64,000 nt of DNA from Cyanobacteria bacterium UBA5018 (GCA_002396505.1 DGYA01000124.1:3814-67813); one strand, 5' to 3'; positions 1 through 64,000 are shown, counted from the stretch's first letter. The notes: generated by a model not told the origin, from the sequence alone. Program-made: numbers and translations.

Positions 1-1360
1 CGCGGCTGTAATTATCACCAGTAGAAGTTTCGCGGCCACCCAAATCGCGGACCGAAGGATCACGCCAGGAAGAATCGGTACCATAAGGATCCCGACTTAA
101 AGCATCACGGCTATAGGCATCACGACTACCTGGATCTTCGGCCGCAGCATCGAAGCGACCTGGTTCGCGTTCATAACGATCCCGACCGTATAGATCGCCC
201 CTATCTTGATTGCGCCTGTCAAAATCGCCCCCGTCTAAATCTGACCTCGCTGGCTCGCCGCTATCCAAATCCCGGCGATCAAAGCCCTGCTGATCGAAAT
301 CGCGGCGATTCAGGTTAGGTTGATCCATATCCCGAGGATCGAAATCCCGACGATCCATATCCCGGCGATCGAAATCGCGGCGATCCAGATCGCGGCGATA
401 GGAATCATCTCGATCTAGATCGAAGCGATCGCGCCCCAACTGATCCCTTTCTCTGTCTTGCCGCTCACCGCGATCGAGATCCTGGCGATCGAACTGGCCC
501 CGGGGGCCAGCCACACCCCTGGGCTCCCGGCCTTCTGATCTGTACTCGGGCTCGTCTTCATCCAGGTAGCGGCGTTGGCGCAGGGGCTCGCGTTCGCGCC
601 GCTCCTCCACCTCCACGTACTCCAGCTGCTCCTCTGGCACCACGGCCCGACTGGTGGCGGGCTGGATGCGGCGCTGTTCGCTGGTGGCGGCCTGGCCGGC
701 GGCCAATTGGTTTTCCACGGGCACCATGCTGGAACGGAAGCGGTCGCGCTCTTCCTGCTCCCAGCTGGAGCCACCGATGCCAAGTTTTTCCAGCAGACCG
801 CTGCTCAACTGCTTGAGCTTTTCGTCGGCTCCTTCATAAACAATGATTCGATCTGGGCCACTGCTCACCAGCTCCTGCACCGACAGCTCCCAGGTGCTCA
901 ACACCCCCTCCCCCAGCAGGGGCACCCCAAGGGCACCAATCACCAGGCTGGCAAGTTCGCCGGTTTCAATATCAAAACTAAAGCCAAGAACCCGGCCCAA
1001 TACATTGCCAGCTTCGGTGATCACCTGGCAATTGATCACCTTGCTATAGCGCTCCGGATTGAAGGCCTCCACCAGGGAATCGGCCGAATCCACCAAAATC
1101 ACATCGCCCACCTGGCGAATCCGATCCAGGGGCATCCAGCGGGGCAGGCCCGGCAGAAAGCGGGTGAGCGGGTTGTCCCGCAGGCCGAGGGCCACCACCT
1201 CGCGACGATCGATGTCCACCACCACTTCGCCCACCACCCCCAGGCGGCGGCCTGTATCGCGGGTGATCACCTGGGTTCCCATCAGCTCAGAGCGCAGCCA
1301 GAGCCGATCGCTGGGGGTGGCTGAACCGGGATCCGCAGCAGGGGGGATGGAGGAGGTCAA
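1..1360 (-). CDS. PRC-barrel domain protein with long Arg/Asp-repeat C-terminal tail (3' end runs off the window)
   Basis: This ORF is absent from the supplied track because it has no stop inside the window. My manual minus-strand translation is open from TTG 1360 (alternative ATG 1282) down to base 1. It reads ...LRSELMGTQVITRDTGRRLGVVGEVVVDIDRREVVALGLRDNP... and later VINCQVITEAGNVLGRVLGFSFDIETGELASLVIG, which look like two PRC-barrel halves. The tail is ...DRRDFDRRDMDRRDFDPRDMD.... The plus-strand ORF 575..1324 is its antisense shadow. Confidence 0.7.
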   Translation of the reverse strand, partial: MTSSIPPAADPGSATPSDRLWLRSELMGTQVITRDTGRRLGVVGEVVVDIDRREVVALGLRDNPLTRFLPGLPRWMPLDRIRQVGDVILVDSADSLVEAFNPERYSKVINCQVITEAGNVLGRVLGFSFDIETGELASLVIGALGVPLLGEGVLSTWELSVQELVSSGPDRIIVYEGADEKLKQLSSGLLEKLGIGGSSWEQEERDRFRSSMVPVENQLAAGQAATSEQRRIQPATSRAVVPEEQLEYVEVEERREREPLRQRRYLDEDEPEYRSEGREPRGVAGPRGQFDRQDLDRGERQDRERDQLGRDRFDLDRDDSYRRDLDRRDFDRRDMDRRDFDPRDMDQPNLNRRDFDQQGFDRRDLDSGEPARSDLDGGDFDRRNQDRGDLYGRDRYEREPGRFDAAAEDPGSRDAYSRDALSRDPYGTDSSWRDPSVRDLGGRETSTGDNYSR

Positions 1361-1461
1361 GTCGGCAGATCCTGGACGGGTCTAGGGAGAGGTGCAGGGC
1401 CCAGTCGATCCATTGTGGCGCAGGCCGTCACGATCAGCCCATCGCGATCAAGGGGTCTCGA

Positions 1462-4400
1462 TCAGGCAGCCGGGGGCATGCCAACCACCTGGGTGTGGGC
1501 ACCGCGGGCCTGGGTGACGCCGATGGTGCGGTTGGCGGCGGCGATCATCGGCCGCCGGTGGCTGACCACCAGGAACTGGGCGGCATCGGCCTGGGCGGCG
1601 ATCAGCCCCGCCAGCCGCTCCACATTCACCCCATCAAGGAAGCTGTCCACCTCATCTAGGGCATAGAAGGGGGAGGGGCGAAAGCGCTGCAGGGCGAACA
1701 GGAAGCTGAGGGCGGTGAGCGACTTCTCGCCGCCGCTCATCGCCGCCAGCCGCCGCACGGCCTTGCCCTTGGGATGGGCCACCAGGGTGAGCCCCCCCTC
1801 CAGGGGCGCCTCGGGGTTATCCAGCTGCAGCTGCCCCTCCCCCTCCGATAGCCCCGCGAAGATCTCGCGGAAGTGGCCATCCACAGCCACAAATGCCTCC
1901 ATGAACGCCTCCTGGCGCAGGGTGGCCACGGTTTCGATCCGCAACAGCAGCTCCTGCCGCTCCTTGCTGAGCACTTCGAGGCGTTCATCCAGCTCCGCCA
2001 GCCGCTGCTCCAGCTGTTCCAGCTCCTCTAAGGCCAGCATGTTCACCGGTTCCAAAGCCTCCATCCGCTGCTGGATGGCGTGCAGATCCCGCTGCAGGGC
2101 CTCCAGGCCAGCGGCCCGCACCAGCTCGGGAATGGCGGGGGGTGGATCGGGCAGCTGGCGCTGGAGCTGCTCCAGCCGCTGCTGGCCGCTGCGCCTCTCC
2201 TCCTGCAGCCCCAGCAGTTCCTGGGCCAGCCGCTGCAGCTGCCACTGCTGTTGTTGCAACTGTTGTCGCCGGTCGGCCAGCTGGGCTTCGGCGATATCCC
2301 GGGCGCGCCGCTGCTCGCCAAAACGGGTTTGCAGCTCCTGCTGGCGGCTCTCCAGGGCGGTGCGTTGCTGCTGGTCCTGCTGCTGCTGCTGTTTCCACTG
2401 CTGCCGCTCGGCCACCAGCGCCTGCACCGCCGCCACCAGGCGCCGTTCATCGCCATCGAGGGCCTGCAAGCCCGTGGTGCAACGCTCCAGCGCCAGACTC
2501 CGCTCCCGCCGGGCGGCCAGCAGGCCATCCCGCTGTTGGCGGGCGGCGGAGAGGGCGGCATCGGCGCCCTCCAACTCTCTTTGCAGGCCCTGCCAGCGGG
2601 CGACATCGCCCGAGCCGGCGGCCTGGGCTTCCGCCGCCTCCAGTTCTGCCAACCGGCTGAGCATCGGGCCGATCTGGGCCTCTAATTGCCCCTGGCGCGG
2701 GCCATCGACGCCGATCGCCGCCGCCAGGGCGGCGAGGCGCTCGGCCAGCTGTTGCTGGCGCTGCTGCTGGGGGGCCAGGGCCCTGGCGGCCGCCTTGTAC
2801 TCCGCCTCCAGGGCTGCTCGACGCTGCTGGCGCTGCAGCAGCGCCGGGCGCTGGGCCTCCAGCTGCTGGGCCAGCTCCGCCTCCCGCCGCCGACAGGCCA
2901 CCAGGCTCTCGCCCAGCTCCAACAAGCGCCGGCGCAGCGGTTCGGCCTCGTCGCCCTCGGGGCTGCTGCCAAAGCTGAGCTGGCCACTGCGCTGCTGCAG
3001 GCTGCCGCCGGTCATGGCGCCGCTCTTCTCCAGCAGCTCCCCGTCGAGGGTCACCGCCCGGCAGCGGCCCAATTCGCGGCGGGCGCTGCTGAGATCGCCA
3101 AATACCAGGGTGTCGCCGAACACGTAGCGAAACACCTCGGCGTAGACCGGCTCGTGGCGCACCAGTTCCACGGCCCGCCCCACCAGGCCCCCGCCAGCGG
3201 GGCCTGGCGCTTCCCCCCGCCGCAGGGCGGCGGAATTGCTGGAGCCGGGGCTCGTGGAGCCGGCGCCGTAACCGCTGCCGCGGATCTTGTTCAGCGGCAG
3301 AAAGGTGAGCCGACCGGCGCGGCGGCTCTTGAGCAGCTCAATGGCGCGGGCGGCGATGCGGTCGTCATCCACCACCACCTGGCCGAGGCGGGCGCCGGCC
3401 GCCACCTCCAGGGCCAAGCGGTGCTGCTCCTGCACCTCCCCCAGCTGGGCGACAGGGCCATGGATGCCCTCCAGGCCGGCCTCCAGCAGCATCCGCAGGG
3501 CGCCTGTGCCACGGCTCTCCTGGAGGGTTTCGCGGCGGCTATCGAGGCGGGCGATCTCCCGCTCCAGCTGGGCCTGCTCCTGCTCCAGGCGGCTGCGGGT
3601 GCGCTGCTGCAGGGCCAGGGCTGCCGCCAGCTCCTGGAGCCCGGCCTGCGCCTGGGCCAGGTCTACTTCCAGCTGCTGCCATTCCCGTTCGGCCTGCTGC
3701 GACTGCTCGGCGGCGCTGCGGCCGGCATCGGTTTCGCCGGCCTGTTCGGCGCTTAGTTCCAGTTGGCGCTGGCGGTTCTGGCGCAGCCGTTCCAGCAGTT
3801 GCTGCAATTCGGCCTGCAGCGGCGCCAGGCCCTCGCTGAGCTGCTGGCGCTGCTGGCTGCGCTGGCGCTGCTGCTCCAGCCAGCTGCCGCTGCGGTCGGC
3901 CACCTCCCCCAGGCGCCGGCGGGAGAAGTCGACGGACGCTTCTGCATCGCGGCAGGCGACCTCGGCGGCCTGCAGGGGCTGTTCGTCGTCGTTGGCCTGG
4001 AGCAGCTGCAGCTGCTGGCGCAGCTCTGCCTGCTGGCCGGCCAGCTGCTGGCGCTGGCGCTGCAGGGCTTCTGCATCCAATTGGTGCTTTTCCGCCTGGC
4101 GGGCCAGTTCCCGGGCCCTGGCCTCCAAACCGGCCAGTTCGGCCTGCACGGCCAGCAGCTGATCTTCTCCGAGGGCCTTCACCTCAGCCTGCAGCTGTTC
4201 GAGCAGGGCGGCGGCGGCGGTGATTTCGCCTTCCTTCACCAGCAGCTCCGCCTGGCCCTGCTGTTGCTGTTGCTCGAGGGCCTGCTGGCGCTGGTCGAGC
4301 TGCCGCAGGGCCAGGGCGGCGGCCTCCCAGGCCAACAGCTGTTCCTGCAGGCGGCCTGTCTGGAGGCGCTGGCGCAGCTCCTGGTAGCTGCGGGCCTTGG

Positions 4401-5100
4401 CGCAGTCGCGCTCCAGTTTCTGGCGCGACACCAGCAGCTCCTGGCGCACGATGTCGCAGCGCTCCTGGCTTTCCTGCACCTCGCTGAGCTTGCCGCGACT
4501 CTGCTCGATGCGGGTATCGAAGAGGGCCACCCCTGCCAGTTCATCGATGATGCCGCGGCGATCGCGGGAGCTCATCGAGACGATGCGGGTGACATCGCCC
4601 TGCATGACCACGTTGCTGCCCTCTGGATCCACCCGCAGGCGGCGCAATTGGGTCTGCAGCTGCTGCAGATTGCAGGGCACCCCGTCGGCGTTGAAGCTGC
4701 TGCTGTAGGTGCCCCCCGGCGCCACCCGCAGCCGCCGGCTGACGGTCCAGCTGCTCTGGCCGGGCTGGATCCAGGGACCCTGCTCCACCAGCTCCAGGCC
4801 CAATTCGGATGGATCGGGCTGCCAGTCGGCCAGGTCAAAGCGCACGCTGACCACGGTTTCGGCGGCGCGGCCCTGGCGGAGCATGGCGCTATTGATCAGA
4901 TCGGGCAGCCGTTCGGCGCGCATGCCGCGGCTGGTGGCCAGGCCCAGGCAGAACAGCACCGCATCGAGGATGTTGCTCTTGCCCGAGCCATTGGGGCCGG
5001 TAACCACCGTAAAACCGGTCTCGAGCGGGATCGAGATCGAGCCGCCAAACGACTTGAAGTGGGTGAGCTCGACCTGATTGATGTGGACCAACAGGCCCAT
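1462..5100 (-). CDS. smc: Chromosome segregation protein SMC
   Basis: It has an N-terminal Walker A (GPNGSGKSN), very long Q/E/L/A-rich coiled coils and a central hinge. The C-terminus carries MSGGEKSLTALSFLFAL...YALDEVDSFLD (signature plus Walker B). The start is taken at MGLLVHINQVELTHFKSFGG; the ORF is open to 5136. Confidence 0.95.
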   Translation of the reverse strand: MGLLVHINQVELTHFKSFGGSISIPLETGFTVVTGPNGSGKSNILDAVLFCLGLATSRGMRAERLPDLINSAMLRQGRAAETVVSVRFDLADWQPDPSELGLELVEQGPWIQPGQSSWTVSRRLRVAPGGTYSSSFNADGVPCNLQQLQTQLRRLRVDPEGSNVVMQGDVTRIVSMSSRDRRGIIDELAGVALFDTRIEQSRGKLSEVQESQERCDIVRQELLVSRQKLERDCAKARSYQELRQRLQTGRLQEQLLAWEAAALALRQLDQRQQALEQQQQQGQAELLVKEGEITAAAALLEQLQAEVKALGEDQLLAVQAELAGLEARARELARQAEKHQLDAEALQRQRQQLAGQQAELRQQLQLLQANDDEQPLQAAEVACRDAEASVDFSRRRLGEVADRSGSWLEQQRQRSQQRQQLSEGLAPLQAELQQLLERLRQNRQRQLELSAEQAGETDAGRSAAEQSQQAEREWQQLEVDLAQAQAGLQELAAALALQQRTRSRLEQEQAQLEREIARLDSRRETLQESRGTGALRMLLEAGLEGIHGPVAQLGEVQEQHRLALEVAAGARLGQVVVDDDRIAARAIELLKSRRAGRLTFLPLNKIRGSGYGAGSTSPGSSNSAALRRGEAPGPAGGGLVGRAVELVRHEPVYAEVFRYVFGDTLVFGDLSSARRELGRCRAVTLDGELLEKSGAMTGGSLQQRSGQLSFGSSPEGDEAEPLRRRLLELGESLVACRRREAELAQQLEAQRPALLQRQQRRAALEAEYKAAARALAPQQQRQQQLAERLAALAAAIGVDGPRQGQLEAQIGPMLSRLAELEAAEAQAAGSGDVARWQGLQRELEGADAALSAARQQRDGLLAARRERSLALERCTTGLQALDGDERRLVAAVQALVAERQQWKQQQQQDQQQRTALESRQQELQTRFGEQRRARDIAEAQLADRRQQLQQQQWQLQRLAQELLGLQEERRSGQQRLEQLQRQLPDPPPAIPELVRAAGLEALQRDLHAIQQRMEALEPVNMLALEELEQLEQRLAELDERLEVLSKERQELLLRIETVATLRQEAFMEAFVAVDGHFREIFAGLSEGEGQLQLDNPEAPLEGGLTLVAHPKGKAVRRLAAMSGGEKSLTALSFLFALQRFRPSPFYALDEVDSFLDGVNVERLAGLIAAQADAAQFLVVSHRRPMIAAANRTIGVTQARGAHTQVVGMPPAA

Positions 5101-5184
5101 TCGCCAGTCATCGGAAATGTAGCGGAGGCTGCCCACCGCTCCAGGGAGTTCCTAGCCTGGGCTTAGCAACGCGCGCGAGGTTAG

Positions 5185-5880
5185 ATGGATCCCAATACCA
5201 GGCTGAATCCAGCGACAGGCCTGGATCCCGATACCAGGCTGAATCCGGATACCAGGCTGGATCCGGAGCAACGGCTGAATCCTGAGTCCCACCTAAAACC
5301 CGAAACAAAACTGGCTGGCGAGACTGAACTGCATGGCGAGACAGGGCTGCATGACGAGACAGGGCTGGCTCTCGATCCCCCCAACCCCGCGGCGACCAGC
5401 CCCGCGGCTGCCAGCCCCGCATGCCAGGTGCCCAAGCCGGAACCACCCGGCTGGCGGCACCAGTCCGGGGGGGCTGGGGCGGCGCAGTTGCCGCTGGTGA
5501 ACAGCTTCCGCGAGCGCTTTGAGGCGCTGCTACCTCGCATCCAGGAGCAGTGGCCCAGCGTGGCCCGCCACAGCCTGGAGGCCAGCCGCGGCAGCCTAGA
5601 GGAGGTTGCGGCGGTGATCGCCAGCCAAACGGGCCGCACCGCCACGGTGGTGCAAGAACAGCTGCTGGAACTGCTGCAGGTGGCCGGCGAGCAGACAGCC
5701 CGCCTGGCCGATGGCCTCGAACCCCTGGAGCAGCAGCTGCAGCGCCTGCTAGACGAACTCGACGCCACCCTGAGGCCCCGGCTGGAGGCGCCGGTGCGTC
5801 AGCGGCCCCTGTTGGCCGTGGGCCTGGCCGCCGGCGTGGGCCTGCTGGTTGGCATGCTGCTCTCCTCCAGACGGCGCTAG
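5185..5880 (+). CDS. DUF883 (ElaB/YqjD)-like tail-anchored protein with N-terminal hexapeptide repeats
   Basis: The C-terminus ...PVRQRPLLAVGLAAGVGLLVGMLLSSRRR* resembles the DUF883 tail anchor, and the middle is helical. Positions 5230-5373 are 8 in-frame 18-nt units encoding (D/E)TxLxx. The start is uncertain (alternative GTG 5497). Confidence 0.5.
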   Translation: MDPNTRLNPATGLDPDTRLNPDTRLDPEQRLNPESHLKPETKLAGETELHGETGLHDETGLALDPPNPAATSPAAASPACQVPKPEPPGWRHQSGGAGAAQLPLVNSFRERFEALLPRIQEQWPSVARHSLEASRGSLEEVAAVIASQTGRTATVVQEQLLELLQVAGEQTARLADGLEPLEQQLQRLLDELDATLRPRLEAPVRQRPLLAVGLAAGVGLLVGMLLSSRRR

Positions 5881-5882
5881 GC

Positions 5883-6281
5883 ATGACTGAGTCGCAACCC
5901 CAGGGCCAGGGCCAGGGTCGCGGCCCCGGAATGGCTGGCCGGGTGACGGCCCTGGCCGCCTCGGTGATGGATTTGCACGTGCGCATCGCCCTGCAGGAAA
6001 TCGACCGGGAGAAGCGGCGGCTGATTGGCGGCGGCCTGTTTTTGATCCTGGGGGGAGTGTTGATGCTGCTGGCCCTGGTGGCGCTGCAGGCGGCCCTGGT
6101 GGTGTGGCTGGTGCAGGGCCAGGGCTGGCCGCTGGGCCAGGCGCTGCTGGCGGTGGCGGCCCTGGATTTGACGGTGGCTGGCGCCAGCCTGCGGCTCGGC
6201 GGCCTGCTCACCAAGGGGCCCTACCTGCCCCAAACCATCGAGGGCCTCAACCGCACCAGCCGCGCCCTGCTGGGCCGCTGA
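5883..6281 (+). CDS. Phage holin family / Holin-X (YqjE-like) membrane protein
   Basis: ATG 5883 lies 2 nt after the upstream stop. DLHVRIALQEIDREKRRLIGGGLFLILGGVLMLLALVAL... is followed by further TM segments. This is the typical partner of DUF883 genes (yqjD-yqjE arrangement). Confidence 0.55.
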   Translation: MTESQPQGQGQGRGPGMAGRVTALAASVMDLHVRIALQEIDREKRRLIGGGLFLILGGVLMLLALVALQAALVVWLVQGQGWPLGQALLAVAALDLTVAGASLRLGGLLTKGPYLPQTIEGLNRTSRALLGR

Positions 6282-6597
6282 GCACCGAACAAATCATGGT
6301 GATCACCGGCATCCCCCTAGACCACCTGCGCCACACCCGCGCCTTCCAAGAAATCCACAACGAGGGAATGCAAAAGGCCTACAGGAAGGCCTACAGAAAG
6401 GCCGACAGGAAGGCCAACGCCAGGAGGCCGCCGCCCTCACCATGAGGCAGCTCGATCGCCGTTGCGGGCCCCTTCTCCCCGCCAACAGGGCCGCCATCGA
6501 GGCGCTGGAGCTGGTAAAGCTGGAGACCCTGGCAGAAGAGTTGCTGGACTTCAGCGGCGCGGCAGACCTGCTGCGCTGGCTTGATCTACAGGGCTGA
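6277..6597 (+). pseudogene. 3' fragment of an Rpn/DUF2887-family gene (DUF4351-like C-terminal part), frameshifted
   Basis: Nucleotide homology to 7308..7632 of the intact copy begins at GCTGAGCACCGAACAAATCATGG, exactly at the stop codon of the preceding gene. It encodes LSTEQIMVITGIPLDHLRHTRAFQEI..., then shifts frame before ...QEAAALTMRQLDRRCGPLLPANRAAIEALEL...LLDFSGAADLLRWLDLQG*. Confidence 0.7.
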
Positions 6598-6687
6598 GAG
6601 CTGGATTCGCAAGCGGGCTAAACAGATTCGCGGCCCCCTATTTCTATTTCCCGCCGCCGTAGTTTCCAGCCCAACCTCAAACCACCA

Positions 6688-7632
6688 TTGAAGAGCGACC
6701 ACTGGTTCTACCGGGTGTTTCAGGCGTTGCCCGATCTAATCCGCTGGCTGCCGGCTAACGATGCTGATTCTGGCTCCGGCTTTGCTGACCAGGGCCTGGC
6801 GACAGCGGGCCAAGGACTGCTGGAAGCGGGAGAAGACAGTCTTTATCGCTTTTCGGCGCCAGAACTAAAAGCCCTTAGCCACCGCCTCGATGGCCTGCTC
6901 TGGCCCAGGGATTCAGCCTCTGGCTCCGAGGCTCTGCCGGTGGTGATCCTCGAGGTGCAGATGCACCCCGATCCGGTCTTTCACCACCGTTTAGCGGCCG
7001 AAACCTTCCGCTTTCTCCAGCAGCAGCCCCAGGTGCGCCACCTGCGGGTGGTGGTGCTCCTGGCCCATAGCCGGCTGAACCTGGGGACAAGGCAACCCGC
7101 CGCCCTCGGGCGCTTCCTCACAGAAGACGTGGCCTGGGTGGATCTAGAGGCACTCTGCCGCCAGCAAGGCACCGATCCCCTGCTGGCGCTGCTCACCATC
7201 CCCCTGCGGCCGGAACCAGAGCTGGGCAGTTGCTGCCAGGAAATCCTGGCGTTGCGACCAGAACTGCTGGAGCTGATTTTGCCTATGCTTGTGGAAAGAT
7301 TCGCTGAGCTGAGCACCGAACAAATCATGGTGATCACCGGCATCCCCCTAGACGACCTCCGCCACACCCGCGCCTTCCAGGAAATCCTCAGCGAGGGCAA
7401 ATACAAGGGCCGACAAGAAGGTCTGCAGGAAGGCCTGCAAAAAGGCCAACGCCAGGAGGCCGCCGCCCTCACCCTGCGGCTACTCGAACGCCGCTGCGGG
7501 CCCCTACTACCCGCCACCAGGGCCGCCATTGAGGCGCTGGAGCTACCGCAGCTGGAGAGCCTGGCAGAAGAGTTGCTGGACTTCAGCGGCGCGGCAGACC
7601 TGCTGCGCTGGCTGGAGCTGCAGCAGTGCTGA
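6688..7632 (+). CDS. Rpn-family recombination-promoting nuclease / putative transposase (cyanobacterial DUF2887 type, DUF4351-like C-terminus)
   Basis: It starts at a TTG. MKSDHWFYRVFQALPDLIRWL...YRFSAPELKALSHRLDGLLWP...PVVILEVQMHPDPVFHHRLAAETFRFLQQ matches the pattern I know for DUF2887/Rpn PD-(D/E)XK proteins. The C-terminus ...TLRLLERRCGPLLPATRAAIEALELPQLESLAEELLDFSGAADLLRWL is DUF4351-like. Confidence 0.7.
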   Translation: MKSDHWFYRVFQALPDLIRWLPANDADSGSGFADQGLATAGQGLLEAGEDSLYRFSAPELKALSHRLDGLLWPRDSASGSEALPVVILEVQMHPDPVFHHRLAAETFRFLQQQPQVRHLRVVVLLAHSRLNLGTRQPAALGRFLTEDVAWVDLEALCRQQGTDPLLALLTIPLRPEPELGSCCQEILALRPELLELILPMLVERFAELSTEQIMVITGIPLDDLRHTRAFQEILSEGKYKGRQEGLQEGLQKGQRQEAAALTLRLLERRCGPLLPATRAAIEALELPQLESLAEELLDFSGAADLLRWLELQQC

Positions 7633-7723
7633 GGGCTGGAATCGCAAGCAGGCTAAACAGATTCGCGGCCCCCTATTTCTATTTCGCGCCGCCGTAGTTT
7701 CCAGCCCAGCCTCAAACCCCCCA

Positions 7724-7903
7724 TTGAAGAGCGACCACTGGTTCTACCGGATGTTCCAGGCGTTGCCCGATCTAATCCGCTGGCTGCCGGCTAACGATGC
7801 TGATAAATCGAGGCGCCTACGGCGCCCTCCGCAACAAACCAACAGCCTTAAATCCAGAAACCATAAATCCAACAGCCAAGGGCTAAGAAAATCCAATGGT
7901 TAA
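7724..7903 (+). pseudogene. 5' fragment of a further Rpn/DUF2887 copy (first ~27 codons conserved, then unrelated tail)
   Basis: The spacer plus TTG-KSDHWFYRMFQALPDLIRWLPANDAD repeats 6598..6768 almost exactly. Homology stops at 7804. Confidence 0.6.
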
Positions 7904-7922
7904 GGGATTAAGAGCTTAAGTA

Positions 7923-8897
7923 TTAAGAAGAACAGCCCTGGGGGAGGCAGACCAAACGCAAACCGACGTTGAAGTTGACGTAGCCAGGCCGGGAACGGAG
8001 GCGGTAGGCCGAGCGGCAGTACCTGGGGAGGGGGTCCCAGGAGCCGCCGCGCAGCAGCCTTGAAATAAATCTGTCATCTTTATTAACATCAGCACGCTTG
8101 ATATCCGCGTCCACCCAGGCGCTGCCATCGATCGGTGCTCCCTCATAGCTGGGGGGCCATTGATCCAAGCACCACTCCCACACATTGCCATGCATATCCC
8201 GCAGACCCCAAGCATTAGCTGGGAAAGCTTTGATAGTAGAAGCACTGGCTGGCAACGTACCCACCGGTGTGGTCTGCCGCCGATACTCGCCCTTTGGACC
8301 ATCACCATAAGTACGATTACCATCGTAATTAGCAAGCTCCGAGCTGATCGTTTCCCCAAAGTTAAACGGTGTAACACTGCCCGCCCGGCAGGCATATTCC
8401 CACTGGGCTTCGCTGGGTAAGCTGTAGTTTTGGCCCGTACGCTTACTTAAGCGTTTGCAAAATTCGATCGCATCTTCCCAGCTTACCTCCTCCACCGGCC
8501 TCTGATCAGTGTTCAACTCACAAGCCAACAACCCAGCATTGCCGCCTTTTTGTTCATCGCCAACCTGAAAGTAGGAGGGGTTTGACTTCAACTCCCTCCC
8601 CCAGCTTTCCCCATCCGGCGGCTGCCAACCAGCCACCACCCGCCACTGGGCCTGAGTAATCGGCGTTTGGCCCATCAAGAACTCCCCAATCTCCACCCGA
8701 TGTTGAGGTCCTTCGGCATCAATCCGCTCCTCCTCCCCCTCCGGCGAACCCATCAAAAAGCTGCCGGCCGGAATCTTCAGCATCGTGAGCTCGAGCCCAT
8801 CGATCCGCTCCACAAAGGCCTGGCTACGGCTGCGCCAGCGCAGAATTTGAAGGGGTTCACCAAGCCGCTGGCCCCTGGCACCGCCAGCCCTAGACAT
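7923..8897 (-). CDS. Formylglycine-generating enzyme (SUMF1/FGE-sulfatase) domain protein
   Basis: Motifs: IPAGSFLMGSPEGEEERIDAEGPQHRVEIGEFLMGQTPITQAQW..., ...NAWGLRDMHGNVWEWCLD... and RGGSWDPLPRYCRSAYR. G+C looks lower than the neighbours (about 53% in one hand-counted 60-nt line). Confidence 0.85.
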   Translation of the reverse strand: MSRAGGARGQRLGEPLQILRWRSRSQAFVERIDGLELTMLKIPAGSFLMGSPEGEEERIDAEGPQHRVEIGEFLMGQTPITQAQWRVVAGWQPPDGESWGRELKSNPSYFQVGDEQKGGNAGLLACELNTDQRPVEEVSWEDAIEFCKRLSKRTGQNYSLPSEAQWEYACRAGSVTPFNFGETISSELANYDGNRTYGDGPKGEYRRQTTPVGTLPASASTIKAFPANAWGLRDMHGNVWEWCLDQWPPSYEGAPIDGSAWVDADIKRADVNKDDRFISRLLRGGSWDPLPRYCRSAYRLRSRPGYVNFNVGLRLVCLPQGCSS

Positions 8898-9101
8898 AGC
8901 TCAAATCCCAGCAGCAGCTGGTCAATTCTATGCAAACAGAAAATAACTCGCAAGGGCAATTGCCGTGGCTTGCGGGGAATTGCGCTGGCTTGGGGAAGTG
9001 CGTTCTTCCATAGGCCAGAGCCACCCACCAGCGCCAGAGCCCTGTCACCAGGCCGCCGCCCTCAGCTCAAGCCAGCCCCGGTGGGCACCGCCTGGCCGAT
9101 C

Positions 9102-10772
9102 ATGAAGGCAATCCGATTAGCGGTTGGTGAAGCGATGTCGTCTGAGCTGCTCCGCGAAATCTTGCAGCGCAGCGGCGAACATCTACTGCTGGTGGCCCTG
9201 GCGGTAGCCCTGGCCCTGGCAATCGCTCTGCCGTTGGGGGTGCTGATCCAGGAAAGGCCCCGGCTGGCGCGTCTAGTGCTGGGTACCGCCAGTGTTGTGC
9301 AAACCATCCCCAGCCTGGCGATCTTTGGTCTGCTGCTGAGCGTGCCCTTGCTGGGGGGCATCGGCCCCACTCCCGCCGTGGTGGCTCTCACCCTCTACGC
9401 CCTGTTGCCGCTGCTGCGGGGCCTGGTGAGCGGCCTGAGTTTGGTGCCGCCGGGGATCAATGAAGCCGGCCGGGCCCTGGGTCTCAATCGCCGGCAGGTG
9501 TTGCTGCATCTGCAATTTCCCCTGACCATTCCCAGCCTGATGGCGGCCTTGCGGGTGGCCACCGTGATCTCGGTGGGGGTGGCCACCATCGCCGCGGCCA
9601 TCGGCGCCGGTGGCTTGGGGGTGTTTATTTTCCGCGGCATCGCCACGGTGAACAACACTCTGTTGCTGGCCGGTGCCCTGCCGTCGGCGGCGATCGCCCT
9701 GGCCGCCGATGCCGCATTGGGGGCTCTGGAGAAGCGCCTCAGTTACCAATCCCCAAAACGCCTCCGCCAATGGCGCTGGCCGATGGGCTGGCCGATCGGC
9801 TTGCGGATGGACTGGCAAGGGCGGTGGGCGGCAGCTTTTCTGGTGGTGCTGCTGGTGGCGATCCCCCTGGCCTGGCGCTGGGGTGGGCCGAAAGCCAACA
9901 CGGCCACCACGGTGGTAATCGGAGCCAAGGGTTACACCGAACAGCTGATCCTGGGGGAGCTATTAGCCCAGGAGATAGAAGCCAAAACTCCTTTGCGAGT
10001 GAAGCGGGAGTTCAGCCTTGGCAGCACTTTCCTGGTGCATGAAGCCCTGCGGCGGGGTCGCATCGACGGCTACGTGGAATACACCGGCACCGCCTGGACG
10101 GCGATCCTGAACCAGCCACCCCTGCCTCCCCAGCCGCAGCAGCAGCGAGCTGAACAGCGGGCGGAGCAGCGGGCGAAAGTGTGGCAAAACGCGCGCCAGC
10201 TCTATAGCGAACGCTACGGCTTGCGCCTGTTCCCCTCGCTTGGCTTTGAAAATACCTTCGCGATCTTGATCCGCCGCGCCGATGGCCAAAGGCTGGGGCT
10301 GCGCAAAATCAGCGACGCCGTGGCGCCGGCTCGTCAATGGACGGCCGCCTTTGGCTACGAGTTCCTCAACCGCGTCGATGGCTTCTCCGGCCTGGCCCAG
10401 CGTTACGGGCTGCGTTTCGCCAAGCCGCCCAGCGCCATGGATCTGGGCCTCACCTACCGGGCCCTGGCCGATGGCCGTGTCGACCTGATCGCCGGGGACA
10501 GCACCAACGGCCTGATTGCTGTGCTCCAGCTACAACAACTGGAAGACGATCTCGGCTACTTCCCCCCCTACGACGCCGTGCCGGTGTTCCAGGAGGCCAG
10601 CCTGCGGCGCCATCCGGAACTGATCACGATTATTGAGCGACTGACGGGCCGCCTATCGGCCGCCACCATGCAAAAGCTCAACGCAGCGGTGGATCAGCAA
10701 CGACAAACTCCGGAGCATGTGGTGCGTCGCTGGCGGCAGGAAATGGGCCTCGCCGCTGCCGGCTTACCCTAA
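9102..10772 (+). CDS. ABC transporter permease fused to glycine-betaine/choline-type substrate-binding domain
   Basis: The N-terminal half has permease TM segments and the EAA-like region INEAGRALGLNRRQVLLHLQFPL. The C-terminal half is OpuBC/ProX-like (IGAKGYTEQLILGELLAQ..., DGRVDLIAGDSTNGLI). The start is chosen at ATG 9102, because the upstream part of ORF 8667.. overlaps the FGE gene. Confidence 0.85.
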   Translation: MKAIRLAVGEAMSSELLREILQRSGEHLLLVALAVALALAIALPLGVLIQERPRLARLVLGTASVVQTIPSLAIFGLLLSVPLLGGIGPTPAVVALTLYALLPLLRGLVSGLSLVPPGINEAGRALGLNRRQVLLHLQFPLTIPSLMAALRVATVISVGVATIAAAIGAGGLGVFIFRGIATVNNTLLLAGALPSAAIALAADAALGALEKRLSYQSPKRLRQWRWPMGWPIGLRMDWQGRWAAAFLVVLLVAIPLAWRWGGPKANTATTVVIGAKGYTEQLILGELLAQEIEAKTPLRVKREFSLGSTFLVHEALRRGRIDGYVEYTGTAWTAILNQPPLPPQPQQQRAEQRAEQRAKVWQNARQLYSERYGLRLFPSLGFENTFAILIRRADGQRLGLRKISDAVAPARQWTAAFGYEFLNRVDGFSGLAQRYGLRFAKPPSAMDLGLTYRALADGRVDLIAGDSTNGLIAVLQLQQLEDDLGYFPPYDAVPVFQEASLRRHPELITIIERLTGRLSAATMQKLNAAVDQQRQTPEHVVRRWRQEMGLAAAGLP

Positions 10773-10816
10773 CCTTGGGCCGCAAACATTTGCCAGCCGG
10801 CATAGACTCAAAATCA

Positions 10817-10972
10817 CTATTTCCCAGAGCCCGCCCAAGCCAGCAACGATTGCACGCCAAGCTTTCGCTTCACCTCCAGTAAATAGATGGCCAATTTCGA
10901 AGCATGATCCAAATAGAAGAGCTGAACAAATTCCAATAGATCATCGGGGGTGCAGGGCTTGCCACCGGCCAT
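10817..10972 (-). CDS. Hypothetical small protein (51 aa)
   Basis: ATG 10972 gives MAGGKPCTPDDLLEFVQLFYLDHASKLAIYLLEVKRKLGVQSLLAWAGSGK* in a locally AT-richer stretch. I recognise no family. Confidence 0.2.
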   Translation of the reverse strand: MAGGKPCTPDDLLEFVQLFYLDHASKLAIYLLEVKRKLGVQSLLAWAGSGK

Positions 10973-11026
10973 GGCCGCTGCTGCACCACCAATTAAGACT
11001 GGTGGGATGCGGCAAGGGCTTGGGCC

Positions 11027-11746
11027 ATGGATCTGTTCAATCGCCAGTGGAGCACATACCGCCAGATCGTTGATCACGACCTGATGGAGCATCGGGCCCT
11101 CAGTGCCGTGCTGGGCAATGCACTGACCAACTATCTGCAGCGACGCCAGTCCACCCCGGCCCCGGATAGAGCGGCGGCGGCCATGGTGGACCTGGGTTGC
11201 GGCGATCTCGCCCTGTTGGCGCCGCTGCTGCGCCAACTGCCGCTGAGCTCCTACCTGGGGCTGGATCTCTCGCCCCAGGTGCTACCCCTGGCCCGCCAGG
11301 CCCTGGGGCCCGTGGCCTATAGCTGCCAATTCCAACAGCAAAACCTGATCAACTGGGCCCAAACCCACCAGGGCGAGCCGCCGGTGCAGCTACTCCATTC
11401 CAGCTACGCGCTCCACCACCTCAGTGATCAGGCTAAGGGGGATTTTCTACGCCAGGCGCGTCAAAAAATCAGCGGCGATGGTCTGTTCCTCTGGGCCGAT
11501 GTATTCCGCCAACCTGGTGAATCGCTAGCCAACTATTTGCTTCGCTACAGCCAGCGCATCAACTCCAGCTGGCAGGTAATCGAAACCAGTCACCGCGATG
11601 CGGTGATTCACCACATCACCAATTATGATCTGCCCGCCGATCGCGAGCAGATCGTGGCCATCGCCAGCGCCTGCGGCTGGCAGTGGCAGTGGCTATGGCA
11701 GGGCAGCCAGCAAGCAGAAGCCCTGGCGGCCCTAACGCCAGCTTGA
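11027..11746 (+). CDS. Class I SAM-dependent methyltransferase
   Basis: Motif I is VDLGCGDLALLAPLL. There is an acidic residue after beta-2 (YLGLDLS) and the size is about 240 aa. Confidence 0.75.
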   Translation: MDLFNRQWSTYRQIVDHDLMEHRALSAVLGNALTNYLQRRQSTPAPDRAAAAMVDLGCGDLALLAPLLRQLPLSSYLGLDLSPQVLPLARQALGPVAYSCQFQQQNLINWAQTHQGEPPVQLLHSSYALHHLSDQAKGDFLRQARQKISGDGLFLWADVFRQPGESLANYLLRYSQRINSSWQVIETSHRDAVIHHITNYDLPADREQIVAIASACGWQWQWLWQGSQQAEALAALTPA

Positions 11747-11805
11747 ATCCAAAAACCGGGCTACAGCCCAACAAATCTGCGTCATCAGTGGGTTAGCCCA
11801 CTAGC

Positions 11806-11867
11806 AGACTCTGGAAAACCGCCATTTTGGCGATCCTGCCACCCGGGAAACTCTGCGGCCTCAGGCC
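11806..11867 (+). promoter_or_regulatory. Dispersed 62-nt element, copy A (candidate 5' leader or operator)
   Basis: It is 55/62 identical, ungapped, to the reverse complement of 41134..41195. It sits 164 nt upstream of ATG 12031 and points toward it. Confidence 0.6.
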
Positions 11868-11974
11868 ACTGCGGCGGGTAATCGCCGCCGGACCCGCTGT
11901 GCGGCTGAATCTGGTGGGTGGGGTTGGAAGCAATTCCTCACGGGTTGCTCCTGATCACGGCAGCCTTTGATCAA

Positions 11975-11996
11975 GATCGCCCAAATTTGGGCAATC
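11975..11996. promoter_or_regulatory. 22-bp near-perfect palindrome GATCGCCCAAATTTGGGCAATC (candidate operator)
   Basis: 10 of 11 base pairs are symmetric. The centre lies about 45 nt upstream of ATG 12031. Confidence 0.4.
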
Positions 11997-12030
11997 TTCT
12001 GTACGATCAAGCCATAACGGTTAACTACCC

Positions 12031-13839
12031 ATGACACTCAACATCAATACCAGCCAACGGGTAACCGGAACTGATGGGACTGCCGGCATCAACGGCACCC
12101 GGGGTTCTTCTTCCCAACGGAACGGTGGAAACGGCAAAGCCGGCACAGCCGGCACAGCCAAGAGCCTGAGCCTCACCGGGATCAGCTTCCAGGGCGATGC
12201 CGGTGGCGACTTGATCAGGCATGACTGGTTTGCTGAAGGCGGCCGGGGGGCGGCGGGTGGCTCGGGCGGCAGTGGTGCAAGTGCCGAGGCCACGTTGAGC
12301 ACGATCAACGGACCCAATTCCACCACCCAGAACGCCGTCTACGACAACCCTGGCAACGGCGGAGCCGGCGGCGGTGCTGGGGCGGGAGGGGCAGCCGCAG
12401 TGCGCTTCGGCTCCCTCAATGTGGACTTTGCTGGTGGGCTGACAGCCCAGAATTCACTGCGTCTCTGGGGCGAGGCCCGCGGCGGCTACGGCGGAAATGC
12501 TGGGGGTTCCGACGGGCCCGGTAGCTCCGGCTGGAGAGGCGACTTCGTGGAAAGCACTAGCACGAGCACCCAAAACTTCAGCAGGATCTATAGGCAGCTG
12601 GGAACCCCGGGCGGCGTGGCGCCCAACGGCGTCACAGGCGGGGCCGGCTCTGCGGGTACGGTCAGCTTCACGGACATCCAGGTGAGGGGCGAGAACGCGG
12701 ATATTGGCCTGTTCGGCACCGCCTTAGGTGGCGCAGGCGGCGGCGGCAGCGGTGGCGTGCGTGGCGGTTCCGGTTCGGTTGGGCAACCGGGTAGCCGTGG
12801 AGGGAACGGTGGAAACGCCAACCTGGCGCTGGCTGAGGTGACCAGACTCCAGGTGAACGCCACGCGGGGCCTGAATCTCTCGATCCAGCTCTCGGCCACC
12901 GGTCAATCGGGGGGACAGGGAGGTGGTGCCGGCGAGGCCGGCTCCGGCATGGTCATCAACAGCACCAGCACCAATGGCGTTGGCTCTTCGCTGGACACCA
13001 CTACCTATGCGGCTGCCGGCAACGGCGGCAACGGCGGTAATGGTGGTAGAGCCACAGCCCGGCTGGTTGGCAGCACGATCAACGGCACCGATCAGGCCGA
13101 CTCCCTGACGCTGGGGCTCAGCGCCTTTGGCGGGTTGGGCGGAGCAGGTGGCTTCGGCGGTAGTGCAGTGGCGAGTCGGTCCTCCACCAGTGGTGGTCCC
13201 GACTTCTTCCAGACCTCCACCATCGTCGGCACTTCCGCTGGCCTTAAGGGAATTGACGGCATCACCGGACAGGCCACGGTGGAAGTGAGCGGCAACAGCA
13301 TCGCGCTGGGCGATGGCAACGACTATCTCAGCCTGACGTTGTTCGCGAGCGGACCGTCCACGGTCACGGTGAGTGGCAACAGCTTTGACGGGGGAGACGG
13401 CAGGGATAGCCTTTTTCTCGGCAACGTCAGGGCCGGCGAGCGCGCCGCCACCATCAATGTTGCCAACGGAACCCTCAGCCTCGGCAGCACACCGATCCTC
13501 AACACCTTCAGGGGATTTGAAGCTTTCACGGCCACCAGTGCGGCCGATCGGATCATTGATGGTGGCGGCAACCAGGAGTACAGTGGTGGCTTTGGCTCGG
13601 ATCGCTACACCTTCTCTGCCCAGTTCGCCGGCCACGATGTGATCCACGATTTCAGCGCGGAGGATCGGATCGTCTTCTCCGGTTTCGGCAACCCTCTCAA
13701 CTCTTTCGCCGACGTGCTTAGCAAAGCCACCCGAGACCTAGGTTCTAACGGCACCCTGATCACCACAAGTAGTTCCAGCAGCGTTCTGCTGATCGGCTTC
13801 TCCGGGCCACTCACGACCGCAATGTTCAGCTTCCTTTGA
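12031..13839 (+). CDS. Gly/Ser/Thr/Asn-rich repetitive protein with RTX-like C-terminal Ca-binding nonapeptides (putative type I-secreted exoprotein)
   Basis: It has no N-terminal signal peptide. Long GG(N/A/S)GG runs are present (GNGGAGGGAGAGGAA, GGAGGGGSGGVRGGSGSVGQPGSRGGNGGN, AAGNGGNGGNGGRA). The C-terminal region carries LGDGNDYLSL, GGDGRDSLFL and GGFGSDRYTF, followed by HDVIHDFSAEDRIVFSGF. Confidence 0.7.
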   Translation: MTLNINTSQRVTGTDGTAGINGTRGSSSQRNGGNGKAGTAGTAKSLSLTGISFQGDAGGDLIRHDWFAEGGRGAAGGSGGSGASAEATLSTINGPNSTTQNAVYDNPGNGGAGGGAGAGGAAAVRFGSLNVDFAGGLTAQNSLRLWGEARGGYGGNAGGSDGPGSSGWRGDFVESTSTSTQNFSRIYRQLGTPGGVAPNGVTGGAGSAGTVSFTDIQVRGENADIGLFGTALGGAGGGGSGGVRGGSGSVGQPGSRGGNGGNANLALAEVTRLQVNATRGLNLSIQLSATGQSGGQGGGAGEAGSGMVINSTSTNGVGSSLDTTTYAAAGNGGNGGNGGRATARLVGSTINGTDQADSLTLGLSAFGGLGGAGGFGGSAVASRSSTSGGPDFFQTSTIVGTSAGLKGIDGITGQATVEVSGNSIALGDGNDYLSLTLFASGPSTVTVSGNSFDGGDGRDSLFLGNVRAGERAATINVANGTLSLGSTPILNTFRGFEAFTATSAADRIIDGGGNQEYSGGFGSDRYTFSAQFAGHDVIHDFSAEDRIVFSGFGNPLNSFADVLSKATRDLGSNGTLITTSSSSSVLLIGFSGPLTTAMFSFL

Positions 13840-14106
13840 GCACGAGCGGCTGCAATTAAACCAAAAAGCTGAACATTCTCCACCTGGAGTGCACCAAGGC
13901 GTTTTACGGCGCCATGTTCCAGGTGGAGTTCCAGGTGGAGTTCCAGGACCTCTCCAACCCCCAGGAAGATGGTCAGCTGCGAGCCGCCCCCCCCCAGCAG
14001 CGGCAGCTGGTAATCGACCACCTCAGCCAATAGGACATTTCGGCCGATCGCGCCGCCATCCAGCTCAGCGACAAAGCCCTGGCCCTGCTGACACCGGTCT
14101 AACCGT

Positions 14107-15402
14107 TCAGCTGTGCTCCCGCAAAAAGGCAATCGTGCCCTGCAATTCCTCGGCGAAGCGATCAATCTCCTCCGGGGTGGTGGTGAAGCTGAGACTGGCC
14201 CGGGCGGTACCACTGAGGCCGTAATAGCGGTGCAGGGGTTGGGTGCAGTGGTGGCCACTGCGGATGCAGATGCCGGCCGAATCCAACAGCGCCGCGATGT
14301 CGTTGGCATGCAGACCCTCCACCGTGAAGGCCGCCAGGGCGCCGCGGTGCGGTTGCTGCTCCGGCGTGGGGCCAAGGATGCGCAGCCCCTCGATCGCCTG
14401 CAGGCGATCAAACAACTGGCGAATCAACCGCTGCTCCCAGGCCTGGATGCGCGCCAAGCCGATCCCATTTAGGTAATCGAGGGCGGCACCCATGCCAATC
14501 GCCTCGCCGATCGCCGGTGTGCCGGCCTCAAATTTGTGTGGCAGCTCCGCCCAGCTGCTGTGATCCAGATATACGTCTTGGATCATTTCACCGCCGCCCA
14601 GGAAGGGGGGCATCGCCTCCAGCAACGTCTCCCGCGCCCAGAGGAAACCCATGCCGGTGGGGCCACACAATTTATGGGAACTACCCACCAGGAAGTCGCA
14701 ATCGAGCTGGGCCACATCGATGGGCAGATGCGGCAGGCTCTGGCAGGCATCCACCAGCAGCAAGGCACCAACTCGATGGGCTAATTGGGCGATCTCAGCG
14801 ATTGGATTGAGGCAACCGAGGGTATTGCTCACCTGCACCAGGCTCACCAACCGGGTGCGTTCATTCAGCTGGGCCTTCATATCGTCTAGATCCAACTCAC
14901 CGCTCTGGGTCAAGCCCACATGGCGCAACCGGCAGCCAGTGCGGGCGGCCAGCAACTGCCAGGGCACCAGATTGCTGTGGTGCTCCATCACCGAAAGCAG
15001 CACTTCATCGCCGGGCTTGAGATTGGCCTCCCCCCAGCTGCGCGCCACCAGGTTGATCGCTTCGCTGGCATTGCGGGTGAACACGATCTCGTGGGCGGAA
15101 GCCGCCCCCACAAAATTGGCCGTCTTCTGCCGTGCCGCCTCAAAGCCCTCGGTGGCCCGCGCACTCAACTGGTGGGCGCCGCGATGCACGTTGGCGTTGT
15201 CGTGGCTGTAGTAATGCTGTAACGCCTGCAGCACCTGGCTGGGCTTCTGGCTGGTGGCCGCATAGTCCAGATAGATCAGCGGTTCCCCCAGGCAGGCGGT
15301 TTGGGCGAGCAGCGGGAAATCGGGCCGGGTGAGGGCCGCCAGGTTTTCGGGCGGGTCAGCGGTGGGTTCAGCGATTGCGGCTGTGGCGGGGGAGGCGCTC
15401 AT
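14107..15402 (-). CDS. sufS: Cysteine desulfurase SufS
   Basis: Motifs: HHSNLVPWQ, PLP-lysine region SSHKLCGPTGMGFL and active-site Cys RSGHHCTQP. It is the last gene of the suf operon. Confidence 0.95.
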   Translation of the reverse strand: MSASPATAAIAEPTADPPENLAALTRPDFPLLAQTACLGEPLIYLDYAATSQKPSQVLQALQHYYSHDNANVHRGAHQLSARATEGFEAARQKTANFVGAASAHEIVFTRNASEAINLVARSWGEANLKPGDEVLLSVMEHHSNLVPWQLLAARTGCRLRHVGLTQSGELDLDDMKAQLNERTRLVSLVQVSNTLGCLNPIAEIAQLAHRVGALLLVDACQSLPHLPIDVAQLDCDFLVGSSHKLCGPTGMGFLWARETLLEAMPPFLGGGEMIQDVYLDHSSWAELPHKFEAGTPAIGEAIGMGAALDYLNGIGLARIQAWEQRLIRQLFDRLQAIEGLRILGPTPEQQPHRGALAAFTVEGLHANDIAALLDSAGICIRSGHHCTQPLHRYYGLSGTARASLSFTTTPEEIDRFAEELQGTIAFLREHS

Positions 15403-15406
15403 CGGG

Positions 15407-16582
15407 TCAGGCCTCGGCCAGCAGGCGCTCTAGGGGATTCCAGCCTGCCGCGGCGGCCGGCAAATCGCGCAGCACCTCCTCGCAGAAGGCCCGTTTCAGC
15501 AGGGTGGCCGCCTGGCTGGCGGCGATGCCGCGACTCTGCAAATAAAACAGTTCTTCCTGGCGCAGCCGGCTCACGGTGGCGCCATGGGCGCACTTCACGT
15601 CATCGGCCACGATTTCCAGCTCGGGCTTGGTGTCCACCCGGGCCCGATCCGAAAGCAGCAGGCTGCGGCTCAGCTGGGCGGCATTGGTGCGCTGCGCCAC
15701 CTGGGGCACCTTCACCGCCCCGTTGAACACACTGCGACCCTGTCCATCGGCCAACACCTTGTGCAGTTGGTCCAGCTGGCCGTCGGGCCCATCAAAACGC
15801 ACGGCGCTGTGGGTGTCGGCAATCTGGCGGCCGTTGCACACCTGCAGGCCCCGCAGCCTGGTGCTGGCGGCCCCCTGGCTCTGCACTATCCGGGGCTCAA
15901 AGCGCGCCAAACCCCAACCGCCCATGGCACTGCTCAACTCCAGTTCACTGGCGGGCTCCTGCAGCACCGCCCAATGGGCCAGCAGACAGGCCTGAGCTTC
16001 CCCCAGGGCCAAACAACCGGCCTTGAGGCGGGCACCGCCCCCCAGCTGCACCGCCGTCACCACACTCAGGGCCGCCGGCCCCTGGCTCGGTTGCTCCTGG
16101 TCATCGGTGATCACCTGCAACAGCTCCAAACTGGCGCCGGGTTCCAGCACCAGCAGCAGCTGGGCGGGCCGCAGGCCACCGGCGGCACTGGCCGCCAAAC
16201 TCAACAGCAGCGGTTCGGTGACAACACCCCGCACCCTCAGGGCCAGCAGGGGCTCAGCCGCCCTCTGGGCGGCGGCTCTGTTGAGAGCCACGGGCCATTG
16301 CTCGCCGCCACCGCTGGCCTGGAGCAGCCGCAGCCACTGCTCCTCGGCGGCGGCCCCCTCCAACCGCTCCACGCCAGCCGGCAACTGCGGCTGGCCCCAC
16401 CCGCTGCCCCCCTCACTAGGCGCCAGCCGGGGAGCGATGGCCGTGAGCGGATCCAAGGCCGTAAACCGCCAGTCCTCCTGGCGCCGCGTCGGCAGGGGCG
16501 AGCCGGCCAATTCGGCCAGCCAGGGGGCAGCCGGTGCGGTTGCCGGCGGCGTTGCGGTTGTGGTTTCGGTTGCCGTGGGCAT
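15407..16582 (-). CDS. sufD: Fe-S cluster assembly protein SufD
   Basis: The conserved C-terminal part reads [24 protein letters not shown]. It lies between sufC and sufS, and its start overlaps the sufC stop. Confidence 0.9.
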   Translation of the reverse strand: MPTATETTTATPPATAPAAPWLAELAGSPLPTRRQEDWRFTALDPLTAIAPRLAPSEGGSGWGQPQLPAGVERLEGAAAEEQWLRLLQASGGGEQWPVALNRAAAQRAAEPLLALRVRGVVTEPLLLSLAASAAGGLRPAQLLLVLEPGASLELLQVITDDQEQPSQGPAALSVVTAVQLGGGARLKAGCLALGEAQACLLAHWAVLQEPASELELSSAMGGWGLARFEPRIVQSQGAASTRLRGLQVCNGRQIADTHSAVRFDGPDGQLDQLHKVLADGQGRSVFNGAVKVPQVAQRTNAAQLSRSLLLSDRARVDTKPELEIVADDVKCAHGATVSRLRQEELFYLQSRGIAASQAATLLKRAFCEEVLRDLPAAAAGWNPLERLLAEA

Positions 16583-17430
16583 CAGGCCACCTCCACTGGT
16601 GTTGACTGCCCTGGGTTCAGCTCTCCCGCGTTCAGCTCTGCTGGGTTGGCCTCCAGCTGGGCCAGGGCCTCGTCCACCCAGTCGTAGCCAATCCGCTCCA
16701 GCTCCAGAGCCAATTCCTTGCCGCCGGTGCGCAGAATGCGGCCCGCCGCCATCACGTGCACGTAATCCGGCGTAATCAGATCCAGCAGGCGTTGGTAATG
16801 GGTGATCAACAAGGTGGTATTTGCATCACCGGCCAACTGGTTCACGCCGCTGGCCACGATGCGCAGGGCGTCGATATCCAGGCCGGAATCGGTTTCATCG
16901 AGAATCGACACCAGCGGTTCGAGCAGGGCCATCTGCAAAATCTCGTTGCGCTTCTTCTCGCCACCACTAAATCCCTCGTTCACCGAGCGATCCAGGAAGG
17001 CCGGATCCATCTGCACCAGCTGCATCCGCTCGCGCACCAGATCCTCAAAGGCAAAGGTATCTAGCTCTTCCTCGCCCCGTTGGCCGCGGCGGGCATTGGT
17101 GGCCACCCGCAGAAACTCCAGATTGCTCACTCCGGGAATCTCCACCGGATATTGAAAACCGAGAAACAGGCCACTGCGGGCCCTGATTTCCGGATCCAGC
17201 TCCAGCAGGTTTTCACCGCGATAGGTAACCGAACCGCCGGTCACCTGATAGGCGGGATGACCCGCCAACACCTTGGACAGGGTGCTCTTGCCACTGCCAT
17301 TGCGACCCATCACCGCATGGATCTCCCCCTCCCGCAGGGTGAGGTTCACCCCATGCAGGATGGGCTGGTCGCCAACGCTGGCATGCAGGTCGCGAATCTC
17401 AAGCAGAACCGGTGCGTCGGGGCGAATCAC
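16582..17430 (-). CDS. sufC: Fe-S cluster assembly ATPase SufC
   Basis: Motifs: Walker [10 protein letters not shown], signature [11 protein letters not shown] and Walker [11 protein letters not shown]. It uses a GTG start. Confidence 0.95.
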
Positions 17431-17516
17431 AGCAGAGGGCGGGCGGATGGAAAAACGGGAATCAAACGGGAGATCACTAGCGGCAAAAGCGCCAGGCGCT
17501 GGGAAATGGTCAGTGA

Positions 17517-17588
17517 CTGGAGAATGGGCTGATGCTTGGGCTGGAGAAGGGAAAAAGTCTGGGGCTGGAGAAGGTAAAGAGGCTGGGG
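17517..17588. repeat. 24-nt tandem units (CTGGAGAA core at 17517, 17541, 17565) in the sufB-sufC spacer
   Basis: Seen directly: CTGGAGAATGGGCTG..., CTGGAGAAGGGAAAAAGTCTGGGG, CTGGAGAAGGTAAAGAGGCTGGGG. Confidence 0.6.
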
Positions 17589-17668
17589 CTGGGCTGCCAA
17601 GGCTGGGCTCGCTGGAGGGCGAGCTCGCTGGAGTTGCTAGCTAGGGAATGTTTCTAGCCCAATGGCCC

Positions 17669-17755
17669 ACAGTTCAAGGCGCACTCAGTTCATTGGCAAA
17701 CTGTTCACCTTTAAACAATTCACCAGCAAACAGGGCGCTGGTACACAGTTCACGG
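17669..17755. repeat. 15-16-nt phased (A/T)(G/A)TTCA motif array in the sufB-sufC spacer
   Basis: AGTTCA occurs at 17671, 17687 and 17747, TGTTCA at 17702 and AATTCA at 17717. The spacings are 16, 15, 15 and 30 nt. Several motifs are preceded by AAAC. Confidence 0.55.
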
Positions 17756-17792
17756 TTGCCTAGATCGGGGGGCTTGGCCGGGGCTGGTTCCA

Positions 17793-19235
17793 CTATCCCA
17801 CCGAACCCTCAAGCTTCAGAGCCAGCAGCTTGTCCGCCTCGGCGGCGAATTCCATCGGCAACTGGTTGAAAACGTCGCGACAGAAGCCACTCACCATCAT
17901 CGAAACGGCCTCCTCCAGACCTATACCTCGGCTCTGCAAGTAGAAGAGCTGATCTGCGGAAATGCGAGAGGTGCTGGCTTCGTGCTCCACGGCCGCATCG
18001 GGCTGCTGGCAACGGATGTAGGGATAGGTGTTGGCGGCGGCCTGATCGCCAATCAGCATCGAATCGCACTGGCTGTAGTTCTTGGCTCCCACAGCCTTAG
18101 GACCGATTTGAACCAGCCCCCGATAGCTATTAGCTGAATGGCCGGCACAGATGCCCTTGCTCACGATCGTGGAGCGGCTGCGGGCCCCCAGATGCACCAT
18201 CTTGCTGCCGGTGTCCGCCTGCTGGAGGTTATTGGTGAGGGCTACGGAATAAAATTCCCCCACCGAATCGTCCCCCTGCAACACACAGCCGGGATACTTC
18301 CAGGTGATCGCCGAGCCAGTCTCCACCTGGGTCCAGCTAATGCGGCTGCGGTCGCCGCGGCACTGGCCGCGCTTAGTAACGAAATTATAAATGCCGCCGA
18401 CGCCGTTCTCATCGCCAGCATACCAGTTCTGCACGGTGGAATACTTGATCGTGGCATCATCTAGGGTCACCAACTCCACCACCGCCGCATGCAGCTGATT
18501 GGTGTCGAACATCGGCGCCGTGCAACCCTCCAGATAACTCACCGAAGCTCCCTCTTCCGCCACTATCAAGGTGCGCTCAAACTGACCGGTATCGCCGGAA
18601 TTGATACGGAAGTAAGTAGATAATTCCATCGGGCACTCGACGCCCTTGGGAATGAACACAAACGAGCCATCACTGAAAACGGCTGAATTGAGGGCGGCGA
18701 AGTAATTATCGTTGGCGGGAACCACCGTACCAAGATATTTTTCCACCAGCTCGGGATGGTCCTTCACCGCCTCACTGATGGAGCAGAAGATCACGCCGTG
18801 CTCCGCCAGCTTCTCCCGATAGGTGGTGGCGATTGAAACGCTATCAAATACCGCATCTACCGCGACATTAGAAAGCCGCTTCTGCTCACTCAAGGGTATT
18901 CCTAACTTTTCAAATGTTTCCAACAACTTGGGATCCACCTCGTCGAGGCTGGCTTTTTTCTCCTGCTGCTTGGGCGCCGCATAATAAACAATATTTTGAT
19001 AATCAATTTTTGGATATCCCAAAGCAGCCCAGTCTGGCTCTTGCATCCGCAGCCAGTTGCGGTAGGCCCGCAGCCGGAAATCGAGCAGGAAAACTGGCTC
19101 TTGTTTCTTGGCGGAAATTAACCGCACCACATCTTCGCTGAGACCCTTGGCAATCTTTTCGGTTTCAATATCAGTGACGAAGCCGTACTTATACGGCTGG
19201 GCCACCAGGTCCCCAACGGTGGCAGTGCTAGTCAT
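17793..19235 (-). CDS. sufB: Fe-S cluster assembly protein SufB
   Basis: [32 protein letters not shown]... and ...[22 protein letters not shown]... are highly conserved SufB sequence. Confidence 0.97.
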
Positions 19236-19243
19236 AAAACCCC

Positions 19244-19630
19244 TCAGCTAGCGGTTACTGCGTTGATCTCATCCATGGAAATCGTCTGCTGATCGCCGCG
19301 GAAGGCATTGTCTTCCGTGAGAAACAGCATGCAATGGCACTCCTTGCGCTCCCGCATCGGCACACAGGGGCAGTTCCAAAAGGCCTGGGACACCTCTGCC
19401 TGCTTGTCCTCATAATGCCGACAGGGGCAGAGGGCACCGCCCAGTTCGTCCTTGTGTCGGGCCAGCCCCTGAAGTACCACCGCGGTGACGGAGGGGTCAA
19501 CGCAAAAGTAGGTACCGGTGCGCTGGGCGTAGGTCTCGGCGAACCGGCGAATCACCTCCAAACTGTCAGGGGTCGTATCCGCACTGGGTGCGACTGGTTG
19601 GGAGGCGTCGGTGTCAGCCATATCAGCCAT
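19244..19630 (-). CDS. ftrC: Ferredoxin-thioredoxin reductase catalytic subunit
   Basis: The diagnostic CPC-X16-CPC-X8-CHC spacing is present: [33 protein letters not shown]. The stop lies 8 nt upstream of the sufB start on the same strand. Confidence 0.9.
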
Positions 19631-20225
19631 GAAATAAGAGGAGTGGGAAGCGAGGCCTGGATGCGGGTGAGCGGAGACGGGGAGCTGGAACCAAAACCGG
19701 CAGCTAGAAAAAGGCCAGTCGCAGCAGGAAATCTAATCGGAGCAAACCCTGGGCCGAGCAACCCAGGGGGCGCAACGGTTGGGGAAGAAACCGCAGAGGG
19801 TCAAAAACCTGCCAGAGGACTCCAGTTGAGAACCAACCCTTCTCGATTCGAAAACCTCTGCTGCCAAAGCCCGGAGCTACGGAAAAGTTGTTCACCGAAA
19901 CCCTTGGCCAGGAAACTTTCAGTCACGAAAAGCGGAGGGAAACGAAACGTTGGGCAACAAAACCTCAGTCTGCGCCTATCTGAGGCAGCCAGGCCCTGGG
20001 GTGGCAAGACCCTTCAGACGGCAAAACCTAAGCTGGCGAAGACCTGAGGGTTACGAAACCCCTTGGTTTCCTTTTAACTGAGCCTAGGGCAAGGCCGGGG
20101 CAAGTGCGGCAAAGGCCATTGTGCCCGGCCGGCTGGTTCGTCTGTATTTGCGGCAACACATGCTCGCAACCAACCGATTGGCGTGGCATGGTGAGGCATA
20201 TCTCTTTGCGCTTGGCCACCAGTCG

Positions 20226-21053
20226 ATGAGCGCTACCAGCATGGGCGCCACCGCTTTGGGCGCCAAAGCCCTGTCAGCCAATCACCAGGCAGACAGGGCC
20301 CAGCCGGCCAAAGGTCAGGCTGATCACGATTCAACCGCCCCCGGCCAGCCGGAGGCTGGCCACCAATCCCCTGGCCTGCCCACCCGAGACGCGGCCCTGG
20401 CCCTGCTGATTCGCCACGGGGCTGGCACGGCAGCCGAACTGGCCAACCGCTTGAGCGTTTCAGTGCAGGTGATGCGGCGCCATCTCCGCAGTCTGGAAGA
20501 AGAAGGCCTGGTGGAGGCCAGCCTGAGCGCAGAAGGCCCCGGCAGGCCCAGCAACCGCTGGCAGCTCACCGGCAAGGGGCAATCCCTGTTTCCCGATGGC
20601 AGCGAGCATTTCGCCCTGGGCCTGATGCAGTCCTTGGCCGGCAGCCTGCCGCCGGCGGCGGTGCAGGCCCTACTGGAGCACCAAGCTCAACAAAAAGCCC
20701 TGGACTACCGCCGCCAGATCGGCGACGGCCCCCTGCAGCTGCGCCTGGGGCGATTAGTGCAGCTGCGCCGCGGCGAGGGCTATGTGGCCGAATGTGAACC
20801 CGACGGCGACAAGGCCTGGATCATCAGCGAGTACCACTGTTCCGTAATGCGCATCGCTGAGCAGTTCCCCTGTGTCTGCGACCAGGAACTTCAACTGATC
20901 CGCCACACCTTCCCAGACTGCGCCGTGGAAAGGGTGCACTGGCGCCTGGACAAGGGCCACTCCTGCGGCTTCCGCCTCACCCCCACCTACTCCAGCCAAC
21001 CCAATTCCGGCCAAACCCCACCAGTCCCCGCCTCCACCGCCCTTGAGCCCTGA
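20226..21053 (+). CDS. sufR: Iron-sulfur cluster biosynthesis transcriptional regulator SufR
   Basis: It has a winged-HTH region (AELANRLSVSVQVMRRHLRSLEEEGLV...GRPSNRWQLT) and a C-terminal Cys cluster (EYHCSVMRIAEQFPCVCDQE...HSCGF). It is divergent from the suf operon. The start is uncertain (ORF open from 20121). Confidence 0.8.
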   Translation: MSATSMGATALGAKALSANHQADRAQPAKGQADHDSTAPGQPEAGHQSPGLPTRDAALALLIRHGAGTAAELANRLSVSVQVMRRHLRSLEEEGLVEASLSAEGPGRPSNRWQLTGKGQSLFPDGSEHFALGLMQSLAGSLPPAAVQALLEHQAQQKALDYRRQIGDGPLQLRLGRLVQLRRGEGYVAECEPDGDKAWIISEYHCSVMRIAEQFPCVCDQELQLIRHTFPDCAVERVHWRLDKGHSCGFRLTPTYSSQPNSGQTPPVPASTALEP

Positions 21054-21486
21054 CACCAACCCCGCGGTTACCGGTTCAACTGCCAGCGCTGCGACCAGCG
21101 CCCCGATAAGCGCCACCGGCAGCGCAACCGCAGGCGCGGAGGGGCCCCTAAACCCAGCGGAGCTGGCCGCCCTGGAAGCCCCCTTACTGCCAAGCCGAGA
21201 ACGGCATCAGCTGCGGCTACTGGCCCATGGCTTGCGCACCTTGCAGCAAATCGCCGGCCGGCGGGCCGGCCCGCCGCCGGAGCTGGCCGCGATTCAGGCC
21301 TGGGCCCGCCAGCAGCCCAGCATCGGCGGCGACGAAACCTTTGTCCGCGCCTTCTCCATCCAGCTGCAAGTGGCGGGCCAGCAGCTCAGCCAGCTGGCCG
21401 GAGATCGCCCAGGCGGCGCCCTGGCCCTGGAGCTCAGCGAGCTGATCAACGCTGCCCAGAGGCAGAGCCCAGCACCTCAAAGCTGA
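21043..21486 (+). CDS. Hypothetical protein (overlaps the sufR stop by 11 nt)
   Basis: It has an Ala/Ser/Thr-rich N-terminus followed by a helical region (HQLRLLAHGLRTLQQIAG...). Its coupling to sufR suggests co-transcription. Confidence 0.45.
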   Translation: MSPDTNPAVTGSTASAATSAPISATGSATAGAEGPLNPAELAALEAPLLPSRERHQLRLLAHGLRTLQQIAGRRAGPPPELAAIQAWARQQPSIGGDETFVRAFSIQLQVAGQQLSQLAGDRPGGALALELSELINAAQRQSPAPQS

Positions 21487-21515
21487 GGGGCGCCCCGGGC
21501 CCTGGGGGGGCCGGT

Positions 21516-22595
21516 TTAAATCGCCACCAGGGCGACACCGAGCACCGCCAGCAGCGCCGCCGCCAGGCCCAGCGCACCGGGGCGATCCCCCTCCAGGGGC
21601 GCCAGGGGCAGGGCCATTACCGGTCCTGTGGACAGCAAAGCCACCGCCAGGCCGCCCTTGAGCTGGACCAGGGCCGTCTGCTGCAACACCAGGCCAGCAC
21701 AGGTGCCCAACAGGGTGGCCAGCAGCAGCAGCGGCCAGCGCCTTTGGGCCGGCAACGGCCGCCTAGCGGCAGTGGGCAACCGCCACAGCATCGGCATCAT
21801 CACCAGGGCCGCCGCCCCGAGCCGCAGCGTGGCCGACAGCAGCGGCGAGAACAGCCCCTCGCGCAGGGCCGCCCGAGACAGCAGCGCAGCGGCAACACCA
21901 CAAAAGACGGCCGCCAGCGCCAACAAAATCCCTAATCCCTGCTGGCTGTGCAGACCGGGGCCCATCGCTGCGGATGAGCCGGGCAAGCCCATGGGCCCCC
22001 TAGTGCCAGGGGAGCCCAGGGAGCCAGCTGCGGGGGCAGTTGCAATGGCAGCTGCGGGAGCAGTGACGAGGCCAGTGCGGGGAGCAGTGGCGATGGCATC
22101 TGAGGGAGCAGTGGCAGGTGCCTGCCGCGGTGCCTGCCGCGGTGTCTGAGCGGCCACGAGCAATACGGCCAGGCTGATCAGACCAATCCCCAGCCACTGC
22201 CTTGGGGCAGGCACTTCCGCCAACAGCAGGGCAGCACCGATGGCGCTCAGGGCCGGGCCGGCCGCATCGAAGGTGAGCGCCCTGCGGGTACCCAGCCGCC
22301 GCAGGGCCGCCAGGTAAAAGCTGTCGCCGAGGGCTATGCCCACTACGCCGCTGAGCAGCAACAGGGCCACCGGACCGGCCCCTCCAGACCCTGCCGCCCC
22401 ACCGGCCCCTGCCCCCCCGATAGCCACCAGGGCCAGCAGCAGCGGCAGCTGCAGGGCCAGGGCCACCAGGTTCTTGAGCAGGTTGAGTTGGCCCGGTCCC
22501 AGGGAGGTGGGCAAGCGCCGCCAGAGGCTGCTGGCCAGGGTCCAGCACAGAGCCGCCGCCAGGGCGGCAACCACGCCGATCAACTCACCTTTCAC
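21516..22595 (-). CDS. DMT-superfamily (EamA-like) transporter with low-complexity central insert
   Basis: It has about 10 hydrophobic segments in two halves. The halves are separated by a Pro/Ala/Thr-rich insert (AQTPRQAPRQAPATAPSDAIATAPRTGLVTAPAAAIATAPAAG...). Confidence 0.75.
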   Translation of the reverse strand: MKGELIGVVAALAAALCWTLASSLWRRLPTSLGPGQLNLLKNLVALALQLPLLLALVAIGGAGAGGAAGSGGAGPVALLLLSGVVGIALGDSFYLAALRRLGTRRALTFDAAGPALSAIGAALLLAEVPAPRQWLGIGLISLAVLLVAAQTPRQAPRQAPATAPSDAIATAPRTGLVTAPAAAIATAPAAGSLGSPGTRGPMGLPGSSAAMGPGLHSQQGLGILLALAAVFCGVAAALLSRAALREGLFSPLLSATLRLGAAALVMMPMLWRLPTAARRPLPAQRRWPLLLLATLLGTCAGLVLQQTALVQLKGGLAVALLSTGPVMALPLAPLEGDRPGALGLAAALLAVLGVALVAI

Positions 22596-22663
22596 CGCTC
22601 ACCCCCTCGCCAGTCACAGGTCACCACTCACCAGTCGCCGTTCACACAGGTCACCGCTCGCCG

Positions 22664-22705
22664 TTCACAGCTCACAGCTCACAGGACACAGGAAACAGAA
22701 AACAG
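22664..22705. repeat. Heptamer tandem array NNCACAG x6
   Basis: TTCACAG CTCACAG CTCACAG GACACAG GAAACAG AAAACAG lies in the divergent spacer between the DMT gene and the lyase gene. Confidence 0.7.
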
Positions 22706-22781
22706 GGCGGAGCTCATCGTTCAAACCACGTCCAGGGCAGCGCCTTGCGATCATCGCGGCAATCCCCGCAGGCCGGCCGCC

Positions 22782-23381
22782 GTGAGCCAAAGCATCGCCG
22801 ACGCCATCAGTTTCTTCCAGCTCAGTTGCGGTCGTTGGCGCTCCCAGCGCAGCAGTCACCACCTGCTGCACCGCCGCGCAGAAGCCGGTAGCTCCTACAT
22901 CGAGGTGGTGGCCCTTACTGCCGACGACTCGCAGCTGATCGCTATCGCCGAGCTGCACGGCCAGGATCCCAGCAAGCTGGTGGGTGGCTGCCGCGTCACC
23001 TGGAACGCCTCGATGGCCTGGGACAGGGCCGGTGAGGCCCATGAGGGCAAGAGCGTCTTTGGCCTGATCCCCACCGACGAGCGCGGCCGCCAGGGCCTGC
23101 TGCTGCGCGATCGGGGCTATGCCGAAACGGCCCCGGTGGCCGGCCAGTTCGCCATGGATGACCGCGATGAGCTGCTGCTGAGCACCGGCTACGAAACGAT
23201 GAACAGCCTGGAGCGCTTCTGCTTCTGGGGCCCCAACGTGCGGCTGCGCACCAGCACGGTGGAGGGGCTCTCCAACACCGCCTCCTTCTGTGTCGAGACC
23301 CGGATACTCGAAACCGAAGCCCCAGCGGCCCCTGACGCCCCTGGGGCCCATGGCGGCGCCCTGTCCCCGCTGGGTTGGTGA
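22782..23381 (+). CDS. CpcS/CpeS-family phycobiliprotein bilin lyase
   Basis: The GTG start gives MSQSIADAISFFQLSCGRWRSQRSSHHL..., the characteristic FF..S.G.W.S.R N-terminus. The size is about 199 aa. It sits next to cpcG. Confidence 0.8.
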   Translation: MSQSIADAISFFQLSCGRWRSQRSSHHLLHRRAEAGSSYIEVVALTADDSQLIAIAELHGQDPSKLVGGCRVTWNASMAWDRAGEAHEGKSVFGLIPTDERGRQGLLLRDRGYAETAPVAGQFAMDDRDELLLSTGYETMNSLERFCFWGPNVRLRTSTVEGLSNTASFCVETRILETEAPAAPDAPGAHGGALSPLGW

Positions 23382-23547
23382 ACCCCAGCCACTGCTCCCA
23401 GGCTGACCATGACGGGCAAGCTTGGCCCTGGCTGCCGGGGTGACGGGCGGGGTGGCGAACGTTACGGACTGTGAGGCCTATCCCAGCCCCTGGAAAAGCG
23501 CTCCGGGCTCACTTCTACGATCACTGACGACAGAATGCCGTAGTCGC

Positions 23548-24309
23548 GTGGCCCTGCCCCTCCTGCAATACGCGCCCACCACTCAGAACTCCCGCGTGAA
23601 CCCTCTGCGGGTGGGTTCGGATGAGGATCCCAAGGCCGTCTCCCTTGACAAAGCGATCGATCGCGAAGATCAAAACTTCGTAATTGAATCGGCTTATCGC
23701 CAGATCTTCTTCCACGCCTTCAAAGTCGACCGCGACCGCACCCTGGAATGCCAGCTGCGGGACGGCCAGATCACCGTGCGCGATTTCATTCGCTCACTCT
23801 GTTTGTCGGACACTTTTAACCGCAGCTTCTACAATCTCAACAACAACTACAAGGTGGCTCGTCACCTTGTAGAGAAACTGCTGGGGCGTAGCACCTACGG
23901 CAAATCAGAGGAAATTGCCTGGTCCGCGGTTATTATGACTCGCGGCATCAAAGGGGCAGTTGATCAGATCCTCAACAGCCAAGAGTATCTGGAAAGCTTC
24001 GGATACGACACCGTCCCCTATCACCGCAACCGGGTGGTGGGCAGCCGTGACCTGGGCGAAACCCCCTTCAACATCACCAGCCCCCGCTACGACGCCTATT
24101 ACCGCGGCATTTTTGGCTTCCCGCAGGTGATCTACACCGGCGTCCGCAAGGGCTACCCCGCCCGCGCCAGCCAGCGTCGCGGCGGCTACCCCGAGGACTA
24201 CCTGGACATGGTGCGCAGCCTGCCCGCCCCGCGGGCTACGGCAGCCGCCTCTGGCAGCGCCGGCATGGACTACCTCTCCAAGGTGCCCTACCGCAGCATC
24301 GGCCGCTGA
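23548..24309 (+). CDS. cpcG: Phycobilisome rod-core linker polypeptide CpcG
   Basis: The GTG start gives (M)ALPLLQYAPTTQNSRV...IESAYRQIFFHAFKVDRDRTLECQLRDGQITVRDFIRSLCLSDTFNRSFY...EEIAWSAVIMTRGIKGAVDQILNSQEYLESFGYDTVPY, which contains a PBS-linker domain. Confidence 0.85.
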   Translation: MALPLLQYAPTTQNSRVNPLRVGSDEDPKAVSLDKAIDREDQNFVIESAYRQIFFHAFKVDRDRTLECQLRDGQITVRDFIRSLCLSDTFNRSFYNLNNNYKVARHLVEKLLGRSTYGKSEEIAWSAVIMTRGIKGAVDQILNSQEYLESFGYDTVPYHRNRVVGSRDLGETPFNITSPRYDAYYRGIFGFPQVIYTGVRKGYPARASQRRGGYPEDYLDMVRSLPAPRATAAASGSAGMDYLSKVPYRSIGR

Positions 24310-24383
24310 GCTTGGTCCTGGAGTGAAGACCCTGAGCGAGGCCACCTAGGGCGGATCACCGCGCAAGCCAATCCAGCTCCCCC

Positions 24384-24410
24384 AAGCGGCCTACCTGGCC
24401 GCTTTTTTGT
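24384..24410 (+). terminator. Rho-independent terminator after cpcG
   Basis: The stem AAGCGGCC / GGCCGCTT encloses the loop TACCT and is followed by TTTTTTGTT. Confidence 0.75.
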
Positions 24411-24527
24411 TGGTCGCCGCCTGGACTCAATGGCGAGACTATCGTCAGCATCTTCTGACCCCGGTCTGCGATCGGGCCTGGGGGGCTGCAAACTCGACCA
24501 CAATGAAATCAAAAAGAAGTTGCAGCT

Positions 24528-25628
24528 GTGACCCAGACGCTCTCATTGTTGGCCCAGATGACCCTGCGACAGCTGCGTAAGGTCGCCAGCGACCTGGGCG
24601 TTTCCTTATACAGCCGCAAATCGAAGGAAGAGCTCGTAGCTGAGATCAGTGCCCGCAACGAGAACAACGAGCTCAGCCTGCTGGCCATCGAGGCCGAGAT
24701 GAATCCAGCGCCTCGCCCAGAGGGATTCACCAATGTGGTGTTCCTGCCTAGGGATCCCCAATGGGCCTACGTGTTCTGGGAAATTGCCCCACAGGATCGA
24801 CAGGATGCCGAGGTCGAGGGTGCCTCCCAGCTATGCCTGCGGGTGGCCGATGTGACCGGACTGGCTGGCGGTGCCGCCCATCCCCACACCATGCAGGAGG
24901 TGGTGGTCGATCGCTTTTCCACCGAGTGGTACCTACCCGTTCCGCTCAGCGACCGCGACTATCGAGTTGAGTTGGGCTTCCGCACCAACAAAAGTGGCGG
25001 CTGGATCTCCCTGGCCTTCTCCTCGGTGGCCCGGGTACCGGCGGTGCACCCCAGCGAGCAGATCCTCGACCAATTTGTGCCCTTCTCCCTGGAAAGCAGC
25101 AGCCAGCCCGCCACCAGCACCGGCTTTAGCGCCGCTGCCCCAGCCCTTCCAGAGACTGACGACAGCCGCTTGCATGAGCGCCTCTATCAAACCGCCACCT
25201 CCCGTTGGCGCCGCCTGGGCCGCGGTTCAGAGGCCTTCCATGAGCTGGATCTGGACAGTGCCGGTTTCGACTCCTCCGAACACCACGCCTCAGGAGCTGG
25301 GGTCTGGGCCAGTGGACGCAGCGAATCTGGAGCCGGCGGAGTGCAAGCCCGCCAGCGCTCCTTCTGGTTGGTGGCCGATGCAGAACTGGTGGTTTATGGC
25401 GCCACAGATCCTGCGGCTAGGTTGCTGATCGGCGGAGAAGAAGTACCCCTCTCCAATGACGGCACCTTTCGCATCCAGGTGCCCTTCCGCGATGGCGAAC
25501 AATTATATCCAATTGAGGCAATAGCTGCCGACGGAGTACAAAAGCGAGCCATCACAATGGAATTCCGCCGCTCCACTCCCCAAGACCACAGCAATCCCGC
25601 TGACGAAGCGATCTCGGAATGGTTCTGA
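24528..25628 (+). CDS. DUF4912-like protein with Rho-N/SAP-like N-terminal domain
   Basis: LAQMTLRQLRKVASDLGVSLYSRKSKEELVAEI (a Rho_N-like helix-extended-helix) is followed by VVFLPRDPQWAYVFWEI, as in cyanobacterial DUF4912 proteins. Confidence 0.65.
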   Translation: MTQTLSLLAQMTLRQLRKVASDLGVSLYSRKSKEELVAEISARNENNELSLLAIEAEMNPAPRPEGFTNVVFLPRDPQWAYVFWEIAPQDRQDAEVEGASQLCLRVADVTGLAGGAAHPHTMQEVVVDRFSTEWYLPVPLSDRDYRVELGFRTNKSGGWISLAFSSVARVPAVHPSEQILDQFVPFSLESSSQPATSTGFSAAAPALPETDDSRLHERLYQTATSRWRRLGRGSEAFHELDLDSAGFDSSEHHASGAGVWASGRSESGAGGVQARQRSFWLVADAELVVYGATDPAARLLIGGEEVPLSNDGTFRIQVPFRDGEQLYPIEAIAADGVQKRAITMEFRRSTPQDHSNPADEAISEWF

Positions 25629-25807
25629 TGGATACCCGACGCGCTCTGGTGGCCTTCACACCGCTGCTGGGGGCTGTCAGCTTCCCAGTGGCAGTGCCCC
25701 TAGTGATGAAGCACCTGGGCATTCCGGCCGCAGTGCTCACCGCCATGGTGCTCGGCTCCCTCTGGTTTGTGGCCATGCTGCGCACTTCCGAGATGCCCAG
25801 CCACTAG
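25628..25807 (+). CDS. Small two-TM membrane protein
   Basis: The ATG overlaps the upstream TGA (TGATG). The product is MDTRRALVAFTPLLGAVSFPVAVPLVMKHLGIPAAVLTAMVLGSLWFVAMLRTSEMPSH. Confidence 0.4.
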   Translation: MDTRRALVAFTPLLGAVSFPVAVPLVMKHLGIPAAVLTAMVLGSLWFVAMLRTSEMPSH

Positions 25808-25926
25808 TTAAGCTCTGGAAAATCGCTAGTTAAGCCCTGCAATACCCGATACTTTTGCGTGACACTGACACCTAAAACCCCTGATGCCTAAAGCTTTGCG
25901 GCATCAAGGCTAGATTAACGCTTCAT

Positions 25927-26148
25927 CTATTTTTCCCAGATCTCCCCCAACCCATCCCAGCCAATCAGGGCAAGGCAAGTTATACAAACCAGGCAAGGCA
26001 AGCCAATCAAGAAAAGCAAACCAAGCCAAGCCAAGCCAGTCAATAAAGGCAAATTAACCAAGAAAACCAAGGAAATCAAGGAAAACAGGTTAGCCAAAGA
26101 GCGTCTCAAAAATTGCCACTCATGCTCATAGTAGCTATGAAAATTCAA
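25927..26148 (-). CDS. Hypothetical membrane protein in an AT-rich islet
   Basis: This 73-aa ORF has two hydrophobic segments. The underlying DNA is itself repetitive (CAAGGCAAG, CCAAGCCAAGCCAAGCC), so coding status is uncertain. Confidence 0.3.
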   Translation of the reverse strand: MNFHSYYEHEWQFLRRSLANLFSLISLVFLVNLPLLTGLAWLGLLFLIGLPCLVCITCLALIGWDGLGEIWEK

Positions 26149-26560
26149 ATATTTTCAATATTTTATTTGTCAAAAAGTCGTTAATACTTGAGGGAAGCTC
26201 GAAAGATCTCAAATTCCTCCCATTTTATGGTGCGAAAAATGGTGCGAAGAACCTGGTGTCGACTTGCCTACCCTTAACTCATGTGGACCGAATGGACAGT
26301 TTTTTGAGGTGCCCTTGAGATTTTTCTAAGGTGTCCTCAAAACACCCAGGCCCAGGTCTATCCCACTAAGGCCTAAGGCCTGTCCCACTCGGGCCTAAGG
26401 CTGTCACCCTAAGAATTTCCCGGCAAAACCTGCATAACATAGACCCTTAAACTTATGCCGGCCCCCGATAGCATTTATCCCTGCTGGCCTGGGAACATTA
26501 GTACCCTTGTTGCTGCAGGAGGAGCCTTGTGGCAACCCTGAAGCCAGCGACTGAATCTTA

Positions 26561-28015
26561 ATGCTCTGGATTTGGCATCACCAGCCAGCGCCAGCCGGCA
26601 AAGCAGCCTTGCAACAGCAGCCTGCCCTGCGACACCAGCCTGCCGCCCTAAGAGCAGCTGCCGCGCTACGCATCTGTGCCGCTCTGCTGCTGTTCCCCCT
26701 GGGGGGCTGTCAAGCAACTGCCCAGCTGGTGGGCAAGCCGCCCACGCCAGGGCCGCTGCCCGCCGGCATTGAGCTGGTGTTCAACCACAACCCCCTGCAG
26801 CATTACCGCAGTCCCATCAGCGGCCAATGGCGAGCTGGCGACGACCTGGAGGCATTCATCCTGCGGGGCATTAATTCCGCCCAGCGGGAAATACTTGTGG
26901 CAGTGCAGGAATTATCGCTACCCAAAGTGGCCGAGGCATTGGCCCGCCGCCAGAGCGAAGGTATCACAGTGCGTGTAATTCTAGAGAACACCTACAGCAA
27001 GCCCTGGAGCCAAGAGCATGCCGCCGATCTCAGCCCCCACCAGCGACTCCGCAATACCCAGTTACAAAAACTGGGCTGGGGAGATGCGGTAGCAATTATG
27101 CAACAGGCCCATGTGCCGATGATCGACGATACCGCAGATGGCAGCAAAGGTAGCGGCTTGATGCACCATAAATTCATGGTGATTGATCGGCGGGAAGTGA
27201 TTACCGGTTCCACCAACTTCTCCCCCTCCTGCGTCCATGGCGACCCGGATGATCCAACCACCCTGGGCAACGTCAACCATCTACTGCGCTTCCAGAGCCC
27301 TGCCCTGGCTGAGTTGTTCGCCGCCGAATTCAACCGCATGTGGGGCGATGGCCCCGGCGGTGCAGCCGACAGTCAATTTGGCTTAGCCAAGCAAGAAGGG
27401 CCACTGCAGGTGGTGCAAATTGGCGAGACAACGGTAGGGGTGCTGTTTGCGCCCCATCCCCGCCGCGACGGCAATAATGGGCTGGCAGTAATCGACAACT
27501 TGCTGTCCGAAACCGATAGGAGCCTGGATCTGGCCCTATTTGTACTGTCCGAACAACGGCTGGCAGATACGATGGAAGCTCTACAGCAGCACGGGATAAA
27601 GATTCGATTACTGGCCGATCCAGGTTTTGCAAATCGCTCATTCAGCGAGGTGCTTGACCTGCTCGGCACGCGCATGCCCGATCGCCGCTGCATGCTGGAG
27701 GCAGGCAACAAGCCTTGGCAGCAACCCCTCGCTGGGGTAGGCACACCACGCCTGCCCAGAGGCGACAAATTGCATCACAAATTAGCGATCATCGACGACG
27801 AACGAGTGATCAGCGGCTCCTTCAACTGGAGCCCCAGCGCCTCCTTCCAAAACGACGAAACCCTGCTGGTGATCGATTCAGCTCTACTCGCCCGCCACTT
27901 CAAGGCTGAAATCGACCAACTCTGGAAAACAGCCGAATTGGGCATTAGCCCCCGCCTGGCCCGAAAACAGCTAAGGCTGCAACAAAAATGCGGCCGTGGC
28001 CAGCAGCGCAGTTAG
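26561..28015 (+). CDS. Phospholipase D-family (double HKD) lipoprotein
   Basis: Two HKD motifs are present: HHKFMVIDRREVITGSTNFS and HHKLAIIDDERVISGSFNWS. The N-terminus has a lipobox-like LLLFPLGGC. Confidence 0.85.
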   Translation: MLWIWHHQPAPAGKAALQQQPALRHQPAALRAAAALRICAALLLFPLGGCQATAQLVGKPPTPGPLPAGIELVFNHNPLQHYRSPISGQWRAGDDLEAFILRGINSAQREILVAVQELSLPKVAEALARRQSEGITVRVILENTYSKPWSQEHAADLSPHQRLRNTQLQKLGWGDAVAIMQQAHVPMIDDTADGSKGSGLMHHKFMVIDRREVITGSTNFSPSCVHGDPDDPTTLGNVNHLLRFQSPALAELFAAEFNRMWGDGPGGAADSQFGLAKQEGPLQVVQIGETTVGVLFAPHPRRDGNNGLAVIDNLLSETDRSLDLALFVLSEQRLADTMEALQQHGIKIRLLADPGFANRSFSEVLDLLGTRMPDRRCMLEAGNKPWQQPLAGVGTPRLPRGDKLHHKLAIIDDERVISGSFNWSPSASFQNDETLLVIDSALLARHFKAEIDQLWKTAELGISPRLARKQLRLQQKCGRGQQRS

Positions 28016-28177
28016 CGACAACAGCGCTGCAACCTGGCAACAAGGTCACAAATGGCCCGCTGAAAAGGGCCCCTAGGTAAAGAAAACCATCGGCTTTATC
28101 TTCTCGCTGCCTAGACGTTGCCAGGTTGAGCACAGTGAGGGTCAACCTCCGTGCCGCTGGCTTCAGGCGGCGTCGCG

Positions 28178-29113
28178 ATGCCCGATCATTTTTCCCCCTC
28201 AGGGCGGCGCCTGAGCGGCCTGGCGCTGGCCTTCGCCCTACTGGCCCCCGGACTGGTGACACCCCTGGCCGCCGCGGCCGAAACGGTGCTGGAGCGGGCG
28301 GCCCGCACCGGCGTGATCAGCATGGGCGGCCGCACCGATCTGCCCCCCTTCTCCTTTCTCGATGGCAGCAAAGCGGTCACGGGCTTCTCGATTGATGTGG
28401 CCCGGCTGATCGAGGCGGAGGCAAGCGCCTACCTGGGCAAGCCAGTGAAACTGGAGTTCCAGGTGGTGAACGACCCCGCCACCCTGTTCCGCCAGGTGAG
28501 CCATGGTGAAACCGACCTGGCCTGCGGCGCCCAATTCACCTGGGAGCGGGAGATGTTTGTTGATTTCTCGCTGCCCTACAGCCTCTCCGGCATCCGGGTG
28601 CTGAGTAGAGATGGGCGCATTGACGGCTCGCCCCAGAGCCTGGTCGGCAAGCGCATTGGCGTGCTGGCTGGCGGCCTCGGCGACACCACCATCGCCGACC
28701 TGCAGCCCAAGGCCCTGCGCCAACCCTTCCCTGGCCTTAACGAAGCGGTGGCGGCCCTGCAGACAGGCAAGGTGGACGCAGTGGCCGGCGATTCACTGCT
28801 GTTGATGGCAATCCGCAAGCTCAAGGGCAAACAGGGCCTGGAATTACGGCCCGAACAGCCCCTGGCCCGCTATGCGGTGGGCTGCATCATGCCGGAAAAT
28901 AATTCCACCTTCCGCAATCTGGTAAATATAGCCATTGCCAGGCTGCTACAGAGTTACCTCAACGATGATCCGGCTGCTGTGGCCATCGTCAATCGCTGGT
29001 TCGGCCCGCAGGGGATGCTCGAGCTGCCCAGCCCGATGATCAAGGCCTATTTCGCAGCCGTAATGCTCAACTATGAGCAGATCCAGGTTGCCTCTCCCTC
29101 CTCCGCCAAATAG
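28178..29113 (+). CDS. Orphan periplasmic substrate-binding protein (amino-acid ABC family 3 type)
   Basis: It has a signal peptide and an SBP_bac_3-like sequence (GVISMGGRTDLPPFSFLDGSKAVTGFSIDVARLI..., GETDLACGAQFTWERE, VDAVAGDSLLL). No permease or ATPase gene is adjacent. The ORF is open from GTG 28151. Confidence 0.85.
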   Translation: MPDHFSPSGRRLSGLALAFALLAPGLVTPLAAAAETVLERAARTGVISMGGRTDLPPFSFLDGSKAVTGFSIDVARLIEAEASAYLGKPVKLEFQVVNDPATLFRQVSHGETDLACGAQFTWEREMFVDFSLPYSLSGIRVLSRDGRIDGSPQSLVGKRIGVLAGGLGDTTIADLQPKALRQPFPGLNEAVAALQTGKVDAVAGDSLLLMAIRKLKGKQGLELRPEQPLARYAVGCIMPENNSTFRNLVNIAIARLLQSYLNDDPAAVAIVNRWFGPQGMLELPSPMIKAYFAAVMLNYEQIQVASPSSAK

Positions 29114-29123
29114 CAGCAGATCC

Positions 29124-29552
29124 ATGTCGATTAATACCCGCTCCGGCCTGTTCGCCTTCCTGATGGTGCTGGCCACCCTGCAGATCCCGGCCGGCCAGGC
29201 CAGTGCTAGCGCCGGCGCCGAGGCCACTGGCAACCCAGCCCCCGCCGGTTCGATCACCGGTTCGATCGAGGCGCGCCTGCAGCGCATCTCTGCCGCCCTG
29301 CGGGAACAGCAGCTGCAAGGCGGTGTGGAGGCAGCCGCTGGGGCCGACCTGCGCCTGGCCGCCGGCTTCGTCAATGGTGGCCGTGGCGGCTGGGGTAACA
29401 GCCGCTATGGCGGCTTTGGCAATGCCCATCCCTACTACGGCGGGGGCGTCGGCTTCCTCAATGGCAACGGCGGTTTCCGCAACGGTGGTTTCCGCAATGG
29501 GGGCTTCCTCAATGGCGGCGGCTTTCGCAATGGCGGATTTGTGAATTGGTAG
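29124..29552 (+). CDS. Secreted Gly-rich repeat protein (rSAM-associated, GRRM-type candidate precursor)
   Basis: It has the signal peptide MSINTRSGLFAFLMVLATLQIPAGQASA and a helical middle. The C-terminus reads GGRGGWGNSRYGGFGNAHPYYGGGVGFLNGNGGFRNGGFRNGGFLNGGGFRNGGFVNW*. Confidence 0.8.
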   Translation: MSINTRSGLFAFLMVLATLQIPAGQASASAGAEATGNPAPAGSITGSIEARLQRISAALREQQLQGGVEAAAGADLRLAAGFVNGGRGGWGNSRYGGFGNAHPYYGGGVGFLNGNGGFRNGGFRNGGFLNGGGFRNGGFVNW

Positions 29553-29572
29553 GGCCGGCAGGGGAGCGGACC

Positions 29573-30739
29573 ATGGGGCAGAACCAAGCCGCTGGCGAGC
29601 CCAACTACGGGCCGATCAGCCTGCTGGTGGTCCAGGCCACCCCCTACTGCAACTTGGACTGCGACTACTGCTACCTGCCAGATCGCGACAACCGCGCCCG
29701 CCTAAAGCCAGAGTTGCTCGATCCAATCCTGGATCGGCTGCTCAGCAGCCCCTTCATCGACGGCGACTTCACCCTGCTCTGGCATGCCGGAGAGCCATTG
29801 GCACTGCCAGTGAGCTTTTATGACGAAGCCAGCCGCCGCATCCAGGCGGCGCTGGAGCGTCATCCCGAACGGCACATCGCCATCCACCAGTCGATCCAGA
29901 CCAACGGCACGTTGATCGATCAGCAATGGTGTGAGTGCTTCCAGCGCCACCAGATCAGCGTGGGGGTGAGCCTGGACGGGCCCGCGTTTCTCCACGATGC
30001 CCACCGCCGCACCCGCACCGGCCTGGGCAGCCATGCCGCCACGATGCGGGGCATTGGCTGGCTGCGCCGCTACGGACTGCCCTTCCATGTGATCAGCGTG
30101 CTGGGGGAGCAGGGCCTCGATCACGCCGACAGCATCTTCCAGTTCTTTCTGGAGCAGGGCATCCACGACGTGGGCTTCAACATGGAAGAAACAGAAGGCA
30201 TCAATCGCGCCTCCAGCCTGCAGGGAAGTGAATGCGAAAGGCGCTTCAGCGCCTTCATGCACCGCTTCTGGGAACTGACCAGGGCCACGGGCGAACAGTT
30301 CGTACTGCGGGAGTTCGAGAGCGTCTACTCACTGGCCTATGCCGATGCTCGGCTCAAACAAACCGACATGAACAAACCGTTCGTGATCGTGAGCGTGGAT
30401 CACCAGGGCAACTTCTCCACCTTTGACCCTGAGTTACTAGCTGTCCACACCGAAGAATATGGTGATTTCGTGCTCGGCAACGTGCAAACCGATAGCCTGG
30501 AATCGGTTATTGCCACGGAAAAATTCCAACGCATCCAGCATGACATGGCAGCTGGCGTGGCCCGCTGTCGCGAAAGCTGCGACTACTTCGGCCTATGCGG
30601 TGGCGGCGCCGGCAGCAATAAATATTGGGAGAATGGCAGCTTTAACTCCACCGAAACCCAGGCCTGCCGCTATCGGGTAAAGCTAGTGGCAGACGTGGTG
30701 CTAGCCGGGCTGGAAGAAGCCCTCTCCCTGACACCATAA
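29573..30739 (+). CDS. Radical SAM/SPASM-domain peptide-modifying enzyme (anSME-like, GRRM-type)
   Basis: The CX3CX2C motif is YCNLDCDYCY. The C-terminal auxiliary-cluster motif is CRESCDYFGLCGGGAGSNKYWENGSFNSTETQACRY. Confidence 0.9.
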   Translation: MGQNQAAGEPNYGPISLLVVQATPYCNLDCDYCYLPDRDNRARLKPELLDPILDRLLSSPFIDGDFTLLWHAGEPLALPVSFYDEASRRIQAALERHPERHIAIHQSIQTNGTLIDQQWCECFQRHQISVGVSLDGPAFLHDAHRRTRTGLGSHAATMRGIGWLRRYGLPFHVISVLGEQGLDHADSIFQFFLEQGIHDVGFNMEETEGINRASSLQGSECERRFSAFMHRFWELTRATGEQFVLREFESVYSLAYADARLKQTDMNKPFVIVSVDHQGNFSTFDPELLAVHTEEYGDFVLGNVQTDSLESVIATEKFQRIQHDMAAGVARCRESCDYFGLCGGGAGSNKYWENGSFNSTETQACRYRVKLVADVVLAGLEEALSLTP

Positions 30740-30788
30740 AAGCAAAAACACAGCGAACGAGATTAAGATCAACCAAAAGGCAGTGCAC

Positions 30789-30866
30789 AAAGCCAGCGAA
30801 CAAAGCCAGCGAACAAAGGCTGTGAACAAAGGCTCTGAACAAAGACTCTGAACAAAGCGGCTGTGC
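30789..30866. repeat. 13-nt tandem array x6 (AAAGCCAGCGAAC consensus)
   Basis: Units start at 30789, 30802, 30815, 30828, 30841 and 30854. The array lies directly downstream of the rSAM gene. Confidence 0.85.
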
Positions 30867-30937
30867 GGCCAGCCCAACCGCAGATCCGGATATTGATGCG
30901 GAGAGCCTACTATCAGTTCAAGCCCAGAGCTCGCGCC

Positions 30938-31180
30938 ATGGAGTCCAAGCCCACCTCCGCCCAGCACGCACCCACCCTGGATGCGATCCAGCTGATGCTG
31001 CGTGATCTGCACACCCGCCACGAGGAGATTCGCCACAAGGCGGCCTTCCGAGGCTGCACCCGAGAGCTGTTGGAAGTGCAGCAGGAACTGGTCGACTACC
31101 TGCTCACCAAAAAAAGCCACCTGATGGGCCAAGAGGCCTCGGGCAGTGCCCCAAAGCGGAACTACAACTCTTTTGTCTGA
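30938..31180 (+). CDS. Hypothetical 80-aa helical protein
   Basis: The product is MESKPTSAQHAPTLDAIQLMLRDLHTRHEEIRHKAAFRGCTRELLEVQQELVDYLLTKKSHLMGQEASGSAPKRNYNSFV. It is flanked on both sides by tandem arrays. Confidence 0.4.
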   Translation: MESKPTSAQHAPTLDAIQLMLRDLHTRHEEIRHKAAFRGCTRELLEVQQELVDYLLTKKSHLMGQEASGSAPKRNYNSFV

Positions 31181-31262
31181 GCTACTGGCTTTGCTGACCC
31201 ACTCGTTTGCTTTAGCCACTGGTTTGCTTTAGCCACTGGTTTGTCTGAGCCGCTTGCTCTGA
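31181..31262. repeat. 17-nt tandem array x5 (GCCACTGGTTTGCTTTA consensus)
   Basis: Units start at 31181, 31198, 31215, 31232 and 31249. The array begins on the base after the stop codon at 31178-31180. Confidence 0.85.
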
Positions 31263-31300
31263 TCCTTCCCCCGTTCAACGCCAGCCTTTCCTGAGCCTTC

Positions 31301-32530
31301 ATGCGAGTAGTGGTGGTGGGAGCCGGTCCGGCAGGGGCCTCCCTGGCCCTGGCCTTGGCACGGGCTGGCATCGCCACCACGCTGGTGGAAGCAGCCACCA
31401 ATTTCAATCGGGAGTTGCGCGGTGAGGCCCTGATGCCCTCGGGCCTGGAGGCCCTTGCGGCACTGGGCTTGGCGCCCATTGCCGCGGCCGTGCCCCAGAG
31501 GGCCCTGGCCGGCTGGGCCGTGGCCGTGCAGGGCCGTCTGCTGTTCGAACTGGATGAACCGCTCGGGGCCAGCGACGAAGCGGCCTGCACCCTGGTCAAC
31601 CAAACAGTCTGGCTGGAGCGGCTGCTCTGCCCCGCCGCCAGGCCAAGCGCGCTAACGCTGCTCACCGGCCAGCCAGTGAAGCAGCTGTTGCGCGACGACA
31701 GCAGCGCAGCCCGCATCTCGGGCGTGACCCTGGCCACAGGCCAGCAGCTCCAGGCCGATCTGGTGGTGGCCTGCGATGGCCGAGCCTCCTTGCTAAGGCG
31801 CCAGGCAGGCCTGGCGCTAATCGGCCAGGACAGCCCCATCGATGTGCTCTGGTTTCGCTACGCGGAAACGCCCACAGCGCCGCCCCTGGCCGGCCGCTTT
31901 TACACCCTGGTGGGCGACGAGGGGATCGGCAGCCTGTTTTGCAATGCCAGCGGTCAGGTTCAGCTGGGCTGGGTGATCGATCATCTAGCGCCCACCCCGT
32001 TGCGCAGTGCCGCTGAATGGAGCGCCAGGCTGGCCAGCCAGGCCCCGCCGCCGCTGGCCAGCTGGCTACTGGCAAATGCGGCTTGCTTAACCGCTCCGGT
32101 GCGGCTGAGCGTGCAGGTGGGCATGGCCGAACGCTGGTGGCAACCGGGTCTGCTGCTGCTGGGCGATGCGGCCCACCCGATGAGCCCGGTGCGGGCCCAG
32201 GGGATCAATGGGGCTCTGCGGGATGCAGCGGTGGCGGCTCGGCAGCTGATCGAGCTGGCGCAACCCCTGGCCCCGGGCGCCAGCCCGCCGCCGGCAGCGA
32301 TCGACGCCAGGCTGGCCGCCATCGAAGCTGAGCGGCGGCCAGAGGTGAGCCAACTGCAGATCCTGCAGGCAGAAGAAATGCGTCGCGGCGAACTGCTACG
32401 CCAAAGGCCAGCCCTGCGCTGCCTGCTGGCGGCAACGGCGCCCCTGCTGGGGGGGCTGATCGGCAGGCGCTGGCGCAGCCAGCAGCTACAGCTCAGGCAG
32501 GGGATCAATCGCCTGACGCTGCGGCCATGA
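31301..32530 (+). CDS. FAD-dependent monooxygenase (UbiH/aromatic-ring hydroxylase family)
   Basis: It has the dinucleotide fold VVVVGAGPAGASLALALARAG and the motif LLGDAAHPMSPVRAQGINGALRDA. Confidence 0.85.
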   Translation: MRVVVVGAGPAGASLALALARAGIATTLVEAATNFNRELRGEALMPSGLEALAALGLAPIAAAVPQRALAGWAVAVQGRLLFELDEPLGASDEAACTLVNQTVWLERLLCPAARPSALTLLTGQPVKQLLRDDSSAARISGVTLATGQQLQADLVVACDGRASLLRRQAGLALIGQDSPIDVLWFRYAETPTAPPLAGRFYTLVGDEGIGSLFCNASGQVQLGWVIDHLAPTPLRSAAEWSARLASQAPPPLASWLLANAACLTAPVRLSVQVGMAERWWQPGLLLLGDAAHPMSPVRAQGINGALRDAAVAARQLIELAQPLAPGASPPPAAIDARLAAIEAERRPEVSQLQILQAEEMRRGELLRQRPALRCLLAATAPLLGGLIGRRWRSQQLQLRQGINRLTLRP

Positions 32531-33012
32531 TGGGGCTCCATGCACTGGCTGATGCCATGGGCCGCCTCCGCCGCCTCGCCCACCTCTGTTACTGCGGCAT
32601 GGTCACTTGCTGCCTGGTCACTGGGGGCCTGCTCGCTGGCGGCCTGGCTATGCCCTCCGCGCTGCGGGCCGCTCCCAAAGAGCTCAGCTATCCCAGCACT
32701 GATCAATGGCGCCAGCTACAGCTCACCGTGCTGGCCTGTGGCCGCGAGAACACAGCCGCTAGCTGCGATCTGGCCCGCAGCACCGCCGACCCGCTGCTGG
32801 ATCACCCCCAGCTGCCGGCCACCTGCAAGGACACCCTCTGGACGATTCGCGACCAAGCTGTGGTGGCAGCCAGCAATAGCTACGCCCGCCGCGAACGGCT
32901 CAACAAGGCCGCCAGTGAGCTGCTACCGCTCTGCCGGGAACGAAACGCCAACCCAGCCCCCAACAACAAGCCAGACCAGGGCGGCAAAACCAATAACCTG
33001 CTCAAATTCTGA
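32527..33012 (+). CDS. Hypothetical secreted Cys-containing protein
   Basis: It has a hydrophobic N-terminus (VTGGLLAGGLAMPSALRAAP) and 4+ Cys in the mature part. The alternative frame 32540..33031 is P/A/W-rich junk. Confidence 0.45.
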   Translation: MMGLHALADAMGRLRRLAHLCYCGMVTCCLVTGGLLAGGLAMPSALRAAPKELSYPSTDQWRQLQLTVLACGRENTAASCDLARSTADPLLDHPQLPATCKDTLWTIRDQAVVAASNSYARRERLNKAASELLPLCRERNANPAPNNKPDQGGKTNNLLKF

Positions 33013-33176
33013 TCCCAAAGTTATTCAGTAGCCCAAGTAATCTCAATTAGCAATTTTCGAGATGAGATCTAGTTTTTTGAGGTGCCCATAAAAGTAAATT
33101 TAATTGCCCAGATCACCCCTTGGCATAGCTGAACTGCTCGGGTCTAGCTGGAAAGCATAAGCATGGCTGGATTTGA

Positions 33177-33252
33177 GTCTAGCTGGACGGCTTAGGTCTA
33201 GCTGGACGGCTTAGATCTAGCTGGACGGCCTAGGTCTAGCCGGACGGTCTGG
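33177..33252. repeat. 19-nt tandem array x4 (GTCTAGCTGGACGGCTTAG)
   Basis: Units start at 33177, 33196, 33215 and 33234. A degenerate unit lies upstream near 33141. Confidence 0.85.
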
Positions 33253-33385
33253 CTGGAGGGTTCGGGGCTGGCGGGAGGGTCTGTGGACCGGGCCTGCTGC
33301 AGCTCCATTTTCGCCAAGCTGCTTGGCGATTGCTTTTGGTCGCAGCGAGGTTTCTGGCCAATCAAGAAAGTGAATGCGCCTCCCC

Positions 33386-33790
33386 TCAAGCGGGTTGGGC
33401 AAGGATGGCGAGTGCCGTGGCATCCATGGTGGCCAGTCGCCAATCACTGCTCACCACGGCCCGCTCTGCCAATAAGCAGAGGGGGGTTTGGCGTGCCTCG
33501 GCCTCACAACTGGCGGAGAGGGCCAGCAGCGCCCCGGTGAGCTTGCCCCGCAGGCAGGCCTCGGCGCCCCTGCGCTCCAGCACGGCCCTGGCGGCCAGGC
33601 GACTGCGCTCCACCGCCTCGAAATAAGGGACTGGAGTTACACCGCCCATCACCCCCGCCAACCCAGCGGAGTGAAAGCCAACTGCCAGCAACAGCGCAAG
33701 CAAGCCGATCTGAATAGACCTCGAGGCAAATCGCCTGGGAAAGATTGCAATTCGCCTGGCCAACATTGCAACCAGTTCAGGAAAGATCAT
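33386..33790 (-). CDS. Hypothetical secreted protein
   Basis: It has an ATG start, a signal-like segment (RSIQIGLLALLLAVGFHSAGLAG) and Cys residues in the mature part. Confidence 0.4.
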   Translation of the reverse strand: MIFPELVAMLARRIAIFPRRFASRSIQIGLLALLLAVGFHSAGLAGVMGGVTPVPYFEAVERSRLAARAVLERRGAEACLRGKLTGALLALSASCEAEARQTPLCLLAERAVVSSDWRLATMDATALAILAQPA

Positions 33791-33991
33791 AATTCGATTG
33801 GGCAGAATTCAAGAAGCCCTGGGTAACCAGAGCCAAGGCCAGGGCAACCCTGGAGCTGAAAGGCTCGCAACTGGCAGGGTCACACCCATAGCGGCTTGCC
33901 ACAGTCCGCCTAGGCGCCTGATCAGCATGGGGATTAGACAACACCAGGGAAGACCTGGAAAAACCCAGCCACCGCAATTACAGTTCTCATA

Positions 33992-34098
33992 CCGCAGATA
34001 TGCCAAGACGGCAGGGTCGCCAGATATGCCCAGGCGCCGTGGTGGCCAGATGTACCCAGTCGGCAGGTCGCCAGATATGCCCGGCGGCAAGGTCGACG
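33992..34098. repeat. ~26-nt tandem array x4 (CAGATATGCC core)
   Basis: The core occurs at 33995, 34021, 34047 (CAGATGTACC) and 34072. Confidence 0.7.
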
Positions 34099-34140
34099 CA
34101 ATCACGATTTACCAGAGTTTGCTCAGGGGCCTGATCAGCA

Positions 34141-34266
34141 TTAGGCCAGCAGCCAGCCTTAGGCCAGCAGCCAGCCTTAGGCCAGCAAGCAGCCTTAGGC
34201 GCCCGGAGATGATTGGGCGCCCAGGGGTAATTAAGCGCCCGGAGATGATTAGGCAAGATGACGTGA
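34141..34266. repeat. 18-nt tandem array x7 (TTAGGCCAGCAGCCAGCC, drifting to TTAGGCGCCCGGAGATGA)
   Basis: Units start every 18 nt from 34141 to 34249. Confidence 0.8.
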
Positions 34267-34475
34267 TTTTCATCATACATAAAAGCTAGACAATCTCCAG
34301 GTTTCTGCCAGCAGTGATCCACCAGCGAATCTGCTGTCAGATGGCTGGAGCAACCCCAGGACCGCCGCGCGGCTAGTGGCCGTCGCCAAGCCGGTGACCG
34401 CCGCCCAGCAGTGACCACAGCCCAGCCAGTGGACCCATCCCGGCAGCGACGATCCCCGTAGGGCGGCACGGATAA

Positions 34476-36140
<1,665 letters not shown>

Positions 36141-36155
36141 TCCAGGGAGTGTGCT

Positions 36156-36338
36156 GGGGCCCGCCTCAGCTTTTGTGGGGTCCGTTCTTTTTATCGGGCC
36201 CGCCCTCAGCCTGGGTGGGGTCCGTTCTTTTTATCGGGCCTGCCCTCACTCAGCTTTGGTGGGGCCCGTCCCTTTAATGGGGGCCAGCCCTTTTAATGAA
36301 ACCCGCCATCAGCTTTGCTGGGTCCCGTCCTTTTCGCC
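36156..36338 (+). repeat. ~40-44-nt tandem units x4, each a terminator-like hairpin plus T-run
   Basis: GGGCCCGCC(C)TCAGC...GGGGTCCGTTCTTTTTATC occurs twice almost identically (36156-36195 and 36196-36235). Two degenerate units follow. Confidence 0.7.
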
Positions 36339-36590
36339 AAGCCGTATTAGACGTATCTGGCGCATAGTTTCACCCCATGCGCCACAAAATCCAGCTCCGA
36401 ATAATACCAGCAATACCCCATGCGGCGGAAATGGGGTGAAAGGTTGACCAGGCACTTGGGCGGCTCGGTTGAGCAGAAGCAACACCACCATCGCCATCAA
36501 GATGCATAGCAGCGCCGAAAAAACGATGCGTCGATTATCTCGGCGTAACTGACGACGGGGACGATAGCCAGGGGGCTTGGGAAGCGGCAT
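36309..36590 (-). CDS. Hypothetical small membrane protein downstream of the RND pump
   Basis: The ATG lies 4 nt after the RND stop. The product has a basic N-terminus followed by two hydrophobic segments. Confidence 0.35.
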   Translation of the reverse strand: MPLPKPPGYRPRRQLRRDNRRIVFSALLCILMAMVVLLLLNRAAQVPGQPFTPFPPHGVLLVLFGAGFCGAWGETMRQIRLIRLGEKDGTQQS

Positions 36591-36593
36591 AAC

Positions 36594-39500
36594 TCAAGGC
36601 TGGACAGGTTCAGGCAGTACAGGCTCCGTTTGCTTGCTGGCAGGAAACCAATCTGATTCCAGATTCTTCATCAGCACATAGAACGCAGGCACCACAAACA
36701 GACTAGTCACAGTAGCCACCAACAGACCACCAAAGATCACGGAACCAACCGAACGCTGGCTCATGGCGCCGGCACCATGGGCCACCACTAGCGGGAAGAA
36801 ACCAGACAAGGCCGCTGAGGCCGTCATCAGGATTGGGCGCAACCGGGATTCAGCCGCCCCCTTAACAGCCTCCGGAGCCGATAAGCCCGTCTGCATACGC
36901 TGATTAGCTAAATCAACAATTAATATGCCATTCTTAGCGGCTAGGCCGATCAGGGTTACCAGGCCAACCTGGGCATAGACGTTGTTGACTTGATGCATAA
37001 GCACCAAAAACATTAGCGCCCCGAGCATGGCCAAGGGCACAGTCATTAAAATGATCATTGGATCAATATAGCTTCCATACTGAGCTGAAAGCACCAGATA
37101 AACCACAATAATGCCCAGGGCAAATACCAGGGCAGCCAGGGAACCTGCAGCCACTTCAGATCGGCTCAAAGCAGACCAGGCAAAACCGATGTTAGTGAAA
37201 CTAATCTTGCTGAATGCAGACTGCAAAGCCTCGATCGCCTGCCCACTACTCTTACCAAGATTTTCCACTCCCTGAATCAGCACAGTGCGATACAAATTGT
37301 AGTGGCTAATAATCGGTGGAGCACTGTCAAGCTTGACTTTTACCACATTGGCGAGGGGGATCAGTTCGCCGCTGCTGTTAGGTACATAAAGGTTGTCCAG
37401 GTCTTGAACTACGTCTCTTTCCGAGCCTTCAGCCTGCACGTAAACCTGTCGATATTGACCATTCTCATAGGTTTGATTCACAAAAGCTCCACCGTTGAAC
37501 ACCCCCAGCACTTGCATTGCCTTGCTAAAATCTATATTTAGTGAAGCCATGCGATCGCGATCAGGGATTAGCCTCCATACCGGGGCGTCGCTGAGATACT
37601 GGGTATAAAGGTTGAAGAAATTTCCCGATGCCATGGCTTTTTTCACCAATTGCCAGGCCATGTTATATAGATCAGTGGGGCTATATCCACCATTGCTGAG
37701 ATCATTAAACTGGAAGGAAAGTCCCCCTTGGGCGCTGAAGCCTGGCACCGCCGCTGGCGGTGCCGCAAGCACCTTGGCCCCAGGGATAGCTGCAAAAGAT
37801 TTGTTCATCCTTTTAATGATTGCGCCTGCGGATTGATCCGGTGAATTCCGTTCTTCGATTGGCTTGAGTCCGAAGAAGAAAACGCCTTGATTCAGTGCAC
37901 CACCATTAAAACCAAGGCCACCAATCATCTCGCCACTCACCACATCTTCTTCCGCTGCCACAATTTTTCTGGCTTGAGCAGCCACCTCCATCGTGGCATC
38001 AAGTGATGCCTGTGGTGGCAATTGAATGATGCCAAGGCCATAGCCCTGATCTTCAGTGGGCACAAAGCCGGTGGGAATAGCCGTAAATGCCAAACCGGCG
38101 AGCACCACACCAGCTAACAAAACAGCCACCACGATCCTGCGTAGACGGATTACCTGAGCCAGCAGGCGGGAATAGGTATTGGCAAAACTGTCAAACAGTC
38201 GATTGAAACCCCGGAAAATCGGCTGCAAAAATGTACCCACTACTCCCCCCAGCAGCCCAAATCCAATGCACCATGGCCAGCCACCAAACAAGTACCCATA
38301 GCCAGCGCCGAAGGCCGCTCCAATCAAAGTCCAGGCGATCCCTTTGGGCTCCGTCTTGCCACCTCCAAGCAGCAGAGCTGACTGCAGGGGCTTTCCAGAA
38401 ATGGCATTAAAAGTACTGACCACAATTGCAAATACAATTGTGAGCGCAAACTGGCGATAGATTACCCCGGTGGCACCTGGGAAGAAAGTGACTGGCACAA
38501 ATACCGCCAGCAGCACCAAAGCGGTGGCCAAGATTGCGCCTGTTAGCTCCTTCATTGCATTAGAAGCAGCTAAAAACGGGCGCTCGCCTGCTTCAATCCT
38601 GGCCGAAACAGCCTCAACTACCACAATCGCGTCATCTACCACCAAACCGGTGGCGAGAATGATGCCGAGCAGAGTGAGCTCGTTAATAGAAAAACCAAAT
38701 ATTTTAACAAAAATCAGTGCCCCTAGCAGGGCAATTGGCAGGGCCAGGGCTGGCACCATTGTGGCCTTCCAGTCCTGCAGAAATAGAAATATGATTAGTA
38801 AAACCAGCACCACCGCATCCCGCAGGGCATCTAAGGCACCCCAGATCGAGGCATTAATGAAATCAGTCTGGTCGAACACCTTCTCCAAAACAACCCCAGG
38901 CGGCAGGGTCTTCTCAAAGTTTTTGAGCACCACATCAACCTGCTTTGCCGTGTCTATGGCATTGCTTCCCGGCAGCTGGATCACACCAAAACCGACACAG
39001 GGATAACCGGTTTTAGCATTTATAGCAGCTTGATTAAAATTCTGAAAAGCATACTCAGCTCTACCTACATCCCCCAGTCGAATTAAGCTGCCATCTGGTC
39101 CCTTGTCAGAACCCTGCCCACCAGGACCACCGGCTAAAATCAAATTTTCAAATTCTTCTACAGACTTGAGATTTCCCTCCACCAATATTGGATAGGTGGT
39201 TTGATTTTTCGCCGTGGAGGGCGGGCCACCGATAGAGCCACCAACCACTATCTGGTTCTGGGAGCTAAGGGCATCGGTTACAGCCTGTACGGACAGGTTA
39301 AATCGGGCTAGCTTTTGCGGATCTACCCAGAGCCTGTAGGCTGGATTGCTACTGCCAAATACAGTCACTTGGCCCACTCCAGGAGAGCGAGTCAAGGGGT
39401 ATGCCAAATTAAGCTGATACAATCCATTGAGGTAATTACGATCGAATTGCCCCTCAGTAGAGGTGATATTGTAAACCTTCAAATAGCTACTGGCCGTCTG

Positions 39501-39896
39501 CTGAACCGTTACCCCCTGACTATTAACACTAGAGGGCAGCTGAGCCGAAGCAGTATTAACACGATTGAGCACATTGACCTGATCAATGTCAGGATCTGTA
39601 TTAGCCTTAAAAAAGACATTTATCTGACTAGCTCCTTCGCTGGTGCTAAATGATGTGATATAATCCATCCCCGGAGTGCCATTAATTTGCTGCTCAAGGG
39701 GGCCTGTTACGGCACTTTCTACGGTGAGGGCATCGGCACCCGGCAGGTTGGCATTTACCTGAATTGTGGGTGGTGCAATATTTGGCAAATTCTCGATTGG
39801 CAGCAGCGGTAAACTGATCATGCCCGCCAATAAAATCAAGATGCTGCACACCGTGCTCAGCACGGGGCGGCGAATAAAGGTATCTGAAAGACTCAT
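36594..39896 (-). CDS. RND efflux transporter permease (AcrB/HAE1-type)
   Basis: The 1100-aa product has the N-terminus MSLSDTFIRRPVLSTV... and 12 TM segments with two large periplasmic loops. Motifs include GLVVDDAIVVVE and AAKNGILIVD. G+C is clearly lower than the flanks. Confidence 0.95.
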   Translation of the reverse strand: MSLSDTFIRRPVLSTVCSILILLAGMISLPLLPIENLPNIAPPTIQVNANLPGADALTVESAVTGPLEQQINGTPGMDYITSFSTSEGASQINVFFKANTDPDIDQVNVLNRVNTASAQLPSSVNSQGVTVQQTASSYLKVYNITSTEGQFDRNYLNGLYQLNLAYPLTRSPGVGQVTVFGSSNPAYRLWVDPQKLARFNLSVQAVTDALSSQNQIVVGGSIGGPPSTAKNQTTYPILVEGNLKSVEEFENLILAGGPGGQGSDKGPDGSLIRLGDVGRAEYAFQNFNQAAINAKTGYPCVGFGVIQLPGSNAIDTAKQVDVVLKNFEKTLPPGVVLEKVFDQTDFINASIWGALDALRDAVVLVLLIIFLFLQDWKATMVPALALPIALLGALIFVKIFGFSINELTLLGIILATGLVVDDAIVVVEAVSARIEAGERPFLAASNAMKELTGAILATALVLLAVFVPVTFFPGATGVIYRQFALTIVFAIVVSTFNAISGKPLQSALLLGGGKTEPKGIAWTLIGAAFGAGYGYLFGGWPWCIGFGLLGGVVGTFLQPIFRGFNRLFDSFANTYSRLLAQVIRLRRIVVAVLLAGVVLAGLAFTAIPTGFVPTEDQGYGLGIIQLPPQASLDATMEVAAQARKIVAAEEDVVSGEMIGGLGFNGGALNQGVFFFGLKPIEERNSPDQSAGAIIKRMNKSFAAIPGAKVLAAPPAAVPGFSAQGGLSFQFNDLSNGGYSPTDLYNMAWQLVKKAMASGNFFNLYTQYLSDAPVWRLIPDRDRMASLNIDFSKAMQVLGVFNGGAFVNQTYENGQYRQVYVQAEGSERDVVQDLDNLYVPNSSGELIPLANVVKVKLDSAPPIISHYNLYRTVLIQGVENLGKSSGQAIEALQSAFSKISFTNIGFAWSALSRSEVAAGSLAALVFALGIIVVYLVLSAQYGSYIDPMIILMTVPLAMLGALMFLVLMHQVNNVYAQVGLVTLIGLAAKNGILIVDLANQRMQTGLSAPEAVKGAAESRLRPILMTASAALSGFFPLVVAHGAGAMSQRSVGSVIFGGLLVATVTSLFVVPAFYVLMKNLESDWFPASKQTEPVLPEPVQP

Positions 39897-40999
39897 CGGT
39901 TGACCTGGGCTGGATTTACTGGTTGCACGGAAATGCCGCTACGTAACTGGGCCAAATTACCTAGAACCACCTGATCGGCTGCGGTAATTCCCTGGAGAAC
40001 TGGATAGGCTCCAGCCTGCATCTTGCCGAGGCCCACAGGCACCTGGATCGCCACGGGCAGATCCGGACGGGGCTTGGGATCAGGACTTCTAGCAAGCCTT
40101 CTGGTGGCCTCAGCCACGCTGACAGCCAAAAATACAAAGGGCTTGCCGGCCTGCATAAGCACCGCCTGCTGGGGAATCATCAGATTCTGCTGTTTGGAAA
40201 AGATGATTGTTGCGCTAACCCGTTGATTGCTGCGCAGGGCAGCATCCGGGTTGTCAAAAACAGCCTTAACCAGCAAAGTTTGGCGTTGCTTATCCAGGGA
40301 TGGCGCTACGAAAGTAACCGACCCAGTAGCCGCCGGCCGCTTTGGATCTGGCCCCTTAAGAATTACCTGAAGCCCTGGCACCACCCGATCAGCCAGCTCA
40401 CCTGGCACGTCCAACCGCACCCAGAGCTTGCTGTTATCAACCACACTGGCAACCACAGATCCAGCCTGAATAACGTCACCAATTTTATAGTTCAGATTGC
40501 CTACATAGCCGGGGATCGGCGACAACACGTTTTTATAGGCCAGGGTGGCAGAAGATGCCTTAAGCTGGTCATTACTTTGAATCGCCTGGGTGACATAAAA
40601 ATCGCGATCCTTGGTGGAAACCGCACCCTGCTGATTCAGGAAAATATATCGCTCAGCATTAACGCGATCCTTGCGAAATTCAGCGGCATCAGCGTTAACA
40701 CTTGCCTGTTGCTGAATCTGATCCAATACAAATAGCAGTTGCCCCGGGCGCACCCGCTGTCCCTCGTATACCGGCATTTTCACAATGCGACCGGCAATCT
40801 CAGGGGCCAGCCGCACTTCGCGGATCGCCTCAAGCGTGCTCTGATAATCAGCCGAATCCGGATTTACTTCGGGCCGTGGAGTCACCAGCACCACCTGGGG
40901 CGGCGGTGGCAATGGCAGCTGCCTTTCACTGCAGCCCACCAAGCTGCCAACAATCAATAGGCCCAGCAAGCCAGGCGTGATCTGAACCTGACGACGCAC
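39893..40999 (-). CDS. RND efflux periplasmic adaptor (MFP/HlyD family) lipoprotein
   Basis: It has a lipobox (LIVGSLVGCS) and a biotinyl/lipoyl-like hairpin (VRLAPEIAGRIVKMPVYEGQRVRPGQLLFVLD). Its stop overlaps the RND start by 4 nt. Confidence 0.9.
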   Translation of the reverse strand: MRRQVQITPGLLGLLIVGSLVGCSERQLPLPPPPQVVLVTPRPEVNPDSADYQSTLEAIREVRLAPEIAGRIVKMPVYEGQRVRPGQLLFVLDQIQQQASVNADAAEFRKDRVNAERYIFLNQQGAVSTKDRDFYVTQAIQSNDQLKASSATLAYKNVLSPIPGYVGNLNYKIGDVIQAGSVVASVVDNSKLWVRLDVPGELADRVVPGLQVILKGPDPKRPAATGSVTFVAPSLDKQRQTLLVKAVFDNPDAALRSNQRVSATIIFSKQQNLMIPQQAVLMQAGKPFVFLAVSVAEATRRLARSPDPKPRPDLPVAIQVPVGLGKMQAGAYPVLQGITAADQVVLGNLAQLRSGISVQPVNPAQVNR

Positions 41000-41133
41000 A
41001 GTATCAACACATACCCAGGAACACTAACGGAGAAACGCAACAGCCCCCTCCCCCCCAAAAAACAGCCCCCTAACATCCATTACAGTAAATAGCAGTAAGG
41101 AATCTCTGGAAAACCCTAGCCAAGGCCAATTGA

Positions 41134-41195
41134 GCCCTGATGCCGCAAAGGTTCCCGGGTGGCAGGATCGCCGAAATAGCGGGTTTCCAGAGTCT
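41134..41195 (-). promoter_or_regulatory. Dispersed 62-nt element, copy B
   Basis: The reverse complement is 55/62 identical to 11806..11867. It sits 135 nt upstream of the MFP-RND start (40999), directly after the stop codon of the upstream MFP gene. Confidence 0.6.
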
Positions 41196-41197
41196 GG

Positions 41198-42268
41198 TTA
41201 GTCCAACCTGACCGGCTGGCCGTGGCGCAGGTTGATAACGCCGCTGGTGATCACCAGCTCGCCAGGGGCCAGCCCGCTGAGCAAGGGATAGCGAGTGCCC
41301 TGCAGCGGCCCCAGCCGCACGGGGGTCTGCAGGGCAAAGCGGCTGGAGGCGGGCAGTTGGCGCATTTCCGCCAGGGGAGCCTTGCCCGGTTGGCGCTCCA
41401 GGGAAGCCAAATTGCCAACTCGATAAACAAAAGCCTGACCAGCCAGGCTGGTCACTGCGGTGAACGGCACCGAGGCCTGCCAGGCCTGCTCGAACACCAG
41501 CCTGGTAGGCAACCTCATCCCTGCCCGCAAGCGGCCCTTGGCATTGGCAAAGGCGGCCTTCACCAGCAACACCTGGCTGTCCGTACTCACGCCCGGATCG
41601 GCGCTCAGCACCGGCCCCTGGGCCAACTCGCCGCCGGCGGCATCGAACAACCGCACCAACTGGCCCGGCCGCAGTCGATCCGCCAGGTGGGCCGGCAGAT
41701 CGATACGAGCCAAGAGCCGATCGTTACGCAGCAAGCTGCCGATCGGACTGCCGGCCTGAATCACGTCACCGGGCTTGATCCGCACATCGGCCAAAGTGCC
41801 CTCGATCGGGGCGCGCAGTTGCTTGAAGCCCAGATCGGCGCGGCGGGCCACCAGGGCTTCTCGGGCAGCGATGTAGGTCTGGCGGTACTGGTCGCGGTCG
41901 ATCGCGCTGGCGGCACCCTGGCGCACGAGTGCCGCATAGCGTTCAAAATTGAGCTGGCTGGTCTGCATCTGGGCCTGCAGGCTGGCCACCTCTGCCCGCT
42001 GCTGGGTCTGGTCAAGCACCAGCAGCAATTGGCCCCGCTGCACCCGTTCCCCCTGCTGCACCAGCAGCCGCTGCACCCGCCCGCTCGCCTGGGCGGCCAA
42101 CTGGACGCTGGCTGCCGCCTCCAGGGTGCTGACGGTGTCCACCCCATCGGCAAAAGGGGCCTTAGCGATCACCTCGGTGAGCACCCTGACCAGAGGCCGC
42201 TCCGGCGGCCTAGGCCCACAGGCCACCAGCAGCAGGGCAGGCAGCAGCAGTGAAGCAAAACGGCGCAT
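41198..42268 (-). CDS. Second RND/MFP periplasmic adaptor lipoprotein (native high-GC composition)
   Basis: The start is chosen at MRRFASLLLPALLLVACG (lipobox). Motifs include VQLAAQASGRVQRLLVQQGERVQRGQLLLVLD. The ORF is open to 42418. Confidence 0.85.
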   Translation of the reverse strand: MRRFASLLLPALLLVACGPRPPERPLVRVLTEVIAKAPFADGVDTVSTLEAAASVQLAAQASGRVQRLLVQQGERVQRGQLLLVLDQTQQRAEVASLQAQMQTSQLNFERYAALVRQGAASAIDRDQYRQTYIAAREALVARRADLGFKQLRAPIEGTLADVRIKPGDVIQAGSPIGSLLRNDRLLARIDLPAHLADRLRPGQLVRLFDAAGGELAQGPVLSADPGVSTDSQVLLVKAAFANAKGRLRAGMRLPTRLVFEQAWQASVPFTAVTSLAGQAFVYRVGNLASLERQPGKAPLAEMRQLPASSRFALQTPVRLGPLQGTRYPLLSGLAPGELVITSGVINLRHGQPVRLD

Positions 42269-42347
42269 GGGCGGAGCGTATCGCCACAGGACCGATGATG
42301 GCGAATACACATTTATGCCGCCGGTGACCCAGCAGCTCACCCTTGCC

Positions 42348-42420
42348 GCGGCTGCCACTGCCGCCGCTGAAAGTGGCGGGGCTGCCACTGACGCCGCTGA
42401 AAGTGGCGGGGCTGCCACTG
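42348..42420. repeat. 30-nt direct duplication (29/30 identical) plus a partial third unit
   Basis: The units are CCGCCGCTGAAAGTGGCGGGGCTGCCACTG (42361-42390) and ACGCCGCTGAAAGTGGCGGGGCTGCCACTG (42391-42420). Each contains the hairpin CCGCC...GGCGG. Confidence 0.85.
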
Positions 42421-42432
42421 CCGGAGGCTGCC

Positions 42433-44694
42433 TTGGGCGACCTGTTTAGCCACCAGCGAGAGGTCAACCTGGCGCGGCTGGCGCCCCTAGCCGAGCGGCT
42501 CAGGCCCAGGTGTTTGGAGGATTTCGTCGGTCAAGAGGCGATCCTCGGCCCAGGCCGCCTGCTAAGGCGCGCGATTGCCGCCGACCGGGTCGGCAATCTG
42601 ATCCTGCATGGCCCACCAGGCGTGGGCAAGACCACCCTGGCGCGAATCATTGCCGCCACCACCAGATCCCACTTCAGCAGCCTCAATGCCGTGCTGGCGG
42701 GGATCAAGGATCTGCGGGCTGCGGTGGAGGCAGCCCAGCAACGGCTGGAGCGCCATGGACTGCGCTCCACCCTGTTCATCGATGAAGTGCATCGCTTCAA
42801 CAGCGCCCAGCAGGATGCGCTGCTGCCCTGGGTGGAAAACGGCACCCTGACCCTGATCGGCGCCACCACCGAAAACCCTTTCTTTGAAGTGAACAAGGCG
42901 CTGCTGAGCCGCTCGCGCCTGTTTCGCATGCAGCCGCTGGAACCGGCCCAGCTGCAAGCCCTGCTGCAGCGGGCCCTCACCGATCCCGAGCGGGGCTACG
43001 GCGATCGCCAGGTGGCGATCACCCCAGAGGCGGCCGCTCACCTGGTGGATGTGGCCAGTGGCGATGCCCGCAGCCTGCTCAATGCCCTGGAGCTGGCGGT
43101 GGAGACCACCGAACCCAATGGCGATGGGCTGATTCAAATCGATCTGAGCATCGCCGAGGAGTCGATCCAGCAGCGGGCGGTGCTCTACGACAAGCAGGGC
43201 GACGCCCACTTCGACACGATCAGCGCCTTTATCAAGTCGCTGCGGGGCAGTGATCCAGATGCGGCCCTTTTCTGGCTGGCGCGGATGGTGGAAGCCGGCG
43301 AAAATCCTCGCTTCATCTTTCGTCGCCTGCTGATCTCCGCCGGGGAAGACATCGGCCTGGCCGATCCCCAGGCCATGGTGGTGGTGGAAGCCTGCGCGGC
43401 GGCATTTGAACGGGTGGGTCTGCCGGAGGGCCTCTACCCCCTGGCCCAAGCCAGCCTCTACCTGGCAAGCGCCGAGAAGAGCAACAGCCTGCTGGGGGTA
43501 TTTGATGCCCTGCGGCAGGTACGCAACAGCAATGGCCAACAGGTGCCGCCCCACCTGCGCGATGCCAACCGGGATGGCAAGGCCTTCGGCGATGGGGTGG
43601 GCTATCGCTACCCCCATGCCTATGCCGACCACTGGGTGGCCCAGCAATACCTGCCCAAGACGCTCCAGGGTGAGGTTTTCTGGCAACCGGGCAGGTTGGG
43701 CTGGGAAGGGGCCCAGCGCCAACGGCTACAACTGCGCCGGGCCGCCCAGCTGGCCGCGGCGGCCGAAACCGAGCTGGAGCACTGCGAGCTGATCAGTGCC
43801 GGCCCCGCCGATGGCCCCCTGGACCTCTGGCTAAGACGCCAGGCCGCGGCGGAGGGGGAGCGGCTAGATCGGTTGCGCCGCCGCTTTTGGCAGGGGGCCC
43901 AGTGGCAAAGGCACCAGCGGGTATTGGTACTGGGGGCCCGATCGCTGCTCTGGGCCCTCGATCCGCTGGCCGCCACTCCAGAGGGACAGGTGTTGGTGGC
44001 CGTGGAAAGCGCCGCCGATCGCCAGCGTCTGGAAGCCCAGCTGCAGCTGCTCGATACCCTGCGCCGACCGAGCATCCTGCTCTGCCAACCGGAACAGCCA
44101 GCCCTATTGGCAGCCGCGCTAGCGGGGCCAGTGGAATGGGTGGCTGGCCGACAGCCGTTCTGCGGCCTGGCCCCAGCCGCCATCGAGGCCTGGATCACCT
44201 GCCTAGATGCGCGGCTGGCTGGCCAGGGGCACTGGCGACTGTTATTCAGCGTGCCGCAGCTGGGCCCAGCTGGCGGCCTGCTGGCCCTTGGCCAACAGCG
44301 GGATGGGGCCTTAACTGACCTGCTTCAAGAGCTGGCCAAGCTGGAACAACAGGCCCTCGCCCTGGAGTTCGCACCGGCCATCCACTGCCAAAGCTGCCTG
44401 GAGGATCGGCATTGGCGCCTGGATCGAGAGCGCTGGCAGGAGGCTTTGACCATGGAGATAACGCCAAATCGAATTGAGCGCTGGCTCGCCGAGGGCAGTT
44501 CCTGGCGGCGCCAACTGGAAACAGTGGCCAATCGCCGCCTCAGCCAGGGCGAACTGCAGCAACTACAAAGAGGATTTGAGGCAAACCTGGCCCAGTCTTT
44601 GCCACAACAACTGGAACACCTGCTGGTCACCAGCAGGTGTGGCCCGCAGCCCCCCTCGATGGGGCCCGCCAAGCAGACCCATCAAAAGGGCTAA
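42433..44694 (+). CDS. rarA: Replication-associated recombination protein A (RarA/MgsA) with ~330-aa C-terminal extension
   Basis: PLAERLRPRCLEDFVGQEAILGPGRLLRRAI..., Walker A GPPGVGKTT, Walker B LFIDEVHRFN and MgsA_C-like RFIFRRLLISAGEDIGLADPQA are all present. The start is uncertain (TTG 42433 chosen; ORF open from 42343). Confidence 0.9.
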   Translation: MGDLFSHQREVNLARLAPLAERLRPRCLEDFVGQEAILGPGRLLRRAIAADRVGNLILHGPPGVGKTTLARIIAATTRSHFSSLNAVLAGIKDLRAAVEAAQQRLERHGLRSTLFIDEVHRFNSAQQDALLPWVENGTLTLIGATTENPFFEVNKALLSRSRLFRMQPLEPAQLQALLQRALTDPERGYGDRQVAITPEAAAHLVDVASGDARSLLNALELAVETTEPNGDGLIQIDLSIAEESIQQRAVLYDKQGDAHFDTISAFIKSLRGSDPDAALFWLARMVEAGENPRFIFRRLLISAGEDIGLADPQAMVVVEACAAAFERVGLPEGLYPLAQASLYLASAEKSNSLLGVFDALRQVRNSNGQQVPPHLRDANRDGKAFGDGVGYRYPHAYADHWVAQQYLPKTLQGEVFWQPGRLGWEGAQRQRLQLRRAAQLAAAAETELEHCELISAGPADGPLDLWLRRQAAAEGERLDRLRRRFWQGAQWQRHQRVLVLGARSLLWALDPLAATPEGQVLVAVESAADRQRLEAQLQLLDTLRRPSILLCQPEQPALLAAALAGPVEWVAGRQPFCGLAPAAIEAWITCLDARLAGQGHWRLLFSVPQLGPAGGLLALGQQRDGALTDLLQELAKLEQQALALEFAPAIHCQSCLEDRHWRLDRERWQEALTMEITPNRIERWLAEGSSWRRQLETVANRRLSQGELQQLQRGFEANLAQSLPQQLEHLLVTSRCGPQPPSMGPAKQTHQKG

Positions 44695-44710
44695 CAGCAA
44701 GCACTCCAGC

Positions 44711-45544
44711 TCACCAAAGACCGCGAACCGGCTGTTGTGGCATGGGCTGCGCGGGACGGGCCTGGGCCACCGGCTCGAGCACCTGGTTGGCCTGAATGCA
44801 GGCCGGCAGGAATACGTACCAAGAGAACAGTGAGGTGCACTGGCCGGTACCGGGCTTACAAGTGCCTTGGTCACAGACGTTCTGGGCACCGGTATAGGTA
44901 CCGCAAGTGTCGGCCAGTCGCATGTTGGTAGGCAGTTTGGCCATGATCGTGGCGGAGGAGATTTGTCCGTCAGCCGCATCGGCCATGATCGCCGAGCGCA
45001 GGGCCTGAACGGAGGTGCTAGTCATGCCCCAATAAGGGAAATAGCTAGTAGTTTGATTCTTGAGAAATTTCACCCCTTCATCGGAATACAGGAAGCGGGA
45101 CACACCCATCAGATCAACGCTATAGGTCTTTATCATCCCTTGGCGCACTTCTTCAGAAGTCCAACCAGAGCGGTACAGCCCCCCATCAAGTCCGCGATCG
45201 GTAATCGAGCCTGAGTTGAAGAAAGTAGCCATAGCTGATTGGTTGGTGGACCAAACTGCACCACCAGTGTTCCAGCGCACGGGCAGATCGCCCACTTTGT
45301 CGGATACCATACCCGAGGTGTTCATCTGCGGGGGTGGACCGCCAACAAAGTCGAATGCCAAAGCAGGCGCCTGAGCGGAAACCATCAAAGCGCCGCCCGC
45401 CGCTATACCCGCCAAAAGCATCCTGATCGGGCCTGTCACTGGCAACCTACTCAGCAGAGGGTTGCCCAACATAGACATGACTGGCAGAGGCATGGCTGGC
45501 CGACGCTCAGCAGATGGATAGTTGATCGCCAGAGGGTTGATCAT
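44711..45544 (-). CDS. Secreted protein, DUF1400-like central region with Cys-rich C-terminus
   Basis: It has a signal-like N-terminus (IRMLLAGIAAGGALMVSAQAPALA). SVDLMGVSRFLYSDEGVKFLKNQT...VQALRSAIMADAADGQISSATIMAKLP resembles the cyanobacterial DUF1400. The C-terminus carries 6 Cys (CGTYTGAQNVCDQGTCKPGTGQC...). Confidence 0.4.
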   Translation of the reverse strand: MINPLAINYPSAERRPAMPLPVMSMLGNPLLSRLPVTGPIRMLLAGIAAGGALMVSAQAPALAFDFVGGPPPQMNTSGMVSDKVGDLPVRWNTGGAVWSTNQSAMATFFNSGSITDRGLDGGLYRSGWTSEEVRQGMIKTYSVDLMGVSRFLYSDEGVKFLKNQTTSYFPYWGMTSTSVQALRSAIMADAADGQISSATIMAKLPTNMRLADTCGTYTGAQNVCDQGTCKPGTGQCTSLFSWYVFLPACIQANQVLEPVAQARPAQPMPQQPVRGLW

Positions 45545-45776
45545 GGATGAAAAGTAGCCGGTTCAATGAGAAATCTAGCCAGCTGCAACGCCTCCACACT
45601 ATCCATCAAGTTTTCGCAGCGAGTTTGATGCATTAAGGGAACATTCAGTCAGCCAGCCAACTTCGTCCAGCCCCAGCGAGCTAGAATTAATTAGCAGCAT
45701 TATTGCATCAATCGTGGTTTTCCAGAGTCTGCCTAAATGAATCGCATCTGCCCACTAGGCGCTGCTTGCATCAACA

Positions 45777-45821
45777 CTGATTCAAGCAGCACTGATTCAA
45801 TCAGCATTGATTCAAGTAGAT
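45777..45821. repeat. 15-nt tandem array x3 (CTGATTCAAGCAGCA)
   Basis: Units start at 45777, 45792 and 45807. It belongs to the same family as the array at 56319-56363. Confidence 0.8.
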
Positions 45822-45969
45822 TGGCTAAGTGCGGCGCCGATTAGGGCTGCCTGGCTTGATAGCGGCCTGGCCCATGGGGGATTGGCAGCACGGATCAGGA
45901 GCAGGGATTGGCAGCACACCCTGGCTCCCAGCGGACCACCTAGGCTCAGGGCACCGCTACCAATGCCCC

Positions 45970-46437
45970 ATGGCCCTGCAGATCGGAGATGCCGCCCCAG
46001 ACTTCAACCTGCCCGACCAGGACGGCCAAATGGTTAGCCTCACCGACCTGGTCGGCCAGCGGGTGGTGATCTATTTTTATCCCAAAGATGACACGCCTGG
46101 CTGCACCAAAGAGGCCTGCAATTTTCGTGATCAGTGGAATGCCTTCAAGCAGCATGGCATCCAGGTGATTGGCATCAGCAAGGACAATGCAGCCAGCCAT
46201 ACCAAGTTTATTGCCAAGTTCAGCCTCCCCTTCCCGCTGCTCACCGACGCCGAGCCCTGTGCCGTGGCCACCAGCTACGAAAGCTACGGCTTAAAGAAGA
46301 TGATGGGTCGTGAATACATGGGAATGATGCGCCACACCTTCGTGATCGATACCGAAGGTAAAATAGAAAAAATCTATACCAAAGTAAAATCTGAAACCAT
46401 GGCCGACGATATCCTCAAGGATCTGGGTCTGGCCTAA
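45970..46437 (+). CDS. bcp: Thioredoxin-dependent thiol peroxidase (Bcp/PrxQ)
   Basis: The product begins MALQIGDAAPDFNLPDQDG and contains VVIYFYPKDDTPGCTKEAC. Confidence 0.9.
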   Translation: MALQIGDAAPDFNLPDQDGQMVSLTDLVGQRVVIYFYPKDDTPGCTKEACNFRDQWNAFKQHGIQVIGISKDNAASHTKFIAKFSLPFPLLTDAEPCAVATSYESYGLKKMMGREYMGMMRHTFVIDTEGKIEKIYTKVKSETMADDILKDLGLA

Positions 46438-47248
46438 GGCTCACCAAGGTAAGACTCGCCAGGGCATCAAGGGCCAGATTCGAGGCCAACCGCCAAGAGC
46501 GGCGCGGCGCTTTCAGCAACGGTGCCAACAGGGGGCCATCGCCACCGGTGAGCCACAGACTCCATTCATCAACACATTTATCAGCGCCTTTAGTAACACA
46601 TTTATCAGCACCTTTATCAGAATTCCTTACATCAGAGTCTGTGGGAGTGAAAGCTCTTTCTTCGGCCGCGGCATTGAGAGCGGCGGCCAGGCCCCGCAGC
46701 ACGCCGGCCTGCATCGCCGCCACCGTGGCCTGGGGCCAGGGATCTGGATCCAGCACCAATTGCCCAGCCGGAGGGGGCAGGTTGGCGGTGCCGGCGTTCA
46801 GGGCCCGCAACTGCAGGCCGGCGCCAGCCATTAGCCGGCCGCCAACAAACCGCCCGCAGCGATCCACACAGGTGAGGCTCAAAACCGTGCCCGCATCGGC
46901 CACCAGCACCGCCGATCCGGCAGAGGCACTGCGCCAGGCCTGCCAGCCCACCAGTGCCCGATCTACGCCAAGCCAGGGGGGCAGACCGGCCAGGGGCACC
47001 TCCTGGAGGCTCAGGCGGCGGCTTGGATCCAGGCCAGCCTGCGGCGGCACCGGGCCCACTGCAGCCCAGCCGAGCAGCTGCCGGTCCGCCCAGGCCCGCA
47101 GCCGAGCCAGGCCGGCCACTGGACTCTCATCGACATATTCACGAATGCCTGGGGCGACCTGGCAGGCCCAGTGCCAGCGACTATTGCCAATCAGCAGCCA
47201 GCAGTTCAGATGCCCTCGCCCATCAGGCCGGGCAAATGAATGCCGCAC
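46415..47248 (-). CDS. coaX: Type III pantothenate kinase
   Basis: Motifs: WLLIGNSRWHW (degenerate DxGNT), VLVADAGTVLS and WLTGGDGPLL. The start is uncertain. Confidence 0.7.
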   Translation of the reverse strand: MRHSFARPDGRGHLNCWLLIGNSRWHWACQVAPGIREYVDESPVAGLARLRAWADRQLLGWAAVGPVPPQAGLDPSRRLSLQEVPLAGLPPWLGVDRALVGWQAWRSASAGSAVLVADAGTVLSLTCVDRCGRFVGGRLMAGAGLQLRALNAGTANLPPPAGQLVLDPDPWPQATVAAMQAGVLRGLAAALNAAAEERAFTPTDSDVRNSDKGADKCVTKGADKCVDEWSLWLTGGDGPLLAPLLKAPRRSWRLASNLALDALASLTLVSLRPDPDP

Positions 47249-47973
47249 TCCTGCTTGAGTCCGCCAAAGCGAGTGGCACGACCGCTAACTTCTAAGCCAT
47301 CTGGGCCGCTGGAGTGCCAGTCACCCACCGTTGAATAACCCTTCTCAAATAGAGGGTGCTGGGGTAGGTCATGGTCCTGCATGTAGTAGAAAATATCTTT
47401 ATTTGTCCAGTTCAGCAGCGGTCGCAGCGACCAGCGCTGGCGCACCGCCTCAAGGTGCCGCATGCCCTGGCGATGTTGCGTCTGCTGAAGCCGCACGCCA
47501 CTGGCCCAGCAGGCCACCTGCAGCTCTTCCAGCAGCTGATCGAGGGGTTCCACCTTGCGGATGTGGTTGTAGAGCTCCAGGTCTTCCAGCCGACCTGTGT
47601 TCCACAACTGGCCCCGCAATGCCTCCATCCGCGCCGGGCTGCAGCTGGCCTGGGCCACGTGCAGATCCAGCTCCAATTGATCGCTCAACCGCTCGGCGTA
47701 GCGGTAGGTCTCGGGGGGTAGGTAGCCCGTATCCACCCAGATCACAGGCAGCGCAGAGCCGAAACGCTTGGCCATCTCACTGGCCATATGCAGCAATACC
47801 GCCGCCTGAATGCCGAAGCTTGTGGTCAATGCAAAGCGCTCGCCAAAGCGAGTCCTGGCCCAGATCAAGCGCTCCTGAGGGCTCATCGGCTCCAGCTCAG
47901 CGCAAGCGACCGCCTGGTCGAGGGCGCAATCGTTGCGATCCTTGGGCAGAGTGGGTAAAAGCGCTGTCGCCAT
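47206..47973 (-). CDS. cysH: Phosphoadenosine phosphosulfate (PAPS/APS) reductase
   Basis: The C-terminal KQECGIH motif is present, and the PP-loop-family N-terminal region reads FALTTSFGIQAAVLLH. The start is taken at MATALLP. Confidence 0.9.
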   Translation of the reverse strand: MATALLPTLPKDRNDCALDQAVACAELEPMSPQERLIWARTRFGERFALTTSFGIQAAVLLHMASEMAKRFGSALPVIWVDTGYLPPETYRYAERLSDQLELDLHVAQASCSPARMEALRGQLWNTGRLEDLELYNHIRKVEPLDQLLEELQVACWASGVRLQQTQHRQGMRHLEAVRQRWSLRPLLNWTNKDIFYYMQDHDLPQHPLFEKGYSTVGDWHSSGPDGLEVSGRATRFGGLKQECGIHLPGLMGEGI

Positions 47974-48051
47974 CAAGCCATCATTACCTGCTGCCGTGAG
48001 CTTCTGGGAAGGGGGCCAGCCCATCTGGTTAGGGTTCGTAGAGGTGAAGCG

Positions 48052-49236
48052 GTGACAGCAGGCGTGTCAAAACCTGTGGTAATCGCCGGTGGTGGCTTCG
48101 GAGGTCTCTACACGGCCCTAGCTCTGGCCAGCAAGCGCCACCACCCGCCGATCCTGTTGATCGAACCGGGCGAGCGCTTCCTGTTCTTGCCCCTGCTCTA
48201 CGAGCTACTCAGCGGCGAGCTGCGCAGCTGGGAAATTTGCCCCCGCTACGACGCCCTGCTCGCCGGCCGTGGCGTGGCCTGGCTGCGGGATCGGGTCACG
48301 GCAGTCGACGCCAACAGCCATCAGGTGCACACGGCCAGCGGCCGCAGCCTCCAGTTCAGCCAGCTGGTGCTGGCCACCGGAGGGGGAAATGAAACCTTCG
48401 GGGTGCCCGGGGCCCAGGAGCATGGCCTGTTCTTTCGCACCCTGGCCGATGTGGAGCGCCTGAATCAGCTGGTCGAAACTTTGCGGCAGCGACGAGGCGC
48501 CCAGCAACGCATTGCCATCGTCGGTGCAGGCCCCAGTGGGGTGGAACTGGCCTGCAAGCTGGCCGATCTGCTGGCCGGCGCCGCCACGGTGGCCCTGATC
48601 GAGCAGGGGCCCACCGCCCTGCCCCAGGCGCGTGCCTTTAATCGGGAGCAGGCCCTGGCAGCTCTGCAACGGCGCAACGTGCGCCTGCACACCGCCATGG
48701 CGGTGCAGGCGGTGGAGGCCGGCCAACTACGGCTGGCGGGGGGGCAAACCCTGGCGGTCGATGCCACCATCTGGACCGCTGGTCTGCGCCTCCAGCCGCC
48801 ACCGATCAGCCCGGCCGCCGCCAGCGACCGCCGCGGCCGCCTCTGGGTCAGCCCAGAACTACGACTGCTCCACAGCGCTGATATCTATGCCGTTGGCGAT
48901 GTGGCGGCCCTGGCCCCCCAAGCCAGCGACCAGGATGGCGACGATGCGCTTCAGCCCCTGCCCACCACGGCCCAGGTCGCCTTCCAGCAGGCCGATTGCC
49001 TAGCCAACAACCTGATGCACGCCGCCGCCGGCGAGCCCCAAGAACCGTTCCAGTTCCAGGATCTCGGCGAGATGCTCAGCCTTGGCATCGGCGAGGCCAG
49101 CCTCACTGGCCAAGGCCTCACCCTGGCCGGCAAACCAGCATTCCTGCTGCGGCGCCTCGCCTATCTCGCCCGCCTGCCCGGCAGGCCCCACCAGCTCAAG
49201 GTGGCGGCCGGCTGGCTTGCCGACTGGGGCCGATGA
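48052..49236 (+). CDS. Type II NADH dehydrogenase-like FAD/NAD(P) oxidoreductase
   Basis: Two dinucleotide folds are present: VVIAGGGFGGLYTAL and IAIVGAGPSGVELA. Confidence 0.85.
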   Translation: MTAGVSKPVVIAGGGFGGLYTALALASKRHHPPILLIEPGERFLFLPLLYELLSGELRSWEICPRYDALLAGRGVAWLRDRVTAVDANSHQVHTASGRSLQFSQLVLATGGGNETFGVPGAQEHGLFFRTLADVERLNQLVETLRQRRGAQQRIAIVGAGPSGVELACKLADLLAGAATVALIEQGPTALPQARAFNREQALAALQRRNVRLHTAMAVQAVEAGQLRLAGGQTLAVDATIWTAGLRLQPPPISPAAASDRRGRLWVSPELRLLHSADIYAVGDVAALAPQASDQDGDDALQPLPTTAQVAFQQADCLANNLMHAAAGEPQEPFQFQDLGEMLSLGIGEASLTGQGLTLAGKPAFLLRRLAYLARLPGRPHQLKVAAGWLADWGR

Positions 49237-49874
49237 AGCCGCCCCAGGCCCTGCTGCTCGATGCCATGGGCACCCTGATCGGCCTGCGCCGTTCGGTGGG
49301 CCACAGCTATGCCGAGCTGGCCGCCGACTTTGGCCTGACCCTGGAGCCAGCGGCGATCGATCGGGTGTTTCCCCGCATCTACCGACAGGCGCCACCCCTG
49401 GCCTTTCCAGGCCTGGAGGGCAAGCAATTGCGCCAAGCGGAGCTGAATTGGTGGGGGGCCCGCATCGGCGCCTGCCTTGCCGCCACTGGCCAAATCAAGG
49501 CCGACGAGCTGCCTGCCGGGCTGGTGGAAAAGCTGTTCGAGCGGTTCGCGGACGCGGCCCTCTGGCAGGTATTTCCGGAGGTGCCGGCCTGTCTGGAGCG
49601 TTGGCGCAGCCGCTCCCTGAAGTTGGCGGTGGTGAGCAATTTCGACAGCCGACTGCCGGCTCTGCTGGCCGACCTGGGGCTGGCCGAGGCCCTGGATGCC
49701 CTGGTGATTTCCAGCCAGGTGGGAGCGGCCAAGCCCGATCCAGTGCCCTTCCAGCGGGCCCTCGAGATCCTGGGGCTGGAAGCCCACCAGGTGTGGCACG
49801 TGGGGGACAGCCCGGAAGATGAGCTGGGCGCCCAAGCCGCCGGCATCCGCTGCCTGATGGTGCGCCGCCCTTGA
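49233..49874 (+). CDS. HAD-superfamily hydrolase (subfamily IA)
   Basis: Motif I is LLLDAMGTL, and the late motif is HVGDSPEDELGAQAAG. The ATG overlaps the upstream TGA (ATGA). Confidence 0.8.
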   Translation: MKPPQALLLDAMGTLIGLRRSVGHSYAELAADFGLTLEPAAIDRVFPRIYRQAPPLAFPGLEGKQLRQAELNWWGARIGACLAATGQIKADELPAGLVEKLFERFADAALWQVFPEVPACLERWRSRSLKLAVVSNFDSRLPALLADLGLAEALDALVISSQVGAAKPDPVPFQRALEILGLEAHQVWHVGDSPEDELGAQAAGIRCLMVRRP

Positions 49875-51583
49875 AGCAGGGCACCCTGGCTGGCCGTACC
49901 GCGGGGCTGCGCCCCTCCCAGCGAAGACGGCTGGAGCAGCTGTGCCATCGCCGCCATCCCCTCGATGGGGCCGCAGATCTGCTCACCCTGCAGCGCCTCG
50001 GGGCCGAAAGTCGCGAGCTGGAATTACCACTCACCCTGGTGGTGGATGGCCGCGGCCTGGCCCGACTGCTGTGGGTGGGCCCCCTGGAGCAGTCGGGCCA
50101 ACTGCTGGAAAAGCTGCCGGGCTCCCAACGGCGCCAGGGCAGCGATTGGCGGCTGTTGAGCTGCTGTGGTCGCAGCAAGCAACTGCAACCCGGCCGGCAG
50201 GAGGGAATTGTGGGTCTGGATCTGGCCCCCCAGTTCTGGCTGCGCTTCGCCGACCAGGCCCAGCCGGGCGGCAATTGGCCAGCCCAACTGCTGGCGGCGG
50301 CTGCCTCGGCGGCAGATCCTTGGCAGCTGCTGGAGCAGGGGGACCTGGCCGGGCTCTGCGATCGCGATCTACTCAGCCTGGTCGCCGCACCAGCCACCAC
50401 CAGCCCAGACACCAGTGGCCCCGATCGGGCAGCCAGCAGCCCAGGGGTCGGCAGCGAGCCAGGGAAGCCCCAAACCTCAGCGCCTGGTGTGGAGCGGGTG
50501 CTGCTGCTGGCCCTCACCCCCGGGGATCGCCAGGCGGCCCAACGTCTGATCGGCGAGCTGGAGGGGCTGGTGCGCAGTGCCGGCGCCGAACCGGTGGGCG
50601 TGGTGAAACAGCGCCGCAGCCTGATCTCGCCCCAGACGATCTGGGGGGAGGGCAAACTCAGCGATGCGGCGCTGGAGGCCAGGCGCCTGGGCGCCACGCT
50701 GGTGGTCACAGACCGGGAACTCACCCCAGTGCAGGCCCGCAACCTGGAGCGGCTACTGGATTTGCCGGTGAGTGATCGCAGCGAGCTGATCCTCGACATC
50801 TTTGCCCAGCGGGCCGCCAGCGCCGCCGGCAGGCTGCAGGTGGAGCTGGCCCAACTGCGCTATCGCCTGCCTCGGCTCAGCGGCCGGGGCCTGAGCCTGT
50901 CCCGCCAGGGCGGCGGCATCGGCACCCGCGGACCAGGGGAAACCCAGCTGGAAAAAGATCGCCGCGCCATCGCCCGCCGCATCGAGCGGCTGCAAAGGGA
51001 CGCCCGTCAGCTGGGCGAACATCGCCAACGACTGCGGCGGGGTCGCCAGGGCCTGCGGCGATTTGCCCTGGTGGGCTACACCAACGCCGGCAAGAGCTCC
51101 CTGCTCAACGCCCTCACCCGCGCCAGCGGTGGCGCCCCGGTATTGGCCGCCAACAAGCTGTTTGCCACCTTGGATCCCACCACCCGGCGGCTGGATTTGC
51201 CCGATCCCCAGGGGGGACCATGCGAAACGGCGCTGATCACCGACACGGTGGGCTTCATCCGCGACCTGCCGCCGCCGCTGGTGGAAGCTTTCCGATCAAC
51301 TTTGGAAGAAACCCTGGAGGCCGATGGGCTGCTGATCGTGGTGGATCTGGCCGATCCGGCCTGGCCCGAGCAATGGCGCACCGTGCACGCCATTCTCGAC
51401 GAGCTGGGCACCAGCACGCCGCGACGGCTGCTGGGCAACCAGATCGACCGCTGCCCCGCCGCCGAACTGGAGCGGGCTCGCAGCCTGGAGCCAGACGTCT
51501 TGTTTGCCTCGGCCACCGATGGGCTGGGCTTACAACACCTGCGCCAAGCACTGCGACACTGGCCCGTTGAGTCGACGGCCTGA
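49871..51583 (+). CDS. hflX: GTPase HflX (long N-terminal extension)
   Basis: Motifs: G1 LVGYTNAGKSSLLNALT, G3 TDTVGFI and G4 NQID. The TTG start overlaps the upstream stop. Confidence 0.9.
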   Translation: MKQGTLAGRTAGLRPSQRRRLEQLCHRRHPLDGAADLLTLQRLGAESRELELPLTLVVDGRGLARLLWVGPLEQSGQLLEKLPGSQRRQGSDWRLLSCCGRSKQLQPGRQEGIVGLDLAPQFWLRFADQAQPGGNWPAQLLAAAASAADPWQLLEQGDLAGLCDRDLLSLVAAPATTSPDTSGPDRAASSPGVGSEPGKPQTSAPGVERVLLLALTPGDRQAAQRLIGELEGLVRSAGAEPVGVVKQRRSLISPQTIWGEGKLSDAALEARRLGATLVVTDRELTPVQARNLERLLDLPVSDRSELILDIFAQRAASAAGRLQVELAQLRYRLPRLSGRGLSLSRQGGGIGTRGPGETQLEKDRRAIARRIERLQRDARQLGEHRQRLRRGRQGLRRFALVGYTNAGKSSLLNALTRASGGAPVLAANKLFATLDPTTRRLDLPDPQGGPCETALITDTVGFIRDLPPPLVEAFRSTLEETLEADGLLIVVDLADPAWPEQWRTVHAILDELGTSTPRRLLGNQIDRCPAAELERARSLEPDVLFASATDGLGLQHLRQALRHWPVESTA

Positions 51584-51605
51584 CAACACGGCGGCAACAC
51601 AATGG

Positions 51606-51733
51606 CAGAGAAATATAACGACTGCGAAATACAACCACTGCGAAATACAACGGCTGCGAAATACAACCACCGCCAAATACAATGGCTGCGAAATACCGCG
51701 GCAGTGAAATACCACGGCAGTGAAATACCACGG
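51606..51733. repeat. 16-nt tandem array x8 (CTGCGAAATACAACCA consensus)
   Basis: There are exactly eight 16-nt units from 51606 to 51733, with the invariant core GAAATA. Confidence 0.9.
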
Positions 51734-51913
51734 CACTGGGGCGGGGAATCCGGCCAAGCCCAGTTTAGCCGAGATTAGAAGCCAGCGCCCCAGGGGCCAG
51801 CGGCGAAAACCCATTCCCGACACGTTTACCGAGCTATGCTCGGTAGCGGACGATTGGGCCCCCTAAGCCCCTCTGTTCGCAACCCCGTTTCCCAACCCCT
51901 TGCTCTGAGACCC

Positions 51914-52552
51914 ATGGCAGCCCTGCAGCTCGGTGACACGGTTCCCGATTTCACCCAGGAATCCCAATTGGGTCCGGTCAACCTCTACGACTTCGCCGCT
52001 GACAGCTGGGTGGTGCTGTTTTCCCATCCCGCCGACTACACCCCTGTCTGCACCACCGAGCTGGGCGAAGTGGCACGGCTGCGGGCCGAATGGGACAAGC
52101 GCAACGTCAAGACGATCGCCTTGAGTGTCGATTCCGCCGAGAGCCACAAGGGCTGGATTGGCGACATCAATGAAACCCAGGCCACCACGGTGGATTATCC
52201 AATCCTTGCCGATCAAGACAAGACCGTAGCAGAACTTTACGGGATGATCCATCCGAATTCGCTCAACAACCTCACGGTGCGGTCGGTGTTCGTGATCGAC
52301 CCCAACAAGAAGCTGCGCCTGCAGATCACCTACCCGGCCAGCACCGGCCGCAACTTCGATGAAATCCTGCGGGTAATCGACTCCCTGCAGCTCACCGATT
52401 CCCACTCCGTAGCCACGCCAGTGAACTGGAAGGACGGCGAAGACTGTGTGGTGGTGCCCTCCATCCCCACCGATCAGGCCCGGATCAAGTTCCCCAAGGG
52501 CGTCACTGAAATCAAGCCCTACCTGCGCCTAACTCCCCAGCCCAACAAGTGA
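51914..52552 (+). CDS. 1-Cys peroxiredoxin (Prx6-like)
   Basis: The product is MAALQLGDTVPDFTQ...WVVLFSHPADYTPVCTTELG. Confidence 0.9.
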   Translation: MAALQLGDTVPDFTQESQLGPVNLYDFAADSWVVLFSHPADYTPVCTTELGEVARLRAEWDKRNVKTIALSVDSAESHKGWIGDINETQATTVDYPILADQDKTVAELYGMIHPNSLNNLTVRSVFVIDPNKKLRLQITYPASTGRNFDEILRVIDSLQLTDSHSVATPVNWKDGEDCVVVPSIPTDQARIKFPKGVTEIKPYLRLTPQPNK

Positions 52553-52626
52553 TCTGGGCCGCCAAACCGGGGGCGCGGTCGCGGCCCCCCTGGTGGCGAA
52601 CTCCACCCAGCCTGAGCGCCCCCCCC

Positions 52627-53829
52627 ATGCGGGTGTTGGGGCTGATGAGCGGCACAAGCGCCGACGGCGTCGACGCGGTGCTCGCCGAGTTCTCGGGCCC
52701 AGCCCGGCGCCCCCGGTGGCGCATCCTCCATAGCGCCAGCTTGGCCTACCCCACCAAGCTGCGCCAGCAGCTGGTGGCCATCGGCCAGGGCCAAGCCAGC
52801 AGTGCCGCCGCCCTGCTGGAGTTGGCAGAAGCGGTTACGGAGGCCCAGGCCGCCGCCGCCCAGGCCTGCGACCCCCGGAGCCTGGCCCAGCTGGTGGGTT
52901 GCCACGGCCAAACCATCTGGCACCGCCCCCCCTGCGGCGCTGGCCAGGCCAATGACCAGGCCGGTGACCAGATCAATAGCCACACCCATAGCCCTAGCCG
53001 CCGAGGCGCCAGTTGGCAGCTGTTGCAAGCGCCATTACTGGCCAGCCTGCTGCGGAAGCCGGTGGTATTCGACTTTCGAGCGGCCGATCTGGCCTTGGGG
53101 GGCCAGGGAGCACCGCTGGTGCCCCCCTGCGATGAAGCCCTGCTGGGCCGCATCGGCGGCTGGCGGGCCCTGCTCAACCTGGGGGGGATCGCCAATCTCA
53201 CCCTGCTGCCGCCGGCTCTGGGCCCGGATCGACACCAGCCGGTGCGGGGCTGGGACTGCGGTCCGGCCAACAGCCTGCTGGATCTGGCGGTGCAGCGCTT
53301 CAGCGGCGGCGAACTGCTCTGGGACGCAGATGGGGCCTGGGCCCGCCGCGGCCAGATCGATGAGCCGTTAATCGAGCACTGGCTGCAGGCCCCCTATTTC
53401 CAGCAGCCTCCCCCCAAGTCCACCGGCCGGGAACTATTTGGTGCCAGCGACCTGGAAACCCGCCTGGCCGACCTGAGCCGCAGGGCCGCCAGCCGCGGCC
53501 TTGGTCTCGATGCCGCAGATGCCCTGGCCACGCTGACGGCCTTCACTGCCGCCGTGGTGGCCCAGGACCTCAAGGGCGGCCCCACACCGCTGGAGCTATT
53601 GGTGGCTGGCGGGGGTGCCCGCAACCAGCTGCTGATGGAGCAGTTGCAACGGCGTTGCCCAGGCACGGCCGTGGGATCCCTGGCTGAACTGGGCATTGAC
53701 GAGGCGCAGCGCGAGGCCCTGGCCTTCGCCCTCCTGGCCTGGTGGCACCTGCTGGGCCAGCCTGGTTCAGCCCCGGCCGTAACCGGAGCTTCCCGGCCGT
53801 CTGTGCTGGGGGTTTGCGCAAAACCCTGA
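52627..53829 (+). CDS. anmK: Anhydro-N-acetylmuramic acid kinase
   Basis: The product begins MRVLGLMSGTSADGVDAVLAEF... and later carries ...LLVAGGGARN. Confidence 0.9.
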   Translation: MRVLGLMSGTSADGVDAVLAEFSGPARRPRWRILHSASLAYPTKLRQQLVAIGQGQASSAAALLELAEAVTEAQAAAAQACDPRSLAQLVGCHGQTIWHRPPCGAGQANDQAGDQINSHTHSPSRRGASWQLLQAPLLASLLRKPVVFDFRAADLALGGQGAPLVPPCDEALLGRIGGWRALLNLGGIANLTLLPPALGPDRHQPVRGWDCGPANSLLDLAVQRFSGGELLWDADGAWARRGQIDEPLIEHWLQAPYFQQPPPKSTGRELFGASDLETRLADLSRRAASRGLGLDAADALATLTAFTAAVVAQDLKGGPTPLELLVAGGGARNQLLMEQLQRRCPGTAVGSLAELGIDEAQREALAFALLAWWHLLGQPGSAPAVTGASRPSVLGVCAKP

Positions 53830-53832
53830 CCG

Positions 53833-53897
53833 CCCTGCCCTGGTACTGCCCTGCCCCGGTACTGCCCTCGCCTGGTACTGCCCTCGCCTGGTGCCGC
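53833..53897. repeat. 16-nt tandem array x4 (GGTACTGCCCTGCCCC-like)
   Basis: GGTACTG/GGTGCCG cores occur at 53842, 53858, 53874 and 53890. The array starts 4 nt after the anmK stop. Confidence 0.8.
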
Positions 53898-53999
53898 TCA
53901 GCCGCCCCGCCAGCGGCGTAACGGCCGGCTACAAGCGCAAGGGCAAAGGCGACAAGCGCGCCTGTGCACCCATAGGTTCAACCCAGTCGGTTCGTGCCC

Positions 54000-54251
54000 A
54001 TGACCGCCAGCAACCCAGGCGAGGGCGGCAATGCCATGGCCCTCTACGGCCGCATCAGCGCCGAGCAGGAGCTGAGCCAATCCCTGTTTCGCCAGGCCCT
54101 GCAGGATCCCAAGGGAGCCCTGGAGCGCATTGTGCAGCTGGGCCGTGATTGGCAACTACCCGTCACCGCTGAGGAGGTCAAGGCCCACCTCGGCTCCCTT
54201 GACGATGGCGCCAGCAAGCAATGGCTGCTCAAAGCCCGCGGTGGCCTCTGA
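54000..54251 (+). CDS. Nif11-domain protein
   Basis: ISAEQELSQSLFRQALQDPKGALERIVQLGRDWQLPVTAEEVKAHL fits the Nif11 N-terminal domain pattern. The protein ends ...KARGGL*. Confidence 0.55.
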   Translation: MTASNPGEGGNAMALYGRISAEQELSQSLFRQALQDPKGALERIVQLGRDWQLPVTAEEVKAHLGSLDDGASKQWLLKARGGL

Positions 54252-54557
54252 GCGGCGCTGGGTGCCTGGACGATTCAAGCCACCGCCGCCTGCCCAACTA
54301 AAAAACAGCCAGTAACTGACGATCGCCAGACCGGCTGCCACCACAAGGGCCGTCAGCTGCTCGAGGCGTTTGATCATGGCGGCGGCGGCAGGGCGAAGTC
54401 AGTCTGGCGGAGGCCTGTAGGGCAAGTCCGGCCAGCCCCCGCCGGGCGATTCTGGCGGCGGCTGGCCGGGCGTGCTTTTTGGCGGCCCGCCGGGGATGAT
54501 GCAGGGTGGCTAGCCTCCCAACCTCAGCCGCGCCGTCCTAACCACCCTCCCCTCCCC

Positions 54558-56306
54558 GTGCTCCGCCTCGAACGTATCGGCAAGATCTATCCCACCGGAG
54601 AGGTGCTGCGCGACGTCACCTGGGAGGTAAAACCAGGGGATCGCGTCGGTTTGGTGGGCGTCAACGGTGCCGGCAAATCCACCCAGCTGCGCCTGATTGC
54701 CGGCTTGGAGGAGCCCAGCAGTGGCCAGGTGGTGACCCAGGGGAACCCCCGCATCGCCTACCTGCAACAGGAGTTTGATGTCGACCCCAGCCGCAGCGTC
54801 CGCCAGGAACTGTTTCAAGCCTTTGGCGAGGCGGCGCTGGTGCTAAATCGCCAACGAGAGGTGGAGGCGGAACTGGGGGGCGAAAAGGCCGCCAACGACC
54901 CGGAACATCTGGAGGTTCTGATCCACGAACTTGGGGGCCTGCATGAGCGCTTCGAGGCTCTGCATGGCTACGAGCTCGATGCCCGGATCGACAAACTACT
55001 GCCCAGCATTGGCTTCAGCGTGGAGGGGGCCGAACAACTGGTGGCCGACTATTCCGGCGGCTGGCAGATGCGCATCGCCCTTGGCAAAATTCTGCTGCAA
55101 GATCCGGATTTACTACTACTGGACGAGCCCACCAACCACCTGGATCTCGAAACAATTCAATGGTTAGAAAATTACTTGGTTGATCAGACTGCCGCCCTGG
55201 TGGTAATCAGCCATGACCGCACCTTTTTAGACAGGGTCTGCACCCAGATAGTCGAAACAGAGCGGGGCATCTCCCGCACCTATTTAGGAAATTATAGCCA
55301 ACACCTGGAGCAAAAACTGCTGGAACGCGAGGCCAGCCAGGCCGCCTTTGATCGCCAGCAGAAGGAATTATCTTCCCAACAGGCCTATATCGATCGCTTC
55401 CGGGCCAGCGCCACCCGATCCACCCAGGCCAAGAGCAGGGAGAAGCTGCTGGAGAAGGTGGAGCGGATCGAGGCGCCCATTGAGAGCCTTACGGGGCCAA
55501 AATTCCGCTTCCCAGAAGCGCCACGCTCCGGCCGCATCGTGGCTGAAATTGGCGATCTCAGCCATACCTATGGCGAAAAGATTCTATTTCTAGGCGCCAA
55601 ACTAGAGGTGGAGCGAGGCGAAAGGATTGCCTTTGTTGGCCCAAATGGAGCCGGTAAATCCACCCTATTACGTCTGATCATGGGGATGGAAAAACCCGAT
55701 GATGGCCATGCCAGGATCGGCGAGCACAACGTGGTGGCTGGCTACTTTGAGCAGAACCAAGCCGAAGCCCTAGATCTAGAAAAAACCGTTATCGACACAA
55801 TATTTGAAACCGTTCCCGACTGGACCCAAACTCAGGTGCGCTCCCTGTTGGGCAGCTTCTGCTTCTCCAACGACAGCGTGTTTAAACAGGCGGGCAAACT
55901 CTCCGGGGGAGAGAAGGCCCGACTCGCCCTGGCTTTGATGCTGCTACGACCCTGCAACCTGCTGCTGCTGGATGAGCCCACCAACCACCTGGACATACCG
56001 GCCAAGCAGATGTTGGAAGATGCCTTGATCGAATACGAGGGTGCCGCGCTACTGGTAAGCCACGACCGCACCTTCATCGCCCGGGTAGCCAACCGCATCG
56101 TGGAACTGCGCGATGGCGAACTGGTGCTATATCGAGGCGACTACGCCTACTACCTGGCCAAGAAGCAGGAGGAAGCCGACCAGTCCCTGGCCGCGGCTAC
56201 ACATGCTGCCCGGCAGCAGAAGCAGGCCAGTACCAAGGCCAAAAACAACGAAAAGCTGGCTCAGAAACGCCAGGCCAAGGCCGAAGCTCGCCAAGCCAAG
56301 GCCTAA
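54558..56306 (+). CDS. ABC-F family ATPase (translation-associated)
   Basis: It has two ABC cassettes (GVNGAGKST / LSGGWQMR / LLLLDEPTNHLD, and GPNGAGKST / LSGGEKARL / LLLLDEPTNHLD) and no TM domain. The tail is Lys/Ala-rich. Confidence 0.9.
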   Translation: MLRLERIGKIYPTGEVLRDVTWEVKPGDRVGLVGVNGAGKSTQLRLIAGLEEPSSGQVVTQGNPRIAYLQQEFDVDPSRSVRQELFQAFGEAALVLNRQREVEAELGGEKAANDPEHLEVLIHELGGLHERFEALHGYELDARIDKLLPSIGFSVEGAEQLVADYSGGWQMRIALGKILLQDPDLLLLDEPTNHLDLETIQWLENYLVDQTAALVVISHDRTFLDRVCTQIVETERGISRTYLGNYSQHLEQKLLEREASQAAFDRQQKELSSQQAYIDRFRASATRSTQAKSREKLLEKVERIEAPIESLTGPKFRFPEAPRSGRIVAEIGDLSHTYGEKILFLGAKLEVERGERIAFVGPNGAGKSTLLRLIMGMEKPDDGHARIGEHNVVAGYFEQNQAEALDLEKTVIDTIFETVPDWTQTQVRSLLGSFCFSNDSVFKQAGKLSGGEKARLALALMLLRPCNLLLLDEPTNHLDIPAKQMLEDALIEYEGAALLVSHDRTFIARVANRIVELRDGELVLYRGDYAYYLAKKQEEADQSLAAATHAARQQKQASTKAKNNEKLAQKRQAKAEARQAKA

Positions 56307-56308
56307 AC

Positions 56309-56363
56309 CCAAGCAGTTCTGATCCAAGCAGCGCTGATCCAAGCAGCGCTGATCCAAGCAGGG
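56309..56363. repeat. 15-nt tandem array x3+ (CTGATCCAAGCAGCG)
   Basis: Units start at 56319, 56334 and 56349. The array begins 3 nt after the ABC-F stop. Confidence 0.8.
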
Positions 56364-56695
56364 CAGTTGCCCCCAAGCCAGAACCGAACTTTCCGCTAGC
56401 CAAGGCCGGGGTAGCGCTGCCACCCAGCTGCTGCCAGCACCCGATCCAGCTGCCTCCGTCCAGCTCAGGTCCCGGCCCCCTCCACTTACTGAGGCCCCCC
56501 AGATCAGGCCAACCAACCAGGTGGCGCCAGCCCATCTCAGCCTGGAAAGTTGACGCCGCAAACCGGCTGGGCTCCAGCCCCTGCCACACAACTTCATGGT
56601 GGCCTAGGCATACCCACTCATTTTTGAGACCAAAGTGAAACAAACGGCCTCAGTGTGCATAGGCTGACATCACCATCCCCTGACGGAGCTCGGTC

Positions 56696-56932
56696 ATGTC
56701 AAGCGGCTTCCAACCGTTCAGCACCCCTTTCAACAGCGGTTCATTCCATGGCGGCGGCTTCAGCGGCGACTCCCTCGCCGGCGGCAGTGGCCTCAGCGAG
56801 GCTGGCACTGGCCACCAGCGCCACTCCACCAGTGACGCGATCGAAACCTATTTCAGCTGCATCACCACCTGCTCCCTCGAGGATGGGGAATGCGTGACAC
56901 GCTGCGTCGAAGAGCTGCGCGAACAGGCCTGA
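56696..56932 (+). CDS. Small protein with Gly/Ser-rich N-terminus and twin CX3C C-terminal motif
   Basis: The product is MSSGFQPFSTPFNSGSFHGGGFSGDSLAGGSGLSEAG...AIETYFSCITTCSLEDGECVTRCVEELREQA. Confidence 0.5.
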   Translation: MSSGFQPFSTPFNSGSFHGGGFSGDSLAGGSGLSEAGTGHQRHSTSDAIETYFSCITTCSLEDGECVTRCVEELREQA

Positions 56933-57062
56933 AGCCAACCGGCAGGGCCGCCCAAGCCACGAAACCAACACGAAATCAGGGCAAGCGTTGCAACCGCTAC
57001 GCAAGCCCTTGAAACAGTTTGTAGCATTGGGACTGATCAAAGCCCCATCGCGAAGTTCAGTC

Positions 57063-57290
57063 ATGTCCGAACCGCTAGCCCTCAGTCTCGGCCAAAAATT
57101 TGAGCTCGAGCGCATGAGCCGCGCCATCGATGCCACGGCCGACCTGCAAACCCTGCAGGGAATCGCCAAGCAACTGCTGCAGGCCTGGCATAGCCAGAAA
57201 GCCGCAACCCAGTGGGTGATGCGCCAGCAACTTGAGGCTCCATCACGCTTAGGATCTGGATTCGGCCAACAGTTTCCCAGCGAAGCCTGA
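57063..57290 (+). CDS. NblA-like phycobilisome degradation protein (tentative)
   Basis: MSEPLALSLGQKFELERMSRAIDATADLQTLQGIAKQLLQAWHSQKAATQWVMRQ fits the LSxEQxFxL...RQ helix-loop-helix pattern of NblA. The size is about 75 aa. Confidence 0.45.
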   Translation: MSEPLALSLGQKFELERMSRAIDATADLQTLQGIAKQLLQAWHSQKAATQWVMRQQLEAPSRLGSGFGQQFPSEA

Positions 57291-58082
57291 TCCAGCATCG
57301 GACAAGTGCACCTCTGTCTGGCAATTCAGCCACCTGTTTAGTCTCACACAAATCCGACATCAGTCCATATCACCAATACAGCAGCCAAGCAGGCAAGTTC
57401 AAAACATTAGAATCCCTGTCAGCTCCACGAGCTCACTGGGCAAAGATGGAACAGTCAGCTAAGTTGCTGTTATTGATAAAATCGAATTAACCGCGCCAAA
57501 ACAGATCAGTTCCTGTTTCAAAACTTAACCAAAATTAATCCAACCAATTACAACGACCACCGCGAATCGAATCGCAACAAATCATTTCACCACGTCGCGA
57601 CAGCGCAACCCGCTCCAGCCAAATTCACCGGCAATAAAACACATTTTTTTACAGCCAGAATGGGCACCAGGCTGTAAAATGTCAAGCAAAGCTTAAAGGT
57701 TGCATGCAAAAAACGCAATCCCTTCAATCACTCAGAAGTTTGCACCAAAGATATTTCGAGCTGGTTTAAATTAGGGCAAGTAATGATAAGCTGCATGTAA
57801 GGAGACGCAAGTAGATGCTTTAGTTAGGCGCTCGGAGAAGCTTCAAGATTGTGAAAGTTCAAAGACTGCGGCAATTCCAAGCCCGAGCAAGCTCTAAGAA
57901 AGCTCTGAAAATCCGAGCCACGGCCCATGGAACCCGTAGGCCGCAATGGCTCTTCGGCTGGCTGGGGCGACAAAATTGCCCCTGCTCAGAGTATCAATAA
58001 GATTACACCAATTCAAAGCTTGTGCAAATTCCACGATTGTGCATGTTGCAAGTTTGCGGAATTTCTAGGCTTTTGCCAGCAT

Positions 58083-59267
58083 TTAACCGCCCATTTGGGC
58101 TGGGGTAACCTCCAATTGCAGCCTGCGTTTATCCCTTTCCACAGTAAGCAGCAGCGGACGGCCCACCCCGACGCGCTCCACGGCAGTGATTAAATCTGCG
58201 GGGCTTTGCACCAACTGCCCGGCCGCGGAGACCACCACATCTCCCTGCCGCATCCCTGCCCTGGCGGCTGGACCGCTCTGGACGACAGAAACCACCCTTG
58301 CGCCAGCTCCAGCAGCTCCGCCGTCGGTCGCCCGCACGGCATCGAGAGCCAGGCCGATGAAGGGATGACTGACCCGGCCAGAGGCGATCAATTGGGCTGA
58401 TATCTCCCGCGCCCGGTTGATCGGGATGGCAAAGCCAAGGCCAGCTCCAGGCCCCGATCGCACCAGGGTATTGATGCCCACCACCTCGCCATCGGCATTG
58501 AGCAGAGGTCCGCCAGAATTTCCAGGGTTGATTGCGGCATCCGTCTGGATTAAATCCAGGCGCTTATCCATTATCCCCAGCTTGCTGGCATTGCGATTGA
58601 GGCTACTAATTATTCCTAGCGTCACGGTGTTATCAAGGCCGTAGGGATTACCCACGGCAATTGCCCAATCGCCCACGTGCAAGGTGTCGGAATTGCCCAA
58701 AACAGCCACGGGCCAGGGGCCCGCTCCCACCAGCCTCACCAGGGCCAAATCGGTGATCCGGTCGATGCCAACCACCCGAGCGGCCACCCGCCGGCCATCG
58801 GGCAAGCCCACCGTGACCCGCTCGCTCTTATCCACCACATGGGCGTTGGTAAGGATCAGGCCATCGGCCTGAAAAATCACGCCACTGCCCTGACCTCGCT
58901 CCGTGCGTTGGGAGGGGGGGGCCACTTGGGGCAGTGCAAAGAATTGACGGAACAGGGGGTCCGCCAGCAGGGCCCGGGGCAGAGATCCCACGGCAGCTCC
59001 CGGCACCATCACCTTGCGCTCTGTATCGATGGTGACCACCGCAGGCCCGGCGCGACGAACCGCGATGGCCACAAACGACTGGCTGGAGAGGACACCCGCC
59101 TTGGCCGACTGGGCCCGCGCAGGGGGAATGCTGCTCAGCAGTACCGCCCCGCCAACCAGGGGGCCAGCTGCGGCGGCGAGGCTGCCGATCAAACCAGCGG
59201 CAAGCACCGCCCTGGGGAGCCGCAGCCGGGCAAAGAACCCAGACAGGACAGGGGCAGCGGTCACCAT
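58083..59267 (-). CDS. HtrA/DegP-family serine protease with PDZ domain
   Basis: The catalytic triad context is NAHVV, D...L and GNSGGPLLN. The C-terminal PDZ reads [24 protein letters not shown]. Confidence 0.9.
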
Positions 59268-59377
59268 GACACCGAATCCCTGGAAAGCAGTCTTTAAACC
59301 GTAGTCAGGCCCAGGCGCTCGGAGCGGCCATTCGCCCTGGGAACGACCCTAAGCTGGATAAAGTTTTCTTACAAGAG

Positions 59378-59545
59378 ATGGACACCAGTCGCCTGCTGCT
59401 GGCTTTTCTCACCTTTGGCGCAGCCTGTACCACTCTCTGGGCCTGGCTGTTGGCTAGCGCCGCAGATCAACCGCAAAGCTCTTCAGCGGTGCAGCAGCGT
59501 GCCCCCCTGACTTCGCCGCCAAGGCCCGAGCGGAGCAGGTCATGA
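59378..59545 (+). CDS. Hypothetical 55-aa membrane protein (below the ORF-track cutoff)
   Basis: Manual translation gives MDTSRLLLAFLTFGAACTTLWAWLLASAADQPQSSSAVQQRAPLTSPPRPERSRS*. Confidence 0.3.
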   Translation: MDTSRLLLAFLTFGAACTTLWAWLLASAADQPQSSSAVQQRAPLTSPPRPERSRS

Positions 59546-59555
59546 TGGTTCGACC

Positions 59556-59861
59556 ATGGGCAGTGGCCAGAATCCACTGCCCGGCGGCCTGGTCATGAAC
59601 GCCCTGCTCTCCCAGATCTTTCCGCTGATCTACGGGCTGTGCTTTTTATTGCTGCTCTGGCAGGCCTTTCAGGTGATGCGCCGCGGCTTCTCGGCCGTCC
59701 CCAGGCCCGGAGATGTGATCGCTGGGGACCGCACCGGACGCCCCACCATTCACCCCGAACTGCTCGATGCCGAAGGTCGCATCACCAAGGAAAACCTGCT
59801 CACGGTGCGCTTCAGCGACCAAGCCAACGACCAGCAGGCTCAGGAGCCGCCCGCTGAATAG
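59556..59861 (+). CDS. Conserved-looking cyanobacterial small membrane protein (possibly DUF2973-like)
   Basis: It has one TM segment (LLSQIFPLIYGLCFLLLLWQAF) followed by ...RPTIHPELLDAEGRITKENLLTV. The start may be MNALL at 59595. Confidence 0.4.
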   Translation: MGSGQNPLPGGLVMNALLSQIFPLIYGLCFLLLLWQAFQVMRRGFSAVPRPGDVIAGDRTGRPTIHPELLDAEGRITKENLLTVRFSDQANDQQAQEPPAE

Positions 59862-59878
59862 GCTCGCTGGTGTGACTC

Positions 59879-60301
59879 GTGAGATTGCAGGTGGAACAAA
59901 GGCCAGAACAGCGTGCGGTCGATCAGCGCACCAGGATTGTGGCCGCGGTCCTGCGCACGCTCAAACTGCCCCCCCGCTTTCGCCTCAAGCTGGTGAAGGA
60001 AGACCCGGTGCGCCTGGAGCTGAGCCTCACCCCCGCCTATGGCAAGGCGCCGATCCTGGTGGGCCTGGTGGAATCCCAGGATCTGGTGGCCCGCCGCGAT
60101 CGGGAGGGCCGCATCCCCCGCGATCTGCCGGGCACCTGGGATTGGACGGTGCGCCACGGCAAGGTGAGCACCGGCGGCTGGAATCCCTTTCTGAAAGAAG
60201 CCCTGCAGACGATTTTTGAAACGGGTCTGCCGGCGATCCTTTACGAAGAGACCACCGGTGAGGATTACCACCCCGTGGACGGCATGCGCCACGTGCGCTG
60301 A
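59879..60301 (+). CDS. Hypothetical protein
   Basis: This 140-aa ORF has coding-like composition. I recognise no family. Confidence 0.45.
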   Translation: MRLQVEQRPEQRAVDQRTRIVAAVLRTLKLPPRFRLKLVKEDPVRLELSLTPAYGKAPILVGLVESQDLVARRDREGRIPRDLPGTWDWTVRHGKVSTGGWNPFLKEALQTIFETGLPAILYEETTGEDYHPVDGMRHVR

Positions 60302-60322
60302 GGTCCCTGAGCTAACGGCCCT

Positions 60323-60373
60323 GCACTGATGCCCCAGCACTGATGCCCCAGCACTGATGCCCCAGCACTGATG
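60323..60373 (+). repeat. 14-nt tandem array x3.6 (GCACTGATGCCCCA) ending in the hrpB ATG
   Basis: Units start at 60323, 60337, 60351 and 60365. Confidence 0.9.
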
Positions 60374-63001
60374 GCTTCCCTGCCGAGACCGCGGCAGCCA
60401 CTGCCCATCGACAGCCTGCTGGCAGCCATCGGCGAGGCCCTGGCTCCGCCAGGAGCCACCCTGGTTTTGCACGCCCCGCCGGGAGCTGGCAAGACCAGCC
60501 GCGTGCCCCTCTGCCTGCTGGAAGGCCTTGAGCCAGGCGGCAAGGATCAAATCTGGATGCTGGAGCCGCGCCGCATCGCCGCCAAATCGGCAGCGATGCG
60601 GCTAGCTGCGGAACTGAACGAACCGGTGGGCCAGCGGGTGGGCTACAGCGTGAGGCTGGAATCGCGCCGCTCCAGCGCCACCCGCATCGAGGTGCTCACC
60701 ACCGGCGTGTTTTTAAGGCGCCTGCAGGCGGACCCAGCGCTGGAGGGGGTGCGCTACCTGCTCTTCGATGAATTCCACGAGCGGGGCGCCGATACCGACC
60801 TGGCCCTGGCCCTGGTGCGCCAGGCCCGCAGTCTGCTAACCCCAGAGCTGCGCATCGCCCTGATGTCGGCCACCCTGGCGGCCGCCCCCCTGGCCGCGGC
60901 GATCGAGGGAGCCCAGGTGCTCAGCAGCCAGGGGCGCAGCCATGCCGTGGCCATCAGCCATCAACCGGCGAGGCCCATGGAGCGGCTGGAGCGGCAGGTG
61001 CTACGGGCCCTGGAGAGCCACTGGCTGGATCAGCGCGGTGCCGCCGGAGACACCGCCCTGGTGTTCCTGCCGGGCCAGCGGGAGATCCAGGCCTGTCTCA
61101 GAACCATTCAAGACACCAGCTGGGGTGGCTCGATCGAATGCACCCCCCTGCATGGAAACCTGCCGCTGGCGGCCCAGGGCCGGGCGATCAGCCCAGCCAC
61201 CAGTCCGGCCGGCAAGGTGGTGCTGGCCACCAACCTGGCCGAGAGTTCGCTGACGATTGCCGGGGTCAACCTGGTGATCGACAGCGGCTTGACTCGCCGC
61301 AGCCGCTTCGATCCGGTCACCGGCATGGCCGCTCTGGTGACCCTGCCCGCCAGCCAGGCCAGCGCCGAGCAGCGGGCCGGCCGGGCCGGACGCCTGGCAG
61401 CTGGTCGCTGCATTCGCCTCTGGAGCCCGGCGGAGCAGCAACGCCGCCCCAGCTTCGATCCACCGGAGCTAACAGAGACCGATCCACTGCCGCTGGCACT
61501 ACAGCTGGCCCAATGGGGGGATCCGCTTGGCGAGCAACTGGATTGGCTCGATCCGCCACCAAAACGGGCCCTGGAGGAAGCCAGGCAGCTGCTGCTGCAG
61601 CTCGATGCCCTTAACGCCGAGGGAACGATCCTGCCCCACGGCCGTCAACTGGCCCAGCTGGGTCTGCACCCACGCCTGGGGCAGCTGCTCCTACTCGCCC
61701 ACGCCCAGGGGCAATTGGAGCTGGGCTGTGAACTGGCCGCCCTGCTGAGCGAGAGAGATCCCCTGGAGAGCGAGCAGCTTGGCTGCGATCTGCTGCTGCG
61801 TCTTGATTGGTTGCGGGGAGGCGGCCCAGACCGCAGGCGCCAGCAATATCAACAAATAAAGGAGCAGCTGCGACGCCAGGTGCTGGCCAGTGCCGGCAGA
61901 TCGGATACGGGCGCCAGGGCGGTCGATGGCGCCAGGACCGACAGAGGGACCGATGCTTCGCCTTACCAGCGGCACCAAAGCGAAGGGCTGCTAGCGGCGC
62001 TGCTGGTCGCCCAGGCCTATCCGGAGCGGTTGGCCCTGAATCGCGACGGCCAGGCCGGTCGCTTTTTGATGCGCAGCGGCCGCGGCGCCAAGCTTCACCC
62101 CAGCGATCCCCTAGCCCACTGCGAAGCCCTGGCGGTGGCCAGCGCCGATGGCCAGGCAGCCTATTGCCAGGCAACGGAAGCCAGGATTCAGCTGGCCCTG
62201 GCCCTGGGGCGCAGCGCTGTGCTGGAGCTGGCGGCAGCGGCAACAATCAGTCGCGAACGGCTGGCCAGCTGGGATAGCGCCGCCGGCCGGGTGCGCCGAG
62301 AAGAGCTGCTGCGGCTCGATGCCCTGGTGCTGGAGCGGCGGGGTTGGAGTGGCCCTGCCCAGCCAGGGGATCAGGAGGCGGTGCAGGCGGCCCTGCTGGC
62401 TGGCCTGCGGGAACGCGGCCTGGCGGTGCTGCCCTGGACGCCGGAACGCCGCCAGCTCCAGGGCCGCCTGCAGCTGGCCCACCGTCAACTGGGAGCCCCC
62501 TGGCCTGCCAGTGACTCCAAGGATTTGTTGCAGACGCTGGACCAGTGGTTGGCTCCCCATCTGGAGGGAATCGGCAGCATCGATGAGTTGCAGCGCCTGG
62601 ATCTAGACGAGGCCCTCTGGCGCCAGGCCCCCTGGGAGCAGCGACGGGAGCTGGATCGGTTGCTGCCGAGCCGGCTGAGCGTGCCCTCCGGCCGCCAAGT
62701 GCCCCTGGACTACGGCGGCGAGCGGCCGGTGCTGGCGGTGAAACTGCAGGAAATGTTCGGCCTGCGGCACACCCCCACCCTGCTGGATGGCCAGTTGGCG
62801 GTGACAGTGCACCTGCTCACCCCCGCTGGTCAACTGGCAGCAATCACCCAAGATCTGGGCGGTTTCTGGGATCACGGCTACGACCAGGTGCGCCGGGAAC
62901 TGCGGGGTCGCTATCCAAAACACCCCTGGCCCGCAGATCCTCGCGAGGCAGTCGCCACAGCCTTCACCAAGGCCCGGCTAGCGCGGCAGGCACAAACGTA
63001 G
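60371..63001 (+). CDS. hrpB: ATP-dependent RNA helicase HrpB
   Basis: Motifs: motif I APPGAGKTSRVP, motif II DEFHER, and SATL, TNLAESSLTI, QRAGRAGR. The C-terminal HrpB domain is present and the size is 876 aa. Confidence 0.9.
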   Translation: MASLPRPRQPLPIDSLLAAIGEALAPPGATLVLHAPPGAGKTSRVPLCLLEGLEPGGKDQIWMLEPRRIAAKSAAMRLAAELNEPVGQRVGYSVRLESRRSSATRIEVLTTGVFLRRLQADPALEGVRYLLFDEFHERGADTDLALALVRQARSLLTPELRIALMSATLAAAPLAAAIEGAQVLSSQGRSHAVAISHQPARPMERLERQVLRALESHWLDQRGAAGDTALVFLPGQREIQACLRTIQDTSWGGSIECTPLHGNLPLAAQGRAISPATSPAGKVVLATNLAESSLTIAGVNLVIDSGLTRRSRFDPVTGMAALVTLPASQASAEQRAGRAGRLAAGRCIRLWSPAEQQRRPSFDPPELTETDPLPLALQLAQWGDPLGEQLDWLDPPPKRALEEARQLLLQLDALNAEGTILPHGRQLAQLGLHPRLGQLLLLAHAQGQLELGCELAALLSERDPLESEQLGCDLLLRLDWLRGGGPDRRRQQYQQIKEQLRRQVLASAGRSDTGARAVDGARTDRGTDASPYQRHQSEGLLAALLVAQAYPERLALNRDGQAGRFLMRSGRGAKLHPSDPLAHCEALAVASADGQAAYCQATEARIQLALALGRSAVLELAAAATISRERLASWDSAAGRVRREELLRLDALVLERRGWSGPAQPGDQEAVQAALLAGLRERGLAVLPWTPERRQLQGRLQLAHRQLGAPWPASDSKDLLQTLDQWLAPHLEGIGSIDELQRLDLDEALWRQAPWEQRRELDRLLPSRLSVPSGRQVPLDYGGERPVLAVKLQEMFGLRHTPTLLDGQLAVTVHLLTPAGQLAAITQDLGGFWDHGYDQVRRELRGRYPKHPWPADPREAVATAFTKARLARQAQT

Positions 63002-63019
63002 AACCAATCCAAAAACCGC

Positions 63020-63886
63020 TCATCGCTGCAGTTCTGCTTGCATGTCGCCGAGCAAATAGCCAAAACCAAAATGAATCAGGCCCTCAACGATCCCCTCGCA
63101 GCCCTGGGCCCTGGCCAGATAAGTGTGGGGCAGCTCTGGTAATTGCAGCTGCAGCGCCGGTTCTGCGTTACCCACCATCACTCCCGCCAAGCCAGTTTCA
63201 AACATGGCCAAATCGTTGAGGCTGTCACCGGCGGTCACCACCCGGTGCCGGTCCAGCTGCAACCAATCCAATAGGGCCAGCAAGGTGGAGCCCTTGTTCA
63301 CTCCGGCCGGCAATACATCAAAATAGCGATCGTCAGAGATCAGGCAGTCAACCCCGTGGGCCTCAATGCGAGCGATCAGGGCCGAATCAAATAATTCTGG
63401 ATCATAGGAAAAGGCCAGACGCCGATCCACGCTGATCGGCTGGGGTGATAACCCAGGCACGTCCACTAGTAGCTGGGCCAGCAATTCCGACTTGCCAGCC
63501 CAAAGGGCCTCAATTGGCTCCATGGCTGGAGGCACCAGCGCCAAACTGACCCCGCAGGCCACCGTGCAGCCCACATCGCCAATCACCAGATGGGGAGCCG
63601 CCAGTCCATGGCTGGCATCCGTCGCCAGCACTCGGGCCACGGATTGCAGGTCGCGACCGGTGCAGAACACATGCAAAACCCGCTGCCGCTCCCTTGCCAG
63701 CCAGGCATAGAAGCGCCGTCGCCAGGCCAGCGAGCCCCCCAGCAGGGTGCCATCGAGATCGGTCACCAACACAAGCTGGGGATCCTGGGGCAGGGGGGCC
63801 CCGAGGTGCTGCTCCAACTGCTGACGAGAGACGGGCGACAGCACAGGGCGAAACCTTGAGAACAACAGATCAAAAGTCAAAGCCAC
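63020..63886 (-). CDS. HAD-IIB family hydrolase (sugar-phosphate phosphatase-like)
   Basis: Motif I is LVTDLDGTLLGG and the late motif is VTAGDSLNDLAMF. Confidence 0.75.
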   Translation of the reverse strand: MALTFDLLFSRFRPVLSPVSRQQLEQHLGAPLPQDPQLVLVTDLDGTLLGGSLAWRRRFYAWLARERQRVLHVFCTGRDLQSVARVLATDASHGLAAPHLVIGDVGCTVACGVSLALVPPAMEPIEALWAGKSELLAQLLVDVPGLSPQPISVDRRLAFSYDPELFDSALIARIEAHGVDCLISDDRYFDVLPAGVNKGSTLLALLDWLQLDRHRVVTAGDSLNDLAMFETGLAGVMVGNAEPALQLQLPELPHTYLARAQGCEGIVEGLIHFGFGYLLGDMQAELQR

Positions 63887-64000
63887 AGCTGGGCCCGGGA
63901 GCCCCTGAAAAACCTAGACAGGCCAGAGAGGAAACTGCTGCACAATGGCTCACGAACATAAAAACGAATTATTTTGCATTCATCTCTGGCAAACACATCC

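Follow-up and report, generated by a model that had tools for sequence, protein, structure and literature searches.

The founding member of the GRRM triceptide family (TIGR04260-04262), and one that has been characterised, is the OscA/OscB system of Oscillatoriales cyanobacterium CG2_30_40_61 (locus L079). OscB (OIP69445.1, IPR026357) forms three-residue cyclophanes by joining Trp-C7 to Asn/Asp-Cβ and Phe-C4 to Asn-Cβ, the linkages having been determined by NMR (PMC11002830), and its Phe products are paracyclophanes (PMC11499958). More distant relatives (XncB/XyeB, MscB/FxsB, YhhB, AmcB, and ChlB, PDB 9gm3) share with GrrM, the maturase described below, the radical SAM fold and a CGGG[AS] C-terminal Cys motif. 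These three-residue cyclophane enzymes join an aromatic residue through a C-C bond to the Cβ of the second residue after it, at several motifs of each precursor, as is predicted for GrrM. Those systems occur in different phyla and have short precursors, usually with a protease or transporter nearby, and to our knowledge their precursors lack signal peptides and have no GrrP partner (partly PMC12912966). The closest solved structure to GrrM by sequence is anSME/AtsB (PDB 4k37), which differs from it in converting Cys/Ser to formylglycine with no cross-link and in having a complete SPASM domain that holds two auxiliary clusters. anSME/AtsB is a cytoplasmic radical SAM enzyme whose substrate is later exported by Sec. 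Bufferins, periplasmic RiPPs that carry Sec signal peptides and receive their modification ahead of export, resemble the precursor GrrA in unusual length, in the Sec signal and, by analogy, in cytoplasmic modification and export without a dedicated exporter (PMC11626156), but differ from GRRM systems in their MNIO/DUF692 enzyme, thiooxazoles made from Cys, copper-buffering role, and want of a binding-protein partner.

We analysed a 64,000-nt stretch of DNA (the window) in which a preliminary description, made from the sequence alone, had recognised a cyanobacterial GRRM trio and read it as a RiPP-type maturation cassette. The features are as follows.

28016..28177, + strand: upstream intergenic spacer, left edge of the conserved cassette, and presumed promoter region
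28178..29113, + strand: grrP, orphan, probably exported protein with a type-3 (polar amino-acid) solute-binding fold (TIGR04262, Pfam SBP_bac_3)
29124..29552, + strand: grrA, 142 aa, precursor of the GrrA/OscA1 cyclophane-containing RiPP family (exact match to HBH72539.1)
29124..29207, + strand: GrrA residues 1-28, MSINTRSGLFAFLMVLATLQIPAGQASA followed by S, Sec-type signal-peptide-like, with putative cleavage and export
29265..29306, + strand: GrrA residues 48-61, IEARLQRISAALRE, conserved leader helix with a putative role in recognition by GrrM
29358..29549, + strand: GrrA core, residues 79-142, with nine aromatic-x-Asn motifs, a central HPYYGG, and a C-terminal Trp
29573..30739, + strand: grrM, 388 aa, predicted radical SAM three-residue cyclophane-forming enzyme, OscB orthologue (exact match to HBH72538.1)
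29648..29671, + strand: GrrM C26-x3-C30-x2-C33, radical SAM [4Fe-4S] ligands, invariant in 81/81 aligned GrrM sequences
30566..30667, + strand: GrrM C332, C336, C342, and C365, a C-terminal four-Cys set resembling SPASM auxiliary cluster II

The three ORFs and the gaps between them (10 nt at 29114..29123 and 20 nt at 29553..29572) proved exact on re-check, a second possible start for grrP being a GTG at 28151, and the strings quoted earlier (CNLDCDYC; CRESCDYFGLCGGG...ACRY; ...GFLNGNGGFRNGGFRNGGFLNGGGFRNGGFVNW followed by the stop) were all found. The HMM names given there (Cyano_gly_rpt, rSAM_GlyRichRpt, orph_peri_GRRM) were likewise exact, and each protein exceeds its curated NCBIfam cut-off: GrrP scores 278.2 bits against TIGR04262 orph_peri_GRRM (cut-off 190), GrrA 77.3 bits against TIGR04260 Cyano_gly_rpt (GrrA/OscA1; cut-off 31, residues 1-125 covered), and GrrM 601.1 bits against TIGR04261 rSAM_GlyRichRpt (GrrM/OscB; cut-off 310). 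These family scores, with the co-occurrence reported below, bear out the GRRM reading. Each of the three is identical to a GenBank entry from the Synechococcales bacterium UBA10510 MAG, where the maturase and the precursor (HBH72539.1, 'rSAM-associated Gly-rich repeat protein') already carry GRRM-related labels; the locus is an ordinary, already catalogued cyanobacterial GRRM trio. We put at roughly 0.8 the probability that the three genes make up a single triceptide cassette of the GRRM (Osc) type from a freshwater picocyanobacterium, with stapling, export, and a GrrP partnership of the kind proposed in the following sections.

The locus and the OscA/OscB system contain the same three families, and the three radical SAM and four C-terminal cysteines of the maturases are identical. 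In OscA, as in GrrA, a signal-like N-terminus is followed by an IExRLxRI helix and then by W/F-x-N(D) motifs set in a Gly-rich core (WGN, FVN, WRN, WGD, and FIN in L079). The two systems differ in the number of precursors (one in the window, two in the OscA/OscB system), in the core aromatics (eight Phe and one Trp, against mostly Trp in OscA), in the central HPYYGG and terminal Trp of GrrA (OscA ends in ...FINSR), and in the placement of grrP, which is co-directional and 10 nt upstream in the window but divergent in L078/L079. In GrrM, Tyr252 and Ser359 stand where OscB and most relatives have Cys.

The maturase GrrM and its predicted chemistry

GrrM and OscB (OIP69445.1, which locus L079 was confirmed to encode) align over 376 aa with 57% identity, 77% positives, and 0 gaps. 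TIGR04261 is the best family for GrrM; the sister families all fall below their own cut-offs (AmcB, the runner-up, 291 against 425; YhhB 135 against 445; FxsB 115 against 370; XyeB 60 against 450). The preliminary description had called the chemistry unknown and the modification undescribed. That statement is outdated, since cyclophane formation by OscB is known from experiment and the NCBIfam models have been renamed accordingly, now being titled "cyclophane-containing RiPP" and "cyclophane-forming maturase". The OscB finding reportedly goes back to Nguyen et al. (Nat Chem 2020), whom a review credits with it.

A SPASM-type Cys cluster had also been claimed for GrrM, but only the second half of the motif is seen, as four conserved cysteines (C332, C336, C342, and C365, kept in 80/81 GrrM sequences, the exception being truncated); anSME and ChlB have the cysteines of their own second SPASM half at the aligned positions. 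The Aux-I half appears to be missing: in the alignment the anSME Aux-I ligand positions are occupied in GrrM by T/V/D285/A346, the fourth Cys of CX2CX5CX3C being Ala346 in the window's protein, and Pfam SPASM matches only at profile positions 27-66, with 18.7 bits against a cut-off of 21.5. The apparent absence of the canonical Aux-I cysteines is a new observation, and since the pattern is common to OscB and ChlB, it suits the family rather than a textbook SPASM domain.

These cysteines also bear on the proposition that GrrM belongs to the anaerobic sulfatase-maturating enzymes and serves a sulfatase whose gene lies elsewhere, the Gly-rich protein having no connection with it, which is the outcome that the preliminary description had set against its own reading. 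By sequence, anSME (4k37, E = 8e-26) is indeed a better solved-structure match than the triceptide synthase ChlB (9gm3, E = 5e-16), some sources call relatives 'arylsulfatase regulator', and the trio of Cyanobium PCC 7001 has a Cys-type sulfatase gene 2.7 kb downstream. However, GrrM scores 152.4 bits against TIGR03942, far below the cut-off of 349 and the 601 bits of its own model, and it lacks the anSME Aux-I cysteines; a relative of the PCC 7001 sulfatase occurs in only 1/80 loci and no sulfatase gene was found in the 64,000-nt window; and the orthologue OscB modifies its Gly-rich neighbour (PMC11002830). We regard a sulfatase maturase as extremely improbable.

On the triceptide reading, GrrM would reductively cleave SAM in the cytoplasm at its CX3CX2C [4Fe-4S] cluster, by analogy with its relatives. 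The resulting 5′-deoxyadenosyl radical would take a Cβ hydrogen from the position-3 Asn of each aromatic-x-Asn motif, and the Cβ radical would then attack the ring of the position-1 Phe or Trp, re-aromatisation leaving a C-C cross-link and a strained three-residue cyclophane. Hydrogen abstraction, ring addition, and re-aromatisation is the general order in radical SAM cyclophane synthases. That GrrM catalyses such cross-links on GrrA is suggested by its 57% identity with OscB and by matching motifs, the motif types of GrrA agreeing with those of the L079 OscA precursors, which supports an OscB-type substrate. By the same analogy we predict up to nine rings in GrrA, eight at Phe (C4 to Asn-Cβ, paracyclophanes) and one at Trp (C7 to Asn-Cβ), and a precursor mass shift of -2 Da per motif, up to -18 Da in all.

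The precursor GrrA, its proposed export and processing

Nine motifs (FVN82, WGN90, FGN98, FLN111, FRN118, FRN123, FLN128, FRN134, and FVN139) fill the 64-aa core of GrrA, so placed that nine of its 10 Phe/Trp residues have Asn at +2. The observed [F/W]-x-N count of 9 compares with a mean of 1.5 in composition-preserving shuffles, none of 20,000 reaching 9. A 15-nt tandem repeat runs through the core DNA at 29445-29536. Across the GrrA family (n = 93) the median is also 9 motifs, with F (479) more frequent than W (292) as the aromatic and N (753) far more frequent than D (27) at the third position, and 85/93 members end in W.

All 93 GrrA ORFs are built alike: an n-region and a hydrophobic region precede the helix and the core. 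The hydrophobic region begins at about residue 8 (median Kyte-Doolittle mean 2.4), and the n-region has a net charge of +1 in 70/93. The Sec-type signal proposed earlier for GrrA agrees with this: judged by hand, the window's protein has a positive n-region, a hydrophobic stretch from about residue 8, and an ASA at residues 26-28 followed by S. The leader-helix motif [IVLM][EDQ]xR[LM]x[RK][IL] occurs in 85/93 members and also in the L079 OscA precursors (IESRLSRITETIKE). A Sec-like signal peptide together with a conserved leader helix throughout the family, both read from sequence, is new in this analysis.

We propose that GrrM recognises the IEARLQRISAALRE helix as a leader element, and that the first 28 residues act as a Sec signal peptide, so that the stapled precursor would be exported and cut by signal peptidase I; a dedicated protease or exporter would not be required. 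Since the precursor carries a putative Sec signal and the maturase is cytoplasmic, export should follow modification. The preliminary description had presented this combination as a puzzle; its order of events, modification before export, is adopted here, but the situation is not unprecedented, as bufferins already work in this way. A further precedent is that of the sulfatases, which AtsB/anSME, from the same superfamily as GrrM, mature before their export via Sec.

Alternatively, the hydrophobic N-terminus may be a membrane anchor or a part of the leader bound by GrrM, the product then being cell-associated or cytoplasmic. The first ~10 residues (M-x-x-x-x-R-S-G-L-x-G-F-L-L) are better conserved than is usual in signal peptides, which fits this alternative, as does the fact that the signal peptide is a hand-read assignment. 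The family-wide arrangement of n-region, hydrophobic region, and small-x-small site argues the other way, however; the partner GrrP also has a predicted export signal and two invariant Cys, and a separate conserved helix is available for recognition by GrrM. We consider an anchored or retained product unlikely.

It is also conceivable, though rather doubtful, that a housekeeping protease cuts the core into one or more short cyclophane peptides, which would be the mature product and which GrrP would recapture or sense. All characterised triceptides are set free by a proteolytic cut before their first cyclophane motif (PMC12912966), the near-identical GGF(R/L/V)NGG units of the core could give repeated small products, and the pocket of GrrP is closed, as in amino-acid binders, with the Arg/Asp pair mostly kept. 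Against release of short peptides, no conserved protease was seen in any of the 80 neighbourhoods compared below, product data from native producers were not found in the literature reached, and the leader helix, the central HPYYGG, and the C-terminal Trp are retained together within a single protein, their joint conservation arguing that constraint acts on the whole GrrA chain.

For export of the stapled GrrA as one chain, the flanks of the 80 loci are of interest: NadC, MnmE, DUF4079, and a 2OG oxygenase recur there, while no protease or transporter family does, so that the peptidase or exporter by which a classical RiPP cluster is recognised is missing from them. The proteolytic release of triceptides (PMC12912966) counts against the export scheme, the cassette in the window having no protease gene.

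The binding protein GrrP and the neighbourhood of the trio

The trio was compared with 80 related loci of 57-98% GrrM identity, from picocyanobacteria, Lyngbya, and Planktothrix. In 75/80, GrrP is found no more than 3 kb upstream of GrrM (four of the five exceptions are cut short by contig ends), and a homologous GrrA ORF adjoins GrrM in 77/80. The three genes thus co-occur across genomes, a point on which the preliminary description had made its reading depend. As for the PLD, small-ORF, and FAD monooxygenase genes, which it had left as possible further members, no relative below 93% GrrM identity has them, and three of those at or above this level also lack the PLD gene; since these genes do not accompany GrrM across the loci, we treat them as local synteny only.

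GrrP matches Pfam SBP_bac_3 (E = 2e-18), and the best PDB matches of its AF2 model (pLDDT 87.4), at target-normalised TM-scores that reach 0.88, are Glu/Asp/Arg/Gln-binding proteins. It shares with GlnH, DEBP, ArtJ, and ArgBP (all SBP_bac_3) the two-lobed fold and, for the most part, the Arg/Asp pair: R124 is kept in 70/88 GrrP sequences and D205 in 88/88, and these positions align with the GlnBP-type carboxylate- and amino-group binders. GrrP differs from these proteins in an invariant Cys pair (C116 and C236; the invariant residues also include D205), in the invariant F120 and W122 of the binding loop, in an extra family-specific C-terminal helix (aa 285-298), and in being linked to grrA instead of to nearby permease/ATPase genes. 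The position aligned with GlnBP Thr70 is Gln or Pro. A hydrophobic N-terminal stretch is present in 87/87 full-length GrrP homologues. The earlier statement that the binding protein has no permease or ATPase partner holds among the ORFs examined, between 23.4 and 36.1 kb of the window, where no ABC permease or ATPase was found; these encode a DUF4912/Rho_N protein, the PLD protein, the trio, the small ORF, the FAD oxidoreductase, a 161-aa protein, and a 545-aa protein (the last without a family search).

GrrP could accordingly be an ordinary polar-amino-acid ABC binding protein whose permease and ATPase are encoded elsewhere, its adjacency to grrA and grrM being meaningless. The fold and best structural matches, the retention of R124 and D205, and the GenBank/IMG annotation 'amino acid ABC transporter substrate-binding protein' all agree with such a role. 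Yet the adjacency persists in 75/80 loci from several cyanobacterial orders with varied flanks, and both GrrP copies are kept at the tandem loci described below. The remodelled binding loop (Gln/Pro at the Thr70 position, F120 and W122 invariant), the conserved extra helix, and a curated 'orphan' model of its own (TIGR04262) likewise set GrrP apart, and we judge an ordinary ABC role to be highly unlikely.

Genomic association points instead to GrrP, with its predicted export and remodelled loop, as the cognate extracytoplasmic partner of the GrrA product, with either the complete stapled tail or a piece of it as the possible ligand. In its strongest form, GrrA would be no conventional small RiPP but a ~110-aa Sec-exported protein with a Gly-rich tail stiffened by up to nine staples, and GrrP, as an amino-acid-binding protein now without its former transporter, would be its dedicated periplasmic receptor or chaperone, the two evolving as a matched pair. 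We put this form forward tentatively, as a possibility that falls short of an even chance; judged from the sequences, the retained R124 and D205 suit a 110-aa protein no better than a small, amino-acid-like ligand. If true, the ligand-receptor pair would give the first physiological setting for triceptides and a new use for a solute-binding protein.

The bearing of GrrP diversity on this pairing was not previously described. GrrP clade 5, which includes the window's closest relatives (L001-L005, 95-99% GrrP identity), is followed by an HPYYG-type GrrA in 20/20 cases, and clade 1 by a non-HPYYG GrrA in 27/27. At 13 loci the order is P1-A1-P2-A2-M, with one GrrP-GrrA pair of each kind and a single GrrM. 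The tracking of GrrA type by GrrP clade and the tandem pairs offer indirect, sequence-level support for binding of the GrrA product by GrrP. The adjacent genes could, alternatively, simply have been duplicated or transferred together, and the distance correlation between GrrP and GrrA (Spearman 0.57) is not better than that between GrrP and GrrM (0.59).

At the left edge of the cassette, a sigma-70 consensus scan of the + strand of 28016..28177 gave no match. The closest relatives without the PLD gene (L001-L003, 93-94% identity) become homologous at the nucleotide level within this spacer, from window positions 28059-28066 on.

Family and chemistry of the trio

We re-examined the window for the three genes of the preliminary description, and all three ORF positions were matched exactly, as was every sequence string cited there:

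28178..29113, + strand, grrP, SBP_bac_3-type orphan binding protein, 311 aa (another possible GTG start at 28151)
29124..29552, + strand, grrA, Gly-rich precursor, 142 aa
29573..30739, + strand, grrM, radical SAM maturase, 388 aa

The genes share one strand, with gaps of 10 nt (grrP/grrA) and 20 nt (grrA/grrM). A longer grrA ORF starting at 29073 was ruled out, since homologues at about 70% GrrM identity start at the equivalent of 29124. The NCBIfam models that the preliminary description named for the Gly-rich repeat modification (GRRM) system do exist, and all three products passed in an HMM search (GrrP against orph_peri_GRRM: 278 bits, cut-off 190; GrrA against Cyano_gly_rpt: 77 bits, cut-off 31; GrrM against rSAM_GlyRichRpt: 601 bits, cut-off 310). 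Pfam returned SBP_bac_3, Radical_SAM and a half-match to SPASM below threshold. The testable defining features of the GrrA, GrrM and GrrP families are present in the window locus, with the second half alone of the SPASM-type Cys motif in GrrM. The three proteins are identical to GenBank HBH72538.1 to HBH72540.1 from the MAG of Synechococcales bacterium UBA10510, in which two genes already bear GRRM-related labels: the maturase (HBH72538.1, "GRRM system radical SAM/SPASM domain protein") and the precursor (HBH72539.1, "rSAM-associated Gly-rich repeat protein"). The cassette is therefore of a known kind and annotated as such, and the trio is an uncharacterised new example of the catalogued GRRM family. 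A search for a second GRRM system elsewhere in the window found none; around the operon, an Rfam scan gave no match of note, and promoter and terminator counts were at the level of shuffled sequence.

The main worth of this result for the survey is a correction: the cassette is real, and both its family and its chemistry are already on record. The family chemistry was reportedly worked out in 2020, with an extension in 2024. The current NCBIfam title of the GrrA model is "GrrA/OscA1 family cyclophane-containing rSAM-modified RiPP". A 2024 review (PMC11002830) describes co-expression of OscB (IPR026357, OIP69445.1) with its precursor and the NMR identification of three-residue cyclophanes, which renders the "unknown chemistry" of the preliminary description outdated. 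According to the review, which refers to Nguyen et al. (Nat Chem 2020), OscB links Trp-C7 to Asn/Asp-Cβ and Phe-C4 to Asn-Cβ, and another paper terms the Phe products paracyclophanes (PMC11499958).

The enzyme of the Osc locus (L079, Oscillatoriales cyanobacterium CG2_30_40_61) is exactly OIP69445.1, and GrrM of the window aligns with it over 376 residues with no gap, at 57% identity and 77% similarity. The two L079 precursors have the same signal-like N-terminus as GrrA of the window, a helix IESRLSRI, and the motifs WGN, FVN, WRN, WGD and FIN. Unlike this characterised locus with its two precursors, the window has a single one, whose core is nearly all Phe and which carries a central HPYYGG motif and a C-terminal Trp; its grrP, also unlike that of the Osc locus, is co-directional. 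Its layout is as follows:

GrrA residues 1-28, signal-like segment ending ASA before S, read from sequence
GrrA residues 48-61, helix
GrrA residues 82, 90, 98, 111, 118, 123, 128, 134 and 139, starts of the aromatic-x-Asn motifs
GrrA residues 100-105 (window 29421-29438), HPYYGG motif

The 64-aa core has ten Phe/Trp, and at nine of them Asn stands at +2; when its residues were shuffled, the mean was 1.5 motifs, and 0 of 20,000 shuffles reached nine. GrrM would join the ring of each Phe/Trp to the Cβ of the Asn at +2 by a C-C bond, with up to nine rings and a change of up to -18 Da predicted for GrrA of the window. This putative ring-forming activity of GrrM on GrrA is supported by orthology to the experimentally characterised OscB. 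The HPYYGG motif divides the core into three aromatic-x-Asn motifs on its N-terminal side and six on its C-terminal side. Variants of it, such as HPYYGRP, SPYYGRP and HGYYGG, are found repeatedly in two precursor clades linked to GrrP.

C26/C30/C33 and C332/C336/C342/C365 are invariant in the aligned GrrM sequences. The ligand Cys positions of auxiliary cluster I (Aux-I) in the anaerobic sulfatase-maturating enzyme (anSME) are occupied by T, V, D285 and A346 in the window, and the triceptide synthase ChlB (PDB 9gm3) is, like GrrM, without Cys there. C120, for which anSME and ChlB have no equivalent, is invariant (81/81 GrrM). Most relatives, OscB among them, have Cys at positions 252 and 359, where the window's clade has Tyr and Ser, respectively. 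An unusual Aux-I cluster of C120/C122/C252/C359 was rejected because C252 and C359 are each often missing, do not co-vary, and are Tyr/Ser in the window.

The preliminary description had also raised the case of a sulfatase maturase acting on a sulfatase encoded elsewhere. GrrM of the window scores 152 bits against the sulfatase maturase model, below the cut-off of 349, and has no Aux-I Cys, which goes against that case. In Cyanobium sp. PCC 7001 (L082), a Cys-type sulfatase gene (13200-14636) lies 2.7 kb downstream of the trio, past an opposite-strand CorA gene. It is not conserved in the other loci, so that this proximity is probably coincidental; with no sulfatase in the window either, a sulfatase link was rejected.

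Conservation of the trio across loci

We scanned 185,579 species, each represented by a single genome, which gave 229 stretches with GrrM relatives, and the best 80 of these were analysed. Almost all of these 80 come from freshwater picocyanobacteria (Cyanobium, Synechococcus, Prochlorococcaceae MAGs), the other hosts including Lyngbya, Limnoraphis and Planktothrix. The preliminary description's grouping of the three genes holds across these genomes: among the best 80 of the 229 loci, 75 have GrrP upstream of GrrM, at most 3 kb away, and 77 have a GrrA-type ORF (93 ORFs). Four of the five loci with no GrrP nearby are contigs that end early, and GrrP is divergent in three loci. Clustering of all flanking ORFs in the same best 80 of 229 revealed no protease, exporter or ABC component that is conserved; the genes that did recur were lineage-specific housekeeping genes (NadC, MnmE, DUF4079). 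A 2OG-Fe(II) oxygenase (PF13640) stands beside the GRRM genes in 20 of these 80 loci, in two different positions:

just 3' of GrrM, about 7000-7820: L006-L013, L015
upstream of GrrP: L018, L019, L022, L027, L029, L031, L035, L036, L040, L057, L066

These varied positions suggest an accessory tailoring enzyme in some lineages. The oxygenase was searched for in the window and is absent from it.

In the cultured Cyanobium sp. PCC 7001 (DS990556.1), the trio (8001-10533, with a GrrA that, like that of the window, ends FVNW) lies between DnaJ/ALAD and the opposite-strand CorA gene, a context indicating that the three genes are the unit. Five 'JJ-' MAG records (L001, L049, L059, L061, L068), titled Chitinophaga pinensis, Rhizobium sp., Acidovorax caeni, Mesorhizobium or Bordetella parapertussis, consist of plainly picocyanobacterial sequence, with a GrrM as much as 98% identical to that of the window, and look mislabelled. 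A 2.97-Mb contig labelled Candidatus Eremiobacterota (L080; 5319-5967 and 6001-7116) holds a GrrM relative at 60% identity, preceded by an Asn/Gly-rich precursor split across two reading frames, and no GrrP was found within 6 kb; it could represent a variant from outside the cyanobacteria, a frameshift or a record with the wrong label.

Export of GrrA and pairing with GrrP

The 93 GrrA ORFs from the best 80 of 229 loci have a median length of 136 aa, an n-region with net charge +1 in 70/93, and a hydrophobic stretch beginning at about residue 8 (median Kyte-Doolittle mean 2.4). Of the 93, 85 keep the helix motif and 85 have Trp as the C-terminal residue. Each ORF contains 5-11 aromatic-x-Asn/Asp motifs (median 9), the aromatic being F in 479 and W in 292, and the third residue N in 753 and D in 27. 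The helix would serve as the leader recognised by GrrM. Sec would then export the stapled chain and signal peptidase would cut it, a route that would account for the finding of no dedicated protease or exporter in the best 80 of the 229 loci.

A cytoplasmic maturase with an export-signal substrate had been presented as a puzzle. Sulfatases matured by AtsB/anSME are one of two precedents for modification before Sec export. The other is given by the bufferins (PMC11626156), and the arrangement is therefore not a paradox.

The AF2 model of GrrP is of good confidence (pLDDT 87.4) and is a closed two-lobed binding protein whose closest structural matches bind Glu, Asp, Arg or Gln. Those binders hold the backbone of the amino acid with an Arg and an Asp that GrrP mostly keeps (R124 in 70/88, D205 in 88/88), the position of GlnBP Thr70 is Gln or Pro, and F120, W122, Cys 116 and Cys 236 are invariant; GrrP has an extra conserved helix (residues 285-298). 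The retained residues would leave room for a small ligand, which might be an ordinary amino acid or a cyclophane fragment after its release. An N-terminal hydrophobic stretch is present in 87/87 full-length homologues. As for twin-arginine export of GrrP, the 'GRRL' of the window's protein is not conserved in the homologues inspected. From its association with the other two genes, GrrP would be the extracytoplasmic partner of the GrrA product.

An HPYYG-type GrrA follows GrrP of clade 5, to which the nearest relatives of the window (L001-L005) belong, in 20/20, and a non-HPYYG GrrA follows GrrP of clade 1 in 27/27. The order grrP1-grrA1-grrP2-grrA2-grrM occurs in 13 of the best 80 of 229 loci (L030, L041, L044, L049, L051, L056, L058, L060, L067-L070, L075; about 2900-7150), with its own GrrP clade for each precursor type and one maturase common to both pairs; L041 and L044 come from cultured Cyanobium isolates. 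The GrrP-GrrA distance correlation (0.57) is no higher than that of GrrP-GrrM (0.59), so this test does not separate pairing from shared ancestry, and it was dropped as evidence for co-evolution in favour of the clade/type table and the tandem loci. Neighbouring genes also duplicate jointly, and these patterns of pairing are suggestive only.

The reviews and later papers searched contained no statement on the biological role, Sec export or the reason for GrrP. The comparative results render these questions directly testable; those that bear on them are the signal-peptide-like layout throughout the GrrA family, the matched GrrP-GrrA modules, the tandem loci, the lack of a protease or exporter, and the 2OG oxygenase in a quarter of the best 80 of 229 loci. 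Cyanobium sp. PCC 7001, a cultured bearer of the same trio, is a possible test organism.

Flanking genes and spacers

The preliminary description left open whether three flanking genes belong to the cassette. They share its strand, but membership was rejected, since tblastn against the best 80 of 229 loci matched them in a few closest relatives only: the PLD gene (26561..28015) in L004 and L005, and the small ORF and FAD monooxygenase in L001-L004, whose GrrM identities are all 93% or higher. Nucleotide homology with L001-L003 (93-94% identity) begins at window 28059-28066, just 5' of grrP, so that even near-identical relatives are without PLD; in its place these have a 760-aa gene, within L001-L003 1-4480. 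This different gene and the synteny break at 28016-28066 therefore mark the left flank as a variable region.

30938..31180, + strand, small ORF, 80 aa

The small ORF has no Pfam or NCBIfam match. Compared with L004, it has 20 synonymous and 4 non-synonymous codon changes, and this purifying selection points to a real but lineage-specific gene.

Tandem repeats with units of 13-26 nt in 2-6 copies occupy most intergenic spacers of this 9-kb stretch (25985-26086, 26361-26413, 30776-30857, 31178-31251, 33177-33261, 33726-33771, 33995-34254), the spacer 5' of grrP being free of them. The spacer from grrM to the small ORF, for example, has 6.3 copies of a 13-nt unit, and the one past the small ORF has 4.4 copies of a 17-nt unit.
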